Shown here: positions 1-64,000 of the stretch, one piece after another
Layout of the letters: the number at the start of each line of letters is the position of its first letter
How positions within the stretch are numbered: the first letter of the stretch is position 1
Assembly: GCA_040753215.1 (NCBI GenBank)
Contig: JBFMEZ010000029.1
Location: 29,394 to 93,393, forward strand
DNA from: Candidatus Micrarchaeota archaeon
GTDB lineage: Archaea; Micrarchaeota; Micrarchaeia; Anstonellales; Bilamarchaeaceae
Length of the DNA stretch: 64,000 nucleotides
Reading direction: 5' to 3'
Translations under genes and position numbers: made by a program
The notes under the pieces: model-generated
Seen by the model: only the letters and a program-made list of their open reading frames with translations
Database searches by the model: none
What the model was told of the DNA's origin: nothing

Positions 1-546
1 GGCTCATCCGGGGGCACGACCTCGGGCGGCCGCAGCGGCAACGGTGCCCCGCACGTAGGAGTCCCCTACGTTCCCGGAGGCACGGGCACTACTACAACCA
101 CCACAACCACGCCCGCACCCAGCTGCACCTCCGATTCCGGCTGCGCTTCCAGCGAGGAATGCAGCTCCGGAAGGTGCGTTGCTCTGGAAGCAGGAAGCTC
201 CTGCGGTACGTTCGATAACCACGAATGGGTCGACTACGAGTGCTGCGACTCATCCGACTGCGGCACCGGCGAGGTCTGCAAGGCGAACGAATGCGTGCAG
301 ATGGAGCCCATAGGCACAACCCTCTCGGGCAGCCAGCCCCTCACCGGCACCGAGGCGTCAAACCAGGGCCTCGGAAGGCTCCTCGCGGATGTCCCGTGGT
401 GGGTGCTGCTCCTGCTCGTCCTCATGATAGGAGGGGGCATATACGCCCGCTACAGGATGAGCAGGGAGGGACAGCCTCCCGAAGAGGGCTCCGAAGAATA
501 CGCGTCCGAGGAGGAGCTCCCTCCCGCAGAGCCCGAAGAGGAGTAA
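1..546 (+). CDS. 5'-partial gene: C-terminal region of Cys-rich secreted/surface protein with Thr-rich linker, C-terminal TM anchor and acidic tail
   Basis: Frame-1 ORF open from window edge to TAA 544-546; repeated Cys modules (CTSDSGC..CSSGRC..CCDSSDCGTGEVC), poly-Thr stretch, WWVLLLLVLMIGGGIYA hydrophobic helix, EE-rich tail. Confidence 0.5.
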   Translation, partial: GSSGGTTSGGRSGNGAPHVGVPYVPGGTGTTTTTTTTPAPSCTSDSGCASSEECSSGRCVALEAGSSCGTFDNHEWVDYECCDSSDCGTGEVCKANECVQMEPIGTTLSGSQPLTGTEASNQGLGRLLADVPWWVLLLLVLMIGGGIYARYRMSREGQPPEEGSEEYASEEELPPAEPEEE

Positions 547-573
547 CATCCTCTTTTTCAAATTTTTCTTTTT

Positions 574-1707
574 CTATTTATTTTTGTATTCTGACAACAG
601 GTTCGGGTTTCCGCATACCCATGCAAGCCTGTTCATTGCCGCATTCTTATCCGGAATAAGCATATGCGCGTTAAGCTCCTCAAGCCACGCCGTAACAATC
701 CATGCTTTTGGCTTCCCCCCATCCACGAGCTTCTCAACCGCCCCCGCAATCAGCCCCGGCGCCTCCATTCTCGCTCCCCCCGGCATCCTTTTCGCAATGC
801 GCAGTACCATTTCCAGGGCGTCCCTCTTTATCTCAGCCCTGCCGGCCTTAATCCCGTCAGCCAGTGATGTTACCCTCAAAATATCCGCGATGCAGAAATA
901 AGCGACATCCCTGGCAATGTTGTCGTCCATGATTTCCGGCTCGGATGCGGAAATTATGCCCTCCGGAAAAACCGCCCCCAGCACCGCCCGCCTCCTCTTC
1001 TCCGCATCCCCGCCGTCCTCCTCCAGCATCCTCATGAACTCTTCGCAGCTCTTCGGCTTCCCCCTCACCATGATTGCAGCCGCATCCGCTGCGACCCCGC
1101 CCGGCATCGAGCCGACCAGGACGTTCATCCTCCTGCTCTCGGCCCTCGGTACCAGGCTGTCCATCTTCTTTCCCGATGGCCTCACCCCGCGCTCCTTTAT
1201 GAATCCAGCGCTGGCGCGCAGCGCCGCAAGCCCGCCGCCCATCGCTTCCATGTTCCTTCGCAGCGCCTCCATCCTCATGCATACCTCCTTCGAGCCCAGC
1301 GTTTCCCCCATCTTCCCCACGATATCCGCGACAAGCCCCAGCGCCTCCAGCCCCTCCGCCAGCCCGGCCAGCCTCAGCATCGCCCCGATTTTCAGGAGCG
1401 CCTTCTCCCTGTCCTCTCCCTTCGCCCTCACCGCCTCCTCCTCATCCGCCCTCAGCATGACGCCTATAATCCTCTGGAAATCCGCCATCCCGAAATAGAA
1501 TGCGTTAATCGCCTCCCTGTCCGCAAGTGTCCCCCTTCCCAGGAACTCATCCCTCCTTCCCCTGAACGCAAACATGAAAACTATTTCCCTTCTCCTGCGG
1601 CACTCCGCCTCATCGCAATCCTCCACGAGCGCCTCCTTCACTTCCGCAAGCGACGGCACTCTCTCCCCATACCTCCTCCTCACCGCCGCAAAGGCCGCCT
1701 TTTTCAT
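574..1707 (-). CDS. hypothetical protein (ORF stays open to 1932; ATG at 1707 preferred)
   Basis: 452-aa six-frame ORF; region 1851-1885 upstream carries CCGGTTTCC repeats typical of intergenic DNA here, so internal Met (MKKAAFAAV) is the likelier start; no recognisable family. Confidence 0.45.
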   Translation of the reverse strand: MKKAAFAAVRRRYGERVPSLAEVKEALVEDCDEAECRRRREIVFMFAFRGRRDEFLGRGTLADREAINAFYFGMADFQRIIGVMLRADEEEAVRAKGEDREKALLKIGAMLRLAGLAEGLEALGLVADIVGKMGETLGSKEVCMRMEALRRNMEAMGGGLAALRASAGFIKERGVRPSGKKMDSLVPRAESRRMNVLVGSMPGGVAADAAAIMVRGKPKSCEEFMRMLEEDGGDAEKRRRAVLGAVFPEGIISASEPEIMDDNIARDVAYFCIADILRVTSLADGIKAGRAEIKRDALEMVLRIAKRMPGGARMEAPGLIAGAVEKLVDGGKPKAWIVTAWLEELNAHMLIPDKNAAMNRLAWVCGNPNLLSEYKNK

Positions 1708-1949
1708 TTCCCCTTCCGGCAGGGCATCCAGGAATGCCCTCCCATCACCGTTCCCTTCAGCAAAACTTGGCTCCCCAAAAACAATAGGCGCATCCGCCCG
1801 CCCTTCCCCACTGCCAAAAATCCGTCTCCATAATCCCCTTCTCGGGTTTCCCGCTCCCGGTTTCCGGTTTCCAGTTCTCCCTTCGGGCTCCGCAAACCGC
1901 ACATTCCTGAAGGGGTCCGAAGGGCTGCCCATAATCAGTCTCCAGTTTC

Positions 1950-2062
1950 TATATCGCTGCGGCGATAACTCCGCATCGCTGCGGCAATGTCCGGCAGAAT
2001 CTCCCGAGATTCCGCCATGGCAGAAACCTCAGGGTTTCCGCCATCCGGTTTCCGGTTTCCCG
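1950..2062. repeat. composite palindromic intergenic module (TATCGCTGCGGCGATA .. GGCAGAATCTC/GAGATTCCGCC .. CCGGTTTCCGGTTTCC), copy 1
   Basis: Near-identical module at 55242-55315; internal near-palindromes; partially duplicated internally. Confidence 0.6.
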
Positions 2063-2205
2063 TACTGCCCTGTTCATAACGCGAATTCCCATCCTCCCAG
2101 ACCATAATTATATATTATCCATAACAACAAATAAAAAGGATGCCTCTCCCGCCCCCTTCCGGAAAACCATATAAATGTTATAGAAGATACCACTCCGGTG
2201 AAAAA

Positions 2206-2853
2206 ATGGGAATGTTCCAGAACATGGTGGATGCCCTTTTCCCGGACAAGCTCGTCTCCATGTGCAAGAAGGAGAAGGGTTCCGTCGGTGAAGGGTTTAA
2301 GTACCTGATAGTGGCCGGCATCGTTTCGCTCGTGCTTGGCTTGGTCACCCGCCTTGTGCTAAATGCGCTCGGCGTGGGCCTTGGAACCGCTGGCGCGGGG
2401 GCGGCGGCCTTCGATGTCGCCACCTACCTCATCGGGGGCGTAATAGCCTTGGTAGTAGGCCTGGTGCTCACCTGGCTGGTGCTGAAAATCGCGCACCTGG
2501 CAATCACGGCGCTCCTGAAGGCAAAGGCCGGGTTCGGCCAGATGTTCTTCTGCGTCGCGGTCCTGTGGTCCGCGGTGCAGATCCTGAACTCCGTGCTCAG
2601 TCTGCTGCCGTGCATAGGCGCAATCCTGATGATACTGCTGTTCCTCTACTCGCTCTACCTGCTGTTCATGCTGTTCAAGGCGGTGTACGGCTTTGATACC
2701 GGAGGGGCAATCGCCGCGCTGGTCGTGCTGGTCGTGGTAAGCGTCGTGATATACGGCATCTTCGCCCTCGTGGTGATGGCCGCGCTTCTCGGCCTCCTAG
2801 GCCTCGGCGCGCTCGGCACATCAGGAGTCCTGGGCTTCCAGCCGGTCGTATAG
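2206..2853 (+). CDS. polytopic membrane protein, Yip1-like
   Basis: ORF 2140-2853; ATG at 2206 preceded by GGTGA; 5-6 predicted TM helices rich in G/A/L/V. Confidence 0.45.
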   Translation: MGMFQNMVDALFPDKLVSMCKKEKGSVGEGFKYLIVAGIVSLVLGLVTRLVLNALGVGLGTAGAGAAAFDVATYLIGGVIALVVGLVLTWLVLKIAHLAITALLKAKAGFGQMFFCVAVLWSAVQILNSVLSLLPCIGAILMILLFLYSLYLLFMLFKAVYGFDTGGAIAALVVLVVVSVVIYGIFALVVMAALLGLLGLGALGTSGVLGFQPVV

Positions 2854-2879
2854 AAGTTTCCGGTTACCGGTTTCCAGTC

Positions 2880-2968
2880 AAACCGTGAAGCCAGGGACGA
2901 ACAGGGGACGGGAGGGCGGCTTCACGGTTTGAGTTTCCGGAACTTCCTATTTTTATTCTTTTTTCTCT
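2880..2968 (+). terminator. strong hairpin (13-bp perfect stem AAACCGTGAAGCC/GGCTTCACGGTTT) followed by T-rich tract
   Basis: Directly 3' of membrane-protein gene; stem 2880-2892/2918-2930, T-runs 2950-2968. Confidence 0.4.
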
Positions 2969-2978
2969 TATCCTACTT

Positions 2979-3140
2979 ATGGAACTCAAACAGGCCATCG
3001 TCATTCGCACCGACCTTGACATGGGCAAAGGCAAATTATGCGCCCAAGCAGCACACGCCTCCCTCTCCGCCCGGAAAAACGCGGGGGAAGCGTCCCCCCC
3101 ATTTTTACCGGTCATTCTGACCCCCCTCCACTTCCCTTAG
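2979..3140 (+). pseudogene. decoy 5' fragment of pth2 (31 codons, synonymously diverged) fused in-frame to hairpin element; 53-codon ORF ending TAG
   Basis: [31 protein letters not shown] matches Pth2 N-terminus at 3217; then ..[22 protein letters not shown]. Confidence 0.6.
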
Positions 3141-3216
3141 CCATCCTTGGCACGCCTCCTTACGCACCTCCGCGCATCTAATATCAATATATATCTATCA
3201 TAACCAATCATTACTT
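3072..3216 (+). repeat. 5'-end-associated hairpin element, copy A (AAAAACGCGGGGGA-AGCG-TCCCCCCCATTTTT core plus AT-rich promoter-like tail)
   Basis: Core shared with copies at 21060 and 31384; 6-bp GC stem + T5; tail contains TATA-like ATATATAT 30 nt before pth2 ATG. Confidence 0.6.
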
Positions 3217-3561
3217 ATGGAACTAAAACAGGCTATCGTTATCCGCACAGACCTCGGCATGGGGAAAGGAAAATTGGCTGTACAAGTGGCGCACGCCTCC
3301 CTCTCCGCCTACAAGAAGGTTTCCCCGAAAATCCGCGACGAGTGGGAGCGCACCGGAATGAAAAAAATAGTCCTCAAAGTAAATTCCGAATCCGAGCTCT
3401 TCAAATACTTTGAGGAATGCCGGCGCGCAGGAATCCCCTGCTCCCTCATCCAGGATGCCGGCCTCACCCAAATCCCCTCCGGCTCGCCAACCTGCTTCGG
3501 TGCGGGCCCCTGGGATGCGGAAGGGCTGGACAAAATCCTCGGCAGACTAAAGTTATTATAA
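3217..3561 (+). CDS. pth2: peptidyl-tRNA hydrolase, archaeal/eukaryotic type
   Basis: 114 aa; conserved Pth2 N-terminus and overall length. Confidence 0.85.
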   Translation: MELKQAIVIRTDLGMGKGKLAVQVAHASLSAYKKVSPKIRDEWERTGMKKIVLKVNSESELFKYFEECRRAGIPCSLIQDAGLTQIPSGSPTCFGAGPWDAEGLDKILGRLKLL

Positions 3562-3584
3562 ACCTTATTTACTCATCCCTTCCT

Positions 3585-4100
3585 ATGCTCCTCTCAAACA
3601 CCGACATAAGGGAATACCTGAGGAAGGGGAGGATAAAAATCCGCCCCCTCAAAGAAGAGCAGATCGGCTCGGCCTCCGTTGATTTGACCCTCGGGAGAAA
3701 ATTCTGGCTCTTCAAGAAGCAGTTCATAAGGAAGAGGGTGGACCTCTCAAAGGTTGATTCCAAGGCAGCAACGCGCGTCTTGCACACGAATTCCGTTTCC
3801 CTTGCTCCCGGCGGGATGTGCCTCGGCATAACCCAGGAAAGAATTACCCTCGCCCCAGATATAATGGGCCGCCTTGAGGGCCGCAGCCGCTACGCCCGCA
3901 TGGGCCTTGGGGTGCACATCACCTCCGCCATCGTGCAGCCCGGCTCGGACAACCACCAGGTCCTTGAAATAGTAAACAACGCCCCCTTCACCTCTGTCCT
4001 CCATTCCGGGATGCGCATCTCCCAGATAGTGTTCTACCAGCTACGCTCGCCCAGCACGCTCCCCTACGCAAAATTCGGCAAGCTCGCCCGCAGGCAATAA
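3585..4100 (+). CDS. dcd: dCTP deaminase
   Basis: ORF 3417-4100, start at MLLSNTDIREYL; GRLEGRSRYARMGLGVH motif, ~171 aa. Confidence 0.75.
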   Translation: MLLSNTDIREYLRKGRIKIRPLKEEQIGSASVDLTLGRKFWLFKKQFIRKRVDLSKVDSKAATRVLHTNSVSLAPGGMCLGITQERITLAPDIMGRLEGRSRYARMGLGVHITSAIVQPGSDNHQVLEIVNNAPFTSVLHSGMRISQIVFYQLRSPSTLPYAKFGKLARRQ

Positions 4101-4152
4101 GATTATATAACCCGAAGACGCGCACGCGGGCGGAATCCGCATCGCCCAAGCC

Positions 4153-5895
4153 TCATTTATACACAACAATCTTCTTTATCTCCGCAAGCAGCTCCTTCTC
4201 ATTCTCACTTAGAGAATTTACCCGTTCTTCCCATTTGAAAACCTGCCCCTTCCCCATCGCCGTATAAAGCACATCCCCTTCCTTAACGTCCTTCCCGAGC
4301 ACAATCTCATCCGATGAAACCGCCACTTTCGCCCCGCTCTCCGCCTCTTCTATCGATTTCCCTTCGCTCTGTATTCCTTTTACCTCCCCGACATCCGCCC
4401 CTTCCGCGCTCATGAGCCTTACCCCCCTCTTCAGCTTCCCCGCCTCCACCTCAATCCCGAAAACCGCGGGCTTGCTCAGCCTGAAGAAGAACCCCTTCAG
4501 CACCTTTATCCTCGCGGGCCACGGCAGCTCCGCCTCCAGCTCCCTCTTCTCCCTCCCCCTCTCCTCCGCCTTCCATGCCTCGTAATCCTCTATGAACTTG
4601 TAAATCACGTTGCTCCAGATGATGGGGACTCCCCCCGCCTCGGCCTCGCTTCTCGCCTCGTCCATGACCTCCACGTTGAACCCGAAAATAACCCCGTCAT
4701 ACCTGTTCTCCGCCCTCACCGCCTTTGCCGCAGCCACGTCCGCCCTAGCCACAGCCCCGATATCCGCCTTCCTCACCTTTATCCCGTTCTTCGCAAAAAG
4801 CGCAAGTATCGCCTCTATGCTTCCCAGCGAATCCGCCTTCACTATCACCCCCTCCTCCCCGCTTTCAAACAGCAGCTGCTTCGCCTGCGCCTCTATCTCC
4901 CTCTTCTGCTCCTCAAAATCCTTCACCACGTAAAGGGGCGAGCCCGGAATCACGCCCTCCAGGTCCGGCGCCAGTATTTTCACTCCAGCCGCCGCCTCTA
5001 TATTATCCAGATAGGTGTATTTCTCCTTCGCGCCCTTCGCCAGGTTCGGCTCAAGCAGCGCCCTCACTTTTGTTTTCCTCACCCCGCCCCTGGCAAGAAA
5101 TACTATCTCATCCCCCTTCGCAATCACGCCATCGTACAGCACCACGTCCACGGTGCTCCCCAGCCCCTTCTCCTCCTTAACCTCCAGCACTGTCGCCTTC
5201 CCCTTCCCCAATCCCAATTCCAATCTCTTCTCCATGAATTTCTGGCTAAGCCCCGCAATCAAGAGCAGAAGCTCCGCCAGCCCCTCCCTCGTCTTCGCGC
5301 TGAGCGGTATGATCGCCACCTGCTTCCTGAAATCCGCAATCCTGTCAAACCTCTCGCAATCAAACCCGTGCGTCGAGAGCGCCCCCATCAGCTCATAGAT
5401 TTTCGCATCCACCGCCTCCTGCACGTGCGGCGGCTGGTTCGCGAATGATTTCAGGAAGGAGTCCGTGCCCTGCTTCTTCCACCCATGAATCAAATCTATT
5501 TTATTCGCCGCCACCACAAAAGGGGTTTTGCACTGCTTGAGTATGCGTATGCTCTCAATCGTCTGCGGCTGGAACCCCTGCGCCATGTCCACTACGAGAA
5601 TGGCCATGTCCGCGATGCTCCCGCCCCTCTCCCTCAGATTCGTAAATGCCTCATGCCCCGGCGTATCAATAAACAGCAATCCCGGAATCCCGATTTTTAT
5701 CTTCATTATTTCCGCAACCGGCGCAGAGGTCTTCTCTATGGCTTCGCGGGGCAGGTAGCTCGCCCCAATCATCTGTGTTATCGCTCCCGCCTCCTTCGCC
5801 GCGACGGCGGTACCCCTAACCGCGTCGAGAAGTGTGGTCTTCCCATGGTCCACATGCGCAAGCAAAACAATAATCGGGGACCTCAGCTTTGCCAT
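4153..5895 (-). CDS. infB: translation initiation factor aIF5B (IF2-like GTPase)
   Basis: AHVDHGKTTLLD, DTPGH, NKID G-motifs; ~580 aa; ORF to 5910, Met at 5895. Confidence 0.9.
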   Translation of the reverse strand: MAKLRSPIIVLLAHVDHGKTTLLDAVRGTAVAAKEAGAITQMIGASYLPREAIEKTSAPVAEIMKIKIGIPGLLFIDTPGHEAFTNLRERGGSIADMAILVVDMAQGFQPQTIESIRILKQCKTPFVVAANKIDLIHGWKKQGTDSFLKSFANQPPHVQEAVDAKIYELMGALSTHGFDCERFDRIADFRKQVAIIPLSAKTREGLAELLLLIAGLSQKFMEKRLELGLGKGKATVLEVKEEKGLGSTVDVVLYDGVIAKGDEIVFLARGGVRKTKVRALLEPNLAKGAKEKYTYLDNIEAAAGVKILAPDLEGVIPGSPLYVVKDFEEQKREIEAQAKQLLFESGEEGVIVKADSLGSIEAILALFAKNGIKVRKADIGAVARADVAAAKAVRAENRYDGVIFGFNVEVMDEARSEAEAGGVPIIWSNVIYKFIEDYEAWKAEERGREKRELEAELPWPARIKVLKGFFFRLSKPAVFGIEVEAGKLKRGVRLMSAEGADVGEVKGIQSEGKSIEEAESGAKVAVSSDEIVLGKDVKEGDVLYTAMGKGQVFKWEERVNSLSENEKELLAEIKKIVVYK

Positions 5896-6083
5896 CTCAA
5901 TCAACTGCACACAATGTTCGTTAACGAACAGTTATAGAAATAGAAGTCGTTCGAATAAGTTAAAAAGCAATAAGAAAAAGCGTAAGAGTTCAAGATTTTC
6001 CCGAGACCGTAACGATTTTTGTTGAAACAGTATAAAGCCAGCCTGACCAAAGAGTTTGGCTGACCGATAAGGAGGTTTCAACT

Positions 6084-6665
6084 ATGGAAGAATTGATTAC
6101 CAAGGAACGCGCCAGAGCGTTCATTAAGGCGAATAAGATTACGAATGCCGCCCAATGGGAGGAAGCCATCCTGGCAAGTGGCAAGGCCGTCATAGAGGCC
6201 ATGCTTGAGGCTGAGCGGGACCAGCAGCTTGGCTATGCCAGGAACGACGTCAAAAACAAGGATACGGATAATTCCAGGAATGGGTATAGCCAGAAGATAA
6301 TCCGTTCCAGATTGGGGCAGATGTGCCTCGGCATACCTCGGAATACCCATGGTGAGTTTGAACCTACAATAGTGAAGAAACACGAAAGGGAGATTTCCCA
6401 TGAGGTTGAGAATGCCATCCTCCTGCTATACGCCAAGGGCTTGTCGATGCACGACATCACCTCATATATGGAAAAAATATACAAGGTGCCGGTTTCCGCT
6501 GAGACAATCAGCCGGATAACCGACAAGGTGCTGCCTGCGGCCAATGCCTGGCAGAACCGGCCTCTGGATGACGTCTATCCTATCATTTACCTGGATGGAA
6601 TCGTTTTCCACGTTAACCAGGATGGGAGGATCGCAAGGAAGACTCTTGGACTGAACCCCTGTTAG
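6084..6665 (+). pseudogene. IS256-family transposase, N-terminal fragment
   Basis: 193 aa with Mutator/IS256 N-terminal motifs (..YPIIYLDGIVFHV..DGRI), truncated by IS3 insertion at ~6652. Confidence 0.7.
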
Positions 6666-6704
6666 CGTACCAACAGTTAAGAGACAAAGTGGGGTGTAAA
6701 GTCC

Positions 6705-7010
6705 ATGAAAAAGAGGGTGTATCCAAGAGAAACCAAGATAGCGGTGTTGAATGAGCTCCAGGCAGGAAGATCGGTTGCAGAGCTGTGCAGGAAATACGAG
6801 ATAAATGCCAACCTCATTTACCGTTGGAAATGCGATTATAAGAAAGATCCAGAACGCGCATTTTCTGGCAAAGGAAACATAAGTACTGCCGAGGCAAGGA
6901 TTGCCCAGTACGAGAGGCTCGTAGGGCAGCTCTACGCCGAAAACCGGCTTTTAAAAAAAGCCTTGGAAAGGTTAGAGCGGCTGAAGGCCGAGCAGAAGCT
7001 AAGGGGTTGA
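6705..7010 (+). CDS. IS3-family transposase OrfA (HTH)
   Basis: 101 aa, HTH + leucine-zipper-like C-term; A7G slippery run at 6951-6958. Confidence 0.8.
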   Translation: MKKRVYPRETKIAVLNELQAGRSVAELCRKYEINANLIYRWKCDYKKDPERAFSGKGNISTAEARIAQYERLVGQLYAENRLLKKALERLERLKAEQKLRG

Positions 7011-7882
7011 TACCGATGTTTTACGAAACCATAAAGGAGGAAAAACGCTCAATAGCCCTTAGGCCAGCTTGCAGGGCACTTGGTGTGAGCAGGAGCGGCT
7101 ATCTCGACTGGGAAAAACGAAAGCCAAGGCAAACATCGGCTGAAGATCAAAAAATCCTCAGCCATATGCAGTCCATTGCTGAGGAGTTTGGATACTATGG
7201 ATATCGACGTATAACCAAGGCACTTAGGCGACAGGGAGTTGTTGTGAATCATAAGAGAGTGCTTAGGATGATGAGGGAGAATAGCCTGACGATAAAAATG
7301 AAGAAGTTCAAGCCAAGAACAACAGACTCAAGCCACTCTCTGCCGTCATTCCCAAACCTTGCAAAGGGTTTGGTGGTAGACCATATCAACCAGTTATGGG
7401 TAGCGGATATAACCTATGTTCCACTCGACGATATTTTTCTTTACCTGGCCTTGTTGATGGACGTATTCAGCAGGAAGATCGTGGGATGGCAGTTGGGCCG
7501 GAATATTGATACGGAGCTGTGCCTCGATGCATTGAAAAGGGCGTTTGCATCGAGAAGGGGAATGGACCTGGGCGGCCTGATCCATCACTCTGACCACGGG
7601 AGCCAATACCTTTCCAAGGAATACATATCCCAATTGAAAAACAGGGGCATCCAGTCCAGTACAGGAGAAACAGGCGTTGCTTACGACAACGCCTTTGCTG
7701 AGGCGGTAAACAAACTGGTCAAATACGACGAAGTTTACAGGTCCAAATATGAGTCTTTTGAAGATGCGTATCTCGGAATCAAAAAATACGTGGGGGTGTA
7801 CAACAAGAAGAGGCTTCATTCGGGCATAGGATATTTGCCGCCGGATGAGTTTGAGAAAGCATTAAAAAATTCTCTTATCTAG
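7007..7882 (+). CDS. IS3-family transposase OrfB (DDE integrase core), expressed as OrfAB by -1 frameshift
   Basis: 291 aa with DDE motifs (..WVADITY.., ..HSDHGSQY.., ..YDNAFAE..). Confidence 0.8.
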   Translation: MIPMFYETIKEEKRSIALRPACRALGVSRSGYLDWEKRKPRQTSAEDQKILSHMQSIAEEFGYYGYRRITKALRRQGVVVNHKRVLRMMRENSLTIKMKKFKPRTTDSSHSLPSFPNLAKGLVVDHINQLWVADITYVPLDDIFLYLALLMDVFSRKIVGWQLGRNIDTELCLDALKRAFASRRGMDLGGLIHHSDHGSQYLSKEYISQLKNRGIQSSTGETGVAYDNAFAEAVNKLVKYDEVYRSKYESFEDAYLGIKKYVGVYNKKRLHSGIGYLPPDEFEKALKNSLI

Positions 7883-8563
7883 TGGTACGCTGGAAGGGGT
7901 GCAGTCCAGCATGTTGTATATGGCATCACAATCTCAGGCAGGAAGGAGATCCTTGGCATCTGGATAGGGGAGGCGGAATCTTCGAAATTCTGGGCCAAGG
8001 TATTGATGGACCTACGCAACAGGGGGGTGAAGGACATCCTTATCGCAGCCGTAGATGGGCTTAACGGCTTCTCTGAGGCCATCAGTTCGATCTTCCCCCA
8101 GGCTGAGATACAGAAGTGCATCGTGCACCAGATAAGGACTTCGTGCAAGTTTGTGAGCTACAAGGACCTCAAGCTGTTCTGCACCGGCATGAAACCGATC
8201 TACCATGCCCCCAATGAGCAGGCAGGGCTGGCTGCGCTGGCTGAGTTTGAGAAGAACTGGGGCAAGAAATATCCGTATGCCATCAAGAGCTGGAAGGAGA
8301 ACTGGGCGTCATTGGCGACGTTCTACAAGTACCCGGAGGAGATACGGCGCCTTATCTATACGACGAATCCCATAGAGGGATTGAACCGCAGGCTGAGGAA
8401 GGTCACCAAGACCAAAGGTTCCTTCCCTTCGGATGATGCACTCTTCAAGCTGCTTTATTTGGTGGTTGAGGACGTAAGCAGAAAATGGACAATGCCGATT
8501 GACAACTGGGGGCTCATCCTCCAGCAGCTGAACCTGTACTTTGGGGAACGGATGGGTGCATAT
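7883..8563 (+). pseudogene. IS256-family transposase, C-terminal fragment
   Basis: ..AVQHVVYGITISGRKEILGIWIGEAESSKFWAKVLMDLRNRGVKDILIAAVDGLNGF..NPIEGLNRRLRKVTK..: canonical IS256 C-terminal half. Confidence 0.7.
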
Positions 8564-8890
8564 GCAGACTGCGTAATTCCAGGCATGTTGCCGGCATCCG
8601 CGGTTAGCGGATGCACTGTCCCGCTAGCGCGCGGGACGAACGAACGCTTATATTTTTTGTGTTCGAACGCTTGTTTGCGGACGAAACGCGAGCGCGAGAT
8701 CAGTTTTTGGTTTTGCGAACGCGAGCGGACGAGCGAAGCGAAAGGCGTTTCAACAAAAATTATGACGGACCCCCTGCGCCAATCTATGGCACAACCTATT
8801 CAACCTCTATGCCGCTTAATTCTGTCCCACAGCCGGTTTTGGCATTGGCCGCGCAGGCTTGGACGCAGACCCACGCCGTAGCCATTAACA

Positions 8891-18568: not shown

Positions 18569-19323
18569 TTATGGGAAAGAAACTCAAGCAGCAGAAGAGG
18601 GGGAAGGGCTCCCCGAGGTACCTCGCCCCCGGCAACAGGTACAAGGCGGACCTCCTCTACCGCGATTACGACGATGTGGAGAAGACCAGCGTCCTGAAGG
18701 GCCAGGTGATGGAATTCGTTGACGACCCTTCCCGCGGCGCCCTGCTCATGCACGTAAGGTACGACAACGGGGAAGACGGCTTCCTGCTCGCCCCGGAGGG
18801 AATCTGCCTCCACGACGGCGTGGAGATAGGCGCGCAGGCATCCCTTGCCATAGGGAACGTCCTCCCGCTCTACCGCATACCCGACGGCTCATACGTATTC
18901 AACATAGAGCTCAGCCCCGGGGACGGCGGAAAGCTCGTCCGCACGCCCGGCTCCTACGCGGTCCTCGTTTCAAAGGAGGGCCCCCGCGCCTTCGTGAAGC
19001 TCCCGTCCAGGAAAGTGGTCGCCCTCTCCTCCGATTCCCGCGCCCAGGTCGGCGTGGTCTCCGGCGGGGGCCGCTCCGAGAAGCCCATGCTGAGGGCAGG
19101 CGTCCAGTATTACAAGAAAAAGGCGCAGAACCGGCTCTGGCCCGTGCCCAGGGGCGTGCACCAGTCGGCTTACAACCACCCGCACGGCGGGAAGCAGCAC
19201 CACGAGGGCAAGCCCACCACCGTTTCGAGGGGTGCGCCGCCCGGAAGCAAGGTGGGGCACATCGCAGCCCGCATGACGGGAAGGAAGAAGGCCAGGAAGG
19301 CAGAAGAAACGGGTGAATCATAA
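18565..19323 (+). CDS. rpl2: ribosomal protein uL2
   Basis: 252 aa; GTG 18565 or ATG 18571. Confidence 0.9.
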   Translation: MIMGKKLKQQKRGKGSPRYLAPGNRYKADLLYRDYDDVEKTSVLKGQVMEFVDDPSRGALLMHVRYDNGEDGFLLAPEGICLHDGVEIGAQASLAIGNVLPLYRIPDGSYVFNIELSPGDGGKLVRTPGSYAVLVSKEGPRAFVKLPSRKVVALSSDSRAQVGVVSGGGRSEKPMLRAGVQYYKKKAQNRLWPVPRGVHQSAYNHPHGGKQHHEGKPTTVSRGAPPGSKVGHIAARMTGRKKARKAEETGES

Positions 19324-19724
19324 TGGCAAGAAAGGAACTATTCCGGGGCTATGAGGAAGAGCAGATGCGCGACATGGCTGTGGAGAATTTCCTCCCGCTG
19401 CTCACCTCCCGCGAGAGGAGGACCTTGAAGCGGATAAACCAGAACCCCGCGTACAAGAAGCTGGTGGACAAGGTGAGGAAGCTGAAGAAGGAGGGGAAGC
19501 TTTCAAAGCCGGTAAAGACCCAGGTCCGCGAAGCGGTCATCCTCCCTGAATGGCTCGGCCTCCGCTTCGCAGTCCATAACGGGAAGGAATACAAGCCCGT
19601 CCAGATCACGCTCCACTCCCTCGGGAAGAGGCTCGGCGATTTCGCCCACTCCTCTTACAGGGTGCTGCACTCCGGGCCCGGGGTGGGAGCCACGAGGGGA
19701 AGCAAATTCGTGCCGCTGAAGTGA
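19323..19724 (+). CDS. rps19: ribosomal protein uS19
   Basis: 133 aa. Confidence 0.9.
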   Translation: MARKELFRGYEEEQMRDMAVENFLPLLTSRERRTLKRINQNPAYKKLVDKVRKLKKEGKLSKPVKTQVREAVILPEWLGLRFAVHNGKEYKPVQITLHSLGKRLGDFAHSSYRVLHSGPGVGATRGSKFVPLK

Positions 19725-20410
19725 TGGATATGTATTCGTATGTCATAGAGAAAGGGAAGGAGGGCGATTTCGCCCGTGCCCGCGTGGAAGGGGCAGACGT
19801 ATCAGTAAAAGACCTGGTTGAGGTGTGCGGCAGCATACGCCGCAGGCCCGCGGGCCAGGCCCTCCGCTTCCTGGAGGAAGCCGCGGAAGGAAGGCGGCCC
19901 GTCCTCTTCCGCTCCAGCAACAAGCGGCTCGGCCACAGGCGCGAGCTCGGCGGGAAGAAGGGCAGGTACCCGCGGAAGCCCGCCCGCATACTCCTCGGCG
20001 CGCTCCGCAGCGCCCTCGCCAACGCGCAGCAGAAAGGGCTCAGCGAGGAGCTGGTAGTCGCGCACGTGTGCGCAAACAAGAAGCTCTCTTACATGCGCTA
20101 TTCTCCGAAGGGGAGGCGCAACGTCTCCAAGCTCGTAACCGCGCGCGTCGAGATAGTCCTTAAGGAAAAGGAGGGCGCGAAGAGGCCGAAGAAGGAAGCC
20201 GCGAAAGCCCCTGCAAAGGGGGAGAAGCCCGAAGCGCCCAAAGAGGCACTGAAGAAGGAAGAGGCAAAGAAGGAGCAGGAAGCGCTTAAGGCGGAGGTAA
20301 AAGCCGAGGATGCCGAGCTCGAGGAGAAGCGGGAGGAGAAGGCCGCAAGGCACCCCAGGGAGGAGAAATCCCTGCCCGGGAGAGGGGCCCCGCAGCAGCA
20401 GAGGAAGTGA
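19721..20410 (+). CDS. rpl22: ribosomal protein uL22 with ~90-aa Lys/Glu/Ala-rich C-terminal extension
   Basis: 229 aa; conserved L22 core then KEAAKAPAKGEKPEAPKEALKKEEAKKEQE.. tail. Confidence 0.85.
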   Translation: MMDMYSYVIEKGKEGDFARARVEGADVSVKDLVEVCGSIRRRPAGQALRFLEEAAEGRRPVLFRSSNKRLGHRRELGGKKGRYPRKPARILLGALRSALANAQQKGLSEELVVAHVCANKKLSYMRYSPKGRRNVSKLVTARVEIVLKEKEGAKRPKKEAAKAPAKGEKPEAPKEALKKEEAKKEQEALKAEVKAEDAELEEKREEKAARHPREEKSLPGRGAPQQQRK

Positions 20411-20414
20411 TGAG

Positions 20415-21044
20415 ATGGTGATAGAGAAGAAGTTCATAGATTCCCCGATTGAGAAATACCGGGTGATGAAGTTCCTGGAGAAGGAGCTGGACAAGGCGGG
20501 AGTCGCCAACATAGATATCCAGCGCACGCCCATCGTCACGCGCATCTCGATAGAGGTCCTGAACCCCGGAAGGGTGATCGGCCGCAAGGGAAAGACCATC
20601 AACACCCTCACCGAAACCCTCAGGACGAAATTCGGTCTCGAGAACCCGCAGATAAGCGTCGTGGAATCCAAGAACCCGGCGCTCGAGCCCCGCCTCGTCG
20701 CCAAGAAGGCTGCGAAATACATAGAGATGGGCAAGAAGGTGCGCGCGGTGCTCCACTTCCTCATCCACGACACAATCCGCAACGGCGCGGTCGGGGCGGA
20801 GATAGTGGCGGCAGGCAAGATAGGCGCAAAGGGCGCGCGTGCAAAATCCCTCCGCGTGGCGGTCGGCTACATACCCAAGTCCGGCGAGCCGGCAAAGCTC
20901 GTGAGGGAGGCGCACGTGGCGGCAAACACGAAATCCGGAATCATCGGCGTCCTGGTGAGGATTGCGCCGCCCGGGACGGTCTTCCCCGACAAGGGCGCGC
21001 CCACCGAAGTGGTCCTTCCCAAGACGCTTGCAAAAGCGAAGTGA
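20415..21044 (+). CDS. rps3: ribosomal protein uS3
   Basis: KH-domain S3, start MVIEKKFIDSP after L22 stop. Confidence 0.9.
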   Translation: MVIEKKFIDSPIEKYRVMKFLEKELDKAGVANIDIQRTPIVTRISIEVLNPGRVIGRKGKTINTLTETLRTKFGLENPQISVVESKNPALEPRLVAKKAAKYIEMGKKVRAVLHFLIHDTIRNGAVGAEIVAAGKIGAKGARAKSLRVAVGYIPKSGEPAKLVREAHVAANTKSGIIGVLVRIAPPGTVFPDKGAPTEVVLPKTLAKAK

Positions 21045-21182
21045 TGCTCATGGCAATCGCAAGAAAAAACGCGGGGGAAGCGTCCCCCCCATTTTCCTCC
21101 ACCTTTCTGACCCCCCTCCACTTCGCTTTGAGGCGCTTTGAACGCGCTCCTTACGCAAGGGGCAACACAGGGGTGAACTGAA
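21045..21182 (+). repeat. 5'-end-associated hairpin element, copy B, with 12-nt decoy of rpl29 start (ATGGCAATCGCA); 43-codon read-through ORF 21050-21181
   Basis: AAAAAACGCGGGGGAAGCGTCCCCCCCATTTT core identical to copy A; ends GGGGTGAACTGAA-ATG (new RBS for rpl29). Confidence 0.65.
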
Positions 21183-21437
21183 ATGGCAATCGCACGCATA
21201 AACGATTTGAGGGCGCTTGCGCCCGAAGAGCTTGCGAAGAGGCTCGAGACATACGGGCGCGAGATGCTCGAGGCGGGGGAGAACCCCAAGAAGGGGAAGA
21301 ACCTCCGGAAGGCGATCGCCCGCATAAAGACCGTACTCAGCGAGGGCAAAATTGCCCCGGGGAAGGCGGCCGCAGGCACACAGAAGCCGCCATCCGTAAA
21401 AGAAGCAAAACAGAAGAAGGTGAGAAAAGTTGCCTGA
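21183..21437 (+). CDS. rpl29: ribosomal protein uL29
   Basis: 84 aa. Confidence 0.85.
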   Translation: MAIARINDLRALAPEELAKRLETYGREMLEAGENPKKGKNLRKAIARIKTVLSEGKIAPGKAAAGTQKPPSVKEAKQKKVRKVA

Positions 21438-21735
21438 GATATGCAAGAAATGCGGAATGATCAAGGACCTCTGCGTTTGCGAGATCCTTGACAAGGAAAA
21501 AGCGACGAAGATAAGGGTGTACACGACAAAGGCGAAGTTCCAGAAGCTCGTCACCATTGTGGAAGGGATAGACCGCAAGAATGTCGACGATGCCGCGAAG
21601 GAGCTGAAGCACGCCCTCGCGTGCGGCGGGACCGCAAAGGACGGGCAGGTGGTGCTCCAGGGGGACCACAAGAAAAAGATAAAGGCCGTCCTCGTGAAGC
21701 TCGGATACTCCCCCGAAGGAATAGAGGTTGAATGA
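21430..21735 (+). CDS. sui1: translation initiation factor SUI1 (aIF1)
   Basis: 101 aa, CxxC..CxC N-terminus and SUI1 fold motifs. Confidence 0.8.
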   Translation: MPEICKKCGMIKDLCVCEILDKEKATKIRVYTTKAKFQKLVTIVEGIDRKNVDDAAKELKHALACGGTAKDGQVVLQGDHKKKIKAVLVKLGYSPEGIEVE

Positions 21736-21746
21736 AGGTGGTTTGA

Positions 21747-22046
21747 TTGGCAGAATGCACGGACAGGAATTGCCATGTTCACGGAACGCTTGCGGTGCGT
21801 GGCGCCCGCCTCACCGGCAGGGTCGTCAGCGACAAGGGCAAGCGCACCGTAATCGTGGAGAGGGACATAACGAAGAAAATCACCAAATACAAGAGGTGGG
21901 CGCGGGGAAGGTCCCGGATACCGGCGCACAACCCTGACTGCATAGGCGCAAGGAAGGGCGACATGGTCCGCATAGGGGAGTCCCGCAAGATAAGCCGCAC
22001 CAAGGCATGGGCGGTCCTTGAGGTCCTGAAGGGTGAGGAGAAATGA
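21747..22046 (+). CDS. rps17: ribosomal protein uS17 (TTG start)
   Basis: ..NCHVHGTLAVRG.. ; only in-frame start after upstream stop is TTG 21747, preceded by GAAGGTGG. Confidence 0.8.
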   Translation: MAECTDRNCHVHGTLAVRGARLTGRVVSDKGKRTVIVERDITKKITKYKRWARGRSRIPAHNPDCIGARKGDMVRIGESRKISRTKAWAVLEVLKGEEK

Positions 22047-22095
22047 TGGCAAAATTCTGCGGAATTTTGACAGAATTTTCACCAGAGGTGAAAAT

Positions 22096-22494
22096 ATGAA
22101 GGCGCTCGCTGCAAACGTAACAAGGGGGCTCAGCATCGGCACGAGGCTCCTCTGCCACGACAACAGCGGCGCGCGGGAGCTCCAGATAATCGGCGTGCTG
22201 CGCGCCGGCTCGGTGCGCGGCAGGGTTCCTTCCGCTGGCGTGGGCAGCGTGGTAATCGCCGCCGTGAAGAAGGGCAACCCCGACATGGTGAAGAAGGTGG
22301 TGCGCGCGCTCATAATCAGGCAGAAGAAGGAATTCCGCAGGCCGAGCGGGCTGCGCGTCTCGTTCGAGGACAACGCCGCCGTCCTCATCACCGAGGAAGG
22401 CCTCCCGGTCGGCACCGAGATAAAGGGGGTGGTGGCCAAGGAGGTCGCGGAGCGGTTTTCCAAGGTGGCGGCAATCGCCCCCGGCGTAATCTGA
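22096..22494 (+). CDS. rpl14: ribosomal protein uL14
   Basis: start MKALAANVTRGL within ORF 22033-22494. Confidence 0.9.
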   Translation: MKALAANVTRGLSIGTRLLCHDNSGARELQIIGVLRAGSVRGRVPSAGVGSVVIAAVKKGNPDMVKKVVRALIIRQKKEFRRPSGLRVSFEDNAAVLITEEGLPVGTEIKGVVAKEVAERFSKVAAIAPGVI

Positions 22495-22497
22495 GGG

Positions 22498-22845
22498 ATG
22501 CTTATGAAGAGAAGAAGGGAGAGGAGAAAGGCTTTCCGCGGGATGCTGCACAGGAGGAAGCTCCGTGTGCACCTTTCCGGGGAGCTGAAGGGAAAGCTCG
22601 GCACCGGCATGCGCTCCCTGCTCGTGAACAAGGGAGACACCGTGAAGGTGATGCGCGGCGGCAGCAAGGGAAAGGCCGCCAGGGTCGCCCGCGTCAGCGT
22701 CCTGAAGAGGAAGGTTTACCTCGAGGGGCTGACCGTGCGCAACCGCAGGGGGGTGGAATCCCTCATCCCCTTCGACCCGTCCAACCTCATGCTCACGGAG
22801 CTGAAGGAATCGGCATACAGGAAAGGGCTTCTTAAAGGTGAATGA
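22498..22845 (+). CDS. rpl24: ribosomal protein uL24 (KOW)
   Basis: 115 aa. Confidence 0.85.
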   Translation: MLMKRRRERRKAFRGMLHRRKLRVHLSGELKGKLGTGMRSLLVNKGDTVKVMRGGSKGKAARVARVSVLKRKVYLEGLTVRNRRGVESLIPFDPSNLMLTELKESAYRKGLLKGE

Positions 22846-22846
22846 A

Positions 22847-23548
22847 ATGGCAAAGAGAGGAAGAAGCAACCACATGAAAAGGCTCGCGGCACCGAAGGCG
22901 ATCCCTGTCCACGACAGGAAAGCCCGCAAATGGATAGCAAGGCCCGTCCCGGGCCCGCACGGCACCTCGCACGCAATCCCGCTCTCGGTCCTGGTCAGGG
23001 ACGTGCTCGGCCTCGCGGACACCCTTTTCGAGGTGAAGAAGGTACTCAATGCGCGCAGGGTCCTTGTGGACGGCATAGCCCGCACCGAGCCGAACTACCC
23101 GGTCGGGCTCATGGATGTTGTCTCAATCCCCGACGCAAAGCTTTATTACCGCATCACAATCTCCCGCGGAAAGCTGGAGCCGCACAAGATCGATGAGAAG
23201 GATTCCCACGATAAGCTTCTGAAGGTGGTGGGCAAGCACACCGCCCCCGGCAGCAGGGCATCGGTCGTCTTCCACGACGGCCGCAGCGCGTCCGCGGACC
23301 AGCACGTAAAGGTCGGCGACTCCGTGCTCTTTTCCCTGAAGGAGAAGAAAATCCTTAAGCTACTGAAGCGCGGCATACGCGCAAAGTGCCTCATCGTCAG
23401 CGGAAAACACGCGGGCGCCGAGGCGAAGATAGAGAAATTCTTCGAGGGGAAGGAGGGCAAGCCCACCGAAGCCCTTGTGAGGGCGAAGGAAGGGGAAATC
23501 CGCACGCTTTCCAGCTACCTCTTCATAACAGGTGAGGCCAATGAGTAA
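22847..23548 (+). CDS. rps4e: ribosomal protein eS4
   Basis: MAKRGRSNHMKRLAAPK.. Confidence 0.9.
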   Translation: MAKRGRSNHMKRLAAPKAIPVHDRKARKWIARPVPGPHGTSHAIPLSVLVRDVLGLADTLFEVKKVLNARRVLVDGIARTEPNYPVGLMDVVSIPDAKLYYRITISRGKLEPHKIDEKDSHDKLLKVVGKHTAPGSRASVVFHDGRSASADQHVKVGDSVLFSLKEKKILKLLKRGIRAKCLIVSGKHAGAEAKIEKFFEGKEGKPTEALVRAKEGEIRTLSSYLFITGEANE

Positions 23549-23615
23549 GTCCCCAGTTTCCAGTCACCAGTTTCCGGAAACGGGAAACCCAAAACAGGAA
23601 ACAGAAAACCCGATG

Positions 23616-24110
23616 CGCCAGATAACGATAGAAAAGGTCACCGCGAACATAGGGATAGGCGCAAGCGGGGACCGCCTGGACAACGCGAAGGAACTCCTTT
23701 CCAAGCTCACCGGCGCAAAAGTGGTCCTCACAAAAGCCAAGAAGAGGAACCCGACCTTCAAGCTCAGGCCCGGCCTTGAGATAGGCGTGAAAACAACCCT
23801 GCGCGGCGCCAGGGCCTTCGAGTTCCTCGAGAAATCCCTCGCGGCCAGGAAGAAGACCCTGCATGCGGGCAATTTCGACCACCGCGGCAACTTCTCGTTC
23901 GGCGTGCACGAGTACATAGATTTTCCGGGCGCGAAATACGACCCGAAGATAGGCATGATGGGCTTCGACGTATGCGTCACGCTCAGGAGGCGCGGAAAGC
24001 GCGTCGGGGAAAGGCGCCTCAAGCGCTCAAAGGTCGGCAGGCACCACCTGGTCTCCAAGGAGGAGGGAATCGGGTTCGCGAGGGCCGCGCTCGGCGTGAA
24101 GGTGGAGTGA
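23616..24110 (+). CDS. rpl5: ribosomal protein uL5
   Basis: conserved start MRQITIEKV; ORF opens at 23532 but 23549-23615 contains the CCAGTTTCC/GGAAAC repeat module and is probably noncoding. Confidence 0.85.
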   Translation, partial: RQITIEKVTANIGIGASGDRLDNAKELLSKLTGAKVVLTKAKKRNPTFKLRPGLEIGVKTTLRGARAFEFLEKSLAARKKTLHAGNFDHRGNFSFGVHEYIDFPGAKYDPKIGMMGFDVCVTLRRRGKRVGERRLKRSKVGRHHLVSKEEGIGFARAALGVKVE

Positions 24111-24114
24111 TTTG

Positions 24115-24264
24115 ATGGTTTCTCTCGATCAAAAATACAAGGGAAGGCGAAAGAGGAAGTGCAGGTTCTGCGGGTCCTCCCGCGCCCTGATAAGGAAATA
24201 CGGGCTCCAGATATGCAGGAGATGCTTCCGCGAGGCGGGAGAGTCCATAGGGTTCAGGAAATAC
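24115..24264 (+). CDS. rps14: ribosomal protein uS14 (type Z, zinc-binding)
   Basis: 49 aa MVSLDQKYKGRRKRKCRFCGSSRALIRKYGLQICRRCFREAGESIGFRKY; below 60-aa ORF cutoff. Confidence 0.85.
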
Positions 24265-24276
24265 TGAGGTGTATGA

Positions 24277-24663
24277 ATGTCAATAGACCTTTTGGCAGAT
24301 GCGCTCAACACGCTGAAAACCCACGAGATCAAGGGCGAGGAAAGGTGCGAGGTGCGCGCTTCCAGGACAGTCTCCGAGGTGTTCCGCATCCTCCGGGAAA
24401 AGGGCTACATCGCGTCCTACGAGTTCATAGACGACGGGAAGGGCGGCTATTTCGACGTGAAGCTCTCGGGCACGATAAACGACTGCGGCGTGATAAAGCC
24501 CCGCTTCCCGGTCAAGAAGAGCGAATGGGCGAAGCTTGAGGAGAGGTACATCCCCGGGGTGGGCGTAGGCCTGCTCGTGGTCTCCACGCCCCAGGGAATA
24601 ATGACCAACACGGACGCCCAGGAGAGGCAGATAGGCGGAAGGCTGCTTGCCTTCGTATATTAG
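24277..24663 (+). CDS. rps8: ribosomal protein uS8
   Basis: 128 aa. Confidence 0.9.
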   Translation: MSIDLLADALNTLKTHEIKGEERCEVRASRTVSEVFRILREKGYIASYEFIDDGKGGYFDVKLSGTINDCGVIKPRFPVKKSEWAKLEERYIPGVGVGLLVVSTPQGIMTNTDAQERQIGGRLLAFVY

Positions 24664-25170
24664 GTGCTGGCCATGATTGAGTTGCAAATCCCGGAAGGAG
24701 TGCAGTTCTCCGTTGAGGGCGGGCTTGCCAGGGCAAAGGGGAAGATGGGCGAGGTCGAGAGGGAATTCCGCGGCTCCCCGGTATCCATAGTGCACGAGGG
24801 GAAGGCGGTGAAGGTCTCTTCGCAGGACAGTGCGGTTGAGGGAACGGTCGCCTCCCACATAAGTAACATGTTCCACGGGGTGCTCAGCGGGTTCGAGAAG
24901 AGGATGGTCATCCGCTTTGCGCACTTCCCCGTCAGCGTGGAAACGAAGGGCCAGGACCTCCTCATAAAAAATTTCCTCGGCGAGAAGAAGCCCCGCAGGG
25001 CGAAGCTCGTCGGGAAGGTGAAGGTCGAGGTGAAGGGCCAGGACATGAGGATAACCGGCCCGGACAAGGAGGCAGTAGGCCAGTCCGCGGCGAACATACG
25101 CACCGCCACGCGCATACGCGAGAAGGACGGCCGCGTCTTCCAGGACGGCATATTCATGGCAGGTGAATAA
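24664..25170 (+). CDS. rpl6: ribosomal protein uL6
   Basis: 168 aa. Confidence 0.9.
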   Translation: MLAMIELQIPEGVQFSVEGGLARAKGKMGEVEREFRGSPVSIVHEGKAVKVSSQDSAVEGTVASHISNMFHGVLSGFEKRMVIRFAHFPVSVETKGQDLLIKNFLGEKKPRRAKLVGKVKVEVKGQDMRITGPDKEAVGQSAANIRTATRIREKDGRVFQDGIFMAGE

Positions 25171-25525
25171 AATGGCATCCAAAAAGTCCAAACCATATTT
25201 CAATATTCCCAATTACCGTGGAAAGCACGGGAAGAGGAGGGTAAAGGCAAGATGGAGGAGCCCCAAGGGCATCGACAACAAGAAAAGGATACGCAAGGCG
25301 TCCTACGGCGCGCTACCGCGCGTGGGCTACGGCAACCCGCCCGCCCTCAGGCATCTGCACCCCTGCGGCCTTCCCGAGGCCCTCGTCCACAACCTGGGCG
25401 AGCTTGAGGCCGCAAAGGGAAAAATCGCCCGCCTCTCCTCCACGCTCGGCAGGAGGAAGAGGCTGCTGCTCCAGCAGAAGGCAAAGGAGCTCGGAATATC
25501 CCTCCTTGGGAGGGTGGTCAAATGA
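25163..25525 (+). CDS. rpl32e: ribosomal protein eL32
   Basis: 120 aa. Confidence 0.85.
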   Translation: MNKMASKKSKPYFNIPNYRGKHGKRRVKARWRSPKGIDNKKRIRKASYGALPRVGYGNPPALRHLHPCGLPEALVHNLGELEAAKGKIARLSSTLGRRKRLLLQQKAKELGISLLGRVVK

Positions 25526-25959
25526 GCGCAACTACCGTAAAAAGGCTTGCATCGGACATCCTGGGCGCAGGCATCAGCAGGATAAGGCTGCAGAAGGAGA
25601 GCCTCTCCAGGGTTGAGGAGGCGCTGACACGCGCGGACGTGCGCAACCTCATAGACGAGGGCATAGTCTATGCGCTGCCCGAGAGGGCCGGCCACCGCAC
25701 GAGGGAGCGCCCCAAGAGCAGGCACGGCAGCCGCAAGGGGAGGAAGAAGGCGCGCGAGGGCGGAAAATCCGCCTGGATGGGCAGGGTGCGCGCCCAGCGC
25801 AGGTACCTCCGCGAGCTTCTCGGGAGCGGCGAGCTTCCGCGCCCGCACAAGCGCGCCGTCTATTCCAAGATAAAGGGCGGCGCGTTCAGGGGTAAGGCAG
25901 CAATGCGCGCCTACCTCATTGAGAACAAGATGCTGAAAGAGAAGGAAAAGGTGAAATGA
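25522..25959 (+). CDS. rpl19e: ribosomal protein eL19
   Basis: 145 aa. Confidence 0.85.
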   Translation: MSATTVKRLASDILGAGISRIRLQKESLSRVEEALTRADVRNLIDEGIVYALPERAGHRTRERPKSRHGSRKGRKKAREGGKSAWMGRVRAQRRYLRELLGSGELPRPHKRAVYSKIKGGAFRGKAAMRAYLIENKMLKEKEKVK

Positions 25960-26537
25960 TGGCAAGAGCAAAAGGGCCCAGTTACGAATCCGCCTTCCGG
26001 AGAAGGCGCGAGAACAGGACAAACTTCGCAAAGAGGCTCGCGCTGGTGAAGGGCGGCCTTACCCGCATGGTCGTGAGGAAGGGAAGCACCTCGCTGGTCA
26101 TCCAGTTCGTGGAATACACGCCATCCGGCGACAGGGTGCTCGCAGGCATAAGCTCCTCCGCGCTGAAGAAGTTCGGCTGGGCGCCGCGCGCGAACGTCCC
26201 CACCGCTTACCTCGCCGGGCTCCACGCGGGAAGGCTCGCAGGAAAGAAGGGGATAAAGGAGTTCGTGCTGGACATGGGGCTCGGCGCCCCCGTGAGGAAT
26301 TCAATCCCGTTCGCCGCCCAGAAGGGCGCAATCGATTCCGGGCTCTCCAGCCCCCACGGCGAGGGGCTTGCGGAGGAAGCCCGCCTGTCCGGCGCACATA
26401 TAGAAGAATACGCAAAATCGCTTTCAGATGCGGAATACAAGAGGGTGTTCTCCAGCTACCTGAAGGAGGGCTTCGGGCCCAGGGAATTCGTTTCCCGCTT
26501 CAGGGCGGCAAAGGACGCGATCCTCGGGGAGGCATGA
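25956..26537 (+). CDS. rpl18: ribosomal protein uL18
   Basis: 193 aa. Confidence 0.9.
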   Translation: MMARAKGPSYESAFRRRRENRTNFAKRLALVKGGLTRMVVRKGSTSLVIQFVEYTPSGDRVLAGISSSALKKFGWAPRANVPTAYLAGLHAGRLAGKKGIKEFVLDMGLGAPVRNSIPFAAQKGAIDSGLSSPHGEGLAEEARLSGAHIEEYAKSLSDAEYKRVFSSYLKEGFGPREFVSRFRAAKDAILGEA

Positions 26538-26541
26538 TATT

Positions 26542-27210
26542 ATGGCAAAAGGAAGAAGGGGCGGCCCGCATAGGAAAGAGGAAGTCGAGCTGCTTGACAC
26601 GGCGTCCTGGTCCCCACGCACGGGGCTGGGCAGGAAGGTGAAGGGCGGCGAGGTCTCCAGCATAGACCAGATACTTGACGAGGGGCTCGCGATACTCGAG
26701 CCGGAGATAGTGGATTCCCTCGTTCCGGAGCTGGAGGCGGACACGCTTTCCATAAGCCCCACCCAGCGGACGACCGACTCCGGCCGCAAGATGCAGTTCC
26801 GCGCGGTGGTGGTCCTCGGCGACCGCAAGGGCCACGTAGGCGTGGGCGTGGGCAAATCCGAGGAGGTGAAGCCCGCCCTGGACTATGCGATGAAGGATGC
26901 GCGCAAGCACATGATACACCTGAAGCTCGGGTGCGGAAGCTGGGAATGCAAGTGCGGCCAGCCCCACTCCATCCCCCAGAAGCTGGAGGGGAAATACGGC
27001 AGCACCATCATAACGCTGAAGCCGGCGCCCAAGGGCCTCGGCCTCGCGGCGAGCGACGTGGTCAAGAAGGTCCTCGGGATCGCGGGCCTCAGGGACGCCT
27101 GGAGCTCCGCGGAGGGCTCCACTTCCAATGTTTACAACACCGCCATGGCCACGGTGTCCGCGCTCGACTCCATAAACAGGAAGAAGCCAAAGCCAGGTGA
27201 GGTACAATGA
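26542..27210 (+). CDS. rps5: ribosomal protein uS5
   Basis: 222 aa. Confidence 0.9.
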   Translation: MAKGRRGGPHRKEEVELLDTASWSPRTGLGRKVKGGEVSSIDQILDEGLAILEPEIVDSLVPELEADTLSISPTQRTTDSGRKMQFRAVVVLGDRKGHVGVGVGKSEEVKPALDYAMKDARKHMIHLKLGCGSWECKCGQPHSIPQKLEGKYGSTIITLKPAPKGLGLAASDVVKKVLGIAGLRDAWSSAEGSTSNVYNTAMATVSALDSINRKKPKPGEVQ

Positions 27211-27641
27211 CCCTTGCGATAATAAGGATAAGGGGGAGGCGCAACCTTTCCCCGAAGATAAGGAAGACGCTCGAGATGCTCAGCCTGCACCGCACGAACC
27301 AGTGCGTGCTGATGGAAGACACGCCCGCCCTGCGCGGGATGCTCCAGGTCTGCAAGGACTATGCCGCCTTCGGCCCGGTTTCCGGGCCCACCGTAATCTC
27401 CCTCATGAAGAAGAGGGGCGAGAAGGGCGGCAGGATGCTCTCCGAGATAATGGAGGCTGAGGAGATAGAGCAGGCCGCGGGCAAGGTGATGCACGGCGAG
27501 AGGGTGGACAATTTCGCCGACCGCGTCTTCCGCCTGCACCCGCCGCGCAAGGGCTTCAGGGACATAAAGAAGCCAGCCAGCGCAGGCGGTGACCTGGGCT
27601 GGCGCGACGACATGGATGCTCTCGTGAAGAGGATGATGTGA
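27207..27641 (+). CDS. rpl30: ribosomal protein uL30
   Basis: 144 aa. Confidence 0.9.
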   Translation: MTLAIIRIRGRRNLSPKIRKTLEMLSLHRTNQCVLMEDTPALRGMLQVCKDYAAFGPVSGPTVISLMKKRGEKGGRMLSEIMEAEEIEQAAGKVMHGERVDNFADRVFRLHPPRKGFRDIKKPASAGGDLGWRDDMDALVKRMM

Positions 27642-27651
27642 AGGTGCTCAT

Positions 27652-28068
27652 ATGCCAAGAAGAAAGCAGAAGAGAAAAATCAGGATGAGGGGTTCCCGCT
27701 TCCACGGCTTCGGCAACGTAAAGAACAAGAGGGGCAAGGGATGCAGGGGAGGCGTGGGCCGCGCAGGCCTGCACAAGCACAAGTTCTCCTGGACCGCAAG
27801 GCACAATCCTGACTACGGCCGCCTGATGGGCTTCGTCCCGCACGCACCCGGCCGCCGCCTCCCGGCCACCAACCTTTTCGAGATAAACACCCTTGCGGAG
27901 AAGGGCGGCCTCCAGCAGAAGGAGGGGAAGCTCCAGTTCGAATTCCGCGGAAAAATCCTCGGCGCCGGAGAGCTCCGCCACCCAATAGCCTTAAAAGCGC
28001 TCTCCTGGAGCAAGATAGCCGAGAGGAAGGTAAAGGAGGCAGGGGGAGAGCTTTCCAGGATTGAGTGA
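27652..28068 (+). CDS. rpl15: ribosomal protein uL15
   Basis: 138 aa. Confidence 0.9.
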   Translation: MPRRKQKRKIRMRGSRFHGFGNVKNKRGKGCRGGVGRAGLHKHKFSWTARHNPDYGRLMGFVPHAPGRRLPATNLFEINTLAEKGGLQQKEGKLQFEFRGKILGAGELRHPIALKALSWSKIAERKVKEAGGELSRIE

Positions 28069-29497
28069 ATACATGGGTGCCATAATAGATTTTATACACA
28101 AACTCTCGGGCTACCTGCCCGAAATAAGGGCCCCCACAAAGCTCCCCAGCATAAAGGAGCGCTTCCTCTGGACCGGAATCGCCCTCCTCCTCTTCTTCGT
28201 AATGTACAATGTTACCGTTTTCGGCGCATCCCACAGCGCGGGCGCCTTCGACTTCCTCCAGATGATTACCGCTTCCAAGATCGGCTCCCTGCTCACGACC
28301 TCCATCGGCCCCATAGTGCTCGCATCCATCTTCCTCCAGCTCTTCTCCGGCGCGGGCCTCATAGACCTCGACCCGAAGAACCCCGAGCAGAGGCAGAAGT
28401 TCCAGGAAGTGCAGAAGGTCCTCGCCCTCATAATCGCCCTTGTGGAGGCCTCCATATTCGTTTTCACCGGCCGCATCCCCCTTGTTCAGAATTCGCCTTT
28501 CGACCCCACCCTGCTCGCCGCCCTCGTCATATTCCAGGTTTCCCTCGGCTCCGCCATAGTCCTCTACCTTGACGAGATCGTCACAAAATACGGAATCGGC
28601 TCCGGCATCTCCCTATTCATCGCCGCAGGGGTCTCCTTCTCCATCATCGGCGGCGCCATCTCCCTTTTCGTGGGGGAAGGCGGCGTCGCCTCCGTGGTCG
28701 CGGGAGGCGGCGCAGAGGCGATCCCCAACGCCCTGCTCGTGCTCCTTCCCCTTCTCGTCACGCTCGCCGTTTTCGCGGCGGTCTGCTACGGCGAGGGCGT
28801 AAAGGTGGAAATCCCCCTCGCCTACCAGCAGGCCCGCGGAGTAGCCCCGAAGCTCCCCCTCAACCTCTTCTACCTCTCAAACATCCCGGTCATCTTCGCC
28901 TCCGCCCTGCTCCTGAACCTGCAGCTCTTCTCGGCGGGCCTGGAGGGAAAGAGCTTCATGCTCGGCGATTTCGACCTCGTGCCCGCAATCGGCTACGTGG
29001 ATTCCACGGGCCAGCTCCGCGACGGCCTCCTCTATTTCTTCACCCCGGTCTTCGGCGGCAACACGCTCTCCCAGATAAATTTCCTGATGAACGGCGTGAC
29101 CCCGCTCTTCGGCATCCCGGAATGGCTGCATGCCATAATCTACGTTATTTTCCTTGCCCTCGTCTCCGTCCTTTTCGGGATGTTCTGGGCCGAGACCGCG
29201 AACATGGACACCAAGGGCATGACAAACCAGCTCATGCAGTCCGGCATGCAGGTCCCGGGATGGAGGCGCGACCCGAGGATGATGGAGAAGGTGCTTGAAA
29301 AATACATCCCGCCCCTCATAATACTCGGCTCCTTCCTGGTCGGCCTCCTCGCAGGCCTTGCAGACCTCACCGGAGCCCTCGGCACTGGCACGGGGATACT
29401 CCTTACCGTGGGCATCTTCTACCGCACCTACCTCCAGATGAAGAGGCAGAGGATGCTCGAGGCGATGCCGATATTCGAAACCATCGCAGGTGAATGA
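28061..29497 (+). CDS. secY: preprotein translocase SecY
   Basis: 478 aa, 10 TM helices. Confidence 0.9.
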   Translation: MSEYMGAIIDFIHKLSGYLPEIRAPTKLPSIKERFLWTGIALLLFFVMYNVTVFGASHSAGAFDFLQMITASKIGSLLTTSIGPIVLASIFLQLFSGAGLIDLDPKNPEQRQKFQEVQKVLALIIALVEASIFVFTGRIPLVQNSPFDPTLLAALVIFQVSLGSAIVLYLDEIVTKYGIGSGISLFIAAGVSFSIIGGAISLFVGEGGVASVVAGGGAEAIPNALLVLLPLLVTLAVFAAVCYGEGVKVEIPLAYQQARGVAPKLPLNLFYLSNIPVIFASALLLNLQLFSAGLEGKSFMLGDFDLVPAIGYVDSTGQLRDGLLYFFTPVFGGNTLSQINFLMNGVTPLFGIPEWLHAIIYVIFLALVSVLFGMFWAETANMDTKGMTNQLMQSGMQVPGWRRDPRMMEKVLEKYIPPLIILGSFLVGLLAGLADLTGALGTGTGILLTVGIFYRTYLQMKRQRMLEAMPIFETIAGE

Positions 29498-30128
29498 GAT
29501 GATAATCGTAATGGGCCTTCCGGGCGCAGGCAAGTCCTCAGTCCTCGCAGGTATAGAAGGAATGGTGACACCTCAGAGCGACCGCGCAGGCCTGCGCGGC
29601 TCTGGTGCCGAATGGCCACAAGGGGCCTTCGGCACTCACTCCGAGGTGTCAGGCTGGAAAACCCTAAACTACGGGACACTGATGTTCGAAATAGCGAAGG
29701 AGCGCTTCGGGCTCTCCCACCGCGACGAGCTCCGCAGGCTTCCCGTTGAGAAGCAGAAGAAAGTCCAGGAGGAAGTCGCCCTCCGCCTTTCCAAAGAGAG
29801 GGGAAAAGTGATTCTTGACACCCACTGCTCGATAAAGACCCCCCGCGGCTACCTCCCCGGCCTTCCGTTCTCCCTCCTCGAGAAGCTCACCATTGATGCG
29901 GTAGTCCTCATCACCGCAAACCCAGAAGAAATAATGGGCCGCAGAAAAGCCGACGAGAGCCGCGTGCGCGACCCCGAAACCCTCGATTCCATACGCGAGC
30001 ACGACCTGATGAACAAGGCGCTGCTCGCCTCTTACGCGGCCCACCGCGGCTGCCCGGCCCGCATAATCTACAACCACGACGGGAAGCTGGAGGAAGCGGT
30101 GCGCCAGCTCCGCGGGATGCTGGAGTGA
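29490..30128 (+). CDS. adkA: archaeal-type adenylate kinase (AdkA) carrying an in-frame 31-codon insertion
   Basis: GLPGAGKSS P-loop, ..DTHCSIKTPRGYLPGLP.. archaeal Adk motifs. Confidence 0.85.
   Translation: MNEMIIVMGLPGAGKSSVLAGIEGMVTPQSDRAGLRGSGAEWPQGAFGTHSEVSGWKTLNYGTLMFEIAKERFGLSHRDELRRLPVEKQKKVQEEVALRLSKERGKVILDTHCSIKTPRGYLPGLPFSLLEKLTIDAVVLITANPEEIMGRRKADESRVRDPETLDSIREHDLMNKALLASYAAHRGCPARIIYNHDGKLEEAVRQLRGMLE
29562..29654 (+). other. 93-nt GC-rich nested-hairpin insertion inside adkA coding sequence (in frame)
   Basis: Outer stem GTGACACCTC/GAGGTGTCA enclosing two palindromic hairpins (AGAGC..GCGCAGG|CCTGCGC..GCTCT; GTGCCGAA..GGCC..GGCC..TTCGGCAC); the 31-aa segment MVTPQSDRAGLRGSGAEWPQGAFGTHSEVSG has no counterpart in archaeal AdkA as I remember the family. 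Confidence 0.55.
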
Positions 30129-30132
30129 ACAA

Positions 30133-30942
30133 ATGATAACCACCGGAAACTTCTTCTGGATAGTCACCCTCCTCGGCATAGTTTACTCGCTCTCAATCCG
30201 CTTCATCCAGATGAGATTCACGGACCAGGAGAGGATGAAATCCCTCCAGAAGCAGATGAACGACCTTAACAAGGAATACTTCTCCGCAATGAAATCCGGC
30301 AACAAGAAGCGCATGGATTCCATCCAGGAGGAGCAGAACAAGCTGATGCCCCAGTTCAGCGGGATGATGATGGGCCAGCTCAAGCTCATGGCTGCGATAA
30401 TATCCATATTCCTCGCCTTCATGGCCGTGGTGAACGCGCTCGACCCGTTCCTCCAGGACGACAAGGTCTTCGAGCTATTCCCGTCCGGCACCCAGCAAAC
30501 AGCGTCCTCCCGGTTCTGCGGTTCCTTCCCAGTCTCCTGCTCTTCCTCCGGCCCTTGGCTCGTGGAGGTCACCGCCTATTCCGGGGGTTCAGAAAAAGGG
30601 GCCAACAGCACTTACATCTATTGCGGCAGCGAAGGCGGAATCCGCCCCTCGCCCGTAACCAGGGGCACCCCCTTCCCAATAACAACCGATAAAAAAGTTT
30701 ATGCGCAGAATGATACTGCCACGGTGTGCATTTCCGCACCCGTAGGCACAGACCGCGCGGAGGGAAAAACCAACTCGGGCACGTGGTTCATGGTTCCGCT
30801 CCCATTCGCCATACCCGTGCTTAACGTGGACGTGATAAACGGGGCGAACATCTGGTTCATCCTCGTTTCCATAATATCCGGCCTGGTTTTCTCCTTCGCA
30901 TGGGGAAAAATAAAGAAGAAAGACGAAAAGGTGAAATCATGA
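30133..30942 (+). CDS. DUF106/EMC3-Oxa1-like membrane insertase homolog with ~100-aa Cys/Ser/Thr/Gly-rich extracytoplasmic insertion
   Basis: Conserved post-adk position; TM1 + coiled region + TM2/3 typical of DUF106; extra segment FELFPSGTQQ..TNSGTWFMVP. Confidence 0.6.
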   Translation: MITTGNFFWIVTLLGIVYSLSIRFIQMRFTDQERMKSLQKQMNDLNKEYFSAMKSGNKKRMDSIQEEQNKLMPQFSGMMMGQLKLMAAIISIFLAFMAVVNALDPFLQDDKVFELFPSGTQQTASSRFCGSFPVSCSSSGPWLVEVTAYSGGSEKGANSTYIYCGSEGGIRPSPVTRGTPFPITTDKKVYAQNDTATVCISAPVGTDRAEGKTNSGTWFMVPLPFAIPVLNVDVINGANIWFILVSIISGLVFSFAWGKIKKKDEKVKS

Positions 30943-31250
30943 CGAAAAGGAAAGACCGCTCAACAGCAATAAGAAAAATCAAAAGGCGCGTGCCTTCCGG
31001 CGAAAGCAGGGAATATTTCAGGCGCAGGCAAAAGAAGCCGAAGGCCTCGTGCGCCCTCTGCCGCTCCGCGCTACGTGGAATAGGCTCCGGGGCGAAGACC
31101 GAGAGGAGGCCCAACCGCAAATTCGCCGGCAACCTGTGCCACCGCTGCTCCGCCCGCATACTGGTGGAGGCGCAGCGCGTCCGCGAGAAAACGAAATCCC
31201 TGGACGATGTTGAGCTTCTCTACAGGAAATATGTGCAGGGCCTGATATGA
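30939..31250 (+). CDS. rpl34e: ribosomal protein eL34
   Basis: MTKRKDRSTAIRKIKRRVPSG.. zinc-ribbon CxxC..CxxC; ATGA overlap with upstream gene. Confidence 0.85.
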   Translation: MTKRKDRSTAIRKIKRRVPSGESREYFRRRQKKPKASCALCRSALRGIGSGAKTERRPNRKFAGNLCHRCSARILVEAQRVREKTKSLDDVELLYRKYVQGLI

Positions 31251-31294
31251 GTTCCCGGTTTCCCGTTTCCGGGAGCCGGTTGCGGGTGAATGCA

Positions 31295-31469
31295 GATGAT
31301 AATAACAGTATGGGGATGGACCGGTGCAGGGAAGAATACCCTCGGCGAGCTTCTCGCAAAGCGCCTCGGCTACCGCACCACCAAAAACGCGGAGGGGGAG
31401 ACCCCCTCCCCATTTTTAGGTGTCATTCTGACCCTCCCCCCGGTTCTTTCGAATGAGGTGAATGCATGA
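31295..31469 (+). repeat. 5'-end-associated hairpin element, copy C, preceded by ~88-nt decoy of cmk 5' end; 57-codon read-through ORF ending ATGA-overlapped with true cmk start
   Basis: 69 nt identical to cmk 31478-31546 plus 19 diverged nt; core AAAAACGCGGAGGGGGAGACCCCCTCCCCATTTTT with compensatory stem changes relative to copies A/B. Confidence 0.65.
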
Positions 31470-31984
31470 TTATCACGGTCTGGGGATGGACCGGTGCAGG
31501 GAAGAATACCCTCGGCGAGCTTCTCGCAAAGCGCCTCGGCTACCGCACCGTTTCTCCTACGTTTAAGGACCTCGCGGCAAAGGAGGGAATCTCCCTTCTT
31601 GAATTCCAGAAGAAGGCAGAGAAGGACCCTGACATAGACAGGAAGTTCGACGAGCTCCTCAAGGAAGAAGCCGGGAAGGGCAACTGCATCGTTACCACCT
31701 GGCTCGGCCCCTGGATGGTCCCCGCGGATTTCCGCATCCTGGTGTTCGCTCCGGAGAAGGTGCGCATCGAGCGCATCGCGAAGAGGGAATCCGTCTCCCA
31801 GAAAGAAGCGGCAAAATACGTGCGCGAGAAGGATTCCGGCAACATAAAGAGGTACAAGAACGTATATGGAATCGACATAACGGATACAAGCTCCTTCGAC
31901 CTCGCCCTGAGCGCGGAAACCTACCGCCCGGAGCAGATGGTCGAGATTGCCCTGTTGGCAATAGAAAAGAAAATGAAGAAATGA
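31466..31984 (+). CDS. cmk: cytidylate kinase (archaeal type)
   Basis: 172 aa, WGWTGAGKNT P-loop. Confidence 0.85.
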   Translation: MIITVWGWTGAGKNTLGELLAKRLGYRTVSPTFKDLAAKEGISLLEFQKKAEKDPDIDRKFDELLKEEAGKGNCIVTTWLGPWMVPADFRILVFAPEKVRIERIAKRESVSQKEAAKYVREKDSGNIKRYKNVYGIDITDTSSFDLALSAETYRPEQMVEIALLAIEKKMKK

Positions 31985-31993
31985 GGTGTTAAT

Positions 31994-32158
31994 ATGGCAG
32001 CAATTGAAGTTGGAAAAGTTTGCTTAATGAAGTTCGGCCGCCGCTCCGGTGAGGAAGTAACCATCACCAAAATTCTGGATGAAAATTTCGTGATGGTTAA
32101 GGACGCAAAAGGAAAGGAGAAGCGCGCGAACATAAAGCATCTCGAGCCGGTCGCTTAG
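31994..32158 (+). CDS. rpl14e: ribosomal protein eL14 (KOW)
   Basis: 54 aa MAAIEVGKVCLMKFGRRSGEEVTITKILDENFVMVKDAKGKEKRANIKHLEPVA; below ORF cutoff; conserved position after cmk. Confidence 0.75.
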   Translation: MAAIEVGKVCLMKFGRRSGEEVTITKILDENFVMVKDAKGKEKRANIKHLEPVA

Positions 32159-32177
32159 GCTACCGTATTTTTGCGTG

Positions 32178-32657
32178 TTATTCAGCCATATCCGCCAGCG
32201 CCCTCCGGATCTTTTCCCTGAATTTCGGCAGCCACCTTTCCAATTCCACTAATTCAGGCAATGCCCTTCTTCTGATTAGTTCGTCTATCGCCCCTTCACT
32301 CAAATCATCAAAGCACACCCCGCACTTGGCCAGTTTCACCAAGCCTCCATTTCCGCCTGATCCCAGTCGTTCTGCCGCAAGCTCTGCCATCTCCCTGTCC
32401 TGCCGCGTCGGCTGAAACTGCCCGCTTTTCAAATAAATTATATGCACCGAGTCGTCCTCGCTAAGGAATGCGAGCAGCTTCTTTATCCTGTTTATTCCCA
32501 TCTCCTTACAATGCAACAAAGCCGGCAGCGCCTCTTCGAAAACAGTGCTTCTCGCCCTGCATTCAACCATAGGCTCTTTTGGGAACTCTTTCTTGCAGCT
32601 GCCCATCGCTATTGTAGCGCACACAACTGCTGTTACAACTGCTTTTCCAGTCTTCAT
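32178..32657 (-). CDS. hypothetical exported/lipoprotein-like protein
   Basis: 159 aa; N-terminal signal-like MKTGKAVVTAVVCATIAMGSC. Confidence 0.4.
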   Translation of the reverse strand: MKTGKAVVTAVVCATIAMGSCKKEFPKEPMVECRARSTVFEEALPALLHCKEMGINRIKKLLAFLSEDDSVHIIYLKSGQFQPTRQDREMAELAAERLGSGGNGGLVKLAKCGVCFDDLSEGAIDELIRRRALPELVELERWLPKFREKIRRALADMAE

Positions 32658-32667
32658 ATTTCATCAC

Positions 32668-33270
32668 CTATATTTTCAATTCCAGCCTGCCCAGCTCCCG
32701 CCTTTCCGCCGTCTTATAGTTGCCAGTAGCAGGGTCCTTCGTCTGGTCATAGACCATAGTAAACACTATCGAGTCATCTCCGACTCTATATTCTGAAAAT
32801 ACGCGCCCGCATTGCCCATCATGGGGATAGGGCTGATGGACTTCGCCAAGGTATCTAGGCTTCCCATCCCCCTCTTTCATTCCATAGAAGTAGATATCTG
32901 CTCCTGATGGAATAGGGGACCATCTGTACCGATAAGCATAATTCCACAATTCGATTATACCTATTTTTTCCTGGCCGTCTCCACGCTCGAATACTTCCAC
33001 ACCAACCTTGTAATCCAGATGGCGACCTTGCGATGCCAATAGCTTTCCGAAGCATTCCAATTTTTCTCTCAGGTCGTCCGTCGTGAGTGCTCTTATAGCT
33101 AGCTTTGCCGTACTCAGTTCTCTTTCTAGCTCATATATGCGCTCATGGCCAGCGCGGTCAAGTGCGAAATCAAGCGCGAACCCCTCCAACAGCCTGAACG
33201 CGTTGCTTCGCGGCCTTTGGCTGCCTGCGCTTTCGGTTTTTGCCCGTTCGGTCGTCCCCCCATTTTTCAT
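32668..33270 (-). CDS. hypothetical protein
   Basis: 200 aa, probably co-transcribed with 32178-32657. Confidence 0.4.
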   Translation of the reverse strand: MKNGGTTERAKTESAGSQRPRSNAFRLLEGFALDFALDRAGHERIYELERELSTAKLAIRALTTDDLREKLECFGKLLASQGRHLDYKVGVEVFERGDGQEKIGIIELWNYAYRYRWSPIPSGADIYFYGMKEGDGKPRYLGEVHQPYPHDGQCGRVFSEYRVGDDSIVFTMVYDQTKDPATGNYKTAERRELGRLELKI

Positions 33271-33334
33271 TTGCCATCACTGATTACAACACGCAAGCGC
33301 AATATTTATATTCTCGTGGTTACATAATTACCAC

Positions 33335-34063
33335 ATGATAAACAAAGAAGCCCTTGAAGCCCTGGGCCTCACAGAAAACGATTCACGAGTCTGCATCACT
33401 CTGCTCACCCACGGCCCCCAGAGGGTTGCGGATTTGGAGAGGATCGTAGGGATACACAGGAGGAACCTCTACGACTCGCTCAGCAGGCTGGAAAAAATGG
33501 AAGTTGTCAATTCTTTCATCCGTAATGGAGTTCGCTATTTTCAGATTGCAAGCATGGATTTGCTGAGCGACATGCTCAGGAAGAAAGAAGAGGAGATACA
33601 TGGGTTTCTTTCTGGAATAAAGAAGATTGAGAGGGAGTACAGGATCCCCGAGGTCCACATTCTCTCCGGCGAGAAGGGAGTAAAGATGCTGCTCGACGAC
33701 GAACTTAGGACCGGAAAACCAATATACGGAATAGCTTCTTCAGGATTCGAGAAAAGGGTATGGGATTATCTGGCCAGGACGCCACATAGGATTCTTGCTG
33801 CTGACCTCCCAGTGAAACTGGTCTACACCAAAAGCGATGTTGAAAACAGGAAAAAAGCGCTAAAATACGATTTCGTGGAAGTGCGCGTCGTTCCCGACGA
33901 ATACAAATCCTCGGTTGCGCTGGAGCTCTACGGAGACACTTCCTGCATAATACTAGAAAATATAATCATAAGAATAAGGGACAAGGAGGTAAACCATAAG
34001 TTTATGATGTTCTTCAACTCCCTCTGGAAGATGAGAAAAAGAACCCAAGCTCCTCTTGATTAG
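33335..34063 (+). CDS. TrmB-family transcriptional regulator (paralog 1 of 3)
   Basis: N-terminal TrmB wHTH (..LGLTENDSRVCITLLTHGPQRVADL..) plus C-terminal domain; GTGGTTACATAATTACCAC palindrome just upstream. Confidence 0.65.
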   Translation: MINKEALEALGLTENDSRVCITLLTHGPQRVADLERIVGIHRRNLYDSLSRLEKMEVVNSFIRNGVRYFQIASMDLLSDMLRKKEEEIHGFLSGIKKIEREYRIPEVHILSGEKGVKMLLDDELRTGKPIYGIASSGFEKRVWDYLARTPHRILAADLPVKLVYTKSDVENRKKALKYDFVEVRVVPDEYKSSVALELYGDTSCIILENIIIRIRDKEVNHKFMMFFNSLWKMRKRTQAPLD

Positions 34064-34111
34064 TATCAAAAAACATAACTTTATAAGCGAATTGTTATAT
34101 AATTTGATACT

Positions 34112-35050
34112 ATGAACCTAACCAGAAGGGAAGCAGAGATATTGGATTATTTAATGGGCAAAAAAGCAAATTTCAGGGACGCAGCACGAGCTTTGGGAAT
34201 AAAAAAACCCAATTTCTCAAATTATATCAAAAAACTCGGGCGGTACCGCATGGTCAGCGTCTTCAGGAAAGGCCGGCTTAAAGAATTATCCTTGGAATAT
34301 GGCCTTAGGTCCGGTTTTTTTGGGGCAAAGAAAAAACTGCCCCATATCAGATTAAGCCACCTCCTGGCAGGCATAACGCCATTTCTCCTCAGTTTCATCA
34401 AAACCAGACGAAGGTTTAGAATAAGCGATTTGGATATTCCGCTCATATCTGCCAAGAGGCAATTAAAACAGCTAAGAAATCTAGGCATAGTTTTTATGCC
34501 ATTTAGAGGAATATATGAATTAAGGGAAGAAGCCCTGCCTGCCGCGGAGTTTTGCAGGAACATCATTATGCAGATGCACGCCGCCGAAGCCGAACAAGAA
34601 TTAAAAACCATCAACCAGGCATTTTTTTCATTTGACAGCGCCGAAGAATTAGAAGTTGTTTTTGTTACAGATCAGGATACCCGCCCAAAGCACTATTGGC
34701 CTACAGCCTACAGCGTGTTTCATAATTATGGAATCCAGCTTATTTTAGCCGGAAAATACTATCACGCTAATATAAAGCCAAAGCTGGAAGACGTTATTAT
34801 CCATACATTAGCCGTAAGCAGAGATGCGAGGAGCATAATGTACGTCGCTGCCCTTATGCTTAAAAATAAATTTGATTATAATAAATTGCTAAGAAAGAAA
34901 CAGCGTTTTGACCTGCCTGAAGAATTTATAAAAAACCTGATTGGATTTGTTGAATCAAAAGGAAAAAAAACCTTCGAAGGCTTTCCCTCATGGGAAGAAG
35001 TAGGGGATGTCGCATATGGAAAAACAATTCAACGCGCAGTACATAGATGA
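34112..35050 (+). CDS. wHTH-domain protein, AbiEi-like antitoxin candidate
   Basis: 312 aa, AT-rich (foreign-looking) gene; N-terminal wHTH; overlaps downstream nucleotidyltransferase gene. Confidence 0.4.
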   Translation: MNLTRREAEILDYLMGKKANFRDAARALGIKKPNFSNYIKKLGRYRMVSVFRKGRLKELSLEYGLRSGFFGAKKKLPHIRLSHLLAGITPFLLSFIKTRRRFRISDLDIPLISAKRQLKQLRNLGIVFMPFRGIYELREEALPAAEFCRNIIMQMHAAEAEQELKTINQAFFSFDSAEELEVVFVTDQDTRPKHYWPTAYSVFHNYGIQLILAGKYYHANIKPKLEDVIIHTLAVSRDARSIMYVAALMLKNKFDYNKLLRKKQRFDLPEEFIKNLIGFVESKGKKTFEGFPSWEEVGDVAYGKTIQRAVHR

Positions 35051-35642
35051 AGAATTTGGAAAGATAGGCGCACGGATCAGGAAACCCGTCAGCATCTATC
35101 TTATCGGCGGATGTGCGATGTCTTTTAGAGGCCTAAAAGAAACAACCCGTGACGTCGATATCGTCTTCAAGGATAAGAGCGATTGTAAGATATTTTGCGA
35201 AGCTTTATTTGGAGCCCAGTATTACGAGCCCATAACCATCAAAACAGAGCACGAGCATTTGCATGCGATAAAGATGTATGAAAATAAAGATGGTTTTCAT
35301 TTGGATTTATTCATAAAACAGGTAATCCGAAAGCTTATGCTGTCCGAATCCATGGTCGCAAGAGCCAAATTCTATAAGAAATATGGCGGCTTGTCGGTTT
35401 ATTTGCTTTCAAAAGAGGATATTTTCCTTTTCAAGGGCTTGGCAAGTGAAGGCAGGGAAAGAGACCTGCCAGATATGCAGGTTTTATACCCAAACCTTGA
35501 CTGGAAAATGATACTGGAGGAATTGAAATCCCAGCATTTATCAGGGGATTTAAGAGAACTTTTCGCCAGGCGCCTTGCGGCATTCAACCAAAAATACAGG
35601 CTGGATGTTCCAATATTAAAAGATTTGAAAGGGAAACTATGA
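35016..35642 (+). CDS. minimal nucleotidyltransferase-fold protein, AbiEii-like toxin candidate (paralog of 55614-56282)
   Basis: GGCAMSFRGLKETTRDVDIVF matches G[GS]..D[IV]D nucleotidyltransferase motif; ORF 35007-35642. Confidence 0.45.
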   Translation: MEKQFNAQYIDEEFGKIGARIRKPVSIYLIGGCAMSFRGLKETTRDVDIVFKDKSDCKIFCEALFGAQYYEPITIKTEHEHLHAIKMYENKDGFHLDLFIKQVIRKLMLSESMVARAKFYKKYGGLSVYLLSKEDIFLFKGLASEGRERDLPDMQVLYPNLDWKMILEELKSQHLSGDLRELFARRLAAFNQKYRLDVPILKDLKGKL

Positions 35643-36970
35643 ACATAGAATCACATGCAAAACCTAGATACTTATACCACGGAAGCCCCCATGAAATCGA
35701 AGGCGATAAACTTTTTCCCGGGCAGGCCCGCTCCCTAGGCAACAATCCTGAAAACCTGCATTTCGGCGTTTATGCCACAGACATAAAAGATGCCGCCATC
35801 ACAATGGCGATAATCCGCTGCAGGGGCGTAGGCTCTTCCTGGTGCTCTTTTGGCGGCAAGCCCCCCTACGGCATAATTATAGAAGGTTGGCCCCAACAGG
35901 AATATTTCTACCTCTATACGCTCCCCTCAGCTACATTCGAAAAAACACACGAAAGAGGGGGGCAATGGGTCTCCCACGAACTAGTTAAACCCCTGAAGGT
36001 AGAGAAGCTCAGCGTTTCAGATTATCTTCATTTAGTCAGAAAAGCCACAGAAGAAGAGAAAAAAGACTGGTTCGAAAGATTCGGAAAGAAAATAAAAGAA
36101 GAGAGATCCAAACTCATAGAATCCCTCCTCAACAATTCCGTAGTCATAATTGACAAGCCCTGCGGCCCCACCTCCCACGAAGTCTCATCTTGGGTTCGGA
36201 AGCTCGCAGGCCTTAAGCGCACCGGCCACGCAGGCACCCTGGACCCCAATGTTTCCGGCGTCCTCCCAGTTGCCCTCGGCCGCGCCACCAAATTGCTCCA
36301 ATACATCGCCGGAAAGCGCAAATCCTACGTATGCATCGTCCGCTTCAAGAACGACCTCACAGATGCCCAGCTTGAATCCCTCTTTTCCAAATTCCGCGGC
36401 GAAATCACCCAAACCCCGCCCAAAATCTCCGCAGTGCGCAAAATCCCCCGCAAGCGCTTCGTCTACGAGCTCCGCGTCCTTGAAAGGGAAGGCAAAAAAG
36501 TCCTCTTCTACGCAGATGTGGACGCAGGCACCTATATCCGCACCCTCTGCTCTGACATGGGCAAGTTCACAGGAGGTTCCAGGATGGAGGAGCTGCGCCG
36601 CGTCGCTGTCGGCAACATTTCCGAAAAGGATGCAGTCACCCTCCAGGATTTCTCCGATGCCCTATACGCATACAGGGAGAGGAAAAACCCCTCCCTACTC
36701 CTTAGGATTCTCCACCCTCCCGAAGAGCTCATAGATGCGAAAAAGGTGTCCATCCGCCCCTCTGCAGCCGAAGCCCTCATGCACGGCGCCCAGCTCACCG
36801 CACCCGGGGTCGAATCCCTGGACGATTCCATCAGGAAGGAAGAAATAGTCAAAATCTACTGCGGAGACCGCTTCATCGGCATGGGAAAGACCATCTTTCC
36901 CGCCCGCAAGATAAAGGAAAGGACGCATGGATACGTAGTGAATATAGAGAGGATACACGCTACAGAATAA
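35639..36970 (+). CDS. cbf5: tRNA/rRNA pseudouridine synthase Cbf5 (H/ACA RNP) with ~100-130-aa non-canonical N-terminal extension
   Basis: VIIDKPCGPTSHEV..GHAGTLDPNVSGVLPVALGRATK TruB core and C-terminal PUA; no internal Met between extension and core. Confidence 0.8.
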   Translation: MNIESHAKPRYLYHGSPHEIEGDKLFPGQARSLGNNPENLHFGVYATDIKDAAITMAIIRCRGVGSSWCSFGGKPPYGIIIEGWPQQEYFYLYTLPSATFEKTHERGGQWVSHELVKPLKVEKLSVSDYLHLVRKATEEEKKDWFERFGKKIKEERSKLIESLLNNSVVIIDKPCGPTSHEVSSWVRKLAGLKRTGHAGTLDPNVSGVLPVALGRATKLLQYIAGKRKSYVCIVRFKNDLTDAQLESLFSKFRGEITQTPPKISAVRKIPRKRFVYELRVLEREGKKVLFYADVDAGTYIRTLCSDMGKFTGGSRMEELRRVAVGNISEKDAVTLQDFSDALYAYRERKNPSLLLRILHPPEELIDAKKVSIRPSAAEALMHGAQLTAPGVESLDDSIRKEEIVKIYCGDRFIGMGKTIFPARKIKERTHGYVVNIERIHATE

Positions 36971-36976
36971 GAAGAA

Positions 36977-37059
36977 CGCGAAGGGGGAGATTTGAACTCC
37001 CAATCCCTTGCGGGACATGCTTTCCAGGCATGCGCACTACCGGGTTATGCGACCTCCGC
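36977..37059 (-). tRNA. tRNA-Ser (anticodon GGA), type II with long variable arm, no encoded CCA
   Basis: Manual fold: acceptor GCGGAGG/CCTTCGC (one G-U), D-stem GCAT/GTGC, anticodon stem CATGC/GCATG loop CTGGAAA, variable arm TCCCGCAAGGGATT, T-arm GGGAG-TTCAAAT-CTCCC, discriminator G. Confidence 0.8.
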
Positions 37060-37420
37060 TCTCCTTTTTGCCATCGTGAACCTCGGCCTCTGCATCGCTG
37101 CGGCGATGTCTGGCGAAGTTCTGCGGAACTTCACCATCGCTCGGTGCAAAAAGGAGTCCAAAAACCCCAAGCACCTTCACGCTGGCGGCGAAACCGGAGC
37201 CCAAAAACCCCAGACAAAAGGGATTACTATAACGCTGCGTTTCCCTTTTATTCTTTTGCCCGTTAATTCGCGTTTTTTTCTCCCGTTTCTTCCCTCTTCC
37301 CCCGCCCAACACCCTTTTTAAGCATTTCTACGGAATATTCTCTCTACGCGTGTTCTTGCGTTCAGAGAATATGAGCCTTAACCCATTTCCTCTCGCGCGA
37401 GCCACGCATTTGGTGATTAT

Positions 37421-38146
37421 TTGGGAAGTAAAAAGAAAATACAGAAAAAGGCCCCGGAGGAGGAAAAGTCCGCCGAGGTAAAGGTGGAAGAGAAGAAGAA
37501 AGCCAAGCCCGCCCCGAGGAAGGAGGAGGCGCTCGAGCCCGGGCTCCGCGGCATCGTCCGCGTAGCGGGCAAGGATATGCGCGGCAATCTCAAGCTTTCA
37601 AGGGGGCTTATGCGCGTGCGCGGCTTCGGCCACACGATGAAGAACGTCGCAGCGAACGCCATAGCGGAGGAGCTCGGCATATCCCCCACCGAGAAGGTCG
37701 GGAAGCTCTCCGATGAGCAGATAGAGCGCATAGACAAGCTGCTCACCACCCTGCACACAAAGAACGTCCCGCCCTACCTCCTGAACAGGAGGAAGGACCC
37801 GGACACAGGCAAGGACGTCCACGTAATAATGAACGACCTCGCGTTCACGCAGCGCCAGGACATAGAGCGCGAGAAGAAGCTCTACACCTGGAGGGGGTAT
37901 AGGCACGCTTACGGAAAGAAGGTGCGTGGCCAGAGGACACGCAACACCGGAAGGAAGGGGATGGCCCTGGGAGTGATGAGGAAGACCATCCTCGCGGCAG
38001 CAGCCGCAGCCAAGGCGGGCGCAGCGGGCAAGCCCGGAGCGCCGGGGGCACCGGCCGCAGGTGCGCCCGCAGCTGGTGCGCCGGCCGGTGCGGCAGCTGC
38101 GCCAAAGGCAGCGCCGGCACCAGCCGCAAAAGAGGCCAAGAAATAG
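37421..38146 (+). CDS. rps13: ribosomal protein uS13 with KE-rich N-terminal and Ala/Gly/Pro-rich C-terminal extensions (TTG start)
   Basis: ..IVRVAGKDMRGNLKLSRGLMRVRGFG.. core; tail AAAAAKAGAAGKPGAPGAPAAGAPAAGAPAGAAAAPKAAPAPAAKEAKK. Confidence 0.8.
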   Translation: MGSKKKIQKKAPEEEKSAEVKVEEKKKAKPAPRKEEALEPGLRGIVRVAGKDMRGNLKLSRGLMRVRGFGHTMKNVAANAIAEELGISPTEKVGKLSDEQIERIDKLLTTLHTKNVPPYLLNRRKDPDTGKDVHVIMNDLAFTQRQDIEREKKLYTWRGYRHAYGKKVRGQRTRNTGRKGMALGVMRKTILAAAAAAKAGAAGKPGAPGAPAAGAPAAGAPAGAAAAPKAAPAPAAKEAKK

Positions 38147-38155
38147 GGTGTATGA

Positions 38156-38713
38156 ATGGGAGACCCAAGGAAATTCTCAAACAAGTACGAAAAGCCCAAG
38201 CGGCTTTGGGACGTCAGCAGGCTCAAGGAGGAGAAGGGCCTGAAGGGCGCCTACGGCCTCAAGAACATGAAGGAGCTCTGGGTGATGGGCAAGGAGCTCA
38301 AGAAGGCGAGGCGTGACGCCCGCCGCCTGCTCTCCCTTTCCGAGGAAGAGCGCAGGAAGGACATGCCCAAGCTCATGGGCAAGCTCCACAAGCTGGGGAT
38401 TCTTCCCCGGGACGCAAAGGTCGAGGATGTGCTGTCCCTTTCCGTGAAGGATGTCCTTGAGAGGAGGCTGCAGACCCGCGTGGTCCGCAAGGGGCTCGCA
38501 AAGACGATGGCGCAGGCGCGCCAGCTCATAACCCACGGTTTCATTGCAATCTCCGGGAGGAAAGTCTCCTCGCCCAGCTACCTCGTTTCCCATGATGAGG
38601 AGGCCGGCGTATCATATTCAAGGCCAATAGAGCTTGAGCCGGCCGCACCGGTCGAAACCGCAGAAGAAAAGGCCGGGGAGAAAGAGGAGGAGAAGCCAGC
38701 CGAGGCCGCCTAA
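38156..38713 (+). CDS. rps4: ribosomal protein uS4
   Basis: 185 aa. Confidence 0.85.
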
Positions 38714-38724
38714 GGTGTAATCCT

Positions 38725-39264
38725 ATGCCAGAAGAAAAAGAGAAAATAAAGGAGGAAGCCCCCAAAGAGGAGGCAAAGCCCGCCGAAAAGAAGCACGAGC
38801 CGGAACCGGGAACCGTAAGCGTGAAACCGGAAACCGGAAAAGCCCCTCCTGCGGAAGCGGAGAAGCCGAAGGAGAGGAAGCGCGGCAGGCTCGCGGTGGT
38901 GCACGTCTATTCTTCCAAGAACGACACGATAATAACCGCCACAGATGTAAGCGGAGCGGAAACCCTCGCATGGTCAAGCGGCGGCATGATGGTCAAGTCT
39001 TCCCGTGAGGAAGGCAAGCCCTACGCTGCGATGCAGGCAGCCGCCAAGCTGGTAAACCAGCTCAAGGACAAGGGCATAGATACAGTCCACATAAAAATCC
39101 GCGCGCCCGGCGGAAACGGCTCCAAGACTCCCGGAGGCGGCGCCCAGGCAGTCGTCCGTACAATCGCGAGGATGAAGATGCGCGTAGGGAGGATTGAGGA
39201 CGTGACCCCGCTGCCCACCGACTCCATGAAGAGGGCGGGCGGAAGGAGGGGCAGGAGGGTGTGA
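38725..39264 (+). CDS. rps11: ribosomal protein uS11 with KE/P-rich N-terminal extension
   Basis: 179 aa. Confidence 0.85.
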
Positions 39265-39947
39265 GCATGGAACTCGAAGCCATCACCGAAACCGGAAACC
39301 GCCTCTCTTTCAGGGCAAAGGGCATGCCCCTGGTGCTTGCCAACGCTATAAGGCGCTATTCCATAAACCACGTTCCCGTGATGGCGATAGACAAGGTAAC
39401 GATGTACGAGAACTCATCGCCCATCTTCGACGAATACATCGCGCACCGCATAGGCATGCTGCCCATAAAGACCCCGAAGAGCCTTCCCGCCTCCGCGGAG
39501 GTCTCCTTCGTCCTTGACGTGCAGGGCCCTAAGGTCGTTTATGCAGAGGAGCTCAAGAGCAGCGACGCCGGCATAGTCGTCGCCGAGCCCCGCATCCCCA
39601 TCGTAACCCTCACCGAGAGCCAGTCCATCCGCCTGGAGGGAAAGGCCGTTCTGGGAATCGGCAGAAAGCACGCAAAATTCCAGGCGGGCATCGCCTCCTA
39701 CGATGAGCAGGAGGACGGCACGCTGCTTATGAAAGCGGAAAGCTTCCTCAACATGGGCCCCAAAGACATGCTCGTCCGCGGCTGCAAGGCCCTGGAGGAA
39801 GACCTTGAAGAGCTATCCGATGAGCTGGGCGCCCTCTCCGGCAAGAAGAAAAAGGCAAAGAAGAAGGGAGAGGAAGCGCCAGAAGAGAAAAAGCCGAAGA
39901 AGCCCAGGGCGAAGAAGGCCAAGAAGGAAGAGAAGACCGAGGAATGA
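39261..39947 (+). CDS. rpoD: DNA-directed RNA polymerase subunit D (Rpo3) with Lys-rich C-terminal tail
   Basis: 228 aa; conserved position after S11. Confidence 0.8.
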
Positions 39948-40897
39948 CCTCTTCCGAATTCACTCCCGAAGTCCGCAAGCAACTCCTGAATAAGCAATAT
40001 GGATTGGCCGGAAGGCACTCCGCGGTGCAAATCTGTTCCTGGACAAAGAAATCCCTTAGAGGAAAGGGCTCTTGTTATAAGCAAAAATTCTACGGAGTGG
40101 AAACCTACAAATGCTGCCAGATGAGCCCCTCCGCCGCATGGTGCCAGCAATCCTGCGTCTTCTGCTGGAGGCCGATGGAGTGGATGAAGAAATCCTTTTC
40201 TTTGAAGGAGGAAGCCGATTCCCCCGAGCAAATAATAGAATCCTGCCTCGCCTCCCGCAAGAAGCTTCTCTCCGGGGTTGGCGGCGCCGCAGATGTCGAC
40301 CGCCCCCTTTTCCAGAAATCCTTTTCCGAATTCCCTTCCCATTGGGCTATTTCCTTATCTGGCGAGCCCACCCTTTACCCAAAACTCCCCGAATTGGTAA
40401 AAGCAATCCGCGCACATAAAGAAACCAAAACCATTTTCGTAGTCTCCAACGGCCAGGAGCCCTCCATGATTAAGAAATTGAAAGGAACGGGCCTCACCAA
40501 CCTCTACATCTCCGTTGATGCCCCCACCTCCGCCCTATTTAGGAAAATAAACCGCTCCATCTACCCAAATGGCTGGAGCCGCCTAAAGCGCTCCCTCTCC
40601 CTTCTCCGCACAATGGACTGCAACACAGTAATCCGCTTCACAGTAATAAAGGGAATAAACGACCTTCCCCCCATGCTTCCAAAATACGCAAAGCTCTTCT
40701 CATCCGCCTCTCCCACTTATATAGAAGTAAAAGCCTACATGTTCCTCGGCTACTCCCGCCTCCGCTTAAAGGAAGAAAACATGCCTTCCCACGAATACAT
40801 AAAGGAATTTTCTTCCCAGCTTCTGAAGTTCCTCCCTTCTTATAAACTCAGGGATGAGTGCGCTGATTCGAGGATAATTCTTCTAAAGAGTAAATAG
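39944..40897 (+). CDS. taw1: tRNA 4-demethylwyosine synthase Taw1/TYW1 (radical SAM)
   Basis: 317 aa; auxiliary Cys cluster + CQQSCVFC (Cx3Cx2C). Confidence 0.7.
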   Translation: MTSSEFTPEVRKQLLNKQYGLAGRHSAVQICSWTKKSLRGKGSCYKQKFYGVETYKCCQMSPSAAWCQQSCVFCWRPMEWMKKSFSLKEEADSPEQIIESCLASRKKLLSGVGGAADVDRPLFQKSFSEFPSHWAISLSGEPTLYPKLPELVKAIRAHKETKTIFVVSNGQEPSMIKKLKGTGLTNLYISVDAPTSALFRKINRSIYPNGWSRLKRSLSLLRTMDCNTVIRFTVIKGINDLPPMLPKYAKLFSSASPTYIEVKAYMFLGYSRLRLKEENMPSHEYIKEFSSQLLKFLPSYKLRDECADSRIILLKSK

Positions 40898-40914
40898 AAA
40901 AGAAATAGAGCCCA

Positions 40915-41370
40915 CTATTCCATGCTATTTTCCATCAGTATAATAGGTGGCCTCGCAGGGATATCAGTTAAGTTATAATCGCAAGGTGCCATATTTATCA
41001 TCTTTAGCATCGGGTCCGTACAGAACAGCGCCTCGATTGTCTCATTCCTCGCATCCCTTGGCATCTCAGGCAGCATTCTCAGGATCTCTCTCCTCAGGTC
41101 AATCTCAAGCCTAATCCCTTCCATTAGCAATTCCCTCTCTTCCTGCGGAGTCATCTTCGGCTTCTCCATCACAAGCGTAACCTTTTCTCCGTCAGCAGTA
41201 GTAAATTCGGTAGGCATCCCGCGTGCGAGAGACCTCGCCTCTTCCATGCCGCTGCGCCTCGCCCTGCCCGGCACGCGCTCAAGCAACTTTCCCTGAAGAT
41301 TCGGGCCGCCCGTCCTTCTCTCAGCCTTGGCTCCCTCTTCCCCTCCAGTCAATTTAGTAGTGTCTACCAT
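40915..41370 (-). CDS. hypothetical protein
   Basis: 151-aa ORF. Confidence 0.35.
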   Translation of the reverse strand: MVDTTKLTGGEEGAKAERRTGGPNLQGKLLERVPGRARRSGMEEARSLARGMPTEFTTADGEKVTLVMEKPKMTPQEERELLMEGIRLEIDLRREILRMLPEMPRDARNETIEALFCTDPMLKMINMAPCDYNLTDIPARPPIILMENSME

Positions 41371-41440
41371 GTGTATATAGTGTTAGGAAATGTATGCAGC
41401 AGCCCAAATCAAAATAATAAAAAAAGAAAGGCGGAGGCCA

Positions 41441-41905
41441 TCACTCCGCAATTTCCACTTCCAAAGGCACTTCTTCCGGAAGAGGCACCCCCTCAAACGG
41501 AGGCTTTTCTCCCAGCGGAGGCTTCTTCCCGTGCTTCCACTTCTTAAAGTGCTCCTTCGCCCCGGGCTGTGGCAGTATCTCCTGTAGCCTCTCCTTCACA
41601 AGCTCCCTGAGCTCATCCTTGAGCTGCACCGCCTTCACCCAGTCCCCGTCCTTCATGGCCTGGAAGATTTCCGCGTGCAGCCCGAATATCTCCGGAGTCG
41701 CAATCTTCATCATCTTCCCGCCAATCCCGTACTCCTCGTTCAGCGCCTTCGCCGTCTCATAATCCCCGGTGTGCACCGCTTCCATCCACTGCGCCCTTAT
41801 CTCTATGGGCAGCTCCTTCTTCTCCACTGTTTCCGCATCCGCCGCGAACCCCATCCCCAAAAGGAGGAGCATCGCAAGGACGCCAGCTTTCATTTTTCCT
41901 TCCAT
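41441..41905 (-). CDS. hypothetical secreted protein
   Basis: N-terminal signal peptide MKAGVLAMLLLLGMGFAADA; charged helical remainder. Confidence 0.45.
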   Translation of the reverse strand: MEGKMKAGVLAMLLLLGMGFAADAETVEKKELPIEIRAQWMEAVHTGDYETAKALNEEYGIGGKMMKIATPEIFGLHAEIFQAMKDGDWVKAVQLKDELRELVKERLQEILPQPGAKEHFKKWKHGKKPPLGEKPPFEGVPLPEEVPLEVEIAE

Positions 41906-41985
41906 TCAAATCACCTGAAGGAAGAAATTTTCCGGCTTATAAATAGATTCCCCGAACTAAGCCCCAAATTGCCCCGCAATTCCCC

Positions 41986-42417
41986 CTATTTCGAGCTCAC
42001 CCAAGCAAGAATCGCGAGCGAAACCATCGCAAAGAACAGCGGAATCATCTGGAACAGCCCTCCCTTCCCATACACGCCCAAAAAGTGCTGCAGGAGAGGA
42101 TTCGATGTAATCGCAAACAGCATGAACGCCACGACCGCAGAGAGCACCCCCAAGGTAAACCCGCTCTTCAATTCCACATAATCCTTCACATAAGTATATA
42201 CAAGATAAACCGCCAGCACCAGCATTATCGAAGACATCGCAGTGACCAGGAAGAACCCGCTCTGCATGAACTCCTTCTTGTCCTCCAGCCCCCTGAACGG
42301 CATGAGCATGTCCGCAAAAATGAATATCGCAACCGAGAAGAACGCTATCAATACAGTGGCAATGGCCGCCTTCACATTCGAGTTATTTCTTCCTTCTTCC
42401 TTTTCCATCGTCCTCAC
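41986..42417 (-). CDS. small 4-TM membrane protein
   Basis: 143 aa; overlaps upstream HTH gene (operon). Confidence 0.45.
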   Translation of the reverse strand: MRTMEKEEGRNNSNVKAAIATVLIAFFSVAIFIFADMLMPFRGLEDKKEFMQSGFFLVTAMSSIMLVLAVYLVYTYVKDYVELKSGFTLGVLSAVVAFMLFAITSNPLLQHFLGVYGKGGLFQMIPLFFAMVSLAILAWVSSK

Positions 42418-42685
42418 CCAAAACCTTCCTCAAAAACTCATTCCCGTCCCACTCCGGGCTGATGAAATACACGGACCCGTACCCCTGCTTGGGGGTATAG
42501 ATTATCTCGTTCTCCACCAGCAGCTCCACGTGCGCCTGCACGCTCTTGTAGTCCATCCCCAGCTCCTGCGCCAGTTTCCTCGTGTTCATCGGGGTGCTGC
42601 CCAGCACCTTCAGTATCCTCACGCGCGTCGGCCCCCCCTTTGATGCGTTGAGCAGCCAGTAGAGCAGCCTCGTCTTCGAGTCCAT
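42383..42685 (-). CDS. winged-helix transcriptional regulator (ArsR/PadR-like)
   Basis: 100 aa; ..TRKLAQELGMDYKSVQAHVELLVENEII.. Confidence 0.55.
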   Translation of the reverse strand: MDSKTRLLYWLLNASKGGPTRVRILKVLGSTPMNTRKLAQELGMDYKSVQAHVELLVENEIIYTPKQGYGSVYFISPEWDGNEFLRKVLGEDDGKGRRKK

Positions 42686-42688
42686 CTA

Positions 42689-42807
42689 TGAACCTCCACG
42701 GGTGCGCGGAAGCCAGGCGATTGGCCATTGATGAGCGCACCCCACAGTGTGGCTTCCGCCTAAAGCCTTAAAAGCCGGAAGCCATGGCTTTAGCCCGTGG
42801 AGGTTCA
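42689..42807. repeat. 119-bp MITE-like palindromic element with 14-bp perfect terminal inverted repeats (TGAACCTCCACGGG / CCCGTGGAGGTTCA) and internal palindromes
   Basis: Begins 4 nt upstream of the regulator start codon; internal GGAAGCCA/TGGCTTCC and AAGCCATGGCTT palindromes. Confidence 0.55.
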
Positions 42808-42885
42808 CATCCCACCTCCATTCGTATTTTTTAAAACCAGCGCAGGGGGCATAAATAGCTTCCCCCAAATTGCTCCCAATTCTCC

Positions 42886-43416
42886 CTAACGCCTTTTTCC
42901 AAACGCCTTCTTCACCTTCCCAACCAGCTCATTATATACCATCTCATGGTTCTCCACCGTAAGAGTAAACACTTCCCCGAACGGCCCGTACCTCTCCACA
43001 AAATCCCTGTGCAATGTCGCAACCAGAGGCGTCTTAGATTTCAATATCTCATCCAGCGCATCCGCAAACCCCGCGCTCTCCAGCTCCATCCTCCCAATCT
43101 CATCCACCACAATCACATCATACTCCCCGAACCTCTCCATCGCAGGGAGCGCAATACCCTCAAATGATTTCACGTCCACCCCGTACTTCCCGACCTTAGG
43201 CCCTCCGCCCCCGGCCACCGCAAGGGGAGCGGCCTTCCCGCTCTCCAAATCCTTCACATGGAACCCCTTCCTCGTCCCGTGCTCCTTCTCCTCCGGCGTA
43301 ATAAATCCCCCGACCCTCAGCCCCATCTTCCTGAGCTCCTCCACCACCCTCATAATTAAAGTGGTTTTCCCGCTCTTCGGCCTTCCTGTTACGAAAAAAT
43401 TCTGCGGCATATTCAT
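42886..43416 (-). CDS. nucleoside-triphosphatase THEP1-like (MJ1559 family)
   Basis: 176 aa; VTGRPKSGKTTL P-loop, VIVVDEIG Walker B. Confidence 0.7.
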   Translation of the reverse strand: MNMPQNFFVTGRPKSGKTTLIMRVVEELRKMGLRVGGFITPEEKEHGTRKGFHVKDLESGKAAPLAVAGGGGPKVGKYGVDVKSFEGIALPAMERFGEYDVIVVDEIGRMELESAGFADALDEILKSKTPLVATLHRDFVERYGPFGEVFTLTVENHEMVYNELVGKVKKAFGKRR

Positions 43417-44039
43417 CTCCTCTTTTTTCTTAGTTCTTTTCCGTATCTTGTAAGCATAGCTTCGAAATTTACAAAATCATATCCCTTTACCTTATTATTC
43501 ATCCAGTATTCCCTTGTATCCTTTATCCCCAGCTTCCTCATCGCCTTCCTCGCAAGCGGCCCCATCCCCGGGTCCGCCTTTTCCCAAATCCCCCTCAATT
43601 GCCTGAGGAATATGTTCGCAGTCACCGGCCCGACCCCCGGAAACTCCATCAATCTTCTCTCCAAATCCCTCGCATCTTTCGCTTCTGCGTGTAGCCTATT
43701 CAAGTCTCCTCCATACTTTCCCAGCATCTTCATAACCGCCAGCAGTTTATCCGCAGTACTAAAATCATACCTCACATATCCCCCCTCGTCCAGGGAGTGC
43801 ACAAAATCCTCCCAGCCCGCCTTCCTCGCCTTCCCAAATTCCAGCAGCCCATCCTTCCCAAACTGAAAATAAGTCCTCACCGCAATGTTCTCCCCAATCC
43901 TCTTCCCAAAAAGATAAGAAGCGATAAACCACCTGAACAGCTCCTCCTTCCCCGCCCCTTCCAGCCTAATCCCGAGCTGCTCCGAATACTTCTTCCCATA
44001 TTTTTCCAGGAGTTTCCGTAGCTCCTTCTTTGAGAGCAT
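43413..44039 (-). CDS. HhH-GPD superfamily DNA glycosylase (MagIII/Mpg-like)
   Basis: 208 aa; ..FPGVGPVTANIFL.. helix-hairpin-helix motif. Confidence 0.5.
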   Translation of the reverse strand: MLSKKELRKLLEKYGKKYSEQLGIRLEGAGKEELFRWFIASYLFGKRIGENIAVRTYFQFGKDGLLEFGKARKAGWEDFVHSLDEGGYVRYDFSTADKLLAVMKMLGKYGGDLNRLHAEAKDARDLERRLMEFPGVGPVTANIFLRQLRGIWEKADPGMGPLARKAMRKLGIKDTREYWMNNKVKGYDFVNFEAMLTRYGKELRKKRR

Positions 44040-44089
44040 AAAAGAACTAGAAATAATAATCTATTAATACCCAAGCAATATATGTCCTT

Positions 44090-44824
44090 ATGGCAGAAGA
44101 GAAAAAGCTCATACATCCCATCCATCCAGTTATTTTCGAAGTAGACATAAATCACCTCTGCTGGTTCGTTGATATTACGGAAAAAAACCCAGACGCCACC
44201 CTCGTCTCCACAATGTCCACGGTGCATGGCGACCTAATCACCAACATAGTCCAGCTCACTTCCCCCAATCCCAGGGAGGATATAGAGCGCATAAAGAAGC
44301 ACCCGCTCGTAAAGAAGGTGGAAATCCTTGCGCTCGCCCCAACCTCCGCCCTACTCTCTGTCACCTCCAGCTACAAGGCGATGACCTACAAGATTCTACA
44401 TCAAACTAACGTTAAGCTTCTGGAGTCCCCGGTCACAAGGGGCGGCCTGGACTCCGAAATCCTCCTCGCCCCTTCCCACAAGGACATGGCAGACCTCTTG
44501 GGCCTCTGGAAGGAGCAGAAGGGCTACGCAGAAGTGAAACTGAAGCGCAAGCGCTACCTCAAGCCGGAGGATGTCCGGTCTCTGAGCGTATTCCGCACCG
44601 CCGGCTTCTTCGACCTCCAGTCCGCAAAGGAGCTAATCACCCCCAAGCAGTTGGAGATATTCCAGCTCGCCTGCGACTACGGCTACTACGAAACACCCAA
44701 GAAAATAAGCATAGAAGAGCTCGCCCAGCGCACCGGGCTCTCCCCATCCACCCTCGCCGAGCATTTGCGCAAGGCCGAGGCAAAGCTCCTTCCCGTCTTC
44801 TGGAAAGTCCTCCGGAAGCTCTGA
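44090..44824 (+). CDS. transcription regulator with C-terminal HTH_10 (bacterio-opsin-activator-like) domain
   Basis: 244 aa; ..ISIEELAQRTGLSPSTLAEHLRKAEAKLL.. Confidence 0.55.
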   Translation: MAEEKKLIHPIHPVIFEVDINHLCWFVDITEKNPDATLVSTMSTVHGDLITNIVQLTSPNPREDIERIKKHPLVKKVEILALAPTSALLSVTSSYKAMTYKILHQTNVKLLESPVTRGGLDSEILLAPSHKDMADLLGLWKEQKGYAEVKLKRKRYLKPEDVRSLSVFRTAGFFDLQSAKELITPKQLEIFQLACDYGYYETPKKISIEELAQRTGLSPSTLAEHLRKAEAKLLPVFWKVLRKL

Positions 44825-44959
44825 ATGGGCGCCTATGCTTTTGCCATCTACTTACAGGGGTATAAGTAACTTATGGGGGTATAAGCAAATGCCTTCATAT
44901 TTATAAATGCTGGCAGTCTAATGCCAAGTTATTTAAATATTATGTGGCACTATAATGCC

Positions 44960-46249
44960 ATGGAAACCCTCCTCACAGAGCAGAACCCCTGGTGGCACGA
45001 CAGGAACGCAATATCCGCGGACAGGGACATTGTGAATTACAGCAACGCAAGCTTCAAGATCCCCCTCCCGGCCCTGCGCGCCGAAAAGGGTGTCATCGTA
45101 ATCCGCGGCCCGAGGCAGGTCGGGAAAACCACGTTCCTCAAGCACCTTGCCGCAAAGGAGATAGGCCTTCTGGGCCCGAGGCAGGTCTTCTATTTCAGCG
45201 CGGAGAGCGGCTACCCTCTGGACAAGGCGCTCAGGGAATTCCTTGATTTCTCCGGCGAGGGCAAGAGGGTGCTTCTCATAGACGAGGCGACCGAAGACAA
45301 GGAATGGGCGACCAAGGTGAAATACCTGCTTGATTCGGGCAAGATGCGGGAAAGCGACCTCATCGTAATCACCGGCTCCTCTTCGGTGGACCTGAAAGCT
45401 GGGGCGGACAGGCTCCCCGGCCGCGGCGTGGAAGGCAACGAATTCCTGTTCTTTCCCTATTCGTTCCGGGACTTCTTTCCATCCAACCCGGAGGGCTGCG
45501 GCCTCGCGGATTTCAGCGAAAAGGCGGCGAAGGAACTCGCCCTTGACCCCCAAAACAGCATAATGTTTGCCAAGTACATCTCAAACGGCGGGCTCCCTTC
45601 GGTCTGGAACACCGAGCGCGAGCTCGCGAGGGAGAGGTACGCCAGGTGGATAGAAGGGTTCATCTCAAAGAACGGCCGCTCCATACTCTATGCCCGCGAG
45701 ATTCTCGCGAAGCTGGCGGAAAAAACAACGTTCGATTTCATGGGGCTGGCGAGGGAGACGAGCATCTCCTCCCACCACACGATAGAGGGCTACGTCTCCT
45801 TCTTCGAGGCCGGCATGCTCGGCAGGCTTCTCTACAACTACAACCTGGCCACCTCTTCGCCAGACCCGAAGAAGGAGAAGAAATTCGTCTTCATAGACCC
45901 GTTCATCTCCCAGATATTCATCAGCAAACGGGAGGAGCCCTTCCTCGTGGAGGATATAGTCGGCTCGCACCTCCTGCGCGCCTGCGACGAGCTCTATTTC
46001 CACAGGGACAAGAAGGGCGAGGTGGACTTTCTTTGCAAGGCAGGCGGGAAGCTGGTTCCCGTAGAGGTGAAGTGGCAGGAGAAGGTTGCCGAGTCGGATG
46101 CCCGGAACCTCAAAAAGTTCGGCGGCGGCTTCCTGCTCACAAAGGATTTCTCTGGCAGGTTCGGCAACGTGCTTGCAGTGCCGGTGCCCGTTTTCCTCAG
46201 GATGATTGGAAGAACGATGGCCATAAGGAAGCCACTAGGCCAATTCTGA
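44960..46249 (+). CDS. AAA-family ATPase with C-terminal DUF4143-like domain
   Basis: ..NPWW.. N-terminal signature, GPRQVGKTT Walker A, LLIDE Walker B; ORF 44921-46249. Confidence 0.65.
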   Translation: METLLTEQNPWWHDRNAISADRDIVNYSNASFKIPLPALRAEKGVIVIRGPRQVGKTTFLKHLAAKEIGLLGPRQVFYFSAESGYPLDKALREFLDFSGEGKRVLLIDEATEDKEWATKVKYLLDSGKMRESDLIVITGSSSVDLKAGADRLPGRGVEGNEFLFFPYSFRDFFPSNPEGCGLADFSEKAAKELALDPQNSIMFAKYISNGGLPSVWNTERELARERYARWIEGFISKNGRSILYAREILAKLAEKTTFDFMGLARETSISSHHTIEGYVSFFEAGMLGRLLYNYNLATSSPDPKKEKKFVFIDPFISQIFISKREEPFLVEDIVGSHLLRACDELYFHRDKKGEVDFLCKAGGKLVPVEVKWQEKVAESDARNLKKFGGGFLLTKDFSGRFGNVLAVPVPVFLRMIGRTMAIRKPLGQF

Positions 46250-46289
46250 ACGGTTGCCATGATGCTTTCCCTATTCAACCCGGCGCCTT

Positions 46290-46324
46290 TCCCTCGCCGT
46301 CTGGAAAGTCCTTCGGAAGCTCTA
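46290..46324 (+). pseudogene. remnant of the 3' end of a paralog of the HTH_10 regulator gene
   Basis: CTCGCCGTCTGGAAAGTCCTTCGGAAGCTCTAA (..LAVWKVLRKL*) vs 44792-44824 CCCGTCTTCTGGAAAGTCCTCCGGAAGCTCTGA (..PVFWKVLRKL*). Confidence 0.55.
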
Positions 46325-46384
46325 AAACCGCTCCACAGCGGCTCTAGTATTATCTACCACTTGCCTCGGATGTATATTCATGAA
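46324..46384 (+). promoter_or_regulatory. duplicated promoter/5'-leader block, copy 1 (ACAGCGGCTCTAnTAnTATCTACCAnTTGC..TATGTATA..ATGAA)
   Basis: ~60-nt block repeated at 47265-47326, each ending at the start codon of a different gene. Confidence 0.55.
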
Positions 46385-46742
46385 CTTAGATGCCAGAAAG
46401 CTAACCGGTCCGGACAAGCAGATTGCCGCAGGCCAGCAACAGCAGGGTCCCCGCAAAAGCGTATTCGCGAGGGCAGTTCCTATTGTAGCCCCTCCCTTAA
46501 TTACTGGTTTTCTGCTTGGTTTTGGAATAATGTATTTCTCGCCTTCCAAGCACAAGTCCGAAAGCCAACCAGCAGCCCCCCAGCCAACAAAGAGCATTCA
46601 TCCGGATTGCGATCCGGAGCATGCGCCTCCCGAATCGGGGCAGTATTATTTTGATGAGCGCGGTCGCGTTCATGAGGGTTACAGGATAGTTGACGGGCAC
46701 GGTCGCGTCATCCGCTTCTGCCCGCCCACCTGGGGCAGGTAG
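46380..46742 (+). CDS. small membrane-anchored hypothetical protein
   Basis: 120 aa; one TM (PLITGFLLGFGIMYF). Confidence 0.4.
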   Translation: MNLDARKLTGPDKQIAAGQQQQGPRKSVFARAVPIVAPPLITGFLLGFGIMYFSPSKHKSESQPAAPQPTKSIHPDCDPEHAPPESGQYYFDERGRVHEGYRIVDGHGRVIRFCPPTWGR

Positions 46743-46748
46743 ATTCCT

Positions 46749-47240
46749 ATGGGTATAACCATGAACACAAATATCAAAGACCTCAGCTACGAAGAGCGAT
46801 GCAGGAATGAGCACTTCATAGACAATGTCGGCGCTGATGAGCGCCTGTCCCAATCTTTTCGCCAAGAGGCGTGTGAGTTCGCTAAACAGAACGGAATAGC
46901 TCTCACAGATGAGGCACATGTGCGCCGCCTGTTCGCTTATCTGAGGGACCAGGGAAAAATAGAACGGCTGATAAAAAGGGAAGCCGGGGACTGGGTAGGG
47001 TTCAGCCGCTATGGCACGACCGGGGACGTCGAAAGGGCAGTCTCTCTCGCAAGGCACAAGCTCTATATGGTTAAGGACGGCCTTGACGCAAGAATGCTGT
47101 TTGACGACGCTTGGAGGTTTTTCGGCCATCCTTCCAACGATTTGGAACGTCCTTACCGGCTTCGGGACAGGTTCTCGCGCTGGCTGGACCGCAAGCTGCA
47201 ACAGATGGAAGCGGCGCCCGGCGGCAGAATCCGGCGCTAA
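46749..47240 (+). CDS. hypothetical protein
   Basis: 163 aa. Confidence 0.4.
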   Translation: MGITMNTNIKDLSYEERCRNEHFIDNVGADERLSQSFRQEACEFAKQNGIALTDEAHVRRLFAYLRDQGKIERLIKREAGDWVGFSRYGTTGDVERAVSLARHKLYMVKDGLDARMLFDDAWRFFGHPSNDLERPYRLRDRFSRWLDRKLQQMEAAPGGRIRR

Positions 47241-47264
47241 AACTCACGCCGATGCCTGCCAATA

Positions 47265-47326
47265 AACCCGCCGTACAGCGGCTCTACTAATATCTACCAA
47301 TTGCAGAGTATGTATAATTATGAATC
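47265..47326 (+). promoter_or_regulatory. duplicated promoter/5'-leader block, copy 2, driving aminotransferase-P1-P2 operon
   Basis: See 46324-46384. Confidence 0.55.
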
Positions 47327-48576
47327 ATAGTGCAAGATACATAAAGAGATCAAGCGCGGATATAATGGAAGTAGTTCGCGGATTTGATCGTTACCACAGA
47401 ATGTTCAGGGAGTATACACAAAGAGGTGGAAAGGTTGGAAGTTCTTTAGACCGGGGGGCATTCACCCGCCCTCACGAGGTATTGCCTGAAGAAGCACGTT
47501 TTCTTCTTGGTGAGGGGCGGAGGAGCGGATCTTTTGCATATGGTCCGGAAGCAGGAGATGACAAATTAAGAGAAAAAATAGCGGAGGTTGAAAATAGGCG
47601 CCATGGAACTTTCTATTCGCCAGATAACGTTGCTATGCTTCCAGGTGCTTGGTCAGGAATAGTATTTGCGATAGAAGAGATCCTGAATCTAAAAAATGGA
47701 AAGATGAATAAAGAAAAAATAGCAATTATAGGGCCAACTTTATACCTGATGTTTCAGCGCATTATCAGAGACTATGGCATCGAAGTAAATGCGTATGATT
47801 TTGTAGTCCCTGGGACAGAGCGCGTCCCAACAAGTATGGATGATATGGAGTGTGTCTTTGCCGATAGACCGAAAATGATTGTAATCACAAACCCAAACAA
47901 TCCGGATGGCAAATACTTTCCACCTGCTTTACTAAGAGAGGTTATTGAAAGGGCAGGCCAAGAAGGAATTTACATCATTATGGATGAGATTCAAAACTGT
48001 TTCCCCCGCCGTGCTCGTATAGGGTACAGTTCATGGATTCAAGCGCCAAACGTAGTCCGTATGGATTCTGCTTCAAAAGCGTATGCGCTTGCAGAATACA
48101 AGACCGGATGGATGATCGCAGAACCGAGGCTGCTTGGCGACAGAATGGATGGAATTATAAGTCGTATGAGCGGGATTATGGGTAATGCTCCAAGAGCCGC
48201 AAATACGGCGTTACTTTACTTGCTTAATAGGGAATTGGAAAGAATTGCGACAGGAGTAGACTATTTATCATCTGTTCATGCAAAATTAACCAGAAAAGAA
48301 GAATTTGTCCTGGCTCATTTGGCAGCCATGGACAACATCATAGAAATAATTTTGCCACACGCCTGCATCAACCTTACGGTGCAGGTTGCATTTGATGGGA
48401 CCGATATGGAGCTAGCGAAAATATTGATGGAGAACGGAACACTTCTGATGCCTGCTAGCGGATATGGCCATAGCATAAGTCCGCCCACCCTGCGCATCAC
48501 TTTTGCAGAAAGGCAAGAAAAAGTGGAGCATTCCATGGCTGTTTTAGAGCGTGTACTTGGAGGTTATGTTTCATGA
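47320..48576 (+). CDS. PLP-dependent aminotransferase (class I/II fold)
   Basis: 418 aa; AT-rich; ..DSASKAYALAEYKTGWM.. Lys region; ATGA overlap with next gene. Confidence 0.6.
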   Translation: MNHSARYIKRSSADIMEVVRGFDRYHRMFREYTQRGGKVGSSLDRGAFTRPHEVLPEEARFLLGEGRRSGSFAYGPEAGDDKLREKIAEVENRRHGTFYSPDNVAMLPGAWSGIVFAIEEILNLKNGKMNKEKIAIIGPTLYLMFQRIIRDYGIEVNAYDFVVPGTERVPTSMDDMECVFADRPKMIVITNPNNPDGKYFPPALLREVIERAGQEGIYIIMDEIQNCFPRRARIGYSSWIQAPNVVRMDSASKAYALAEYKTGWMIAEPRLLGDRMDGIISRMSGIMGNAPRAANTALLYLLNRELERIATGVDYLSSVHAKLTRKEEFVLAHLAAMDNIIEIILPHACINLTVQVAFDGTDMELAKILMENGTLLMPASGYGHSISPPTLRITFAERQEKVEHSMAVLERVLGGYVS

Positions 48577-50147
48577 GCGATATCCTTCCCTATGATATCC
48601 TGAACAAGGGCTGGAAAGCCACCTGCAAAATCCTCTTAGGCGAGGAAATAGGCGAGCTCAGCGATTACAGGGAATGGCTCTCGGAGTTCCTTCCTCCCAC
48701 CGGAAAAACCCATTCCCACCTCTCCGGAAAGGAAGTAACCCTCGCCATGGATGCCTACTGCCCAAAATCCAGGTTCATCTCTTCCGATGAAATAAAGGAA
48801 AAGAAGCTCGCCCCCCTCTCCATAGACCAGGTAAAGGACATAGATTCCATCGCAGAAGCAATCTCAGAAAGATGGGAATACACCGGAAACAGGGTCCTCG
48901 GCAATTCCTCTTCTGTAGATTCCTCCGACCTGGTAATGGATTCCCAGTTCGTCTCCGGCTCCACCAACATCCAGCAGTCCTCCTACGTTTATTCCTCTGC
49001 CCTCGCCCGCATGGGCAGCAAATACATCTACGGCTCCCACGGCTTCGCCCAGGGCGAGTTCCTCATCCGCCACTGCGCGGGCTTCAACCTCAAGCGCCAG
49101 TTCGAGACCCACTTCATAACCGACAGCAGTGACCTCTATTTCGCATTCAACTGCATAGGCTGCAGCGAGCTCCTCTTCTCCTTCTTCCAGCGCAACAAGC
49201 GCCATTGCATAGGAAATCTCCAGCTTCCCAAGGAGAAATATCTCTCCCTCAAGAAGAAGCTCCTGTCCGAAGTGGCCTCCGAGCTTAAGAGAAACAAGCG
49301 CTTCCCATCCCTTTTCCACCTGGTTCCGAACAGCAAGCCTCGCCATTCCCTTTCCATCCCGCAATCCAGGCCCAAAGAGGACATGCCCGCAATAGACAAA
49401 GCGTTCTCCTCCGCCTTCAAGGTCATTTTCAGAAAGGATGCGCAATCCGTATTCCCATACGAAAAATGGCTCTCCCGCCAGCTCCTCGGCATAAGCGAGA
49501 TAAAGTCCCCCTTCGGCCACAAGACCTGTTTCCCAGAGACCAAGGCAATGTTCCTCTTCTTCACCGCCCCCCGCAGCCGCATGGTCTCCCTTGCCGAAGG
49601 GATGGAACTCGGAAAGCGCCACCTCGAAGAGCCGCAGCTCTCCTCCCTTTCCAGCATAATAGATAATCTGGGTGAAATCGGCTATTTCACAGCCGAATTC
49701 CTGGACGGCCCGGTCACCAACGCCATAAGCACGCCCATCGCCTACTATTCCTCCAACGTCTACAAGGCGCTGGACGCAACCCATTCCGAATACTCGGGCC
49801 TCTCCTCCCAGGTGCTGAACTCAAAATACTGCTTCGGCGGCTTCCGCATATTGGAGTCCCAGTTCTGCCTCAACTGCTACAATTCCCTCAATCTTTCCCG
49901 TTGCCTGGAAGTGGACACTTCCGAGAAATGCTCCGACTCCCTCTTCTGCCACAACTCCGAAGGGCTCGCGGAATGCATGTTTTGCTTCAATCTTAAGGGG
50001 AAGAGGTATGCAATAGGCAATTCGCCCCTTCCGCCGCAGGAATATCTCAAGGTGAAGGATTCCCTTCTTTCCCAGATGGCCGATGAACTGGAGCGCAACC
50101 ACTTGCTCCCCTACGACATATTCAACATCGGCTGTGCAGGTGCATGA
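48573..50147 (+). CDS. Cys-containing internally duplicated repeat protein, family member P1 (unknown function)
   Basis: 524 aa; N-term WKATCKILLGEEIGEL..EWLSE; halves end in C.GCSE..FSFNxRxKRHxIGN..LPxxKY and CxN....C.MFCFNxKxKRYAIGNSxLP motifs; C-term DIFNIGC. Confidence 0.5.
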   Translation: MSDILPYDILNKGWKATCKILLGEEIGELSDYREWLSEFLPPTGKTHSHLSGKEVTLAMDAYCPKSRFISSDEIKEKKLAPLSIDQVKDIDSIAEAISERWEYTGNRVLGNSSSVDSSDLVMDSQFVSGSTNIQQSSYVYSSALARMGSKYIYGSHGFAQGEFLIRHCAGFNLKRQFETHFITDSSDLYFAFNCIGCSELLFSFFQRNKRHCIGNLQLPKEKYLSLKKKLLSEVASELKRNKRFPSLFHLVPNSKPRHSLSIPQSRPKEDMPAIDKAFSSAFKVIFRKDAQSVFPYEKWLSRQLLGISEIKSPFGHKTCFPETKAMFLFFTAPRSRMVSLAEGMELGKRHLEEPQLSSLSSIIDNLGEIGYFTAEFLDGPVTNAISTPIAYYSSNVYKALDATHSEYSGLSSQVLNSKYCFGGFRILESQFCLNCYNSLNLSRCLEVDTSEKCSDSLFCHNSEGLAECMFCFNLKGKRYAIGNSPLPPQEYLKVKDSLLSQMADELERNHLLPYDIFNIGCAGA

Positions 50148-50148
50148 T

Positions 50149-51726
50149 ATGGACACATACGAAGCCCTCAACCGCTCCTGGAAATCCCTCTGCCGCCTTC
50201 TTCTGGGCGAAGAGATAGGCGAGATGAAAGAATACGAGAAATGGCTCACCCAATACCTTGAGCCCATGCGCGTGGAGCGCTCTGCAATCTCAGGCAAGGA
50301 TGTATATGTAGCGGTTCCAGAATACTGCAAAGATGCAAAATTCATCTCCCTAGAAGACACTCAATCTTCCAAGCCCGCCCCCCTCTCCATCAACGAAATC
50401 AAGGACATAGACTCAATAATGGAATCCCTCCGCGAGCGCTTCCTCTACTCCGGCAACGTCATCCTTTCCAATTCCCGCGATGTTTCCCAGAGCACCAACA
50501 TCCAGAACTCCTTCCACGTGCTCCGCTCCAACTTCATCTGGGATTCCGAATACATTGGCTACTCCTCCATGGTCCGCGGCGGCAAGCATCTTATTGGAGT
50601 AAACAACGACGCCTACTCCTCATTCATGCTCAGCAGCATGGAAACCTACAAGAACAGCCGCTGCCTGGAGCTGTGGGAATCCTTCGACTGCACCGAATCC
50701 TATTTTGTGTTCGGCTCATGGAACTGCCAGAACATCCTTTTCTCCTTCAACCAGCGCAACAGGCGCAACGTAATCGGAAACATCGAGCTCCCGCGCGACA
50801 AATTCCTTTCCCTCAAGAGCAAGTTAATAGAAGAGATGCGCGATGAGCTGAAGCGCAACAAATCCCTGCCTTCTCTCTTTGAAATCGCATCTGCCAACCT
50901 GAGGAGATCGAAAATACCCGCCGGCTTCCATACTGAAGAGATGCAGGAAGGCACGGACAAGGGCATAATAGAGGACGCATTCCGCAAGACCACGAAAATA
51001 GTCTTCGGGAAAGAGCTGCAGGACATGGATGCCTATGGGGATTGGCTCCTGCGCCACGTGATAAAAACGAAACCCGCTGTTTCCGCAGCCACGGGCAGGC
51101 CCACCTCCCTGAGCTCACACGCCCCTTACAAATTCTATCCAAGGAACCGTCTCGTGAAGATGAATGAGGCAGTGAAGCTCGGCGAAATCCTCCATATGGA
51201 TGAATCTGACATCCACTCGCTCGATTCCCTCAAGGACTCCCTCTGGAAAATCGCGTTCTTCTGCTCCGAGATAATGCTCGGCGAAAACAAAAACCTGATT
51301 GGAGTGATGCTCGCCAACCAGTCCAGCAACTGCTACAATGGTTCGGTCTATTCCTATGATGAATACTGCGGCTTCTCCTTCTGGCCAAGGGACTCCAAAT
51401 ATATGTTCGGCTCATCTATGGCCTTCTCCTCCAATTTCTGCATCAACGCCTACAATTCCCTCAACCTCTCGCGCTGTTTTGAGGTGGACGGCTGCAGCAG
51501 CTCCTCCGACCTCTACTTCTCCCACAACTGCGAGAACGCGCAGGACGCGATGTTCTGCTTCAATTCCAAGAATCTTAAGCACTCGATAGGCAATTCCGCG
51601 CTCCCGCCCGATAAATACAAGTCCCTGAAATCCTCGCTCCTCTCCCAAATCTCAGACGAGCTTGAGAAGACCAAATCCCTCAGATGGGACATCTTCAACC
51701 TGGGCTGTCCAAAGGTGCCATCCTGA
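50149..51726 (+). CDS. Cys-containing repeat protein, family member P2
   Basis: ~525 aa; same architecture as P1; start overlapping P1 stop. Confidence 0.5.
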   Translation: MDTYEALNRSWKSLCRLLLGEEIGEMKEYEKWLTQYLEPMRVERSAISGKDVYVAVPEYCKDAKFISLEDTQSSKPAPLSINEIKDIDSIMESLRERFLYSGNVILSNSRDVSQSTNIQNSFHVLRSNFIWDSEYIGYSSMVRGGKHLIGVNNDAYSSFMLSSMETYKNSRCLELWESFDCTESYFVFGSWNCQNILFSFNQRNRRNVIGNIELPRDKFLSLKSKLIEEMRDELKRNKSLPSLFEIASANLRRSKIPAGFHTEEMQEGTDKGIIEDAFRKTTKIVFGKELQDMDAYGDWLLRHVIKTKPAVSAATGRPTSLSSHAPYKFYPRNRLVKMNEAVKLGEILHMDESDIHSLDSLKDSLWKIAFFCSEIMLGENKNLIGVMLANQSSNCYNGSVYSYDEYCGFSFWPRDSKYMFGSSMAFSSNFCINAYNSLNLSRCFEVDGCSSSSDLYFSHNCENAQDAMFCFNSKNLKHSIGNSALPPDKYKSLKSSLLSQISDELEKTKSLRWDIFNLGCPKVPS

Positions 51727-51744
51727 ACCCGCAAACAATGGTGT

Positions 51745-53292
51745 TCAGGAAATGCCGGCAAGTTCATCATAGTACTTAATGCGCGGGTTCGCCTTGAAAA
51801 GAGCCTGCAGCTCCCCAATCCGTGCGCGCCTTTCCTCAGGAGCCAGGCCCAGCCACATCGGCATATCTTCTCTTCTCAATACGCCCAACATCTGTTCTGT
51901 GCATAAGCCGGTCATCAGCATCTGCAGAAGAGTGAGGTATGCACGGTCATCCTCTATATTGGGCCAGAGCCATTCAGCATGACGGGTGTGGTCCTGGAAT
52001 TCGCTGTCGAGGATTTGCCTGTATCCGGGCAGTGCGTTGAGTCCTGTGCCCAGCTCCTCAAACGTTTTCGTAAGCCTGTAGCCAACGAACAAATGCAGAT
52101 TGTGCATCTGCGTATCAAAAGGGGGCGTCAGCCTGAGTATCGTTTCTATTGTTTGCCGCATATCTTCTGCTGTTTCAAACGGGCTGTTGATTATGAAATC
52201 AATAGCTGGGGTGTCAATCCGGCCCTCCCTGGCAGCTTTGGCAGTGAACTCCGCCATATGCCTTATCGCCTCAAATGATGTTCCCAGCCTTCTATAATGC
52301 CTAAGCGCTTCCCTGCCTCCGCTCTGGTAACCGAAGTTCACCTGCTTCAAACCAGCGTCGATAAGTGCGCCAACCAGCTCTCCATTGAAGACAAAGGTCA
52401 TCGGGCTGAAGTACGCGAAAAACGGCCGTCTTATCTCTGATTTCCAGAAAGCGCAGAATAGCCCGAGCTCATCTTTCCCGGCTCTTTTCCCGTCCAGGAA
52501 CCTGGGGAGGAAATCGTCGTCAAAGAATACGACGTAGTCTATCAGGGGGTATTTTGTTACCATTTCCTTGACCCATTCCAGAAGTTTCGGCGTGCTCAAT
52601 CGCCCTGGCGGGCCGCCATGGGTTTTGTCGAATGCGTTGAGCCTGTGGTTTATGCAATAGGCGCAGCTGAACCTGCATCTGCGGTCAGTAAACAGCCAGA
52701 GCGGGTATCTGGGCCCAATGATTGAAAAGTTATCGATGGCTGCAAACTCTTCTTCTGGCCGATCTATCTGGTGGATTGCACCGCCCCTCAGCACATAATG
52801 CATCCCTTTGGTAAAATCATAGTCCGGAGGCTGGATGGAATCGTGCCTTGGCGTAGCAGTTTCGAATTCCGGCGGAATCCTTTGACCTGCCTCCAGCATC
52901 CTTATCGCTTCTGGAAGCCAGATTTCGCCTTCCTGGTGGCAAACTGCATCAGCACCCATTTCATAGAATAATTGAGGTGATGCGAATGCCTGCACGCCCC
53001 CGACCAAGACAGGTTTCGCGGCAAGTTCCGGAGTGCTTTTAAGGAGGCGAATTAGCTGCCGTGCGCGCTCTACCCCGATTGCAGCCACGGATATCCCAAT
53101 CCAGTCATCCTTCTCCACCGCCGTTTTTATCGCTGCAAGCTCCGCTTCATCATATAAGCTGTGGGCTGGAACTTTATTGAGGAAATAAAGTTTAGGCGGC
53201 CTGCCTGTTTCCTTCTCAAGGGCGCTGGAAAGATGCCTTGCGCCAAGCCCTCCTTTCTGAGGTATCAGTATTGAACCATTCATCTGTTTCAT
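51745..53292 (-). CDS. B12-binding radical SAM protein
   Basis: 515 aa; N-terminal B12-binding-like region, CRFSCAYC (Cx3Cx2C). Confidence 0.65.
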   Translation of the reverse strand: MKQMNGSILIPQKGGLGARHLSSALEKETGRPPKLYFLNKVPAHSLYDEAELAAIKTAVEKDDWIGISVAAIGVERARQLIRLLKSTPELAAKPVLVGGVQAFASPQLFYEMGADAVCHQEGEIWLPEAIRMLEAGQRIPPEFETATPRHDSIQPPDYDFTKGMHYVLRGGAIHQIDRPEEEFAAIDNFSIIGPRYPLWLFTDRRCRFSCAYCINHRLNAFDKTHGGPPGRLSTPKLLEWVKEMVTKYPLIDYVVFFDDDFLPRFLDGKRAGKDELGLFCAFWKSEIRRPFFAYFSPMTFVFNGELVGALIDAGLKQVNFGYQSGGREALRHYRRLGTSFEAIRHMAEFTAKAAREGRIDTPAIDFIINSPFETAEDMRQTIETILRLTPPFDTQMHNLHLFVGYRLTKTFEELGTGLNALPGYRQILDSEFQDHTRHAEWLWPNIEDDRAYLTLLQMLMTGLCTEQMLGVLRREDMPMWLGLAPEERRARIGELQALFKANPRIKYYDELAGIS

Positions 53293-54056
53293 AGATATTC
53301 ACCTGGCACTTCCGCCACTATCACATAGTCCCCTGCCTGCTGGTCTTCAAATTGAAAGGTGGTGGGCCATACTTTTGTCTGCCTGAGCACCACAAATCCC
53401 GCCCTCCCAAGATCTCCCATGAAGCGGGCGTAATCCACCTTCCATTCGTATTCCCGCCCCACTTCGAAATCCATCACCTGGTGAAGCAGCCCGATCACGT
53501 CCTCATCCATGCCCAGGGCTCGCGCCTCTTCAATGCGCTTCCCGTAGAAAAGCCGGGCGGCATCTGCATGCCCAGCCTCATCCGCATATGCGGGAAGTAT
53601 ATTCTCTGCGAAAACAACCCGCCCATCAAATTTCATGTGTTTTATGACCGTGCGCAGGAAACGCATCTTCCTTTCATCTTCTATATGATGGTAGGCCGAG
53701 CTGGCAATCACTACGTCTGCGGTGGCTCCCAAATGGCAATCTACCGCATCCCCGAGCACGAGCCGGACCCCTTCAACTCCGGCCAGCCTTTCTTTTGCGA
53801 AATCAAGGTATGACTGCTCAATATCAATCCCAATGAAACGACCGATCTTAGGCTCCGGAAGCATGCGGCTGAAGATTTCGCACGTGCCGCAGCATAAATC
53901 TACTATTGTGGCCGTGCGCAGACGTACAAGTTCCGCCCTTACTTCCTCCTTTGCCTTCTCGTAAAGCGCCTGCTCTCCCGGAACGCTTTCCACCTTTTGG
54001 AAAAGGCGGGCGTTTTTTGAATAAACGGCAGCCTGAAGGGGTTTTGTCTTCATCAT
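53289..54056 (-). CDS. class I SAM-dependent methyltransferase
   Basis: 255 aa; VDLCCGTCE motif I, GIDIEQ, VVIASSAYHH; 4-nt overlap with radical SAM gene. Confidence 0.65.
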   Translation of the reverse strand: MMKTKPLQAAVYSKNARLFQKVESVPGEQALYEKAKEEVRAELVRLRTATIVDLCCGTCEIFSRMLPEPKIGRFIGIDIEQSYLDFAKERLAGVEGVRLVLGDAVDCHLGATADVVIASSAYHHIEDERKMRFLRTVIKHMKFDGRVVFAENILPAYADEAGHADAARLFYGKRIEEARALGMDEDVIGLLHQVMDFEVGREYEWKVDYARFMGDLGRAGFVVLRQTKVWPTTFQFEDQQAGDYVIVAEVPGEYL

Positions 54057-54188
54057 TTTTCATCATCGTTCTTGCGGCTTTATCCGCTTTTCTGAACTTA
54101 CTACCACTCATCATATATTAATAATCTTTGATTAAAAAATCTAGAAAAATTACAAAGATTTAAGAAATATTGTAGGTATAATAGAAAT

Positions 54189-55193
54189 ATGGAAAATCAG
54201 CCCGTGAAGCTGGACAAAATAGACTACAAAATACTCGCGGAACTGGATTTTGACAGCCGCCTCCCCAGCTCAAAGATCGCTAAGAAGCTGAAGCTCTCAA
54301 GAAACATAGTTGATTACCGGATAAAGCAGCTGGTGGAGAAGGGCGTGATAATGGCGTTCAATACCTTCATTGACCCCGCGAAATTCAACCTAATTAGCTG
54401 GAAGGTATATGTTCGCTATCAGAATATGACTCCGGAGAAAGAGAAGGAACTTCTCCAATATCTGGAAAAGCACCCTAAAGTATGGTGGATAATAAGGTGC
54501 GCGGGCGCGTACGATGTGATGTTCTGCCTCCTTGCGGAAACCATCCATGATTTCTACCAGGAGATGCTCGGGTTCAATACCCTATTCGGCACTTATGTGG
54601 CGGAAACAGAGCTCACGAGCCACATAGACCCGGAGTTCTATACGCGAGGCTATCTGGGAAAGGAATCTGTTATTCCATCCAAGCCTTTCCTTGTAAAACC
54701 CACAAAAATGCAATTTGACGAGCTGGACATCAAGCTGTTTGATTTGCTGGGAAGAAACTGCAGGATGCCGATTACTGAAATGGCAAAGAAACTGGGTTCC
54801 ACTCCGCGAATAATCAAATACAAGATGGACAAGTGGGAAAAGGAAGAGGTCCTTACCTGGAACAGGATAATTTTGGATGCTTCCAAGCTGGGGAGGGAGT
54901 ATTACAAAACGCTGGTGAATTTTAAGGATATTACGCGTGAAAAGGAGAAAAAGTTCATCGGTTTCTGCAGGGTGCATCCCGACATCATCAATATCTCCCG
55001 GGCTGCTGGCCCATGGGACTTTGAATTTGAATGCGAGGTGGAGAGCTATCATAAGTATAATGAGCTGATGCAAGGAATGCGGGTGGCCTTCCCGGATATC
55101 ATAAAGCAATACCGAAGCCTGCTGATTTACGAGCAGCTGAAGTTTGAGAACAATTTCATAAGGTACGGGATGGAGAGCAGAAAGACCGCCTAA
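54189..55193 (+). CDS. tandem Lrp/AsnC-type regulator (two HTH+RAM modules)
   Basis: 334 aa; two ..DxxDxKILxxL..RxxxxEIAKKLGxSxxxVxxRIKxLxxxGVI.. HTH units; AT-rich. Confidence 0.6.
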   Translation: MENQPVKLDKIDYKILAELDFDSRLPSSKIAKKLKLSRNIVDYRIKQLVEKGVIMAFNTFIDPAKFNLISWKVYVRYQNMTPEKEKELLQYLEKHPKVWWIIRCAGAYDVMFCLLAETIHDFYQEMLGFNTLFGTYVAETELTSHIDPEFYTRGYLGKESVIPSKPFLVKPTKMQFDELDIKLFDLLGRNCRMPITEMAKKLGSTPRIIKYKMDKWEKEEVLTWNRIILDASKLGREYYKTLVNFKDITREKEKKFIGFCRVHPDIINISRAAGPWDFEFECEVESYHKYNELMQGMRVAFPDIIKQYRSLLIYEQLKFENNFIRYGMESRKTA

Positions 55194-55241
55194 TCGGATA
55201 TAGTCGCTCGTTCTTGAATCGTAAATCCTATCGGATTTCAG

Positions 55242-55315
55242 TATCGCTGCGGCGATATCTGGCAGAATTCTGCGGAATTCCGCCATCCGATAGCGGGCAA
55301 AGTTTCCGGATTTTG
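55242..55315. repeat. composite palindromic intergenic module, copy 2 (TATCGCTGCGGCGATA .. GGCAGAATTCTGCGGAATTCCGCC ..)
   Basis: Matches 1950-2062 module. Confidence 0.6.
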
Positions 55316-55423
55316 TCCTCGCCTTCCGGCGTTTCAATCTTGCCTGCTACCGAAGCGCGTGATAATCTCCGTAGAACCGGAAAAGAAGAAGGAAGAGGGC
55401 GGGATTGGGCGTTCCTGGGCCGG

Positions 55424-55621
55424 TTATCTGCCAGCCTTTGCGAGCCCCGCCTTCCAGTTCTTATTGATTGAGGAATAGACCGACTTGAAGAGTGCTGCCT
55501 GCTTCCCGGACCATACGCGGTTCGGCTTTGATTTTATCCACCCGGCCATGATATCTATTATCCTGAGCGAATCCGAAAGGTCCTTCTCACGTTCCTCGCC
55601 GAGCTTTTTCAGGTCAACCAT
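55424..55621 (-). CDS. small hypothetical protein (66 aa) downstream of nucleotidyltransferase gene
   Basis: MVDLKKLGEEREKDLSDSLRIIDIMAGWIK..; start overlaps upstream stop. Confidence 0.35.
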   Translation of the reverse strand: MVDLKKLGEEREKDLSDSLRIIDIMAGWIKSKPNRVWSGKQAALFKSVYSSINKNWKAGLAKAGR

Positions 55622-56282
55622 GCAGCTCACCCAGGTGACGCATCTTCTCTTCCACACCCAATTTCCTGCAGAAATAGACGAGCTTGTTCTTATCAACCTT
55701 TTCCCCGAACAGGTCGTAAAGGAAGCGGGCATCCTCGATGTCCTTCTTTGTGCCGAGATACAGCTTATATGGAATCTGCATCTCAAGCGGCGAAATCCTT
55801 ATCCTGTGCCTGTTGTTGAGTTCCACCTCGGTTGCATGGGAAAGCGAATATTCGTCAAGTTCGTTTTTCGCAGGCTTCAGCTCTATGTTCGGGGAGATCG
55901 TATCCTTCTTCGCAATCCTTATCGCGGAATTCTCCTTAAGAAGCGCCATCGCCTGCGGGAGGGTGCGCGCATTGAGCAGCCAGTAATCTTCTGAAATGAT
56001 ATCATACAGCTTCTCCACCCCGACCATGTCTTCCCGCCTGAATATCACGTCTATGTCTTCCGTGATCCTCTCGCGCCCGAAAAGCAGCGCGGTGTACCCG
56101 GAAACTATCACATAATCTATCCCGGCCTTCTCCAGGAGCTTTACGAACTCTATCGTGAACGTATCCACAACTGAAAGGATGCGGGAGAGCTTTATCGTAT
56201 TCCCCTCAAAGGCAACGTTCATGCCGGCATTTTGCATGAGGGCGTTTATAATTGTTCTTGGGCCGCAATGCCGCCTTGGCAC
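55614..56282 (-). CDS. minimal nucleotidyltransferase-fold protein (paralog of 35016-35642)
   Basis: ..VSGYTALLFGRERITEDIDVIF.. ; GTG 56282 or ATG 56237. Confidence 0.45.
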   Translation of the reverse strand: MPRRHCGPRTIINALMQNAGMNVAFEGNTIKLSRILSVVDTFTIEFVKLLEKAGIDYVIVSGYTALLFGRERITEDIDVIFRREDMVGVEKLYDIISEDYWLLNARTLPQAMALLKENSAIRIAKKDTISPNIELKPAKNELDEYSLSHATEVELNNRHRIRISPLEMQIPYKLYLGTKKDIEDARFLYDLFGEKVDKNKLVYFCRKLGVEEKMRHLGELHG

Positions 56283-56287
56283 ACCTC

Positions 56288-58246
56288 CTAGCGCATCGCG
56301 TGATAATTCCCGAATATATCCTTCCTAGCATCATAAGCCAGCTTCCGGGGCTTGTCCGCATCCACATCTATTTTCTCCCCCGGCTCGTCAATCATCGGGT
56401 CAGGAAAGCCGGGCTTTTTGTCCGACGGGGGCTTCTCTTCAGGCCCGGCCCCTTTCCCTTGCGCTTGCCCTTCTCCCTCATCCTTAGTGGGCTCATGCAG
56501 CCCCCAGCTTTTCATGTCCACTATCCTCATCTTCATCGGGAGCATGTAATTCCTTCCGTCATACAGCCGCACAATGCACTCTCTCTGGTTGAGCCGTATG
56601 AACATCTCCTTCTTGGATTCTTCCAGCTCCGCCTGCGCGCGGTGCTTCTTGAAGTACTCTTCCAGCTTGATTTCCATCACCGAGCTCAGCATCGCGGCAT
56701 CCTGCCTGTTAAGCTTGAACGCAATCAGATTCCTGGTGTTCGACACTATCCCATCCAGCACCTCCTTGCTCAGCTGCCCAAGGTACTGGCACGAAAGGTA
56801 CGCATAAAGGTTGAATTTCCTCGTCTCCGAGAGTATGTCCCTCGTAACCCTCGTCTCCACTCTCGGGAACTCATCCACCACCAATATTGTGGGCTTGTCC
56901 ATCAGCTTGCCCGTAATCGCCAGTATGTACATCTGGTTGATTATCGCCCCTGCAAGGAAACTAATCATCCTCCTCCCGAAGAAGTGCGGGTCGAAGCTCA
57001 CCACCGTAATCCTGTTCTTCTCCAGAAGCTCCGCAAGCCTCTCCAGCTTCTTCTCCTTCCCCAGGTACAATTGGTATTCCCCTATGAAATTCAGTATGGG
57101 CAGTATCGCGGAGTTGAAGTGGTGTATGTAAATATCATTATACTCCTCGTCAAAGAACCTCTTCACCTCCTCGTTGTCGCACATGCTCACGAACTCCGCC
57201 TTCGCCGTCGCATCAGTGAGCAGCGCGCTTACGTTCATCAAATCTAGCTTGTCTATTGAGCTGAGCAGATGCACCGCGTAGAAAAGCACCCTCTCCGAAT
57301 ATTTGTTCTCCTGCCCTATAGATGATGCAATCAGTTGCGAAATCAATTGCGTAAGCATAGGCGTCTTCTGCCCGCCCACATCCAGCGGCTCTATGTAATT
57401 CTTTACAAAATCCACCATCTTCGTCCCCTTGAAGGTTTTGGTAAACTCCCCATGCGGGTCGATCACTATTATCCTGGCCCCATCCTTGTACTTCGCCTCA
57501 ATCGCCTTCAGCAGCACGTAGAGCGCCTTGGTCTTCCCGGAGCCCGAAGTCCCCGCAACCAGCGTATGCTGCATCGGGTCGTAATTATCCACGCCCATCG
57601 TCACCCCGCTCTCCTCAAACACCGGGAACCTTGAGCTAGTATGTATCCTTTTCGGAATCGGGTCCAGCACCTCTATGTATATGGAGGAATTCTCCTCCAG
57701 GTTTATCCTGAAGAACTTCTCCGGGTCGGTCACCAGCACGCTCCTCTTCCTGCCCTTCTCGTCAATCGCATCCCCTGCTGCCACGAACCCGCCCAGCACC
57801 TTGCTCAGGTCCATCGCCAGCTCCTCCACATTCTCCTTCAGCATGAAATCCAGGAAACCATACGCCCCCCCGTTGATCTTGTAGAACTTTGAGAGGACGG
57901 CCGCCTTCCCCTTCACTTGTTCCATCTCCCCCAGCTCTGCGAACCTGAACGGAAACACCAGCGCCGCCATGTCCTGCAGCCCCTTCTTCTCCCTTATATA
58001 GAATTTCACGGTGTTGTTCTTCCTCCGCACAATGAGCCTAAACGCATTGAGCGAAAGCACCCCCGAGAAATCCAGGAAGCCGAAAAGCGGAAGCCTCGCC
58101 TTCACCAGCTGCTCGAAGAACGCCCTCATGTCCTCCTCATCCACCTTCTCCGAGTAGAGGTGCATCTCGCGGACAGCCAGCCTCCTGGCTGCCTCCTCCT
58201 CCCTGCTCAGGGTAATCTTCATTCCTGTTGGCAAGCGCAATTCCAT
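56288..58246 (-). CDS. HerA/FtsK/VirB4-superfamily P-loop ATPase (DUF87-like)
   Basis: 652 aa; AGTSGSGKTKAL Walker A ~aa 235, ILVVDEF Walker B; disordered acidic C-terminus. Confidence 0.6.
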   Translation of the reverse strand: MELRLPTGMKITLSREEEAARRLAVREMHLYSEKVDEEDMRAFFEQLVKARLPLFGFLDFSGVLSLNAFRLIVRRKNNTVKFYIREKKGLQDMAALVFPFRFAELGEMEQVKGKAAVLSKFYKINGGAYGFLDFMLKENVEELAMDLSKVLGGFVAAGDAIDEKGRKRSVLVTDPEKFFRINLEENSSIYIEVLDPIPKRIHTSSRFPVFEESGVTMGVDNYDPMQHTLVAGTSGSGKTKALYVLLKAIEAKYKDGARIIVIDPHGEFTKTFKGTKMVDFVKNYIEPLDVGGQKTPMLTQLISQLIASSIGQENKYSERVLFYAVHLLSSIDKLDLMNVSALLTDATAKAEFVSMCDNEEVKRFFDEEYNDIYIHHFNSAILPILNFIGEYQLYLGKEKKLERLAELLEKNRITVVSFDPHFFGRRMISFLAGAIINQMYILAITGKLMDKPTILVVDEFPRVETRVTRDILSETRKFNLYAYLSCQYLGQLSKEVLDGIVSNTRNLIAFKLNRQDAAMLSSVMEIKLEEYFKKHRAQAELEESKKEMFIRLNQRECIVRLYDGRNYMLPMKMRIVDMKSWGLHEPTKDEGEGQAQGKGAGPEEKPPSDKKPGFPDPMIDEPGEKIDVDADKPRKLAYDARKDIFGNYHAMR

Positions 58247-58480
58247 TATCTCACGTTCATATACTTATTGAAACGGGGATATATTCCTAGTCCCGCTCCA
58301 TAGCGGGTTTCACCATCCTCCAGCTTTCCGTCGTTGCCCTTCCCATGCCAATTCCGCGCGTTCCTTCTATTTAAGAATTCACTACTATGCGCGTATACTA
58401 GCAGTAACGAAAAAGGAGGTGCGCCCAGAGAACCCATTACCACCATGCTTTCCATCCAGCGATTTTCGTATTAATACAAT

Positions 58481-58501
58481 TGTGGTATCGTAGCGATACC
58501 A
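58481..58501. promoter_or_regulatory. perfect palindrome GTGGTATCG-TAG-CGATACCAC upstream of TrmB paralog 2 (candidate operator)
   Basis: 37 nt upstream of ATG 58538; GTGGT..ACCAC arms also flank 33305-33325 palindrome upstream of TrmB paralog 1. Confidence 0.45.
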
Positions 58502-58537
58502 CTACATATTAAAACAGCCCCGCCCCACTCATTACCC

Positions 58538-59308
58538 ATGAAAATCAGCGATTTGTTCAGGGAGATAGGCTTCTCGGAGGGTGAAGGCAAGGTATACCAG
58601 GCCATCCTCACGCACCTTTCCCCGACCCTCCAGTCCATCCACGAAGAGACCGGGATAGAGAGAAGGAACGTCTACGACATCGTAAACAAGCTCATCTCAA
58701 AGGGGCTGGTCACCTACCAGATGGAGAACAGGAAGAAGACCTACCACACGACCCACCCAAGCAAAATACTGAACTACCTAGAAGAGCGGGAAGGTGAGAT
58801 AACGAATGCAAAAAACATGGTGAATGCAGAGCTCGGCCAGCTTGTGAATATGTACGAGGGCAGCAAGGAGGAGTTCCACACGGAGATTTACAGGGGGAAC
58901 GAGGGCATGAAGGCTGTTTTTGAGGATATACTGAATTATAAGCACTACTACCTTATAGGAGGGAATTTTGGCGTTATGAGATTCCTTGGCGAAGCATTCT
59001 TGAACAGATGGCATGCAAAAAGGGAGAAAAAGAAAATCTGGATTCACGACATAATAAGGTACCAGAGCTTTATTGGCGAAGGGGCGATTCCTGAATTTAC
59101 CAAGAACCTAAAATACTGGGAATACAAGATGCTCCCCAAGGAATTCTGGTCCCCCCACGTGATTTTCATATACGGGGACAAGGTTGTGAATGTATTTTGG
59201 GGCGAACAAAGCTTCGCATTCCTCATCCAGAACGAGGGCATCGCGAAGAGCTATATGGACTATTTCAACTATCTGTGGAAAACCCTGCCTAGCCCCAAAA
59301 GGCGATGA
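58538..59308 (+). CDS. TrmB-family transcriptional regulator (paralog 2)
   Basis: 256 aa; N-terminal TrmB wHTH; stop 2 nt before P3 start. Confidence 0.65.
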   Translation: MKISDLFREIGFSEGEGKVYQAILTHLSPTLQSIHEETGIERRNVYDIVNKLISKGLVTYQMENRKKTYHTTHPSKILNYLEEREGEITNAKNMVNAELGQLVNMYEGSKEEFHTEIYRGNEGMKAVFEDILNYKHYYLIGGNFGVMRFLGEAFLNRWHAKREKKKIWIHDIIRYQSFIGEGAIPEFTKNLKYWEYKMLPKEFWSPHVIFIYGDKVVNVFWGEQSFAFLIQNEGIAKSYMDYFNYLWKTLPSPKRR

Positions 59309-59309
59309 C

Positions 59310-60857
59310 ATGCACTCCGCAATATACGAACGCCTCAACACAAAATGGAAAGAGGCATGCAAAATACTGTTTAGAGAGGAGGTCGGCAACCTCCGCGTAT
59401 ATGAAGGCTGGCTTTCCGAATGCATTGAGCCTGTATCCGTACAAAAATCCCAAATTCCAGGCAAAGAAGTAGTAGCGGTGGGCGATTACCGCGGCTCAAA
59501 ACTCATCTCCTTCGCAGATATCGACTTCTTCAGAAAATACCCTCCTCTCAGCATAAATGACATAAAGGACATAGACAGCATAATCCGCGCGGCGCGGGAA
59601 AGGGCCGAATATGCGGGCAACATAGTGCTCGGCAACTCCTCAAATGCCGAATCCAGCACCGGGATAGAAGACTGCAGCAACATCCTTTCCTCCCACACAT
59701 ACAACTCTTCCCAGGATGTGGCCTTCTCCACGCTGGGCAGGGTAGATGAGTCAGTCTTCGGCTGCGTCCTTGTCGGGCAATCCAGCTTTTCCATAAAGAC
59801 CGTGCTAGGACGGCACCTGGCCCGCACCCTCGAATCTTCCTATGCGCTCGAATGCTCCGACATATATTTCTCCCACCAGATGCGCGGCTGCTCGGAATGC
59901 ATGTTTTCCTTCAACCTCCGCGGCAAGAGGCACGTAATAGGCAATGTCCAGCTTCCCCAGGACAAATACCAATCCATAAAGAAAAAGCTCCTCCCCGAGC
60001 TTGCGGATGAGCTGAAGAAAAACAAGAGGCTCAGGCCGTTGAGGGATTTCATCCCCAGGGAGCCGCCCCAAGCCGCGCGTCCCGCCCCCCAAAGCCCCGT
60101 GCACATGCCTCAGGCGGCCCCGGACCTTAAGATGGTGGAGGACGCCTTCCAAAAAACAACCGATCTCATATTCGGCAGGAAGCTCCAGGGCATCTCCTCC
60201 TTCGGCCCCTACCTCTCCAGGCACACCCGGTGCGACCCCAAGGCCCGCGGGATGGCGCTCAACAAGCTGTTCCCAGAAGGCAAAAGAACGGTAAGCCTTG
60301 AAGAGCACGGCTCATATTCGCACCCGCAGGCCTGGCCCGAAGCCCTGGATATCGGCTCTTTCGGCCTTTCCAACGTCGGAACGCTCATAAGCCCAATCGC
60401 CTTTTTCTGCCCGGACATCCAGGAGCAATCCTCCAACATGGTCGAGTGCTCCAATTTCACCAATTCCTACCATTGCTTCCACTCCAGCAATTTATACTTC
60501 GTAAAATTCGCCGCTTATTCCTTCTGGCCCAGGGACTGCGAACACGTTTTCGGCTGCGACTCCCTCCGCACCTCCTCCTTCTGCATAAACTGCTACAACT
60601 CGTTCAAGCTTAGCCGCTGTTTTGAAGTGGATACCTCCCAGGACTGCACCGGCTCCTATTTCCTGCATAACTGCGAGAACGTCCACGACTCGATGTTCTG
60701 CTTTAACGTAAAGAACAAGAGGTATGCGATAGGAAATGCAGAAGTTGGCAAGGAGAAATTCTTCGAAGCAAAGAAGGCCCTTCAACTCTGGCTGCTTTCC
60801 CAGTTGGAGAAGAAGGGCTCCGTGGATTTGGACATTTACAATATCAATAAGAAATAA
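59310..60857 (+). CDS. Cys-containing repeat protein, family member P3
   Basis: ~515 aa; same motifs (CSECMFSFNLRGKRHVIGN; CENVHDSMFCFNVKNKRYAIGN). Confidence 0.5.
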   Translation: MHSAIYERLNTKWKEACKILFREEVGNLRVYEGWLSECIEPVSVQKSQIPGKEVVAVGDYRGSKLISFADIDFFRKYPPLSINDIKDIDSIIRAARERAEYAGNIVLGNSSNAESSTGIEDCSNILSSHTYNSSQDVAFSTLGRVDESVFGCVLVGQSSFSIKTVLGRHLARTLESSYALECSDIYFSHQMRGCSECMFSFNLRGKRHVIGNVQLPQDKYQSIKKKLLPELADELKKNKRLRPLRDFIPREPPQAARPAPQSPVHMPQAAPDLKMVEDAFQKTTDLIFGRKLQGISSFGPYLSRHTRCDPKARGMALNKLFPEGKRTVSLEEHGSYSHPQAWPEALDIGSFGLSNVGTLISPIAFFCPDIQEQSSNMVECSNFTNSYHCFHSSNLYFVKFAAYSFWPRDCEHVFGCDSLRTSSFCINCYNSFKLSRCFEVDTSQDCTGSYFLHNCENVHDSMFCFNVKNKRYAIGNAEVGKEKFFEAKKALQLWLLSQLEKKGSVDLDIYNINKK

Positions 60858-60872
60858 TCGCAGCAGCTTTAA

Positions 60873-60903
60873 AAATTCACTACTATATAATCATAATAGT
60901 GAA
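60873..60903. promoter_or_regulatory. palindrome TTCACTACTATATAATCATAATAGTGAA overlapping GTG start of TrmB paralog 3 (TATA box + candidate operator)
   Basis: AATTCACTACTAT also at 58372-58384 upstream of TrmB paralog 2. Confidence 0.45.
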
Positions 60904-61651
60904 AGAAATAGAAGAAATCCTGAAGAAAGTGGGCCTAACCACGCAGGAATCCCGCGTATACCTTGCGCTCCTTGAGCTCCAAGAGGCGCAGACCGGCCGC
61001 CTCTGCTCCTTCACCGGCATAGCCAGCTCCAACATCTACAACATCCTCCGCTCCCTCATGCAAAAGGGCCTCGCAAGCTACCGTGTGCAGAACAATACCC
61101 GCGTCTTTCTCCCCGCCTCACCAGATGCGCTGAACGAGCTTTTCCTTGAAAAGCAGAAGAAACTTGATGAGGAACGCCGCGAGGTCACAGCGCTCGTCTC
61201 CAGCCTGAAGAAGAGAAAGGTTGAGACCGAACCCTACTCCAATTACAAATACTACGAAGGAATTTCTGGCGTAAAATCCATGTGGCATGAAATCAACGGC
61301 TTCATGTCCCCGGACTCAACCGCCCTTGTATACACCTCCCGCCGCGCAGCCTATGAAAAATTGATAAGCTTCTACGACGTACACCATAAAATGCGCCGTG
61401 AAAAGGGGATAAAGGAGCTTATGGTTTTCCCGGACGAGGACAGGGAACTCGGCCACAAGCGACGCAACAGATATACGGAAGTCCGCTTCAGCAGCATAAA
61501 AAGCGACGCAGAATGGGGCATTATAAGGGACCGCCTCTACATCCAGTACATCACCGGAAAAGTCCCCCGCGCATTCCTCATAAAAGACGAGACCTTCGCC
61601 AACACCTTCCGCGAGGTCTTCTCAAAGCTCTGGGAGCGTGCAAAGCCATGA
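60899..61651 (+). CDS. TrmB-family transcriptional regulator (paralog 3), GTG start
   Basis: 250 aa; ATGA overlap with P4. Confidence 0.65.
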   Translation: MKEIEEILKKVGLTTQESRVYLALLELQEAQTGRLCSFTGIASSNIYNILRSLMQKGLASYRVQNNTRVFLPASPDALNELFLEKQKKLDEERREVTALVSSLKKRKVETEPYSNYKYYEGISGVKSMWHEINGFMSPDSTALVYTSRRAAYEKLISFYDVHHKMRREKGIKELMVFPDEDRELGHKRRNRYTEVRFSSIKSDAEWGIIRDRLYIQYITGKVPRAFLIKDETFANTFREVFSKLWERAKP

Positions 61652-63234
61652 AAAGCAGGAGCCAATCCTCACAGGTATATGAACACCTGAACAAGAGTTG
61701 GAAGGATGCCTGCAAAATCCTGCTCAAGGAAGAGGTGGGCAATCTCAACGAATACGAGGGCTGGCTCTCCGAATGGCTTGAGCCCTCCCGAATGCGCAAA
61801 TCCCCCTCCGGAGAAGACGTCCTGACTGTTGGCGACTATTGCGATTCCGCCTCTTTCGTTCCATTTTCAGGAATCGACCTGATGAAAAAATACCCTCCCC
61901 TCAGCATAAACGAAATAAAAGACATTGATTCCATTCTCTCTGCCACACAGGAAAGAATCTATTACGCCGGCAACATAGTGCTCGGCAAATCCTCCAACGT
62001 GGAAGAGAGCACCGGCATAGAGGACTGCAACTTTGCCCTCCGCTCCCACTCATGCAATTCCTCCCAAGACATTGCCTTCTGCACCCAGATGAGGGAGGAC
62101 CGCTCTCTTTTCGGCTGCGTGATGTGTGGGGAGTCAAGCTTCACTATAAAATGCTACGGCAACTGGCGCACCGCCCGCTCCCTCCTCTCCAGCACTATCC
62201 ACGAATCCTCGGACATATACTTCTCCCACAAGCTCACCGGCTGCTCAGAATGCATGTTCTCATTCAACCTCCGCGCAAAGCACCACGCGATAGGGAACAC
62301 CCCTCTTCCCTCCGAAAAATACCTGCCATTAAAGCAGAAACTCCTCTCCGAACTCGCCGAAGAGCTTAGGAAGAAGAAAAGGCTCCCAAACCTTGTGGAT
62401 TTCTTTCCTCCTCAACCGTCCAAACCCAGCACACCAAAAACCATTCCTCTCCCCAGGAAAAATGAGGATTTCGAGCTTATAGAAGACGCCTTCCATACCA
62501 CCTCCGAGCTCCTCTTAGGAAAAAACACCCTCCATCTCAAGCCCCTATCCAATTACCTCTCCCGCCACGTCCGCGCCATCCAGAAGCTCCCATCCTGCGT
62601 TAGCGGAAAGGACGTCTTCCGCTGCAGCACCCGCTTTGACGACGTGGTTTCCAAATGCGGCAGGATGGTCCGCCTTGATGAATACGATTCCGTCTCCCAT
62701 CCGCAGGAACTCCCTCATGGGATGGAGAAGCTCTCCCTTTCCGGCATAACCCCGCTCATAAGCCCAGTAGCATACTACTGCCCCGAGGCGGCCGAGCAGT
62801 TTGAGAACGCGATTGAATGCAACGACATCTACTCCGCATACCATTGCTACCGCGCAAGCAAGGTCTACTTCACCAAGTTCACAGCATTCTCTTACTGGGC
62901 AAGGAACTGCGAATACACGTTCGGCTGCGACTCCCTGCGCACTTCTTCGTTCTGCATCCAGTGCCACAACTCCTTCAAGCTGAGCCGCTGTTTTGAGGTT
63001 GATACCTCACAGGACTGCACCGGCTCCTACTTCCTGCACAATTGCGAGAACGTGCATGACTCCATGTTTTGCTTCAATACCAAAAACAAAAGGTATGCAA
63101 TAGGCAATTCCGAGGTTGGAAAAGAGAACTTCCTCAAAGCCAAATCCGCCCTCCAGGCCTGGCTCCTTTCCCAGCTCGAAAGGAGCGGCTCCGTAGAGCT
63201 GGACATATACAATATTGGCTGCCGCAAACCCTGA
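61648..63234 (+). CDS. Cys-containing repeat protein, family member P4
   Basis: ~528 aa; closest to P3 (C-terminal 130 aa nearly identical). Confidence 0.5.
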   Translation: MKSRSQSSQVYEHLNKSWKDACKILLKEEVGNLNEYEGWLSEWLEPSRMRKSPSGEDVLTVGDYCDSASFVPFSGIDLMKKYPPLSINEIKDIDSILSATQERIYYAGNIVLGKSSNVEESTGIEDCNFALRSHSCNSSQDIAFCTQMREDRSLFGCVMCGESSFTIKCYGNWRTARSLLSSTIHESSDIYFSHKLTGCSECMFSFNLRAKHHAIGNTPLPSEKYLPLKQKLLSELAEELRKKKRLPNLVDFFPPQPSKPSTPKTIPLPRKNEDFELIEDAFHTTSELLLGKNTLHLKPLSNYLSRHVRAIQKLPSCVSGKDVFRCSTRFDDVVSKCGRMVRLDEYDSVSHPQELPHGMEKLSLSGITPLISPVAYYCPEAAEQFENAIECNDIYSAYHCYRASKVYFTKFTAFSYWARNCEYTFGCDSLRTSSFCIQCHNSFKLSRCFEVDTSQDCTGSYFLHNCENVHDSMFCFNTKNKRYAIGNSEVGKENFLKAKSALQAWLLSQLERSGSVELDIYNIGCRKP

Positions 63235-63292
63235 AATTGCCCACAAGGCAACATTTATAAGCACTTTTAACCATTATATTACCACTGATAAC

Positions 63293-64000
63293 ATGCCTTC
63301 CCCAGCCGTAAGGACTCCCATATTTCAGGTGCCCGAGCTCTGCGGCCGCTACGGCGGCGCGGATGTACTCGTTGCCAGCCTCGGGGATGCGAACCGCACC
63401 GCAAAGGGCTTCCGGAACAGGGAGCTGATAAGGAGCCTCGGAACCACGTTGCCCGGGGCAAAGCACGTTGTTTTTGTCCAGATAACTACCGGCAACTCCG
63501 GATACGACCTCGGCATGGAGGCGAGGGAGGAGCAGAAGCGGAGCGGCAGGCGGATAGACGTGGTGAACATAGTCCGCAGGGGCATCCCAAAGGCGGTAAA
63601 AGAGAAGCTCGCCGCATGCTCCTTCGTGCACGAGATGGACCTCAGCCGCCTGGTAACCATGGAGGAGATGGGGAAAATCGCTAAAGAAATCACGGGATAC
63701 GAAGGCCCGGAGCACGAAATACTCGGGGTTGAGAAATACAACCTGAGCGAGGGTTACCGCGCACTGGTGAGGCAGATGGCAGGGGATGGCCTAAAGCCCA
63801 CTCATATATTCCTCCCCGCGGGAGGCGGGGAGTTGCTCACGGAAATTGCTGCAGAGGCAGAGAGGGTATGGGGGATAGGCGGTGCGCCCAAAATAGTTGG
63901 GGTCACCATACCGCAGAACGTCCTTGTGCACAAGGAAGATTTCATAAAAAGGCCGGGAAAGAGCATCGCAGACAAGCTCGTTTGCGGCTATTCGAGATTC
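63293..64000 (+). CDS. fold-type II PLP-dependent enzyme (Trp-synthase-beta superfamily), 3'-partial
   Basis: ITTGNSG and LPAGGGELL glycine loops; runs off window end. Confidence 0.45.
   Translation, partial: MPSPAVRTPIFQVPELCGRYGGADVLVASLGDANRTAKGFRNRELIRSLGTTLPGAKHVVFVQITTGNSGYDLGMEAREEQKRSGRRIDVVNIVRRGIPKAVKEKLAACSFVHEMDLSRLVTMEEMGKIAKEITGYEGPEHEILGVEKYNLSEGYRALVRQMAGDGLKPTHIFLPAGGGELLTEIAAEAERVWGIGGAPKIVGVTIPQNVLVHKEDFIKRPGKSIADKLVCGYSRF

Follow-up and report, generated by a model that had tools for sequence, protein, structure and literature searches.

A mosaic block inserted between rpl14e and cbf5 in a Micrarchaeota lineage carries a candidate toxin–antitoxin-type nucleotidyltransferase cassette and an ART-like extension of Cbf5

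Introduction

What has come to lie between rpl14e and cbf5 in a Micrarchaeota genome, and what has it done to cbf5? The question is raised by a 64,000-nucleotide stretch of a Candidatus Micrarchaeota archaeon contig (the window), in which the initial annotation had described an AT-rich island splitting the cmk-rpl14e-cbf5 linkage. We find that a 3957-bp mosaic block has been inserted into the conserved EMC3-rpl34e-cmk-rpl14e-cbf5 operon in one Micrarchaeota lineage (Table 1). The best explanation of the whole, which we hold to be probable on balance, is an inserted block with an AbiEii/MenT-like cassette of the toxin–antitoxin (TA) type and an ART-like::Cbf5 fusion.

Table 1 Features of the inserted block and its neighbours in the window
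Feature	Position	Strand	Basis and remarks
rpl14e (54 aa), left flank	31994–32158	+	NCBIfam L14e, E = 7.5e-17; tblastn match in L001–L005; homology to relatives stops at TAG
Inserted block, lineage-specific	32159–36115	.	GC 0.450; junctions mapped against L001–L005 and L092/L096
orf159, hypothetical, convergent with rpl14e	32178–32657	-	MEW5997080.1 at NCBI; sole member of its 90% cluster
orf200, ORFan	32668–33270	-	Sole match is itself among 5.8 billion proteins
TrmB-like wHTH regulator (242 aa)	33335–34063	+	Pfam TrmB 43.2 bits (cut-off 25.6), residues 7–61
Putative cassette promoter/operator	34061–34112	+	Arms TAGTATCAAAA and ATTTGATACTA around TATA-like boxes; inverted repeat I4
HVO_2833-family protein (312 aa)	34112–35050	+	PF24271 34.7 bits (cut-off 34)
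DUF6036-like NTase (208 aa from MEKQ)	35016–35642	+	ORF opening at 35007; P0047, NCBI locus tag AB1657_05865
Captured DUF6886-like gene, Cbf5 N-terminal 159 residues	35639–36115	+	ATG overlaps NTase stop codon (ATGA)
Cbf5 core (TruB_N, TruB_C_2, PUA), without own start codon	36116–36970	+	NCBIfam Cbf5 equivalog 315.7 bits (cut-off 242), residues 155–439
tRNA-Ser(GGA), right-hand neighbour of cbf5	36977–37059	-	ARAGORN

Results

Extent, joints and composition of the block

The site was compared with that in ten related Micrarchaeota contigs (L001–L005 and L092–L096). In nine of these rpl14e and cbf5 are separated by 4–19 nt or overlap, and in the tenth, L003, another ORF lies between them, which bears out the split of the linkage. 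The nine contigs with the tight joint span about 77–83% nucleotide identity and all have the TGATAAAATG motif, and tblastn in L001–L005 found none of the island genes within 10 kb. Alignment to L002 departs immediately 3′ of the rpl14e TAG. Both joints are exact, the left one reading TAG/GCTACC and the right one AAACTC/ATAGAATC; the block follows directly on the rpl14e stop codon and runs up to codon 3 of cbf5. The island therefore begins at 32159, rather than at 33280 as first proposed, and includes two further minus-strand ORFs.

The GC content of the whole block is below that of every equal-sized window outside it. No other stretch of that size in the window is as AT-rich, and the genes of the block are missing here in all ten related contigs, in agreement with the reading of the block as an island. 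The fall in GC first noted at 33300–35650 is borne out by 400-nt windows, with values of 0.37–0.44 over 33800–35600 against 0.55–0.65 in the flanking ribosomal genes, and by codon usage, where the wHTH gene has a GC3 of 0.41 and the nucleotidyltransferase (NTase) gene one of 0.48, compared with 0.675 ± 0.091 in the remaining ORFs of at least 150 aa. The wHTH/NTase pair (34112–35642) has a GC content of 0.409; equal-sized windows outside the block have a mean of 0.546 (SD 0.043, minimum 0.453), placing the pair at z = −3.2. In low-GC relatives the pair and the DNA flanking it likewise have a GC of 0.41, and the donor was therefore likely a low-GC Micrarchaeon. GC is mosaic within the block, which may for this reason derive from more than one event.

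A search for terminal repeats of the block found none, no integrase, transposase or target-site duplication marks it, and a search for viral relatives was also negative. The tRNA-Ser(GGA) gene, 100% identical to L001 over 97 nt and inverted in L092 and L096, lies to the right of cbf5, off the insertion joint.

Neither orf159 nor orf200 belongs to a family in Pfam, NCBIfam, PADLOC or PHROG. The TrmB-like regulator is present as annotated and has paralogs elsewhere in the window (58565–59281 and 60920–61213), but it is not a conserved part of a module: no TrmB gene lies beside the pair in any of 81 other loci examined, nor is any other island gene linked to the pair in the loci examined. On inspection, a TATA-like TTTATAT occurs about 30 nt upstream of the TrmB-like gene.

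The two-gene cassette

The predicted 312-aa wHTH protein and overlapping NTase are both present, the latter with the motif IGGCAMSFRGLKETTRDVDIV. The wHTH protein, of the HVO_2833 family, comprises two tandem wHTH domains (residues ~3–62 and ~83–142) followed by an HVO_2833_C domain. The NTase scores 16.4 bits on the DUF6036 model, below the cut-off of 23.6; residues G31, G32, R38, T44, D46, D48, D97, K140, R147, D150 and D153 are invariant in its family. The two genes form a strictly conserved archaeal cassette, in which the HVO_2833 protein is always encoded directly 5′ of the NTase on the same strand. Together with the putative promoter/operator, the pair makes up the self-contained core of the block at 34061–35642. 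In about 57 loci an ORF of 302–334 aa ends a few nucleotides from the NTase start, again on the same strand; PF24271 is matched by 31 of 32 NTase partners, and tblastn found a partner homolog in all 14 close loci. NTase identity across Micrarchaeota is 56–80% (about 95 clusters). The pair also occurs on 97 haloarchaeal plasmids, in 118 places, adjoining orc1/cdc6 on pJ7-1 and pNATPE02; its chromosomal contexts are varied, and at 6 of 13 loci where pair and flanks were compared, the pair is the richer in AT.

The right arm of the putative operator ends at the ATG of the HVO_2833-family gene. The element is found in 11 related loci, to which its 52 nt are 77–94% identical as against 56–63% for the first 300 coding nucleotides, so that the predicted promoter/operator palindrome is more conserved than the genes that it precedes. 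With at least 8 of 9 positions and a 24–34-nt loop as the criterion, an inverted repeat is present in 26 of 58 loci, the corresponding rates being 7% for shuffled sequences and 3% for coding controls.

Relation to AbiE, MenAT and HEPN/MNT

AbiE is a type IV toxin–antitoxin/abortive-infection system of Streptococcus agalactiae and Lactococcus (PMC3985639). With it the cassette shares a bicistronic operon in which an overlapping NTase gene follows that of the regulator, a regulator with N-terminal wHTH and a C-terminal domain, promoter inverted repeats, and occurrence on mobile elements and in archaea. AbiEii motifs I–IV as defined in PMC3985639 (hGG...DhD with an Arg, K..A...R, +DxxD) are all present in the NTase and invariant across its family. 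The spacing from G to D is, however, 13 residues rather than the 15 of AbiEii, and the protein, of about 208 aa, is filed under DUF6036. Three PADLOC AbiEii models are matched by 9, 6 and 1 of 45 NTase family members, but no AbiEii model in Pfam or PADLOC matches the NTase of the window, and PADLOC does not call the pair. Apart from wHTH domains of a generic kind, no similarity between the partner and AbiEi is detectable; the partner has two wHTH domains, and its HVO_2833_C domain is unrelated in sequence to the AbiEi/COG5340 C-terminal domain. The AbiE-like label given initially therefore stands for architecture and superfamily, with motifs I–IV and matches to MenT1 and DUF1814, and not for membership; the pair is an AbiE/MenAT-like variant outside AbiE proper. 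No paper in the literature mentions the HVO_2833 or DUF6036 families.

MenT proteins are tRNA nucleotidyltransferase toxins, and MenAT1 is Rv0078B/Rv0078A of Mycobacterium tuberculosis (PMC10435456, PMC11375011). MenT1 (8an4) is the best match in the PDB both to the NTase family profile, across the catalytic motifs (E = 3.7e-5), and by fold (E about 1e-5, TM about 0.5); the top Foldseek matches are MenT1, JHP933 and 4ok0 (E 8e-6 to 5e-5). MenT1 is likewise a short NTase (~196 aa) with the same x13 spacing, its catalytic Lys and Asp align, and a Thr stands two residues before DxD in both, T44 aligning with the phospho-acceptor T39 of MenT1. Identity to the NTase of the window is only 17–18%, and the MenA1 antitoxin is small and lacks wHTH domains, unlike the partner here. 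The likeness to MenAT1 lies in sequence and fold; tRNA modification and antitoxin-induced auto-phosphorylation may or may not be shared. By this analogy we propose that the NTase is a toxin, distantly related to the AbiEii/MenT (DUF1814) superfamily.

HEPN/MNT systems are also two-gene, abundant in archaea and include a Pol-beta-type nucleotidyltransferase, but there the NTase is the antitoxin and its partner a HEPN RNase, whereas here the partner is a double-wHTH protein and the NTase, unlike that of HEPN/MNT, has AbiEii motifs III and IV. The conserved residues of the partner, H231...R240, stand in the wrong order for the HEPN motif Rx4-6H.

The ART-like extension of Cbf5

The suspicion that cbf5 begins with a captured ORF is supported by 46 free-standing homologs (130–161 aa, up to 58% identity, aligned to residues 8–153), ~150-aa DPANN proteins, although the foreign part is 159 residues long and not 100–130. 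It scores below the cut-off on Pfam DUF6886. Its AlphaFold2 model (pLDDT 89.7) probably has an ADP-ribosyltransferase-like fold: the top four Foldseek PDB matches are Arr, which ranks first, and the TreTu/TreX ADP-ribosyltransferase toxins, weak as these matches are (E 0.035–0.37, TM 0.37–0.53). The length, about 140–150 aa, is that of Arr and the minimal ARTs of the ADP-ribosyl clan (PMC7955679). The YHGS and VYAT motifs are conserved in the family, and 'HGS' and 'Y-A-T' fall, like their counterparts in H-Y-x ARTs, in strands 1 and 2; unlike in those enzymes, no clear third catalytic residue stands out, E88 not being conserved. Fusions to NUDIX and NMNAT-like domains occur among relatives. 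We know of no NAD-related activity in this family.

The ART-like gene has no stop codon and runs in frame into cbf5. The sequence at the cbf5 5′ end is ATGGAA/ATAGAATC in relatives and AAACTC/ATAGAATC in the window, and no in-frame ATG, GTG or TTG occurs between residues 56 and 219 of the fusion. The native start codon has been replaced, so that Cbf5 could, as sequenced, be made solely as a fusion. NCBI annotates a protein of 443 aa; its companions in the 90% cluster have 286–296 aa, or 160 aa in what is probably a fragment. Residues 160–443 are a full equivalog of archaeal Cbf5, the H/ACA RNP pseudouridine synthase, with TruB_N, the catalytic GTLDP and PUA, and differ from it in the foreign N-terminal domain, the lost start and the uncoupling from rpl14e. 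No member of the ART-like family has previously been seen fused to Cbf5. An essential Cbf5 would depend on the island for start codon and promoter, which would lock the island in place.

Discussion

The low-GC stretch could in principle be native DNA: its composition would then reflect codon bias or a low level of expression, and the relatives compared would have lost an ancestral stretch. GC within the window does range from 0.47 to 0.62, with the ribosomal genes the GC-richest, and the TrmB-like gene has its paralogs close by. We nevertheless regard this as highly improbable: the tight joint and its motif are common to nine related contigs, a pattern that a single gain explains far more simply than repeated exact losses would, the missing cbf5 start codon is confined to this contig, and the pair is lower in GC than all equal-sized windows outside the block. 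That the fusion, or the insert as a whole, is an artefact of the metagenome assembly, by a chimeric join or by a 1-nt indel in the A-rich run at 36081–36110, in which case the ART-like gene would end just before a separate cbf5, we consider unlikely. The fusion is seen in a single metagenome-assembled contig, there are no other Cbf5 fusions among 150 listed representatives of 770 ART-like matches, and inspection of the +1 frame finds a TAG (36117–36119) overlapping the ATA at 36116–36118. Yet each joint lies inside the rpl14e-cbf5 spacer of ~20 nt, where there is no repeat that could have caused a misjoin, the frame agrees with homologs through FGKKIKEE, four codons before the joint, and an indel would still leave cbf5 without an ATG, GTG or TTG start, so that the loss of the native start would remain.

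As to function, the mechanism we propose for the inserted cassette takes AbiE and MenAT as its models. The wHTH protein, as autorepressor and neutraliser, would bind the two inverted half-sites around the TATA box and repress its own operon, while its C-terminal domain would neutralise the NTase; the NTase, once freed, would add nucleotides to an RNA target, for example tRNA 3′ ends, and cause growth arrest. The cassette would then be an addiction or abortive-infection module, which would accord with its scattered chromosomal sites and with its place next to orc1/cdc6 on plasmids of haloarchaea. The high NTase identity across Micrarchaeota would also fit a conserved housekeeping role, and the pair might instead be a conserved archaeal regulator and enzyme, present here through ordinary gene shuffling; the NTase, controlled by its wHTH partner, would then modify a small molecule or a substrate from the cell or from plasmid replication. 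This reading, for which the strictly 1:1 partnership, the position in plasmid replication regions and the silence of PADLOC also speak, together with the LnuA and ANT(2'') antibiotic nucleotidyltransferases and TM1012 among the lower-ranked structural neighbours, we find doubtful but worth serious consideration. Against it, the best matches in both sequence and structure are AbiEii/MenT toxins, all four of whose motifs are present; the variable chromosomal contexts, the several copies on plasmids and the AT-richness relative to the host in 6 of 13 loci are features of mobile addiction modules; and autoregulated TA operons typically have a promoter overlain by a palindromic operator (PMC3985639).

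Extent and composition of the inserted block

The block lies within the ribosomal super-operon of a metagenome-assembled genome (MAG) of Candidatus Micrarchaeota (DPANN). An identical copy of its nucleotidyltransferase (NTase) is listed at NCBI under locus tag AB1657_05865, on a 108-kb contig where the neighbouring proteins are MEW5997080-85. We compared the region with two sets of relatives: five Micrarchaeota genome loci (L001-L005), in which the Cbf5 core is 83-88% identical to that of the window, and five contigs (L092-L096) whose Cbf5 shares a 90% cluster with that of the window. Nine of the ten have rpl14e and cbf5 either overlapping or separated by a gap of 4-19 nt, the typical joint being TGA TAAA ATG GAA ATA GAA TCT, and no island gene is present in the relatives at a distance of up to 10 kb from cbf5. 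Homology of the window to the relatives ends at the TAG of rpl14e and restarts at ATAGAATC (36116), which defines an inserted block of 3957 bp. The island reading of the initial annotation is therefore supported. Compared with the extent proposed there, 33280-36100, the block reaches 1.1 kb further left, and this additional part contains two minus-strand ORFs, orf159 and orf200, the latter without a homologue among 5.8 billion proteins.

The sharp drop in GC content noted in the initial annotation is real. The GC content of 400-nt windows is 0.37-0.44 across 33800-35600 compared with 0.55-0.65 in the flanks. That of the pair formed by the winged-helix (wHTH) and NTase genes is 0.409, against 0.546 ± 0.043 in equal-sized windows outside the block (z = -3.2; minimum 0.453), and GC3 is 0.41 in the wHTH gene and 0.48 in the NTase against 0.675 ± 0.091 in other long ORFs. 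Within the block the composition is a mosaic (orf159/orf200 0.50, TrmB 0.47, pair 0.41, ART-like part of cbf5 0.47), so that more than one event is possible. Of 13 loci compared, 6 have a pair with a higher AT content than either flank, and in low-GC hosts the GC content of the pair equals that of the flanks, at 0.33-0.40. The window pair was plausibly derived from a low-GC Micrarchaeon.

Terminal direct or inverted repeats, a target-site duplication, an integrase and a transposase were all looked for in the block and none was found; the nearby tRNA-Ser is not located at either junction. A viral origin was considered and rejected, there being no hit to a PHROG family of known function and no match in 50,697 phage records or in IMG/VR. 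In a different Micrarchaeota MAG (L003) an unrelated 153-aa ORF occupies the same joint, indicating repeated insertion at this point; the tiny rpl14e-cbf5 spacer thus seems to be a recurrent insertion site.

Positions of the inserted block, its genes and related features (contigs other than the window are named)
Feature	Sequence	Position	Strand
EMC3-like gene	window	30133-30942	
rpl34e	window	30900-31250	
59-aa pseudo-ORF	window	31290-31469	
copy of cmk 5' end	window	31296-31382	
duplicated part of cmk	window	31466-31552	
cmk	window	31466-31984	
rpl14e	window	31994-32158	
inserted block	window	32159-36115	
orf159	window		-
orf200	window		-
predicted promoter/operator	window	34061-34112	
double-wHTH partner gene	window	34112-35050	
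NTase gene	window	35016-35642	
NTase stop/ART-like start overlap	window	35639-35642	
ART-like part of cbf5	window	35639-36115	
cbf5	window	ends 36970	
tRNA-Ser(GGA)	window	36977-37059	-
rps13	window	37421-38146	
AT-rich ORF	window	47320-48576	+
TrmB-like paralogue	window	58565-59281	
TrmB-like paralogue	window	60920-61213	
153-aa ORF at rpl14e-cbf5 joint	L003	9478-9939	
inverted tRNA-Ser(GGA)	L092	8907-9004	
inverted tRNA-Ser(GGA)	L096	1705-1802	
plasmid block with pair	L097 (Natrinema pJ7-1)	3248-8668	
plasmid block with pair	L098 (pNATPE02)	59-5939	

Fusion of cbf5 to a captured ORF

The Cbf5 equivalog (NCBIfam NF003280 / TIGR00425) is matched at 315.7 bits (cut-off 242) and 277.1 bits (cut-off 238) by residues 155-440 only, and TruB_N, TruB_C_2 and PUA are all recognised. 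The non-canonical N-terminus noted in the initial annotation is present and is 159 residues long, not ~100-130, and the suggestion that it is a captured ORF was confirmed: for residues 1-159 there are 46 free-standing matches, 130-161 aa long and up to 58% identical (the named sources being Nanoarchaeota and Pacearchaeota), and the fusion joint is exact, the relatives' ATG GAA before ATA GAA TC being replaced in the window by AAA CTC before ATA GAA TC. An exhaustive profile search found 770 relatives of this domain, mostly of ~140-170 aa, and among the 150 listed none is fused to Cbf5. The free-standing genes occur in unrelated contexts, near a GNAT acetyltransferase, near a topoisomerase or overlapping a DNA ligase. 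In the window the NTase stop and the start of the captured ORF overlap (ATGA), as though translationally coupled; the two genes are not neighbours at any other locus examined.

An internal start codon for Cbf5 was sought, and none exists. In-frame ATG, GTG or TTG codons occur in the 443-codon ORF at residues 1, 56 and 219 only, the last being past the catalytic GTLDP motif, so that, as sequenced, active Cbf5 can be obtained solely as the fusion. NCBI likewise annotates a protein of 443 aa, the rest of its 90% cluster being of 286-296 aa or of 160 aa (probably a fragment). It should be borne in mind that the fusion is seen in a single MAG. There is a TAG in the +1 frame at 36117-36119, and a 1-nt indel in the A-rich run at 36081-36110 would split the ORFs, although even with the indel cbf5 would still be without a canonical start codon. 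Downstream of rpl14e there are a T-run and a convergent gene, which suggest that cbf5 is now transcribed from promoters of the island. The locus is an example of entrenchment, in which a mobile cassette broke one of the most conserved archaeal linkages and deleted the start codon of an essential gene, and in which cbf5 persists solely because it is fused in frame to a passenger ORF.

The best four PDB matches of the captured domain (model pLDDT 89.7) are all ADP-ribosyltransferases (ARTs), namely Arr twice, TreTu and TreX, and are weak (E 0.035-0.37, TM 0.37-0.53). Matches in BFVD are mostly unnamed, with a PARP at rank 17 and a PolyVal ART at rank 22. In the captured family H14 is invariant in a YHGS element and Y45 is at least 90% conserved in VYAT; these correspond to the first two elements of the H-Y-x ARTs (PMC7955679). 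E88, at the expected third position of the catalytic triad (H-Y-E or R-S-E), is not conserved, and Y93 is. Pfam DUF6886 scores 22.2-23.9 bits on the domain, below its threshold of 27, and is matched weakly by 31 of 47 relatives; one relative matches DUF3990, an ART-clan family (PMC7955679). Further relatives (proteins P0240, P0250, P0275, P0231 and P0283) are fused to NUDIX, to an NMNAT-like CTP_transf_like cytidylyltransferase, to a Zeta-toxin/AAA_33 kinase and to ParB_N, which hints at NAD or ADP-ribose chemistry. The domain probably has an ART-like, NAD-using fold, and this fold, taken with the NUDIX and NMNAT-like fusions, is a first functional lead for the DUF6886-like passenger family.

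The wHTH/nucleotidyltransferase cassette

The three genes originally assigned to the island are present as described: a TrmB-like wHTH gene, a 312-aa wHTH protein and an overlapping NTase with an IGG...DVD motif. The first of these matches Pfam TrmB (43.2 bits) only in its N-terminal wHTH, residues 7-61, and scores 13.7 bits with NCBIfam TrmB (cut-off 600) and 26.6 with TrmBL1 (cut-off 650), so that it is not a full-length sugar-sensing TrmB. The NTase has homologues in ~95 clusters at 56-80% identity, the named ones mostly from Micrarchaeota, and remoter ones at 37-41% identity in Thermococcus and Archaeoglobus. A metagenome scan gave 80 loci, and in all of the ~57 with enough upstream DNA a same-strand ORF of 302-334 aa ends a few nucleotides from the NTase start. 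The partner matches Pfam HVO_2833_C in 31 of 32 partner proteins (best E = 3.8e-44); in the window protein residues 194-298 score 34.7 bits with this family (PF24271; gathering threshold 34 bits). The partners also bear two N-terminal wHTH domains of ArsR/MarR type. The pair is thus an autonomous, conserved cassette. A larger, three-gene module, consisting of the pair with either the ART-like gene or TrmB, was rejected: TrmB, orf159, orf200 and the ART-like gene are near the pair in none of 81 other loci, and cbf5 is likewise never linked to it there.

A predicted promoter/operator occupies the 52 nt 5' of the partner gene; its sequence in the window is TAGTATCAAAAAACATAAC TTTATA ... GTTATATAATTTGATAC TATG, in which TATA-like boxes are flanked by inverted half-sites that end at the ATG. 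Over this stretch the window shares 77-94% identity with 11 related loci, compared with only 56-63% for the first 300 coding nucleotides. In a remoter clade the layout is kept with different half-sites (GTTCCATA ... TATGGAAC). Inverted repeats matching in at least 8 of 9 positions with a loop of 24-34 nt are found at 26 of 58 loci, compared with 7% of shuffles and 3% of coding controls. A scan for bacterial promoters and terminators, a method unsuited to archaea, gave no excess over the shuffled expectation.

Copies of the pair also occur at 118 places on a set of 97 haloarchaeal plasmids. In many genera the identity to the query has one and the same value, 36.8%, suggesting that near-identical copies have spread between genera. 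On plasmids pJ7-1 and pNATPE02 the pair is adjoined by orc1/cdc6. The block there is conserved, in the order orc1/cdc6, hypothetical, HTH, DUF6036 NTase, hypothetical, ArdC-like. We found no paper in the literature that mentions HVO_2833, DUF6036 or DUF6886.

Relationship to AbiE and MenAT

The motifs described for AbiEii/DUF1814 proteins are hG[G/S]x9-15DhD with a conserved Arg in the spacer (I and II), KLxAaxxR with K between hydrophobic residues (III) and +DxxD (IV) (Dy et al., PMC3985639). All are found in the NTase: I30-G31-G32, 13 residues and D46-V-D48, with R38 in the spacer; FLFK140-G-L-A143-S-E-G-R147; and R149-D150-L-P-D153. Among 45 family sequences R38, K140, R147, D150 and D153 are invariant, and the last four align with the K/D motifs of MenT1. 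The family profile matches this Mycobacterium tuberculosis toxin (8an4, 'AbiEii/AbiGii toxin family') across the catalytic motifs with E = 3.7e-5. With the AlphaFold2 model (pLDDT 90.6), Foldseek ranks 1-7 are MenT1, JHP933 and 4ok0 (E 8e-6 to 5e-5, TM 0.4-0.57). T44 aligns with T39, the auto-phosphorylation site of MenT1.

The window NTase matches no AbiEii model in Pfam (PF08843) at E <= 0.1 or in PADLOC at E <= 1; of 45 relatives none matches Pfam AbiEii, and three PADLOC AbiEii models are matched weakly by 9, 6 and 1 (best E = 8.9e-6). Pfam DUF6036 (PF19502) is matched by 22 of the 45 at E < 0.01 and gives 16.4 bits for the window protein, below the gathering threshold of 23.6; the haloarchaeal homologues are labelled 'DUF6036 family' at NCBI. 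The window NTase is classed as a divergent branch of that family.

The partner resembles AbiEi in lying directly upstream of the NTase in one operon and in combining an N-terminal wHTH with a C-terminal domain, and differs from it in having two wHTH domains (wHTH-wHTH-CTD). In AbiEi systems promoter inverted repeats serve negative autoregulation; in the window cassette, promoter inverted repeats are present, conserved and enriched, and may have the same role. AbiEi is absent from the partners' Pfam matches, and the PADLOC AbiEi model is matched by just 6 of 32 (best E = 0.0031). In nine partners examined all PADLOC matches, none of them AbiEi, are confined to the wHTH domains. The candidate roles of HVO_2833_C as a HEPN domain, an AbiEi C-terminal domain or a defence component were set aside, no PDB or PADLOC relative being found outside the wHTH domains. 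The AbiE-like character proposed in the initial annotation therefore holds for architecture and superfamily and fails for membership: by Pfam and PADLOC the window proteins are called neither AbiEii nor AbiEi, and the partner shows generic wHTH similarity only. We accordingly class the pair as AbiE/MenAT-like, a variant made up of HVO_2833 + DUF6036.

Proposed function of the pair

By analogy, we slightly favour a toxin-antitoxin mechanism. The double-wHTH protein would repress its own promoter via the flanking half-sites and its HVO_2833_C domain would neutralise the NTase; free NTase would add nucleotides to an RNA target (compare MenT on tRNA 3' ends) and growth would stop, the outcome being addiction to the plasmid or island, or abortive infection. 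The main rival is that the pair is a non-toxic regulator and enzyme. Its high conservation and the adjoining orc1/cdc6 favour such a role, whereas the homology of the NTase to toxins, the mobility of the pair and the architecture of the operator argue against it.

Two elements are new: an archaeal NTase cassette, so far uncharacterised, in which the operator is conserved and the partner family is novel, and the forced fusion of an ART-like domain to Cbf5, the functions of both being predicted. As a reading somewhat less likely than not, we tentatively propose that the pair is a previously unrecognised, largely archaeal branch of AbiE/MenAT with a new type of antitoxin-regulator, that this branch, missed by current defence-finder models, is common both in Micrarchaeota and, next to orc1/cdc6, on haloarchaeal plasmids, and that its insertion here also made the ART-like::Cbf5 chimera, through which a selfish cassette controls an essential enzyme of RNA modification. 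Should the pair prove to work in toxin-antitoxin fashion or in abortive infection, the AbiE/MenAT family would gain a branch that is specific to archaea and has a new antitoxin architecture, and this branch may account for some of the defence and addiction functions that seem 'missing' from DPANN archaea and from haloarchaeal plasmids. The partner family takes its name from HVO_2833, so that the pair is testable in Haloferax volcanii; the haloarchaeal plasmids are a second place where its function could be tested.

Other features of the window

Two more TrmB-like paralogues of the 242-aa island regulator (23-29% identity) indicate that this family is multi-copy in the host genome. Only one further long ORF in the window reaches the AT content of the cassette (GC 0.442, GC3 0.39; see the table), and it too may have been acquired. 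The first ~29 codons of cmk are duplicated in tandem with a 66-nt perfect core, the copy lying 170 nt 5' of the real gene and yielding the pseudo-ORF between rpl34e and cmk; the relatives are without such a spacer. The rpl14e product is just 54 aa, the same length as in all relatives, and covers positions 1-53 of the 88-position model, below the NCBIfam cut-off. Downstream of cbf5 the order is tRNA-Ser, rps13, rps4. The tRNA-Ser(GGA) directly 3' of cbf5 is 100% identical over 97 nt to L001 and is inverted in L092 and L096. The rps13 product, of 241 aa, is extended at its N-terminus by a Lys/Glu-rich stretch and ends in an Ala/Pro-rich tail, and a similar tail is found in L002.

What the first reader, a model, noticed from the sequence alone, without database searches (positions are those of the whole stretch)
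44790..47330. Gene-end remnant and duplicated promoter block around the DUF4143 ATPase gene
The last ~33 nt of the HTH_10 regulator gene (..PVFWKVLRKL*) reappear, diverged but in frame (..LAVWKVLRKL*), at 46290-46324, just after the ATPase gene. This is the same kind of gene-end duplication seen with the hairpin elements. Immediately downstream, a ~60-nt promoter/leader block occurs twice: at 46324-46384 driving a small membrane protein, and at 47265-47326 driving the aminotransferase-P1-P2 operon.
Basis: seen in the sequence. Interest (0 to 1): 0.55.

Follow-up and report, generated by a model that had tools for sequence, protein, structure and literature searches.

The report
ATPase gene insertion scar beside a regulon promoter
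In this Micrarchaeota genome, a 1.5-kb gene for a candidate anti-virus ATPase-nuclease landed in the last 27 bases of a regulator gene and left a duplicated gene end; the "duplicated promoter" beside it is a conserved palindrome-plus-TATA promoter shared by several operons, so the feature is real and informative but of a known kind.

Summary
Both observations are real. The last 27 nt of the HTH_10 regulator gene (44799-44825) recur at 46300-46326 (25/27 identical; none expected by chance). They flank a 1,474-nt insert carrying one AAA_14/DUF4143 ATPase-nuclease gene with its own promoter. Only 27 nt are demonstrably homologous, not about 33. In all nine related Micrarchaeota genome loci checked, the HTH_10 stop codon is followed by something else; in six it abuts the palindrome block, and none has the ATPase. 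The closest ATPase relatives sit in unrelated contexts. So the ATPase is a lineage-specific insertion and the remnant is its footprint. No integrase, transposase or terminal repeats were found. The way the duplication arose is inferred: repair at the edge of the palindrome.

The 62-nt block (46323-46384, 47263-47324; 79%) is not a recent local duplication. It is a conserved module: palindrome CCGCT..AGCGG, a TATA-like ATAT(A/C)TA 9 nt on, and an ATG 51-53 nt from the palindrome start (leaderless-type). A third copy drives the DUF87 ATPase gene (58246-58306, minus strand). Block A is 97% identical to its counterpart in relative L011, and relative L012 also has both blocks. It is probably the operator-promoter of the adjacent HTH_10 regulator. 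Interest is modest.

The parts
44090..44824 (+). HTH_10 family regulator gene (244 aa), intact; C-terminus ..LLPVFWKVLRKL*
   Evidence: Pfam HTH_10 E=1.8e-19. 69 homologs, all Micrarchaeota-type; C-terminal consensus KLLPILWKVLRK.
44799..44825 (+). Left copy of the 27-nt direct repeat (last 8 codons, stop TGA and one more base of HTH_10)
44826..46299 (+). Inserted segment, 1,474 nt, absent from all related HTH_10 loci
   Evidence: Empty sites in L011, L012, L013, L018 and L094. No terminal inverted or direct repeats inside it.
44826..44897 (+). Left flank of the insert, origin unknown; contains two tandem 19-nt units ACTTAYRGGGGTATAAGYA (44850-44887)
   Evidence: Not shared with the L006 cassette. 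No match in any fetched locus. Not a diverged copy of the block.
44898..44959 (+). The ATPase's own promoter: TTTATAAA (44900-44907), palindrome TGGCAGTCTAATGCCA (44911-44926), TATTTAAATA (44930-44939), palindrome TGGCACTATAATGCCA (44945-44960, overlapping the ATG)
   Evidence: Conserved with L006, L007 and L010 from 44898 onward. Same palindrome-TATA-palindrome layout in L006 and, triplicated, in L010.
44960..46249 (+). AAA_14 + DUF4143 (PD-(D/E)XK) ATPase-nuclease gene, 429 aa; PADLOC candidate defence family PDC-S01
   Evidence: Pfam AAA_14 5e-23 and DUF4143 3e-11. PDC-S01 models down to 3e-23. Walker A GPRQVGKTT, Walker B DE, and D356/E369/K371 are invariant or nearly invariant in 15 homologs. 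GC3 0.79, like neighbouring native genes.
46250..46299 (+). Right flank of the insert, origin unknown; its last 9 nt CCCTCGCCG (46291-46299) match HTH_10 44751-44759
46300..46326 (+). Right copy of the 27-nt repeat: orphan remnant of the HTH_10 gene end (..WKVLRKL, TAA)
   Evidence: It is contiguous with block B exactly as the real gene end is in L012, L013 and L094.
46323..46384 (+). Block B: palindrome CCGCTCCACAGCGG (46328-46341), TATA-like TTATCTA (46350-46356), ATG at 46380
   Evidence: Orthologous to the HTH_10-to-membrane-protein intergenic region of L012 and L094.
46380..46742 (+). 120-aa predicted membrane protein
   Evidence: 60% identical homolog in the same position in L012. Homolog start in L094.
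46745..46770 (+). Partial third copy of the block's 3' part (GTATAACCATGAAC), at the start of the orphan gene 46761-47240 (159 aa)
   Evidence: Exact 14-mer shared with block B of L012 and L094. The gene has no homolog in the 5.8-billion-sequence protein database.
47263..47324 (+). Block A: palindrome CCGCCGTACAGCGG (47268-47281), TATA-like ATATCTA (47290-47296), ATG at 47320
   Evidence: 96.7% identical to L011 7730-7790, where it drives P1 directly; 92% identical to the second block of L012.
47320..51726 (+). Operon behind block A: class I/II aminotransferase (47320-48576; GC3 0.39, foreign), P1 (48573-50147), P2 (50083 or 50146 to 51726)
58246..58306 (-). Third full copy of the promoter module: palindrome CCGCTATGGAGCGG (58306-58293), ATATATC TATA-like box, ATG at 58246 of the DUF87/HerA-VirB4-like ATPase gene (56288-58246)
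   Evidence: The same module lies upstream of the DUF87 orthologs in L011, L012 and L013.

Best explanation
Ancestral layout (shown by comparison). In this Micrarchaeota lineage the HTH_10 regulator gene ran straight into a compact promoter module. The stop codon is followed 1-4 nt later by the palindrome CCGCT(C)..(G)AGCGG. Nine nt after that comes the TATA-like box ATAT(A/C)TA. An ATG lies about 27 nt after the box, so transcripts should be leaderless or nearly so. The same module heads several units of a variable island lying between HTH_10 and a DUF87 ATPase gene: the small membrane protein, the aminotransferase-P1-P2 operon, and the DUF87 gene on the other strand.

Function of the block (inferred). 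The palindrome is the binding site of a dimeric regulator, most likely the adjacent HTH_10 protein, so these units are co-regulated. That would explain why the block is far better conserved (92-97%) than the flanking genes (72-85%), and why it exists in several copies.

The insertion (shown). After this genome split from its sequenced relatives, a 1,474-nt piece of native-like DNA was inserted into the last 27 nt of the HTH_10 reading frame. It carries one self-contained gene: an AAA+ ATPase fused to a PD-(D/E)XK nuclease, with its own TATA boxes and two 16-nt palindromic operators. The 27 nt were duplicated. The left copy completes an intact HTH_10 gene. The right copy stayed attached to the palindrome and promoter as a non-coding remnant.

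How the duplication arose (inferred). The insert has no recombinase, no terminal repeats and no recurring attachment sequence, and one edge of the duplication lies 2 nt from the palindrome. I think the duplication came from host repair at that palindrome. That would be either fill-in of a staggered break with capture of a DNA fragment, or replication template-switching that re-entered 27 nt (possibly at least 75 nt) upstream. A dedicated mobile-element enzyme seems less likely.
For: Repeat statistics.

Empty sites. L011 (HTH_10 89% aa) reads ..GGAAGCTCTAAA-CCCGCCGTACAGCGG.. then P1. L012 (88%) and L094 (about 88%) read ..CTCT(A/G)AA-(G/A)CC(A/G)CTCCA(G/C)AGCGG.. then the membrane-protein homolog. 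L013 and L018 are similar. None has the ATPase.

ATPase mobility. The cassette core 44898-46254 is 77% identical at DNA level to L006, where it sits 13 nt upstream of an rtcA start. Other relatives (L007, L010) are in further unrelated contexts.

No mobility machinery. No integrase or transposase in neighbouring ORFs. No terminal inverted or direct repeats. GC3 of 0.79 resembles native genes.

Promoter module. Twenty-eight instances in the window and about 20 relatives have T5 (24/28), A10 (28/28) and the box A23 T24 A25 T26 (A/C)27 T28 A29 in 22-27 of 28. Palindrome-to-ATG spacing is 51-53 nt for P-family genes and 60 nt for DUF87 genes among the closest relatives, 57-63 nt overall.

Conservation. 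Block A is 96.7% identical to L011, against 84.8% for HTH_10 and 71.7% for P1-P2. Tandem block copies arose independently in L012, L014 and L017.

Not a terminator. The hairpins are weak (-7 kcal/mol, z about -1.8 to -2.0) and no T-run follows.
Against: Nothing here shows transcription starts or protein binding. Assigning the palindrome to the HTH_10 protein rests on adjacency only.

The motif instances were collected with a regular expression that fixes CCG...CGG, so those positions are invariant by construction. The loose palindrome pattern alone is only 2-fold enriched over shuffles (130 vs 65).

The mechanism of duplication is not determined. A 27-nt repeat overlapping a gene's 3' end is also what an integrase att site looks like. 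The two copies already differ at 2 of 27 positions, so their original identity cannot be verified.

The other ATPase copies available are at most 82% identical in protein (77% in DNA), so absence of flanking repeats there is weak evidence. The donor locus of the insert, including its 72-nt and 50-nt flanks, was not found. Most archaea lack classical end-joining, which makes simple 'fill-in and ligate' less certain than template switching.
Confidence: 0.7

Rival explanations
1. The ATPase segment is the decayed remainder of a site-specific integrative element. A tyrosine or serine recombinase integrated a circular element whose attP mimicked the 3' end of HTH_10. The 27-nt repeats are attL and attR, and the recombinase gene and the rest of the element were later deleted or acted in trans.
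For: Direct repeats of 20-60 nt that overlap the 3' end of a target gene and reconstitute it are the classic signature of archaeal integrated elements; integration into protein-coding genes is documented (PMC8371274). The repeats here fit in size and position.
Against: No recombinase lies in or near the insert. The insert is only 1.47 kb with one gene. The 27-mer is absent from viral contigs and occurs in the fetched loci only as HTH_10 gene ends. Other copies of the cassette show no flanking repeats. Codon composition is native-like.
Confidence: 0.15
2. The remnant is not a target duplication. A single 2.4-kb piece (ATPase + truncated HTH_10 end + block B + membrane protein + orphan gene; 44826-47262) came from another strain and was inserted in front of block A of an L011-like genome. 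The gene-end fragment travelled with the donor's block B.
For: The left copy resembles the L011/L094 allele (CTCCGG) and the right copy the L012 allele (CTTCGG). Block A lies directly after HTH_10 in L011. An orphan TAAA precedes block A at 47263.
Against: L012 already has HTH_10-block B-membrane protein-block A without any ATPase, so that arrangement is explained more simply as ancestral to this genome and L012. The donor would itself need an ATPase joined to a truncated HTH_10 end, which only moves the problem. One or two diagnostic bases cannot assign alleles.
Confidence: 0.1
3. The palindrome in the block is the transcription terminator of the HTH_10 gene, or an RNA hairpin in the mRNA, rather than a protein-binding operator. 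The rest of the block is an ordinary promoter.
For: It lies 1-4 nt after the HTH_10 stop codon in the closest relatives and can form a 5-7-bp hairpin. Some symmetric changes occur: pair 6/9 is C-G in 10 and G-C in 5 instances; pair 4/11 is T-A in 3.
Against: The same palindrome, at the same distance from the TATA-like box, occurs where no gene ends upstream: block A after the orphan gene, and the DUF87 promoters on the opposite strand. No T-run follows it. The hairpins are weak (z about -1.8 to -2.3 in the window copies). Many instances are asymmetric (13 of 28 at pair 6/9), as expected for a protein site, with a conserved half-site CCGCT.
Confidence: 0.1
4. The repeats are chance similarity or a metagenome assembly artefact.
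For: The source is a metagenome-assembled genome.
Against: 0 of 100 shuffles give a second match to either repeat. The longest exact shared run is 13 nt, too short for a k-mer mis-join. The remnant plus block B matches the true gene-end junction of independent assemblies L012, L013 and L094.
Confidence: 0.02

Closest known systems
att-site direct repeats flanking integrated archaeal elements (tyrosine-recombinase integration into the 3' part of tRNA or protein genes; review PMC8371274)
   Same: A short direct repeat (27 nt) at both ends of the inserted DNA. One copy overlaps the 3' end of the target gene, and an intact gene is kept.
   Different: No recombinase gene, no other element genes, a 1.5-kb single-gene insert, and no attP-like copy found elsewhere. 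The repeat abuts a palindrome rather than containing a dyad-symmetric core.
Target-site duplications of transposable elements (IS elements, 2-14 bp; casposons, 14-15 bp; from general knowledge)
   Same: A duplication of target sequence flanking an insertion.
   Different: At 27 nt (possibly at least 75 nt originally) it is much longer. There are no terminal inverted repeats and no transposase. Other copies of the cassette lack flanking repeats.
PADLOC candidate defence system PDC-S01 = AAA_14 ATPase fused to a DUF4143 PD-(D/E)XK domain (COG1373; PMC3424549, PMC12988326)
   Same: Domain architecture, catalytic motifs and HMM matches. It is a single self-contained gene with patchy distribution and variable neighbourhood, as expected of accessory or defence genes.
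   Different: Anti-virus activity of PDC-S01 is itself unvalidated (PMC12988326). Nothing here tests function. A self-contained promoter with paired operators and an insertion footprint have not, to my knowledge, been described for this family.
Archaeal promoters with a palindromic regulator site just upstream of BRE/TATA (for example the TGM site of TrmB-family regulators, Lrp/Ptr2-type UAS, and the Bat/HTH_10 activator of the bop regulon in Halobacterium; from general knowledge, not tested)
   Same: A dyad-symmetric site at fixed distance upstream of a TATA-like box, repeated at several operons next to the regulator's own gene, with leaderless-type spacing to the ATG.
   Different: The motif CCGCT(C)nn(G)AGCGG and its regulon (P-family proteins, a DUF87 ATPase) are specific to Micrarchaeota and undescribed. 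This HTH_10 protein lacks the GAF/PAS/BAT domains of Bat.
Hairpin elements elsewhere in this window (3072-3211, about 21070-21184, 31380-31455)
   Same: An insertion inside the terminal part of a gene, accompanied by duplication of that gene terminus (12-98 nt), so that one intact gene copy survives.
   Different: They duplicate gene starts, are 76-140 nt long and non-coding, and share a G-rich hairpin plus T-run. None of that sequence is in the ATPase insert.

Membership tests
Integrated element bounded by att sites (site-specific recombination) | Direct repeats at both ends, one within the target gene, with the target gene reconstituted | tested here: met
   27-nt repeats at 44799-44825 and 46300-46326; HTH_10 ORF intact.
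Integrated element bounded by att sites (site-specific recombination) | Integrase or recombinase gene in or next to the element | tested here: not met
   The only ORF with a family hit in the insert is AAA_14/DUF4143. Neighbouring ORFs give no recombinase hit.
Integrated element bounded by att sites (site-specific recombination) | The same attachment sequence on a free element (attP) or at other integrated copies | tested here: inconclusive
   The 27-mer is absent from viral contigs and, in the 95 loci, is present only as HTH_10 gene ends. Other cassette copies have no flanking repeats, but they are at most 77% identical in DNA.
Transposon or insertion sequence | Transposase gene and terminal inverted repeats | tested here: not met
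   No transposase. The terminal inverted-repeat test gave score 6 against a shuffle mean of 7.1.
AAA_14-DUF4143 ATPase (COG1373; PADLOC PDC-S01) | N-terminal AAA_14 P-loop domain followed by a DUF4143 PD-(D/E)XK domain, with catalytic motifs | tested here: met
   Both Pfam domains score above their gathering cut-offs. Seven PDC-S01 models match. Walker A, Walker B and D..E.K residues are conserved.
AAA_14-DUF4143 ATPase (COG1373; PADLOC PDC-S01) | Protects against viruses | not testable with these tools
   The family is only a candidate defence gene; validation is pending (PMC12988326).
Archaeal TATA promoter giving a leaderless mRNA | AT-rich TATA-like box centred about 26-27 nt upstream of the start codon or transcription start | tested here: met
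   ATAT(A/C)TA at positions +23 to +29 of the module and ATG at +52 to +54; the box positions are conserved in 22-27 of 28 instances.
Archaeal TATA promoter giving a leaderless mRNA | Mapped transcription start at the ATG | not testable with these tools
   No transcriptome data are available.
Operator/UAS of the adjacent HTH_10 regulator | Conserved dyad-symmetric site at fixed distance from the TATA box, at several promoters, co-occurring with the regulator gene | tested here: met
   The motif follows the HTH_10 stop in L011-L015, L017-L019, L021, L022, L030, L040 and L094. It recurs at P-family and DUF87 promoters.
Operator/UAS of the adjacent HTH_10 regulator | Binding by the HTH_10 protein | not testable with these tools
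   Needs EMSA, DAP-seq or ChIP.
Intrinsic terminator | Stable GC-rich hairpin followed by a T-run | tested here: not met
   Window + strand copies have 5-bp stems at -7.1 kcal/mol (z about -1.8 to -2.0); the minus-strand copy has a 6-bp stem at -11.8 kcal/mol (z -2.3). No T-run follows on the + strand.
Integron-like cassette array | Integron integrase plus attI/attC recombination sites bounding promoterless cassettes | tested here: not met
   No integrase. The ATPase has its own promoter. The repeated blocks are promoters with fixed spacing to start codons.

The most novel reading that the evidence does not exclude
The 27-nt duplication (possibly at least 75 nt originally) and the 12-98-nt gene-start duplications around the three hairpin elements in the same window are products of one lineage-specific, recombinase-free insertion process. 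An example would be replication template-switching or staggered breakage at palindromes. Such a process inserts DNA into gene termini while duplicating the terminus, so the gene survives. It would be an undescribed route of gene gain and element spread in compact DPANN genomes. A stronger variant is that the ATPase-nuclease (PDC-S01) makes the staggered cut itself and so mobilises its own gene.
Probability: 0.12. Interest if true: 0.65.

Novelty: new member of a known kind. Interest (0 to 1): 0.33.

Why it matters
The locus gives a clean, datable example of how a compact, symbiont-type archaeal genome gains an accessory gene without losing function. The insertion sits inside a gene's last codons, and a short duplication rescues both the gene and the neighbouring promoter. 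It shows that a member of a candidate defence family reported among the most common in prokaryotes (PDC-S01) travels as a self-contained unit of promoter, operators and gene. As a by-product it defines a conserved operator-promoter module and a putative HTH_10 regulon. That regulon covers P-family proteins of unknown function and a HerA/VirB4-like ATPase in Micrarchaeota, organisms with no genetics and almost no known regulatory sites. This gives a concrete, testable handle on a hypervariable island that may be involved in host interaction.

Tried and rejected
1. Extending the remnant beyond 27 nt: local alignments of 20-60 nt upstream are at chance level. Only an abutting 9-mer is suggestive.
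2. The left flank of the insert as a decayed copy of the promoter block, which would imply a duplication of about 90 nt: not significant (p = 0.25-0.6).
3. Terminal inverted or direct repeats of the insert: none.
4. Flanking repeats at other ATPase cassettes (L006, L007, L010): none of 16 nt or more apart from chance matches.
5. Closer relatives or a donor locus. The metagenome scan with the ATPase returned only 3 loci, none closer than 62%. Viral contigs gave none. Plasmid and phage records hold only relatives at 26% identity or less. The insert flanks match nothing fetched.
6. The 27-mer on viral contigs: absent.
7. Rfam and tRNA scans: only tRNA-Ser at 36977-37059; nothing in the region.
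8. Sigma-70 and intrinsic-terminator scans: not informative for an archaeon.
9. Homologs of the orphan gene 46761-47240, to trace its previous promoter context: none exist in the database.
10. PDB sequence search for P1 and the ATPase: no hits.
11. An exact-sequence look-up of the window's own HTH_10 protein found no indexed contig. The source MAG is known only from the protein table.

Full report
OBSERVATION

The repeat finder on 44000-48000 gives 44794-44825 vs 46295-46326 (32 nt, 88%) and 46323-46384 vs 47263-47324 (62 nt, 79%). Degenerate patterns built from each repeat occur exactly twice in the 64-kb window, with 0 expected in 100 dinucleotide-preserving shuffles.

The secure homology of the gene-end copy is 27 nt. 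The left copy is 44799-44825, TCTGGAAAGTCCTCCGGAAGCTCTGAA. The right copy is 46300-46326, with CTT for CTC and TAA for TGA, so 25 of 27 positions match. Upstream of that the two sequences are no more alike than shuffled sequence (p = 0.2-0.46). Only ..WKVLRKL* is homologous.

One oddity remains. The 9 nt abutting the remnant (CCCTCGCCG, 46291-46299) also occur in HTH_10 exactly 39 nt (13 codons) upstream of the core, with a post-hoc probability of about 9e-4. This could mean the duplicated stretch was originally at least 75 nt and later lost 39 nt. It could also be chance.

WHAT THE GENES ARE

The window comes from a Candidatus Micrarchaeota MAG. Proteins 100% identical to the window's are recorded on a 108-kb NCBI contig.

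- 44090-44824 encodes a 244-aa HTH_10 regulator.
- 44960-46249 encodes a 429-aa AAA_14 + DUF4143 protein.
- DUF4143 is a PD-(D/E)XK nuclease-fold family of unknown function (PMC3424549).
- The protein matches seven PADLOC PDC-S01 models. PDC-S01 is a widespread, still unvalidated candidate defence gene described as an ATPase fused to a PD-(D/E)XK domain (PMC12988326).
- Walker A, Walker B and the D..E.K residues are invariant or nearly so across 15 homologs, so the gene looks functional.

Downstream lie a 120-aa membrane protein, an orphan 159-aa ORF (no homolog), and a class I/II aminotransferase. Two paralogous 520-550-aa proteins follow (P1, P2; no Pfam or PDB match). Further on are a radical-SAM enzyme, a methyltransferase, an Lrp-type regulator, and a DUF87/HerA-VirB4-like ATPase on the other strand.

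THE ATPASE IS AN INSERTION

I fetched HTH_10 orthologs with their flanks from public assemblies.

- L011 (89% aa): HTH_10 -> block -> P1 ortholog -> P2 ortholog <- DUF87.
- L012 (88%): HTH_10 -> block -> membrane-protein homolog -> block -> P2 ortholog -> another P gene <- DUF87.
- L013 (84%): HTH_10 -> block -> P2 ortholog <- DUF87.
- L018/L004 (76%): HTH_10 -> block -> P genes <- DUF87.
- L094 (about 88%): the stop codon TGA is followed at once by AACCGCTCCACAGCGGCTC.., identical to the window's block B, and then by the membrane-protein homolog.

None of these has the ATPase, and neither do L001-L003 or L095. The window's remnant plus block B therefore reproduces base for base the true gene-end/promoter junction of the relatives (alignment). 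The window's real HTH_10 end is followed instead by foreign sequence from 44826.

The ATPase's closest relatives lie elsewhere:
- L006 (82% aa, 77% DNA over 44898-46254): between a small ORF and the start of an rtcA gene, only 13 nt away.
- L007-L009 (62%): next to a second DUF4143 gene and a reverse-transcriptase gene.
- L010 (63%): in another unrelated context.

DNA homology with all of them begins at 44898-44900. The portable unit is therefore the promoter, its operators and the gene: TTTATAAA, palindrome TGGCAGTCTAATGCCA, TATTTAAATA, palindrome TGGCACTATAATGCCA overlapping the ATG, then the ORF. The 72 nt to its left (with two tandem 19-nt units) and the 45 nt to its right (46255-46299) match nothing I could fetch.

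The insert has no terminal inverted or direct repeats. There is no recombinase or transposase in or near it. Its GC3 (0.79) resembles HTH_10, P1, P2 and DUF87 (0.72-0.76), unlike the clearly foreign aminotransferase (0.39). The 2/27 divergence between the copies, and the absence of the insertion from relatives whose HTH_10 genes are 82-85% identical in DNA, place the event after the split from them.

HOW THE DUPLICATION AROSE (INFERENCE)

Three mechanisms produce a direct repeat around an insert:
1. Site-specific or Campbell-type integration of a circle carrying the 27-mer.
2. Fill-in of a staggered break.
3. Replication template-switching that re-enters upstream of the point of departure.

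The first fits the size and position of the repeat (PMC8371274). However, there is no recombinase, no attP on viral contigs, and no repeat at other cassette copies.

I favour a repair or replication origin, for four reasons. The right edge of the duplicated segment lies 2 nt from the palindrome of the promoter block, a plausible site of fork stalling or structure-specific nicking. The portable core is embedded in unrelated filler sequence. The composition is native-like. The same window holds three other insertions (hairpin elements) that sit inside gene termini and are flanked by duplications of variable length: 98 nt, about 84-95 nt, and 12-13 nt. This is a judgement, not a demonstration.

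A further rival is import of ATPase + remnant + block B + two genes as one piece in front of block A. It is less parsimonious because L012 already has block B-membrane protein-block A without the ATPase.

THE BLOCK IS A CONSERVED REGULON PROMOTER

The two + strand copies are each much closer to orthologs than to each other.
- Block A is 96.7% identical to the HTH_10-P1 intergenic region of L011 and 92% identical to the second block of L012.
- Block B with the membrane-protein gene is 76% identical to L012.
- For comparison, HTH_10 is 82-85% and P1/P2 72-83% identical in DNA.

L012 has both blocks in the same order, so the duplication is older than the ATPase insertion. L014 and L017 have independent tandem copies.

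A third full copy lies on the minus strand at 58306-58246, in front of the DUF87 gene. A partial copy (GTATAACCATGAAC) starts the orphan gene at 46761.

Across the window and about 20 Micrarchaeota loci I collected 28 instances. The consensus is CCG(C/T)T(C/G)(T/C)A(C/G)A(G/A)CGG - C(A/T)(C/T)TA - 3 nt - ATAT(A/C)TA. The ATG lies 51-53 nt from the palindrome start for P-family genes. For DUF87 genes it lies 60 nt away among the closest relatives and 57-63 nt overall. The outer CCG/CGG are fixed by my search pattern. T5, A10, A19 and the seven-base AT box are not, and they are conserved in 22-28 of 28.

The box centre is about 27 nt upstream of the ATG, the usual TATA-to-start distance in archaea (general knowledge), so the mRNAs should be leaderless. 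The DUF87 version would have a leader of about 8 nt.

The palindrome forms only a weak hairpin (-7 kcal/mol, z about -1.8 to -2.0) with no T-run. It occurs where no gene ends upstream and is often asymmetric. It therefore looks like a protein-binding site rather than a terminator. Because it follows the HTH_10 gene in genome after genome, down to 35% protein identity (L040), the HTH_10 protein is the obvious candidate binder. That step is inference.

COMPARISON WITH KNOWN SYSTEMS AND VERDICT

The footprint resembles att repeats of integrated elements and target-site duplications of transposons. It fails the defining tests for both: there is no recombinase, transposase, terminal repeats or recurrent att. 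The ATPase is a regular member of the AAA_14/DUF4143 (PDC-S01) family. The block follows the familiar archaeal design of regulator palindrome, TATA box and leaderless start, with a new motif and a new putative regulon.

The refinements are that the remnant is 27 nt, the block is a conserved multi-copy regulon promoter rather than a local duplication, and the link to the hairpin elements is only an analogy.

The finding is real and well explained, and its kind is known, so interest is modest. The residual novelty lies in a possible shared, recombinase-free mechanism that duplicates gene termini during insertion in this lineage.

Noticed in passing
window 2974-3309; 21048-21200; 31284-31549: A non-coding hairpin element (AAAAACGCGG(G/A)GG..CCCCCCATTTTT..CATTCTGACCC..; inserts about 3072-3211, 21070-21184, 31380-31455) sits inside the 5' end of three genes. 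Each is flanked by a duplicated gene START (98 nt at 82%; 12-13 nt; about 84-95 nt at 95%). The upstream copy is truncated and followed by a terminator-like hairpin plus T-run; the downstream copy is the intact gene behind an AT-rich stretch. The motif is absent from all 95 fetched loci.
   Followed up: partly
window 1970-2019, 37089-37138, 55238-55287: A second repeat family (GCATCGCTGCGGCGATGTCTGGCAGAATTCTGCGGAATTCCGCCATC) with two short stem-loops. One copy lies next to tRNA-Ser (36977-37059, minus strand) and one just after the Lrp-type regulator gene.
   Followed up: no
window 48573-51726 and 58538-63234; loci L011-L022, L030: Four paralogous 520-570-aa 'P-family' proteins (N-terminus ..Y..LNKGWK.TC..LLGEE; repeated Cys-rich MFCFN.K..R..IGN units) have no Pfam, NCBIfam, PADLOC or PDB match. 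They form an island between the HTH_10 gene and a DUF87/HerA-VirB4-like ATPase, and its gene content differs in every relative examined.
   Followed up: partly
window 47320-48576: The aminotransferase has GC3 0.39 against 0.72-0.79 for its neighbours. It sits exactly between block A and the P1 start codon (ATGA stop/start overlap at 48573-48576). In L011 the same block drives P1 directly, so this is a second, foreign insertion at a precise gene boundary.
   Followed up: partly
window 46761-47240: The 159-aa ORF has no homolog among 5.8 billion proteins apart from its own record. Its start carries a 25-nt partial copy of the promoter block (14-mer GTATAACCATGAAC identical to block B of L012 and L094).
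   Followed up: yes
window 58482-58540: The TrmB-like regulator operon (58538 onward: TrmB-like, P3, 250-aa protein, P4) has its own perfect palindrome GTGGTATCG-TAG-CGATACCAC (58482-58502), followed by an AT-rich box and an ATG 56 nt from the palindrome start. This is the same architecture as the HTH_10 module with a different operator.
   Followed up: no
L006 1765-1800: In the closest ATPase relative, the ATPase stop codon lies 13 nt before a TTG start of an RNA 3'-phosphate cyclase (rtcA-like: LIEIDGSQGEGGGQIVR..). The stored gene call placed an ORF on the opposite strand there.
   Followed up: no
L010 1302-1428; L007 5871-9329: L010 has three tandem 34-nt copies of the ATPase operator/TATA unit (CATGGCAATGGAATGCCAAGGTATTTAAATATAT). 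L007 has two divergently oriented DUF4143 ATPase genes next to a reverse-transcriptase (RVT_1) gene.
   Followed up: no
window 32000-36000: A low-GC stretch (0.40-0.49 against about 0.54 for the window) encodes TrmB- and ArsR/MarR-type regulators. It lies just upstream of the TruB/PUA gene and tRNA-Ser and may be another acquired segment.
   Followed up: no

What the first reader, a model, noticed from the sequence alone, without database searches (positions are those of the whole stretch)
58372..63234. Two consecutive TrmB-regulator + P-family gene pairs with palindromic candidate operators
TrmB paralog 2 -> P3 and TrmB paralog 3 -> P4 repeat the same two-gene unit. The second pair is joined by ATGA coupling and the first by a 2-nt gap. 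Each TrmB gene is preceded by AATTCACTACTAT and a palindrome (GTGGTATCG-TAG-CGATACCAC, or TTCACTACTATATAATCATAATAGTGAA overlapping the GTG start). This suggests autoregulated modules duplicated in tandem. A third TrmB paralog lies at 33335, with a GTGGT..ACCAC palindrome upstream.
Basis: seen in the sequence. Interest (0 to 1): 0.6.

Follow-up and report, generated by a model that had tools for sequence, protein, structure and literature searches.

The report
Two self-regulated TrmB–P gene operons
Two neighbouring genes for DNA-binding regulators in an uncultured Micrarchaeota archaeon each carry, in their own promoter, a palindromic binding site that is conserved in distant relatives, so they almost certainly control themselves and the unknown-function "P" gene attached to each. 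This is ordinary archaeal gene regulation, attached to an uncharacterised protein family.

Summary
trmB2 (58538-59308) is followed by P3 (59310-60857) after a 1-nt gap, not 2. trmB3 (60899-61651) is followed by P4 (61648-63234) with an ATGA overlap. Both palindromes are real, and both are conserved operators.

- **TrmB2-type site.** TGTGGTAT-N7-ATACCACT (58481-58503) recurs beside the TATA box of all 22 TrmB2-family loci examined.
- **TrmB3-type site.** CTACTAY-N6-RTANTAG (60880-60899) lies between the TATA box and the start codon in every TrmB3-family locus examined across DPANN archaea.
- **The shared AATTCACTACTAT.** It is the left half of this TrmB3-type site. The copy at 58382-58401 is a complete second site upstream of trmB2. 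It sits where two close relatives, which have only the trmB3-P4 pair, carry their single trmB3 promoter.

The idea of a module duplicated in tandem is not supported. The two regulators are 20% identical and belong to separate old families whose other members rarely sit next to P genes. Only P3 and P4 are each other's closest paralogues (56%).

The regulators have the TrmBL2 build and lack the sugar-binding subdomain. P is a Micrarchaeota-restricted, internally duplicated family found in tandem arrays, with no recognisable domain or fold. P genes often lie downstream of varied transcription-factor genes.

Verdict: a new member of a known kind, of moderate interest.

The parts
58370..58377 (+). 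TATA-like box (TTTAAGAA) of the distal TrmB3-type promoter copy upstream of trmB2
   Evidence: Read. It aligns with TTTAAAAA of the trmB3 promoter in the window and in L079/L080. The spacing to the operator is the same 4 nt (ttca) as at 60868-60875.
58382..58401 (+). Complete TrmB3-type operator, copy A: CTACTAT-gcgcgt-ATACTAG
   Evidence: One of only two matches in the window to CTACTAYNNNNNNRTANTAG (0.07 expected). Against copy C the half-sites match 13/14 and the spacer 0/6. It is the positional orthologue of the trmB3 operator of L079/L080.
58469..58476 (+). TATA-like box (TATTAATA) 4-5 nt upstream of the TrmB2-type operator
   Evidence: It corresponds to the conserved TATTTAATA that precedes the palindrome in TrmB2-family loci.
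58481..58503 (+). TrmB2-type operator: TGTGGTATcgtagcgATACCACT (perfect palindrome)
   Evidence: Outer half-sites GTGGTAT/ATACCAC score 11-14 of 14 in all 22 TrmB2-family loci, while the central bases and flanks vary.
58507..58514 (+). Second TATA-like box (ATATTAAA) downstream of the operator, 24-31 nt before the trmB2 ATG
   Evidence: Read. The eight TrmB2-family loci whose palindrome lies 25-35 nt from the ATG all have a TATA-like box at this place. Which of the two boxes is used was not determined.
58538..59308 (+). trmB2: TrmB-family winged-helix regulator, 256 aa
   Evidence: Pfam PF01978, E 4.8e-14. 88 homologues, mostly Micrarchaeota.
59310..60857 (+). P3: P-family protein, 515 aa, 1 nt after the trmB2 stop codon
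   Evidence: Its closest relative anywhere is P4, at 56%. No Pfam, NCBIfam or PADLOC hit.
60868..60875 (+). TATA box (TTTAAAAA) of the trmB3 promoter, beginning 10 nt after the P3 stop codon
   Evidence: Conserved in L079/L080. An equivalent box (tttaaata / ataaatat) is present in L109-L113.
60880..60899 (+). TrmB3-type operator, copy C: CTACTAT-ataatc-ATAATAG; its last base is the G of the GTG start codon
   Evidence: Conserved as CTACTAY-N5/6-RTAGTAG, ending 0-6 nt before the start codon, in L079, L080 and L109-L113.
60899..61651 (+). trmB3: TrmB-family regulator, 250 aa, TrmBL2-like architecture
   Evidence: Pfam PF01978. AF2 model pLDDT 91.8. Full-length Foldseek match to TrmBL2 5BQT/5BPD, E 1e-15. 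180 homologues across DPANN.
61648..63234 (+). P4: P-family protein, 528 aa; its start overlaps the trmB3 stop codon (ATGA)
   Evidence: Orthologues at 80-82% identity follow the trmB3 orthologues in L079/L080 with the same overlap.
33316..33334 (+). Imperfect palindrome GTGGTTACATAATTACCAC between a TATA-like box (33303-33313) and the ATG of the third TrmB paralogue
   Evidence: GTGGTG-N8-CACCAC sites lie at the same place before other Micrarchaeota TrmB-like genes.
33335..34063 (+). trmB1: third TrmB-like paralogue, 242 aa, not followed by a P gene
48573..51726 (+). P1 (48573-50147) and P2 (50149-51726): the other two P-family genes of the window, downstream of an aminotransferase gene and not of a regulator gene

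Best explanation
The region holds two adjacent two-gene operons in a Micrarchaeota genome. Each consists of a TrmB-family regulator gene followed by a tightly coupled P-family gene of unknown function.

THE REGULATORS. Each has the TrmBL2 architecture: a winged helix, a long dimerisation helix and one C-terminal domain, with no sugar-binding subdomain. They belong to two different, old regulator families, and each family has its own palindromic operator in its own promoter.
- The TrmB3-type operator CTACTAT-N6-ATA(A/C)TAG starts 4 nt after the TATA box and ends at the start codon of a leaderless transcript.
- The TrmB2-type operator TGTGGTAT-N7-ATACCACT sits directly after one TATA-like box and directly before another.

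INFERRED MECHANISM. A regulator dimer bound to its operator covers the transcription start region or the BRE/TATA region and blocks recruitment of TFB or RNA polymerase. The regulator therefore represses its own operon, and with it the P gene that follows. Release would depend on an unknown, probably non-sugar, signal.

THE SECOND TrmB3-TYPE SITE. A complete TATA box plus TrmB3-type operator lies 137 nt upstream of trmB2. TrmB3 may therefore also control trmB2-P3.

ORIGIN. The arrangement arose by rearrangement at the trmB3 promoter. Either a trmB2-P3 segment was inserted there, or an old duplication of promoter-trmB3-P was followed by replacement of the first trmB3. It is not a simple tandem duplication of one regulator-P unit.

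WHAT IS SHOWN AND WHAT IS INFERRED.
- Shown: gene order, family membership, conservation and position of the sites, and the single pair in relatives.
- Inferred: binding, the sign of regulation, co-transcription, and cross-regulation.
For: GENES AND COUPLING.

TrmB2-TYPE SITE.
- Present in all 22 non-redundant TrmB2-family loci with 11-14 of 14 half-site matches.
- Always 4-6 nt after a TATTTAATA-like box.
- In 14 loci it ends 1-14 nt before the ATG.
- In about 1 Mb of fetched loci the pattern falls upstream of TrmB2-family genes in 20 of 22 matching loci. The other two matches are probably chance: one lies in a tRNA-synthetase gene, the other in a stretch with no identified gene.

TrmB3-TYPE SITE.
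- Present upstream of 8 of the 9 TrmB3-family genes compared outside the window (50-90% protein identity). The ninth, the second paralogue on L112, carries an N5-spaced variant that the fixed N6 pattern does not match.
- Absent from the 78 P-family loci.
- Exactly two sites in the 64-kb window, against 0.07 expected.

COPY A VERSUS COPY C: half-sites 13/14 identical, spacer 0/6. This is the pattern expected for selection on protein contacts.

RELATIVES: L079 and L080 have one trmB3-P4 pair between the same ATPase and PALP genes. Window 58230-58401 aligns with their ATPase-trmB3 intergenic region up to and including the operator.

REGULATOR FAMILIES: TrmB2 and TrmB3 are 20% identical, while each has 50-70% relatives elsewhere.

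ARCHITECTURE: AF2 model at pLDDT 91.8 and a full-length match to TrmBL2.

PRECEDENT (PMC4158304).
- TrmB-family sites are palindromes: TACT-N3-AGTA, TACT-N7-8-GAGTA and TATCAC-N5-GTGATA.
[quoted passage not shown] - Autoregulation has been proposed for the TrmBL1 homologue Tgr.
- The TrmB3-type site contains the same TACT...AGTA half-sites.

OTHER LINEAGES: divergently oriented TrmB-like genes share a 69-104-nt intergenic region, holding a palindrome, with a P gene (L024, L032, L041, L054, L098).
Against: - No binding, transcript or expression data exist. The organism is an uncultured MAG.
- For trmB2 in this window the operator lies 35 nt from the ATG, with a second TATA-like box in between. 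Activation rather than repression cannot be excluded.
- The TrmB3-type consensus was built partly from the loci on which it was then counted. With a consensus from L109-L113 alone, window copy C has one mismatch.
- Copy A could be an unused relic.
- TrmBL2, the closest structural relative, is itself a largely sequence-unspecific chromatin protein.
- Co-transcription of the P genes is inferred only from the 1-nt gap and the 4-nt overlap.
Confidence: 0.72

Rival explanations
1. One reading: one autoregulated TrmB-P module was duplicated in tandem, so both units and their upstream elements descend from a single ancestral unit.
For: - P3 and P4 are each other's closest paralogues (56%).
- Both units begin with TTTAA(G/A)AATTCACTACTAT.
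- Weak residual similarity to the first trmB3 codons follows copy A (19 of 34 positions against L079, read). This fits a variant in which promoter-trmB3-P was duplicated and the first trmB3 was later replaced by trmB2.
Against: - TrmB2 and TrmB3 share only 20% identity, and each is 50-70% identical to proteins in other genomes and phyla. They diverged long before P3 and P4.
- trmB2 brings its own family-specific promoter and operator.
- Orthologues of trmB2 at 56-72% identity are not followed by P.
- The relatives L079 and L080 have a single pair.
Confidence: 0.15
2. The upstream copy at 58370-58401 is only a non-functional scar of the rearrangement. It would be a duplicated target, or the leftover promoter of a lost trmB3 copy, and would play no part in regulating trmB2-P3.
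For: - No ORF follows it. The GTG start is lost (TAGCAG instead of TAGTGA).
- trmB2 has its own promoter about 100 nt further on.
- The 19/20 identity of the TATA box plus left arm with copy C could reflect a recent short duplication.
Against: - The right half-site ATACTAG is intact at the correct 6-nt spacing, although the spacer is 0/6 identical to copy C.
- The chance of a match to RTANTAG at one fixed position is about 5e-4.
- The flanking intergenic DNA has diverged much more from L079/L080 than the TATA box and half-sites have.
Confidence: 0.35
3. The regulator and the P protein form a functional pair. P would be a sensor, cofactor or antagonist of the adjacent transcription factor, and this would explain why P genes sit next to regulator genes.
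For: - Regulator genes of three different families (HTH_10, double Lrp/AsnC, TrmB) are the upstream neighbour of P genes in 28-32 of 82 cases, against 6-7 of 76 downstream neighbours (Fisher p = 7e-5 to 1e-5).
- There is translational coupling in the window and in L079/L080.
Against: - The partners belong to three unrelated regulator families.
- Most members of the TrmB2 and TrmB3 families have no P neighbour.
- Most P genes follow another P gene or an unrelated gene.
- The loci are not phylogenetically independent.
- Local regulation of P arrays by whichever regulator lies upstream explains the same data more simply.
Confidence: 0.12
4. The palindromes act as RNA or DNA hairpins, for example transcript stem-loops or terminators of the upstream genes, rather than as protein-binding sites.
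For: - The site at 58482-58502 would form a perfect 9-bp stem.
- The 60880 site lies only 23 nt after the P3 stop codon.
Against: - Across relatives the arm sequences themselves are conserved. They do not covary to keep pairing, and several loci have non-complementary arm changes (L079, L080, L082).
- The position is fixed relative to the TATA box and the start codon, not to an upstream gene end.
- There is no Rfam match and no T-run of the kind used for archaeal termination.
Confidence: 0.04

Closest known systems
TrmB / TrmBL1 (Tgr) regulators of Thermococcales and TrmB of Halobacterium
   Same: - N-terminal TrmB winged helix (PF01978).
[quoted passage not shown]
- The TrmB3-type site carries the same TACT...AGTA half-sites as TACT-N3-AGTA and TACT-N7-8-GAGTA.
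- Autoregulation is proposed for Tgr (PMC4158304).
   Different: - Only 250-256 aa long.
- No hit to the C-terminal sugar-binding region, and scores far below the NCBIfam equivalog cut-offs.
- Different spacing (TACT-N10-AGTA).
- The TrmB2-type site has a different half-site (GTGGTAT).
- The target genes are not sugar transporters or glycolytic genes but an uncharacterised P gene.
TrmBL2 (P. furiosus PF0496 / T. kodakarensis TK0471; PDB 5BPD, 5BQT, 5BOX)
   Same: - Same overall architecture.
- Full-length structural match of the TrmB3 model (E 1e-15, TM about 0.6, about 267 aligned columns).
- Lacks the sugar-binding subdomain (PMC4158304).
   Different: - Sequence identity is about 20%.
- TrmBL2 is an abundant chromatin protein that binds coding and intergenic DNA with little specificity.
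- The window's regulators have a single, sharply conserved palindrome in their own promoter.
Classical autoregulated archaeal repressors (Lrs14, Lrp-like LrpA)
   Same: The operator overlaps the regulator's own promoter between the TATA box and the start, giving negative autoregulation (cited in PMC4158304).
   Different: A different protein family, and those genes are not coupled to a downstream cargo gene.
P family: no known relative
   Same: Nothing comparable was found. It resembles other lineage-specific expanded families only in its tandem-array organisation.
   Different: - No Pfam, NCBIfam, PADLOC or PDB sequence hit.
- No Foldseek hit in PDB or BFVD.

Membership tests
TrmB family of archaeal transcription regulators (PF01978) | N-terminal winged helix-turn-helix of the TrmB type | tested here: met
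   PF01978 at E 4.8e-14 (TrmB2) and 9.8e-13 (TrmB3), both above the gathering score. PDB sequence hits to TrmB 3QPH and to TrmBL2 over residues about 3-95.
TrmB family of archaeal transcription regulators (PF01978) | Long amphipathic (coiled-coil) helix after the winged helix, for dimerisation | tested here: met
   The AF2 model of TrmB3 has helix 76-104 directly after the wing. It superposes on TrmBL2. Dimerisation itself was not tested.
Sugar-sensing TrmB / TrmBL1 subgroup | C-terminal effector domain with the second, sugar-binding subdomain (residues about 305-326 in Pfu TrmB) | tested here: not met
   The proteins are 250-256 aa. No Pfam hit beyond the HTH. NCBIfam TrmB/TrmBL1 equivalog scores are 16-36 bits against cut-offs of 500-650. 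The fold matches TrmBL2, which lacks this subdomain (PMC4158304).
TrmBL2 subgroup | Full-length architecture: wHTH, helix and a single C-terminal domain of about 260 aa in total | tested here: met
   Foldseek E 1e-15, with 266-270 aligned columns to 5BQT/5BPD.
TrmBL2 subgroup | Orthology, or sequence similarity reaching the curated cut-off | tested here: not met
   NF041141 scores 25 bits against a cut-off of 530, and only over residues 7-92. Identity is about 20%.
Autoregulated palindrome-binding archaeal repressor | Conserved palindromic site in the regulator's own promoter, at or next to the TATA box or transcription start | tested here: met
   Phylogenetic footprints in 22 TrmB2-family loci and 9 TrmB3-family loci. 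Two sites in the window against 0.07 expected.
Autoregulated palindrome-binding archaeal repressor | Specific binding of the protein to the site, and an effect on transcription | not testable with these tools
   Needs EMSA or footprinting and in vitro transcription.
   - A co-directional, tightly coupled TrmB-P pair is seen only in the window, L079 and L080.
- L099 has a P-gene fragment 135 nt downstream of a TrmB2-family gene, and L098 has a divergent P gene. These are the only two P neighbours among the 24 metagenome loci and 4 contigs examined for the TrmB2 family.
- None of the five distant TrmB3-family loci examined has a P neighbour.
- Of 82 upstream neighbours of P genes, 8-10 are TrmB-like, and most of those are divergent.

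The most novel reading that the evidence does not exclude
The P family could be the effector of an undescribed Micrarchaeota-specific system. Its features:
- about 520 aa, made of two copies of a module of about 260 aa;
- cysteine-rich C-terminal repeats;
- no detectable domain or fold relative;
- hundreds of members, in tandem arrays of up to nine genes, including stand-alone half-size forms.

P genes are recurrently wired to a local transcription factor (TrmB, HTH_10 or double Lrp/AsnC) and are often flanked by a HerA/VirB4-like ATPase. The two TrmB-P operons here would then be one instance of a modular 'regulator + variable P paralogue' design, with cross-regulation between modules through the second TrmB3-type operator.
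Probability: 0.2. Interest if true: 0.65.

Novelty: new member of a known kind. Interest (0 to 1): 0.38.

Why it matters
- **Operator motifs.** The work gives two sharply defined, testable operator motifs for regulator families of uncultured DPANN archaea, where no regulatory sites are known: TGTGGTAT-N7-ATACCACT and CTACTAY-N6-RTAGTAG. The TrmB3-type family and its site are conserved across Micrarchaeota, Nanoarchaeota and Woesearchaeota. The motif can therefore be used to predict a regulon in many genomes.
- **Promoter rewiring.** The locus shows how a promoter with its operator can be reused when genes are rearranged. A second complete TrmB3-type promoter now sits in front of a different regulator's operon.
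- **The P family.** The regulation itself is ordinary. The P family is the real unknown: it is large, restricted to one lineage, and has no recognisable fold. These two regulated copies offer a handle for asking when P genes are expressed.

Tried and rejected
P FAMILY: ALL SEARCHES NEGATIVE
- Pfam on P3/P4, and on 27 family members at E <= 1.
- NCBIfam and PADLOC.
- PDB by sequence and by profile.
- Foldseek of the AF2 model (pLDDT 78.7, pTM 0.83) against PDB and BFVD, with no hit at E < 1.

OTHER NEGATIVE CHECKS
- Rfam on 58000-64000: nothing.
- Gene conversion between P3 and P4. I suspected it from the near-identical C-terminal 100 aa and rejected it, because third-position identity in identical codons is 0.5-0.7 there as elsewhere. 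The similarity reflects purifying selection.
- A wider regulon in the window. No further TrmB3-type site was found. The only other GTGGT-N8-12-ACCAC site, at 21649, is GC-rich, does not lie upstream of any TrmB-family gene, and was not followed up.
- TrmB2-type pattern matches in P loci L013 and L075 are probably chance. The L075 match lies inside a tRNA-synthetase gene, and the L013 match lies in a stretch with no identified gene.
- The small ORFs in 58400-58480 and the out-of-frame ATGA ORF at 59305-59472 have no support.
- A literature search found no description of the P family or of DPANN TrmB operators.

A LIMITATION OF MY OWN METHOD
- My first TrmB HMM, built from three sequences, undercounted regulators next to P genes. 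A Pfam scan of all neighbours corrected this.

Full report
**1. What is there**

The window comes from a Candidatus Micrarchaeota metagenome-assembled genome. P4 is 100% identical to an NCBI protein of such a MAG, on a 108-kb contig.

On the plus strand, 58372-63234 contains four genes:
- trmB2, 58538-59308 (256 aa)
- P3, 59310-60857 (515 aa)
- trmB3, 60899 (GTG start)-61651 (250 aa)
- P4, 61648-63234 (528 aa)

Both regulators hit Pfam TrmB PF01978 above its threshold. P3 and P4 belong to a paralogous family that also includes P1 (48573-50147) and P2 (50149-51726).

The trmB3/P4 ATGA overlap is real. The trmB2-P3 gap is 1 nt, not 2. The ATGA at 59305 is out of frame with P3.

The 13-mer AATTCACTACTAT occurs exactly twice in the window, at 58376 and 60874. 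The 21-nt perfect palindrome sits at 58482-58502, where 0.01 would be expected by chance. The palindrome with 11-nt arms sits at 60876-60903. The third paralogue, trmB1 (33335-34063), is preceded by GTGGTTACATAATTACCAC, which abuts its ATG.

**2. The trmB2 palindrome is a conserved operator**

TrmB2 has 88 homologues, mostly from Micrarchaeota. I collected their upstream regions from four contigs and 24 metagenome loci.

- All 22 non-redundant loci, at 38-72% protein identity, carry a 21-nt palindrome.
- Its outer half-sites match GTGGTAT/ATACCAC at 11-14 of 14 positions.
- The seven central bases and the flanks vary.
- A TATTTAATA-type TATA box lies 4-6 nt upstream in every case.

In 14 loci the palindrome ends 1-14 nt before the ATG, which places it between the TATA box and a leaderless start. 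In eight loci, including the window, it lies 25-35 nt from the ATG, with a second TATA-like box in between. For this subgroup the sign of regulation is uncertain.

In about 1 Mb of fetched loci, the pattern GTGGYR-N9-YRCCAC falls upstream of TrmB2-family genes in 20 of the 22 matching loci. The other two matches are probably chance: one lies inside a tRNA-synthetase gene, the other in a stretch with no identified gene.

**3. The trmB3 palindrome is a conserved operator, and the 13-mer is half of it**

TrmB3 belongs to a family found across DPANN at 50-65% identity. Its named members are from Nanoarchaeota, Woesearchaeota and Micrarchaeota.

Six genes on five distant loci were examined (L109-L113; L112 carries two paralogues), together with the two close relatives L079 and L080. 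In all of them the promoter reads: TATA box, about 4-12 nt, CTACTAY-N6(5)-RTAGTAG, then 0-6 nt to the start codon.

The site contains TACT...AGTA. These are the half-sites known for Pyrococcus and Thermococcus TrmB (TACT-N3-AGTA) and for Halobacterium TrmB (TACT-N7-8-GAGTA) (PMC4158304).

The consensus CTACTAYNNNNNNRTANTAG matches the 64-kb window exactly twice, against 0.07 expected:
- 60880-60899 (CTACTAT ataatc ATAATAG), whose last base is the G of the GTG start;
- 58382-58401 (CTACTAT gcgcgt ATACTAG).

In the fetched loci it occurs only in front of TrmB3-family genes, and never in the 78 P-family loci.

The copy upstream of trmB2 is a complete site with its own TATA-like box (TTTAAGAA, 58370-58377).

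Between the two window copies the half-sites agree at 13 of 14 positions and the spacer at 0 of 6. That is the pattern expected when protein contacts are under selection.

**4. How the arrangement arose**

Two close relatives carry only one pair: L079 and L080, whose P4 orthologues are 80-82% identical and whose TrmB3 orthologues are 88-90% identical. In L080 the order is HerA/VirB4-like ATPase (minus strand), then trmB3-P4, then a PALP gene. The same flanking genes occur in the window.

Window 58230-58401 aligns with their ATPase-trmB3 intergenic region through the TATA box and the operator. Weak similarity to the first trmB3 codons follows. Copy A is therefore the positional orthologue of the single trmB3 promoter. 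The segment from about 58402 to 60867 carries trmB2 with its own promoter, plus P3, and lies between two copies of that promoter.

TrmB2 and TrmB3 are only 20% identical and belong to different old families. They are not duplicates of each other.

P3's closest relative in a database of 5.8 billion proteins is P4, at 56%. There is no sign of gene conversion.

Two histories fit:
- a trmB2-P3 segment was inserted into the trmB3 promoter;
- an old duplication of promoter-trmB3-P was followed by replacement of the first trmB3 by trmB2, with L079/L080 later losing the first unit by recombination between the promoter repeats.

I cannot decide between them.

**5. The pair is not a conserved unit, but P genes tend to follow regulator genes**

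Orthologues of trmB2 at 56-72% identity are followed by unrelated genes. Across the 24 metagenome loci and four contigs examined, only L098 (divergent) and L099 (a P-gene fragment 135 nt downstream) have a P neighbour. None of the five distant TrmB3-family loci examined has one.

In the other direction, I found 207 P-family ORFs, four of them in the window and the rest in 78 genome loci.
- 95 of them follow another P gene.
- Of 82 non-P upstream neighbours, 28-32 are transcription factors of three families: HTH_10 (9-11), double Lrp/AsnC (11) and TrmB (8-10).
- Of 76 downstream neighbours, 6-7 are transcription factors.
- Fisher p is 7e-5 to 1e-5. The loci are not phylogenetically independent.

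Apart from the window's two co-directional pairs, the TrmB-like upstream neighbours in these 78 genome loci are all divergent from the P gene. They share with it a 76-215-nt intergenic region that holds a palindrome of the type GTGGTG-N8-CACCAC, TGGTGAYA..TRTCACCA or CCCCCTAGGGGG.

So local regulators in front of P genes are common. The tightly coupled, co-directional TrmB-to-P arrangement is confined to this lineage.

**6. The proteins**

The AF2 model of TrmB3 is confident (pLDDT 91.8). It consists of a winged helix, a long helix (residues 76-104) and one alpha/beta domain. It matches TrmBL2 (5BQT, 5BPD) over its full length at E 1e-15.

TrmBL2-type proteins lack the roughly 70 residues that carry the sugar-binding site (PMC4158304). 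The C-terminal effector region has no Pfam hit, and the NCBIfam TrmB/TrmBL1/TrmBL2 scores lie far below their cut-offs. A sugar response is therefore not predicted, and the signal is unknown.

P is made of two copies of a module of about 260 aa (hhalign probability 100%, E 1e-56). It has 2080 representatives at the 50%-identity clustering level. All named members are Micrarchaeota.

**7. Mechanism and verdict**

The most likely reading is two autoregulated, leaderless operons.
- Each regulator dimer binds its family-specific palindrome at its own promoter. Binding blocks TFB or RNA polymerase and so sets the level of itself and of the coupled P gene.
- The second TrmB3-type promoter and operator upstream of trmB2 may put trmB2-P3 under TrmB3 control as well.
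- Binding, the sign of regulation, co-transcription and cross-regulation are inferences.

This is a new member of a known kind: autoregulated TrmB-family regulators with palindromic operators. The tandem-module idea is not.

The novel residue is the P family itself and its recurrent association with local regulators and with HerA/VirB4-like ATPases.

Noticed in passing
L046:1-13569, L058:1249-12245, L050:93-8326, L074:4442-13785, L042:881-8841: P-family genes form tandem arrays of up to nine genes. Full-length genes (about 520-540 aa) are mixed with runs of stand-alone half-size genes (about 255-270 aa), often with overlapping stop and start codons.
   Followed up: partly
window 61648-63234 (P4) and alignment A2: P proteins are an internal tandem duplication of a module of about 260 aa (hhalign N-half against C-half: probability 100%, E 1e-56, 21% identity). 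The conserved core is ...C..C.F.FN.K.KR.AIGN..(L/V)(P/G)..K(Y/F)...K..L. No fold relative was found for the AF2 model.
   Followed up: partly
window 56288-58246 (-), and e.g. L009:7603-10185, L028:7600-10254, L062:5207-7906: Homologues of the window's HerA/VirB4-like ATPase (DUF87 + TrwB_AAD_bind) are the immediate neighbour of P genes in 18 of 158 flanking positions. 14 of these are downstream, most of them convergent with the P gene. In L080 the ATPase has P genes on both sides.
   Followed up: partly
window 54189-55193 (+) and 44090-44824 (+): The window also encodes a double Lrp/AsnC-type regulator (334 aa) and an HTH_10 regulator (244 aa). Their homologues are recurrent upstream neighbours of P genes in other Micrarchaeota: 11 loci (mostly divergent) and 9-11 loci (mostly co-directional) respectively. 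The window's 44-63 kb stretch looks like a P-gene island.
   Followed up: partly
window 47320-54056: P1 and P2 follow a PLP-dependent aminotransferase gene (47320-48576), with an ATGA overlap and then a 1-nt gap. They are convergent with a B12-binding radical SAM gene (51745-53292, -) and a SAM methyltransferase gene (53289-54056, -).
   Followed up: no
L080:3204-4790 and L080:2-346: The P4 orthologue in L080 is split into a 390-aa ORF plus a 56-aa fragment, which means a pseudogene or an assembly error. A further P C-terminal fragment lies at the contig start.
   Followed up: no
L079:143-952, L080:2398-3207: The trmB3 orthologues are called as 269 aa in the source data, starting at an ATG upstream of the TATA box and operator. 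Alignment with 250-aa family members and the position of the operator indicate that the GTG 19 codons downstream is the real start.
   Followed up: partly
L112:2440-2500 and L112:4435-4495; also L109-L111, L113, about 45-60 nt upstream of the start: Several TrmB3-family promoters carry a second TACT/AGTA-type palindrome (for example CTACTGAATAGTAG and TTACTACATAGTAGTAA) about 50 nt upstream of the main operator. In L112, two paralogues flank periplasmic-binding-protein genes.
   Followed up: no
L032:2929-3023, L041:5891-5985: A TrmB-like gene (255 aa, about 30% identical to TrmB3) lies divergent from a P gene. The palindrome CCCCCTAGGGGG sits between two TATA-like boxes in the 95-nt intergenic region. 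This is a third operator type next to a P gene.
   Followed up: no
window 21649-21669: GTGGTGCTCCAGGGGGACCAC is the only other GTGGT-N8-12-ACCAC match in the window. Its centre is GC-rich and it does not lie upstream of any TrmB-family gene. It is probably chance.
   Followed up: no
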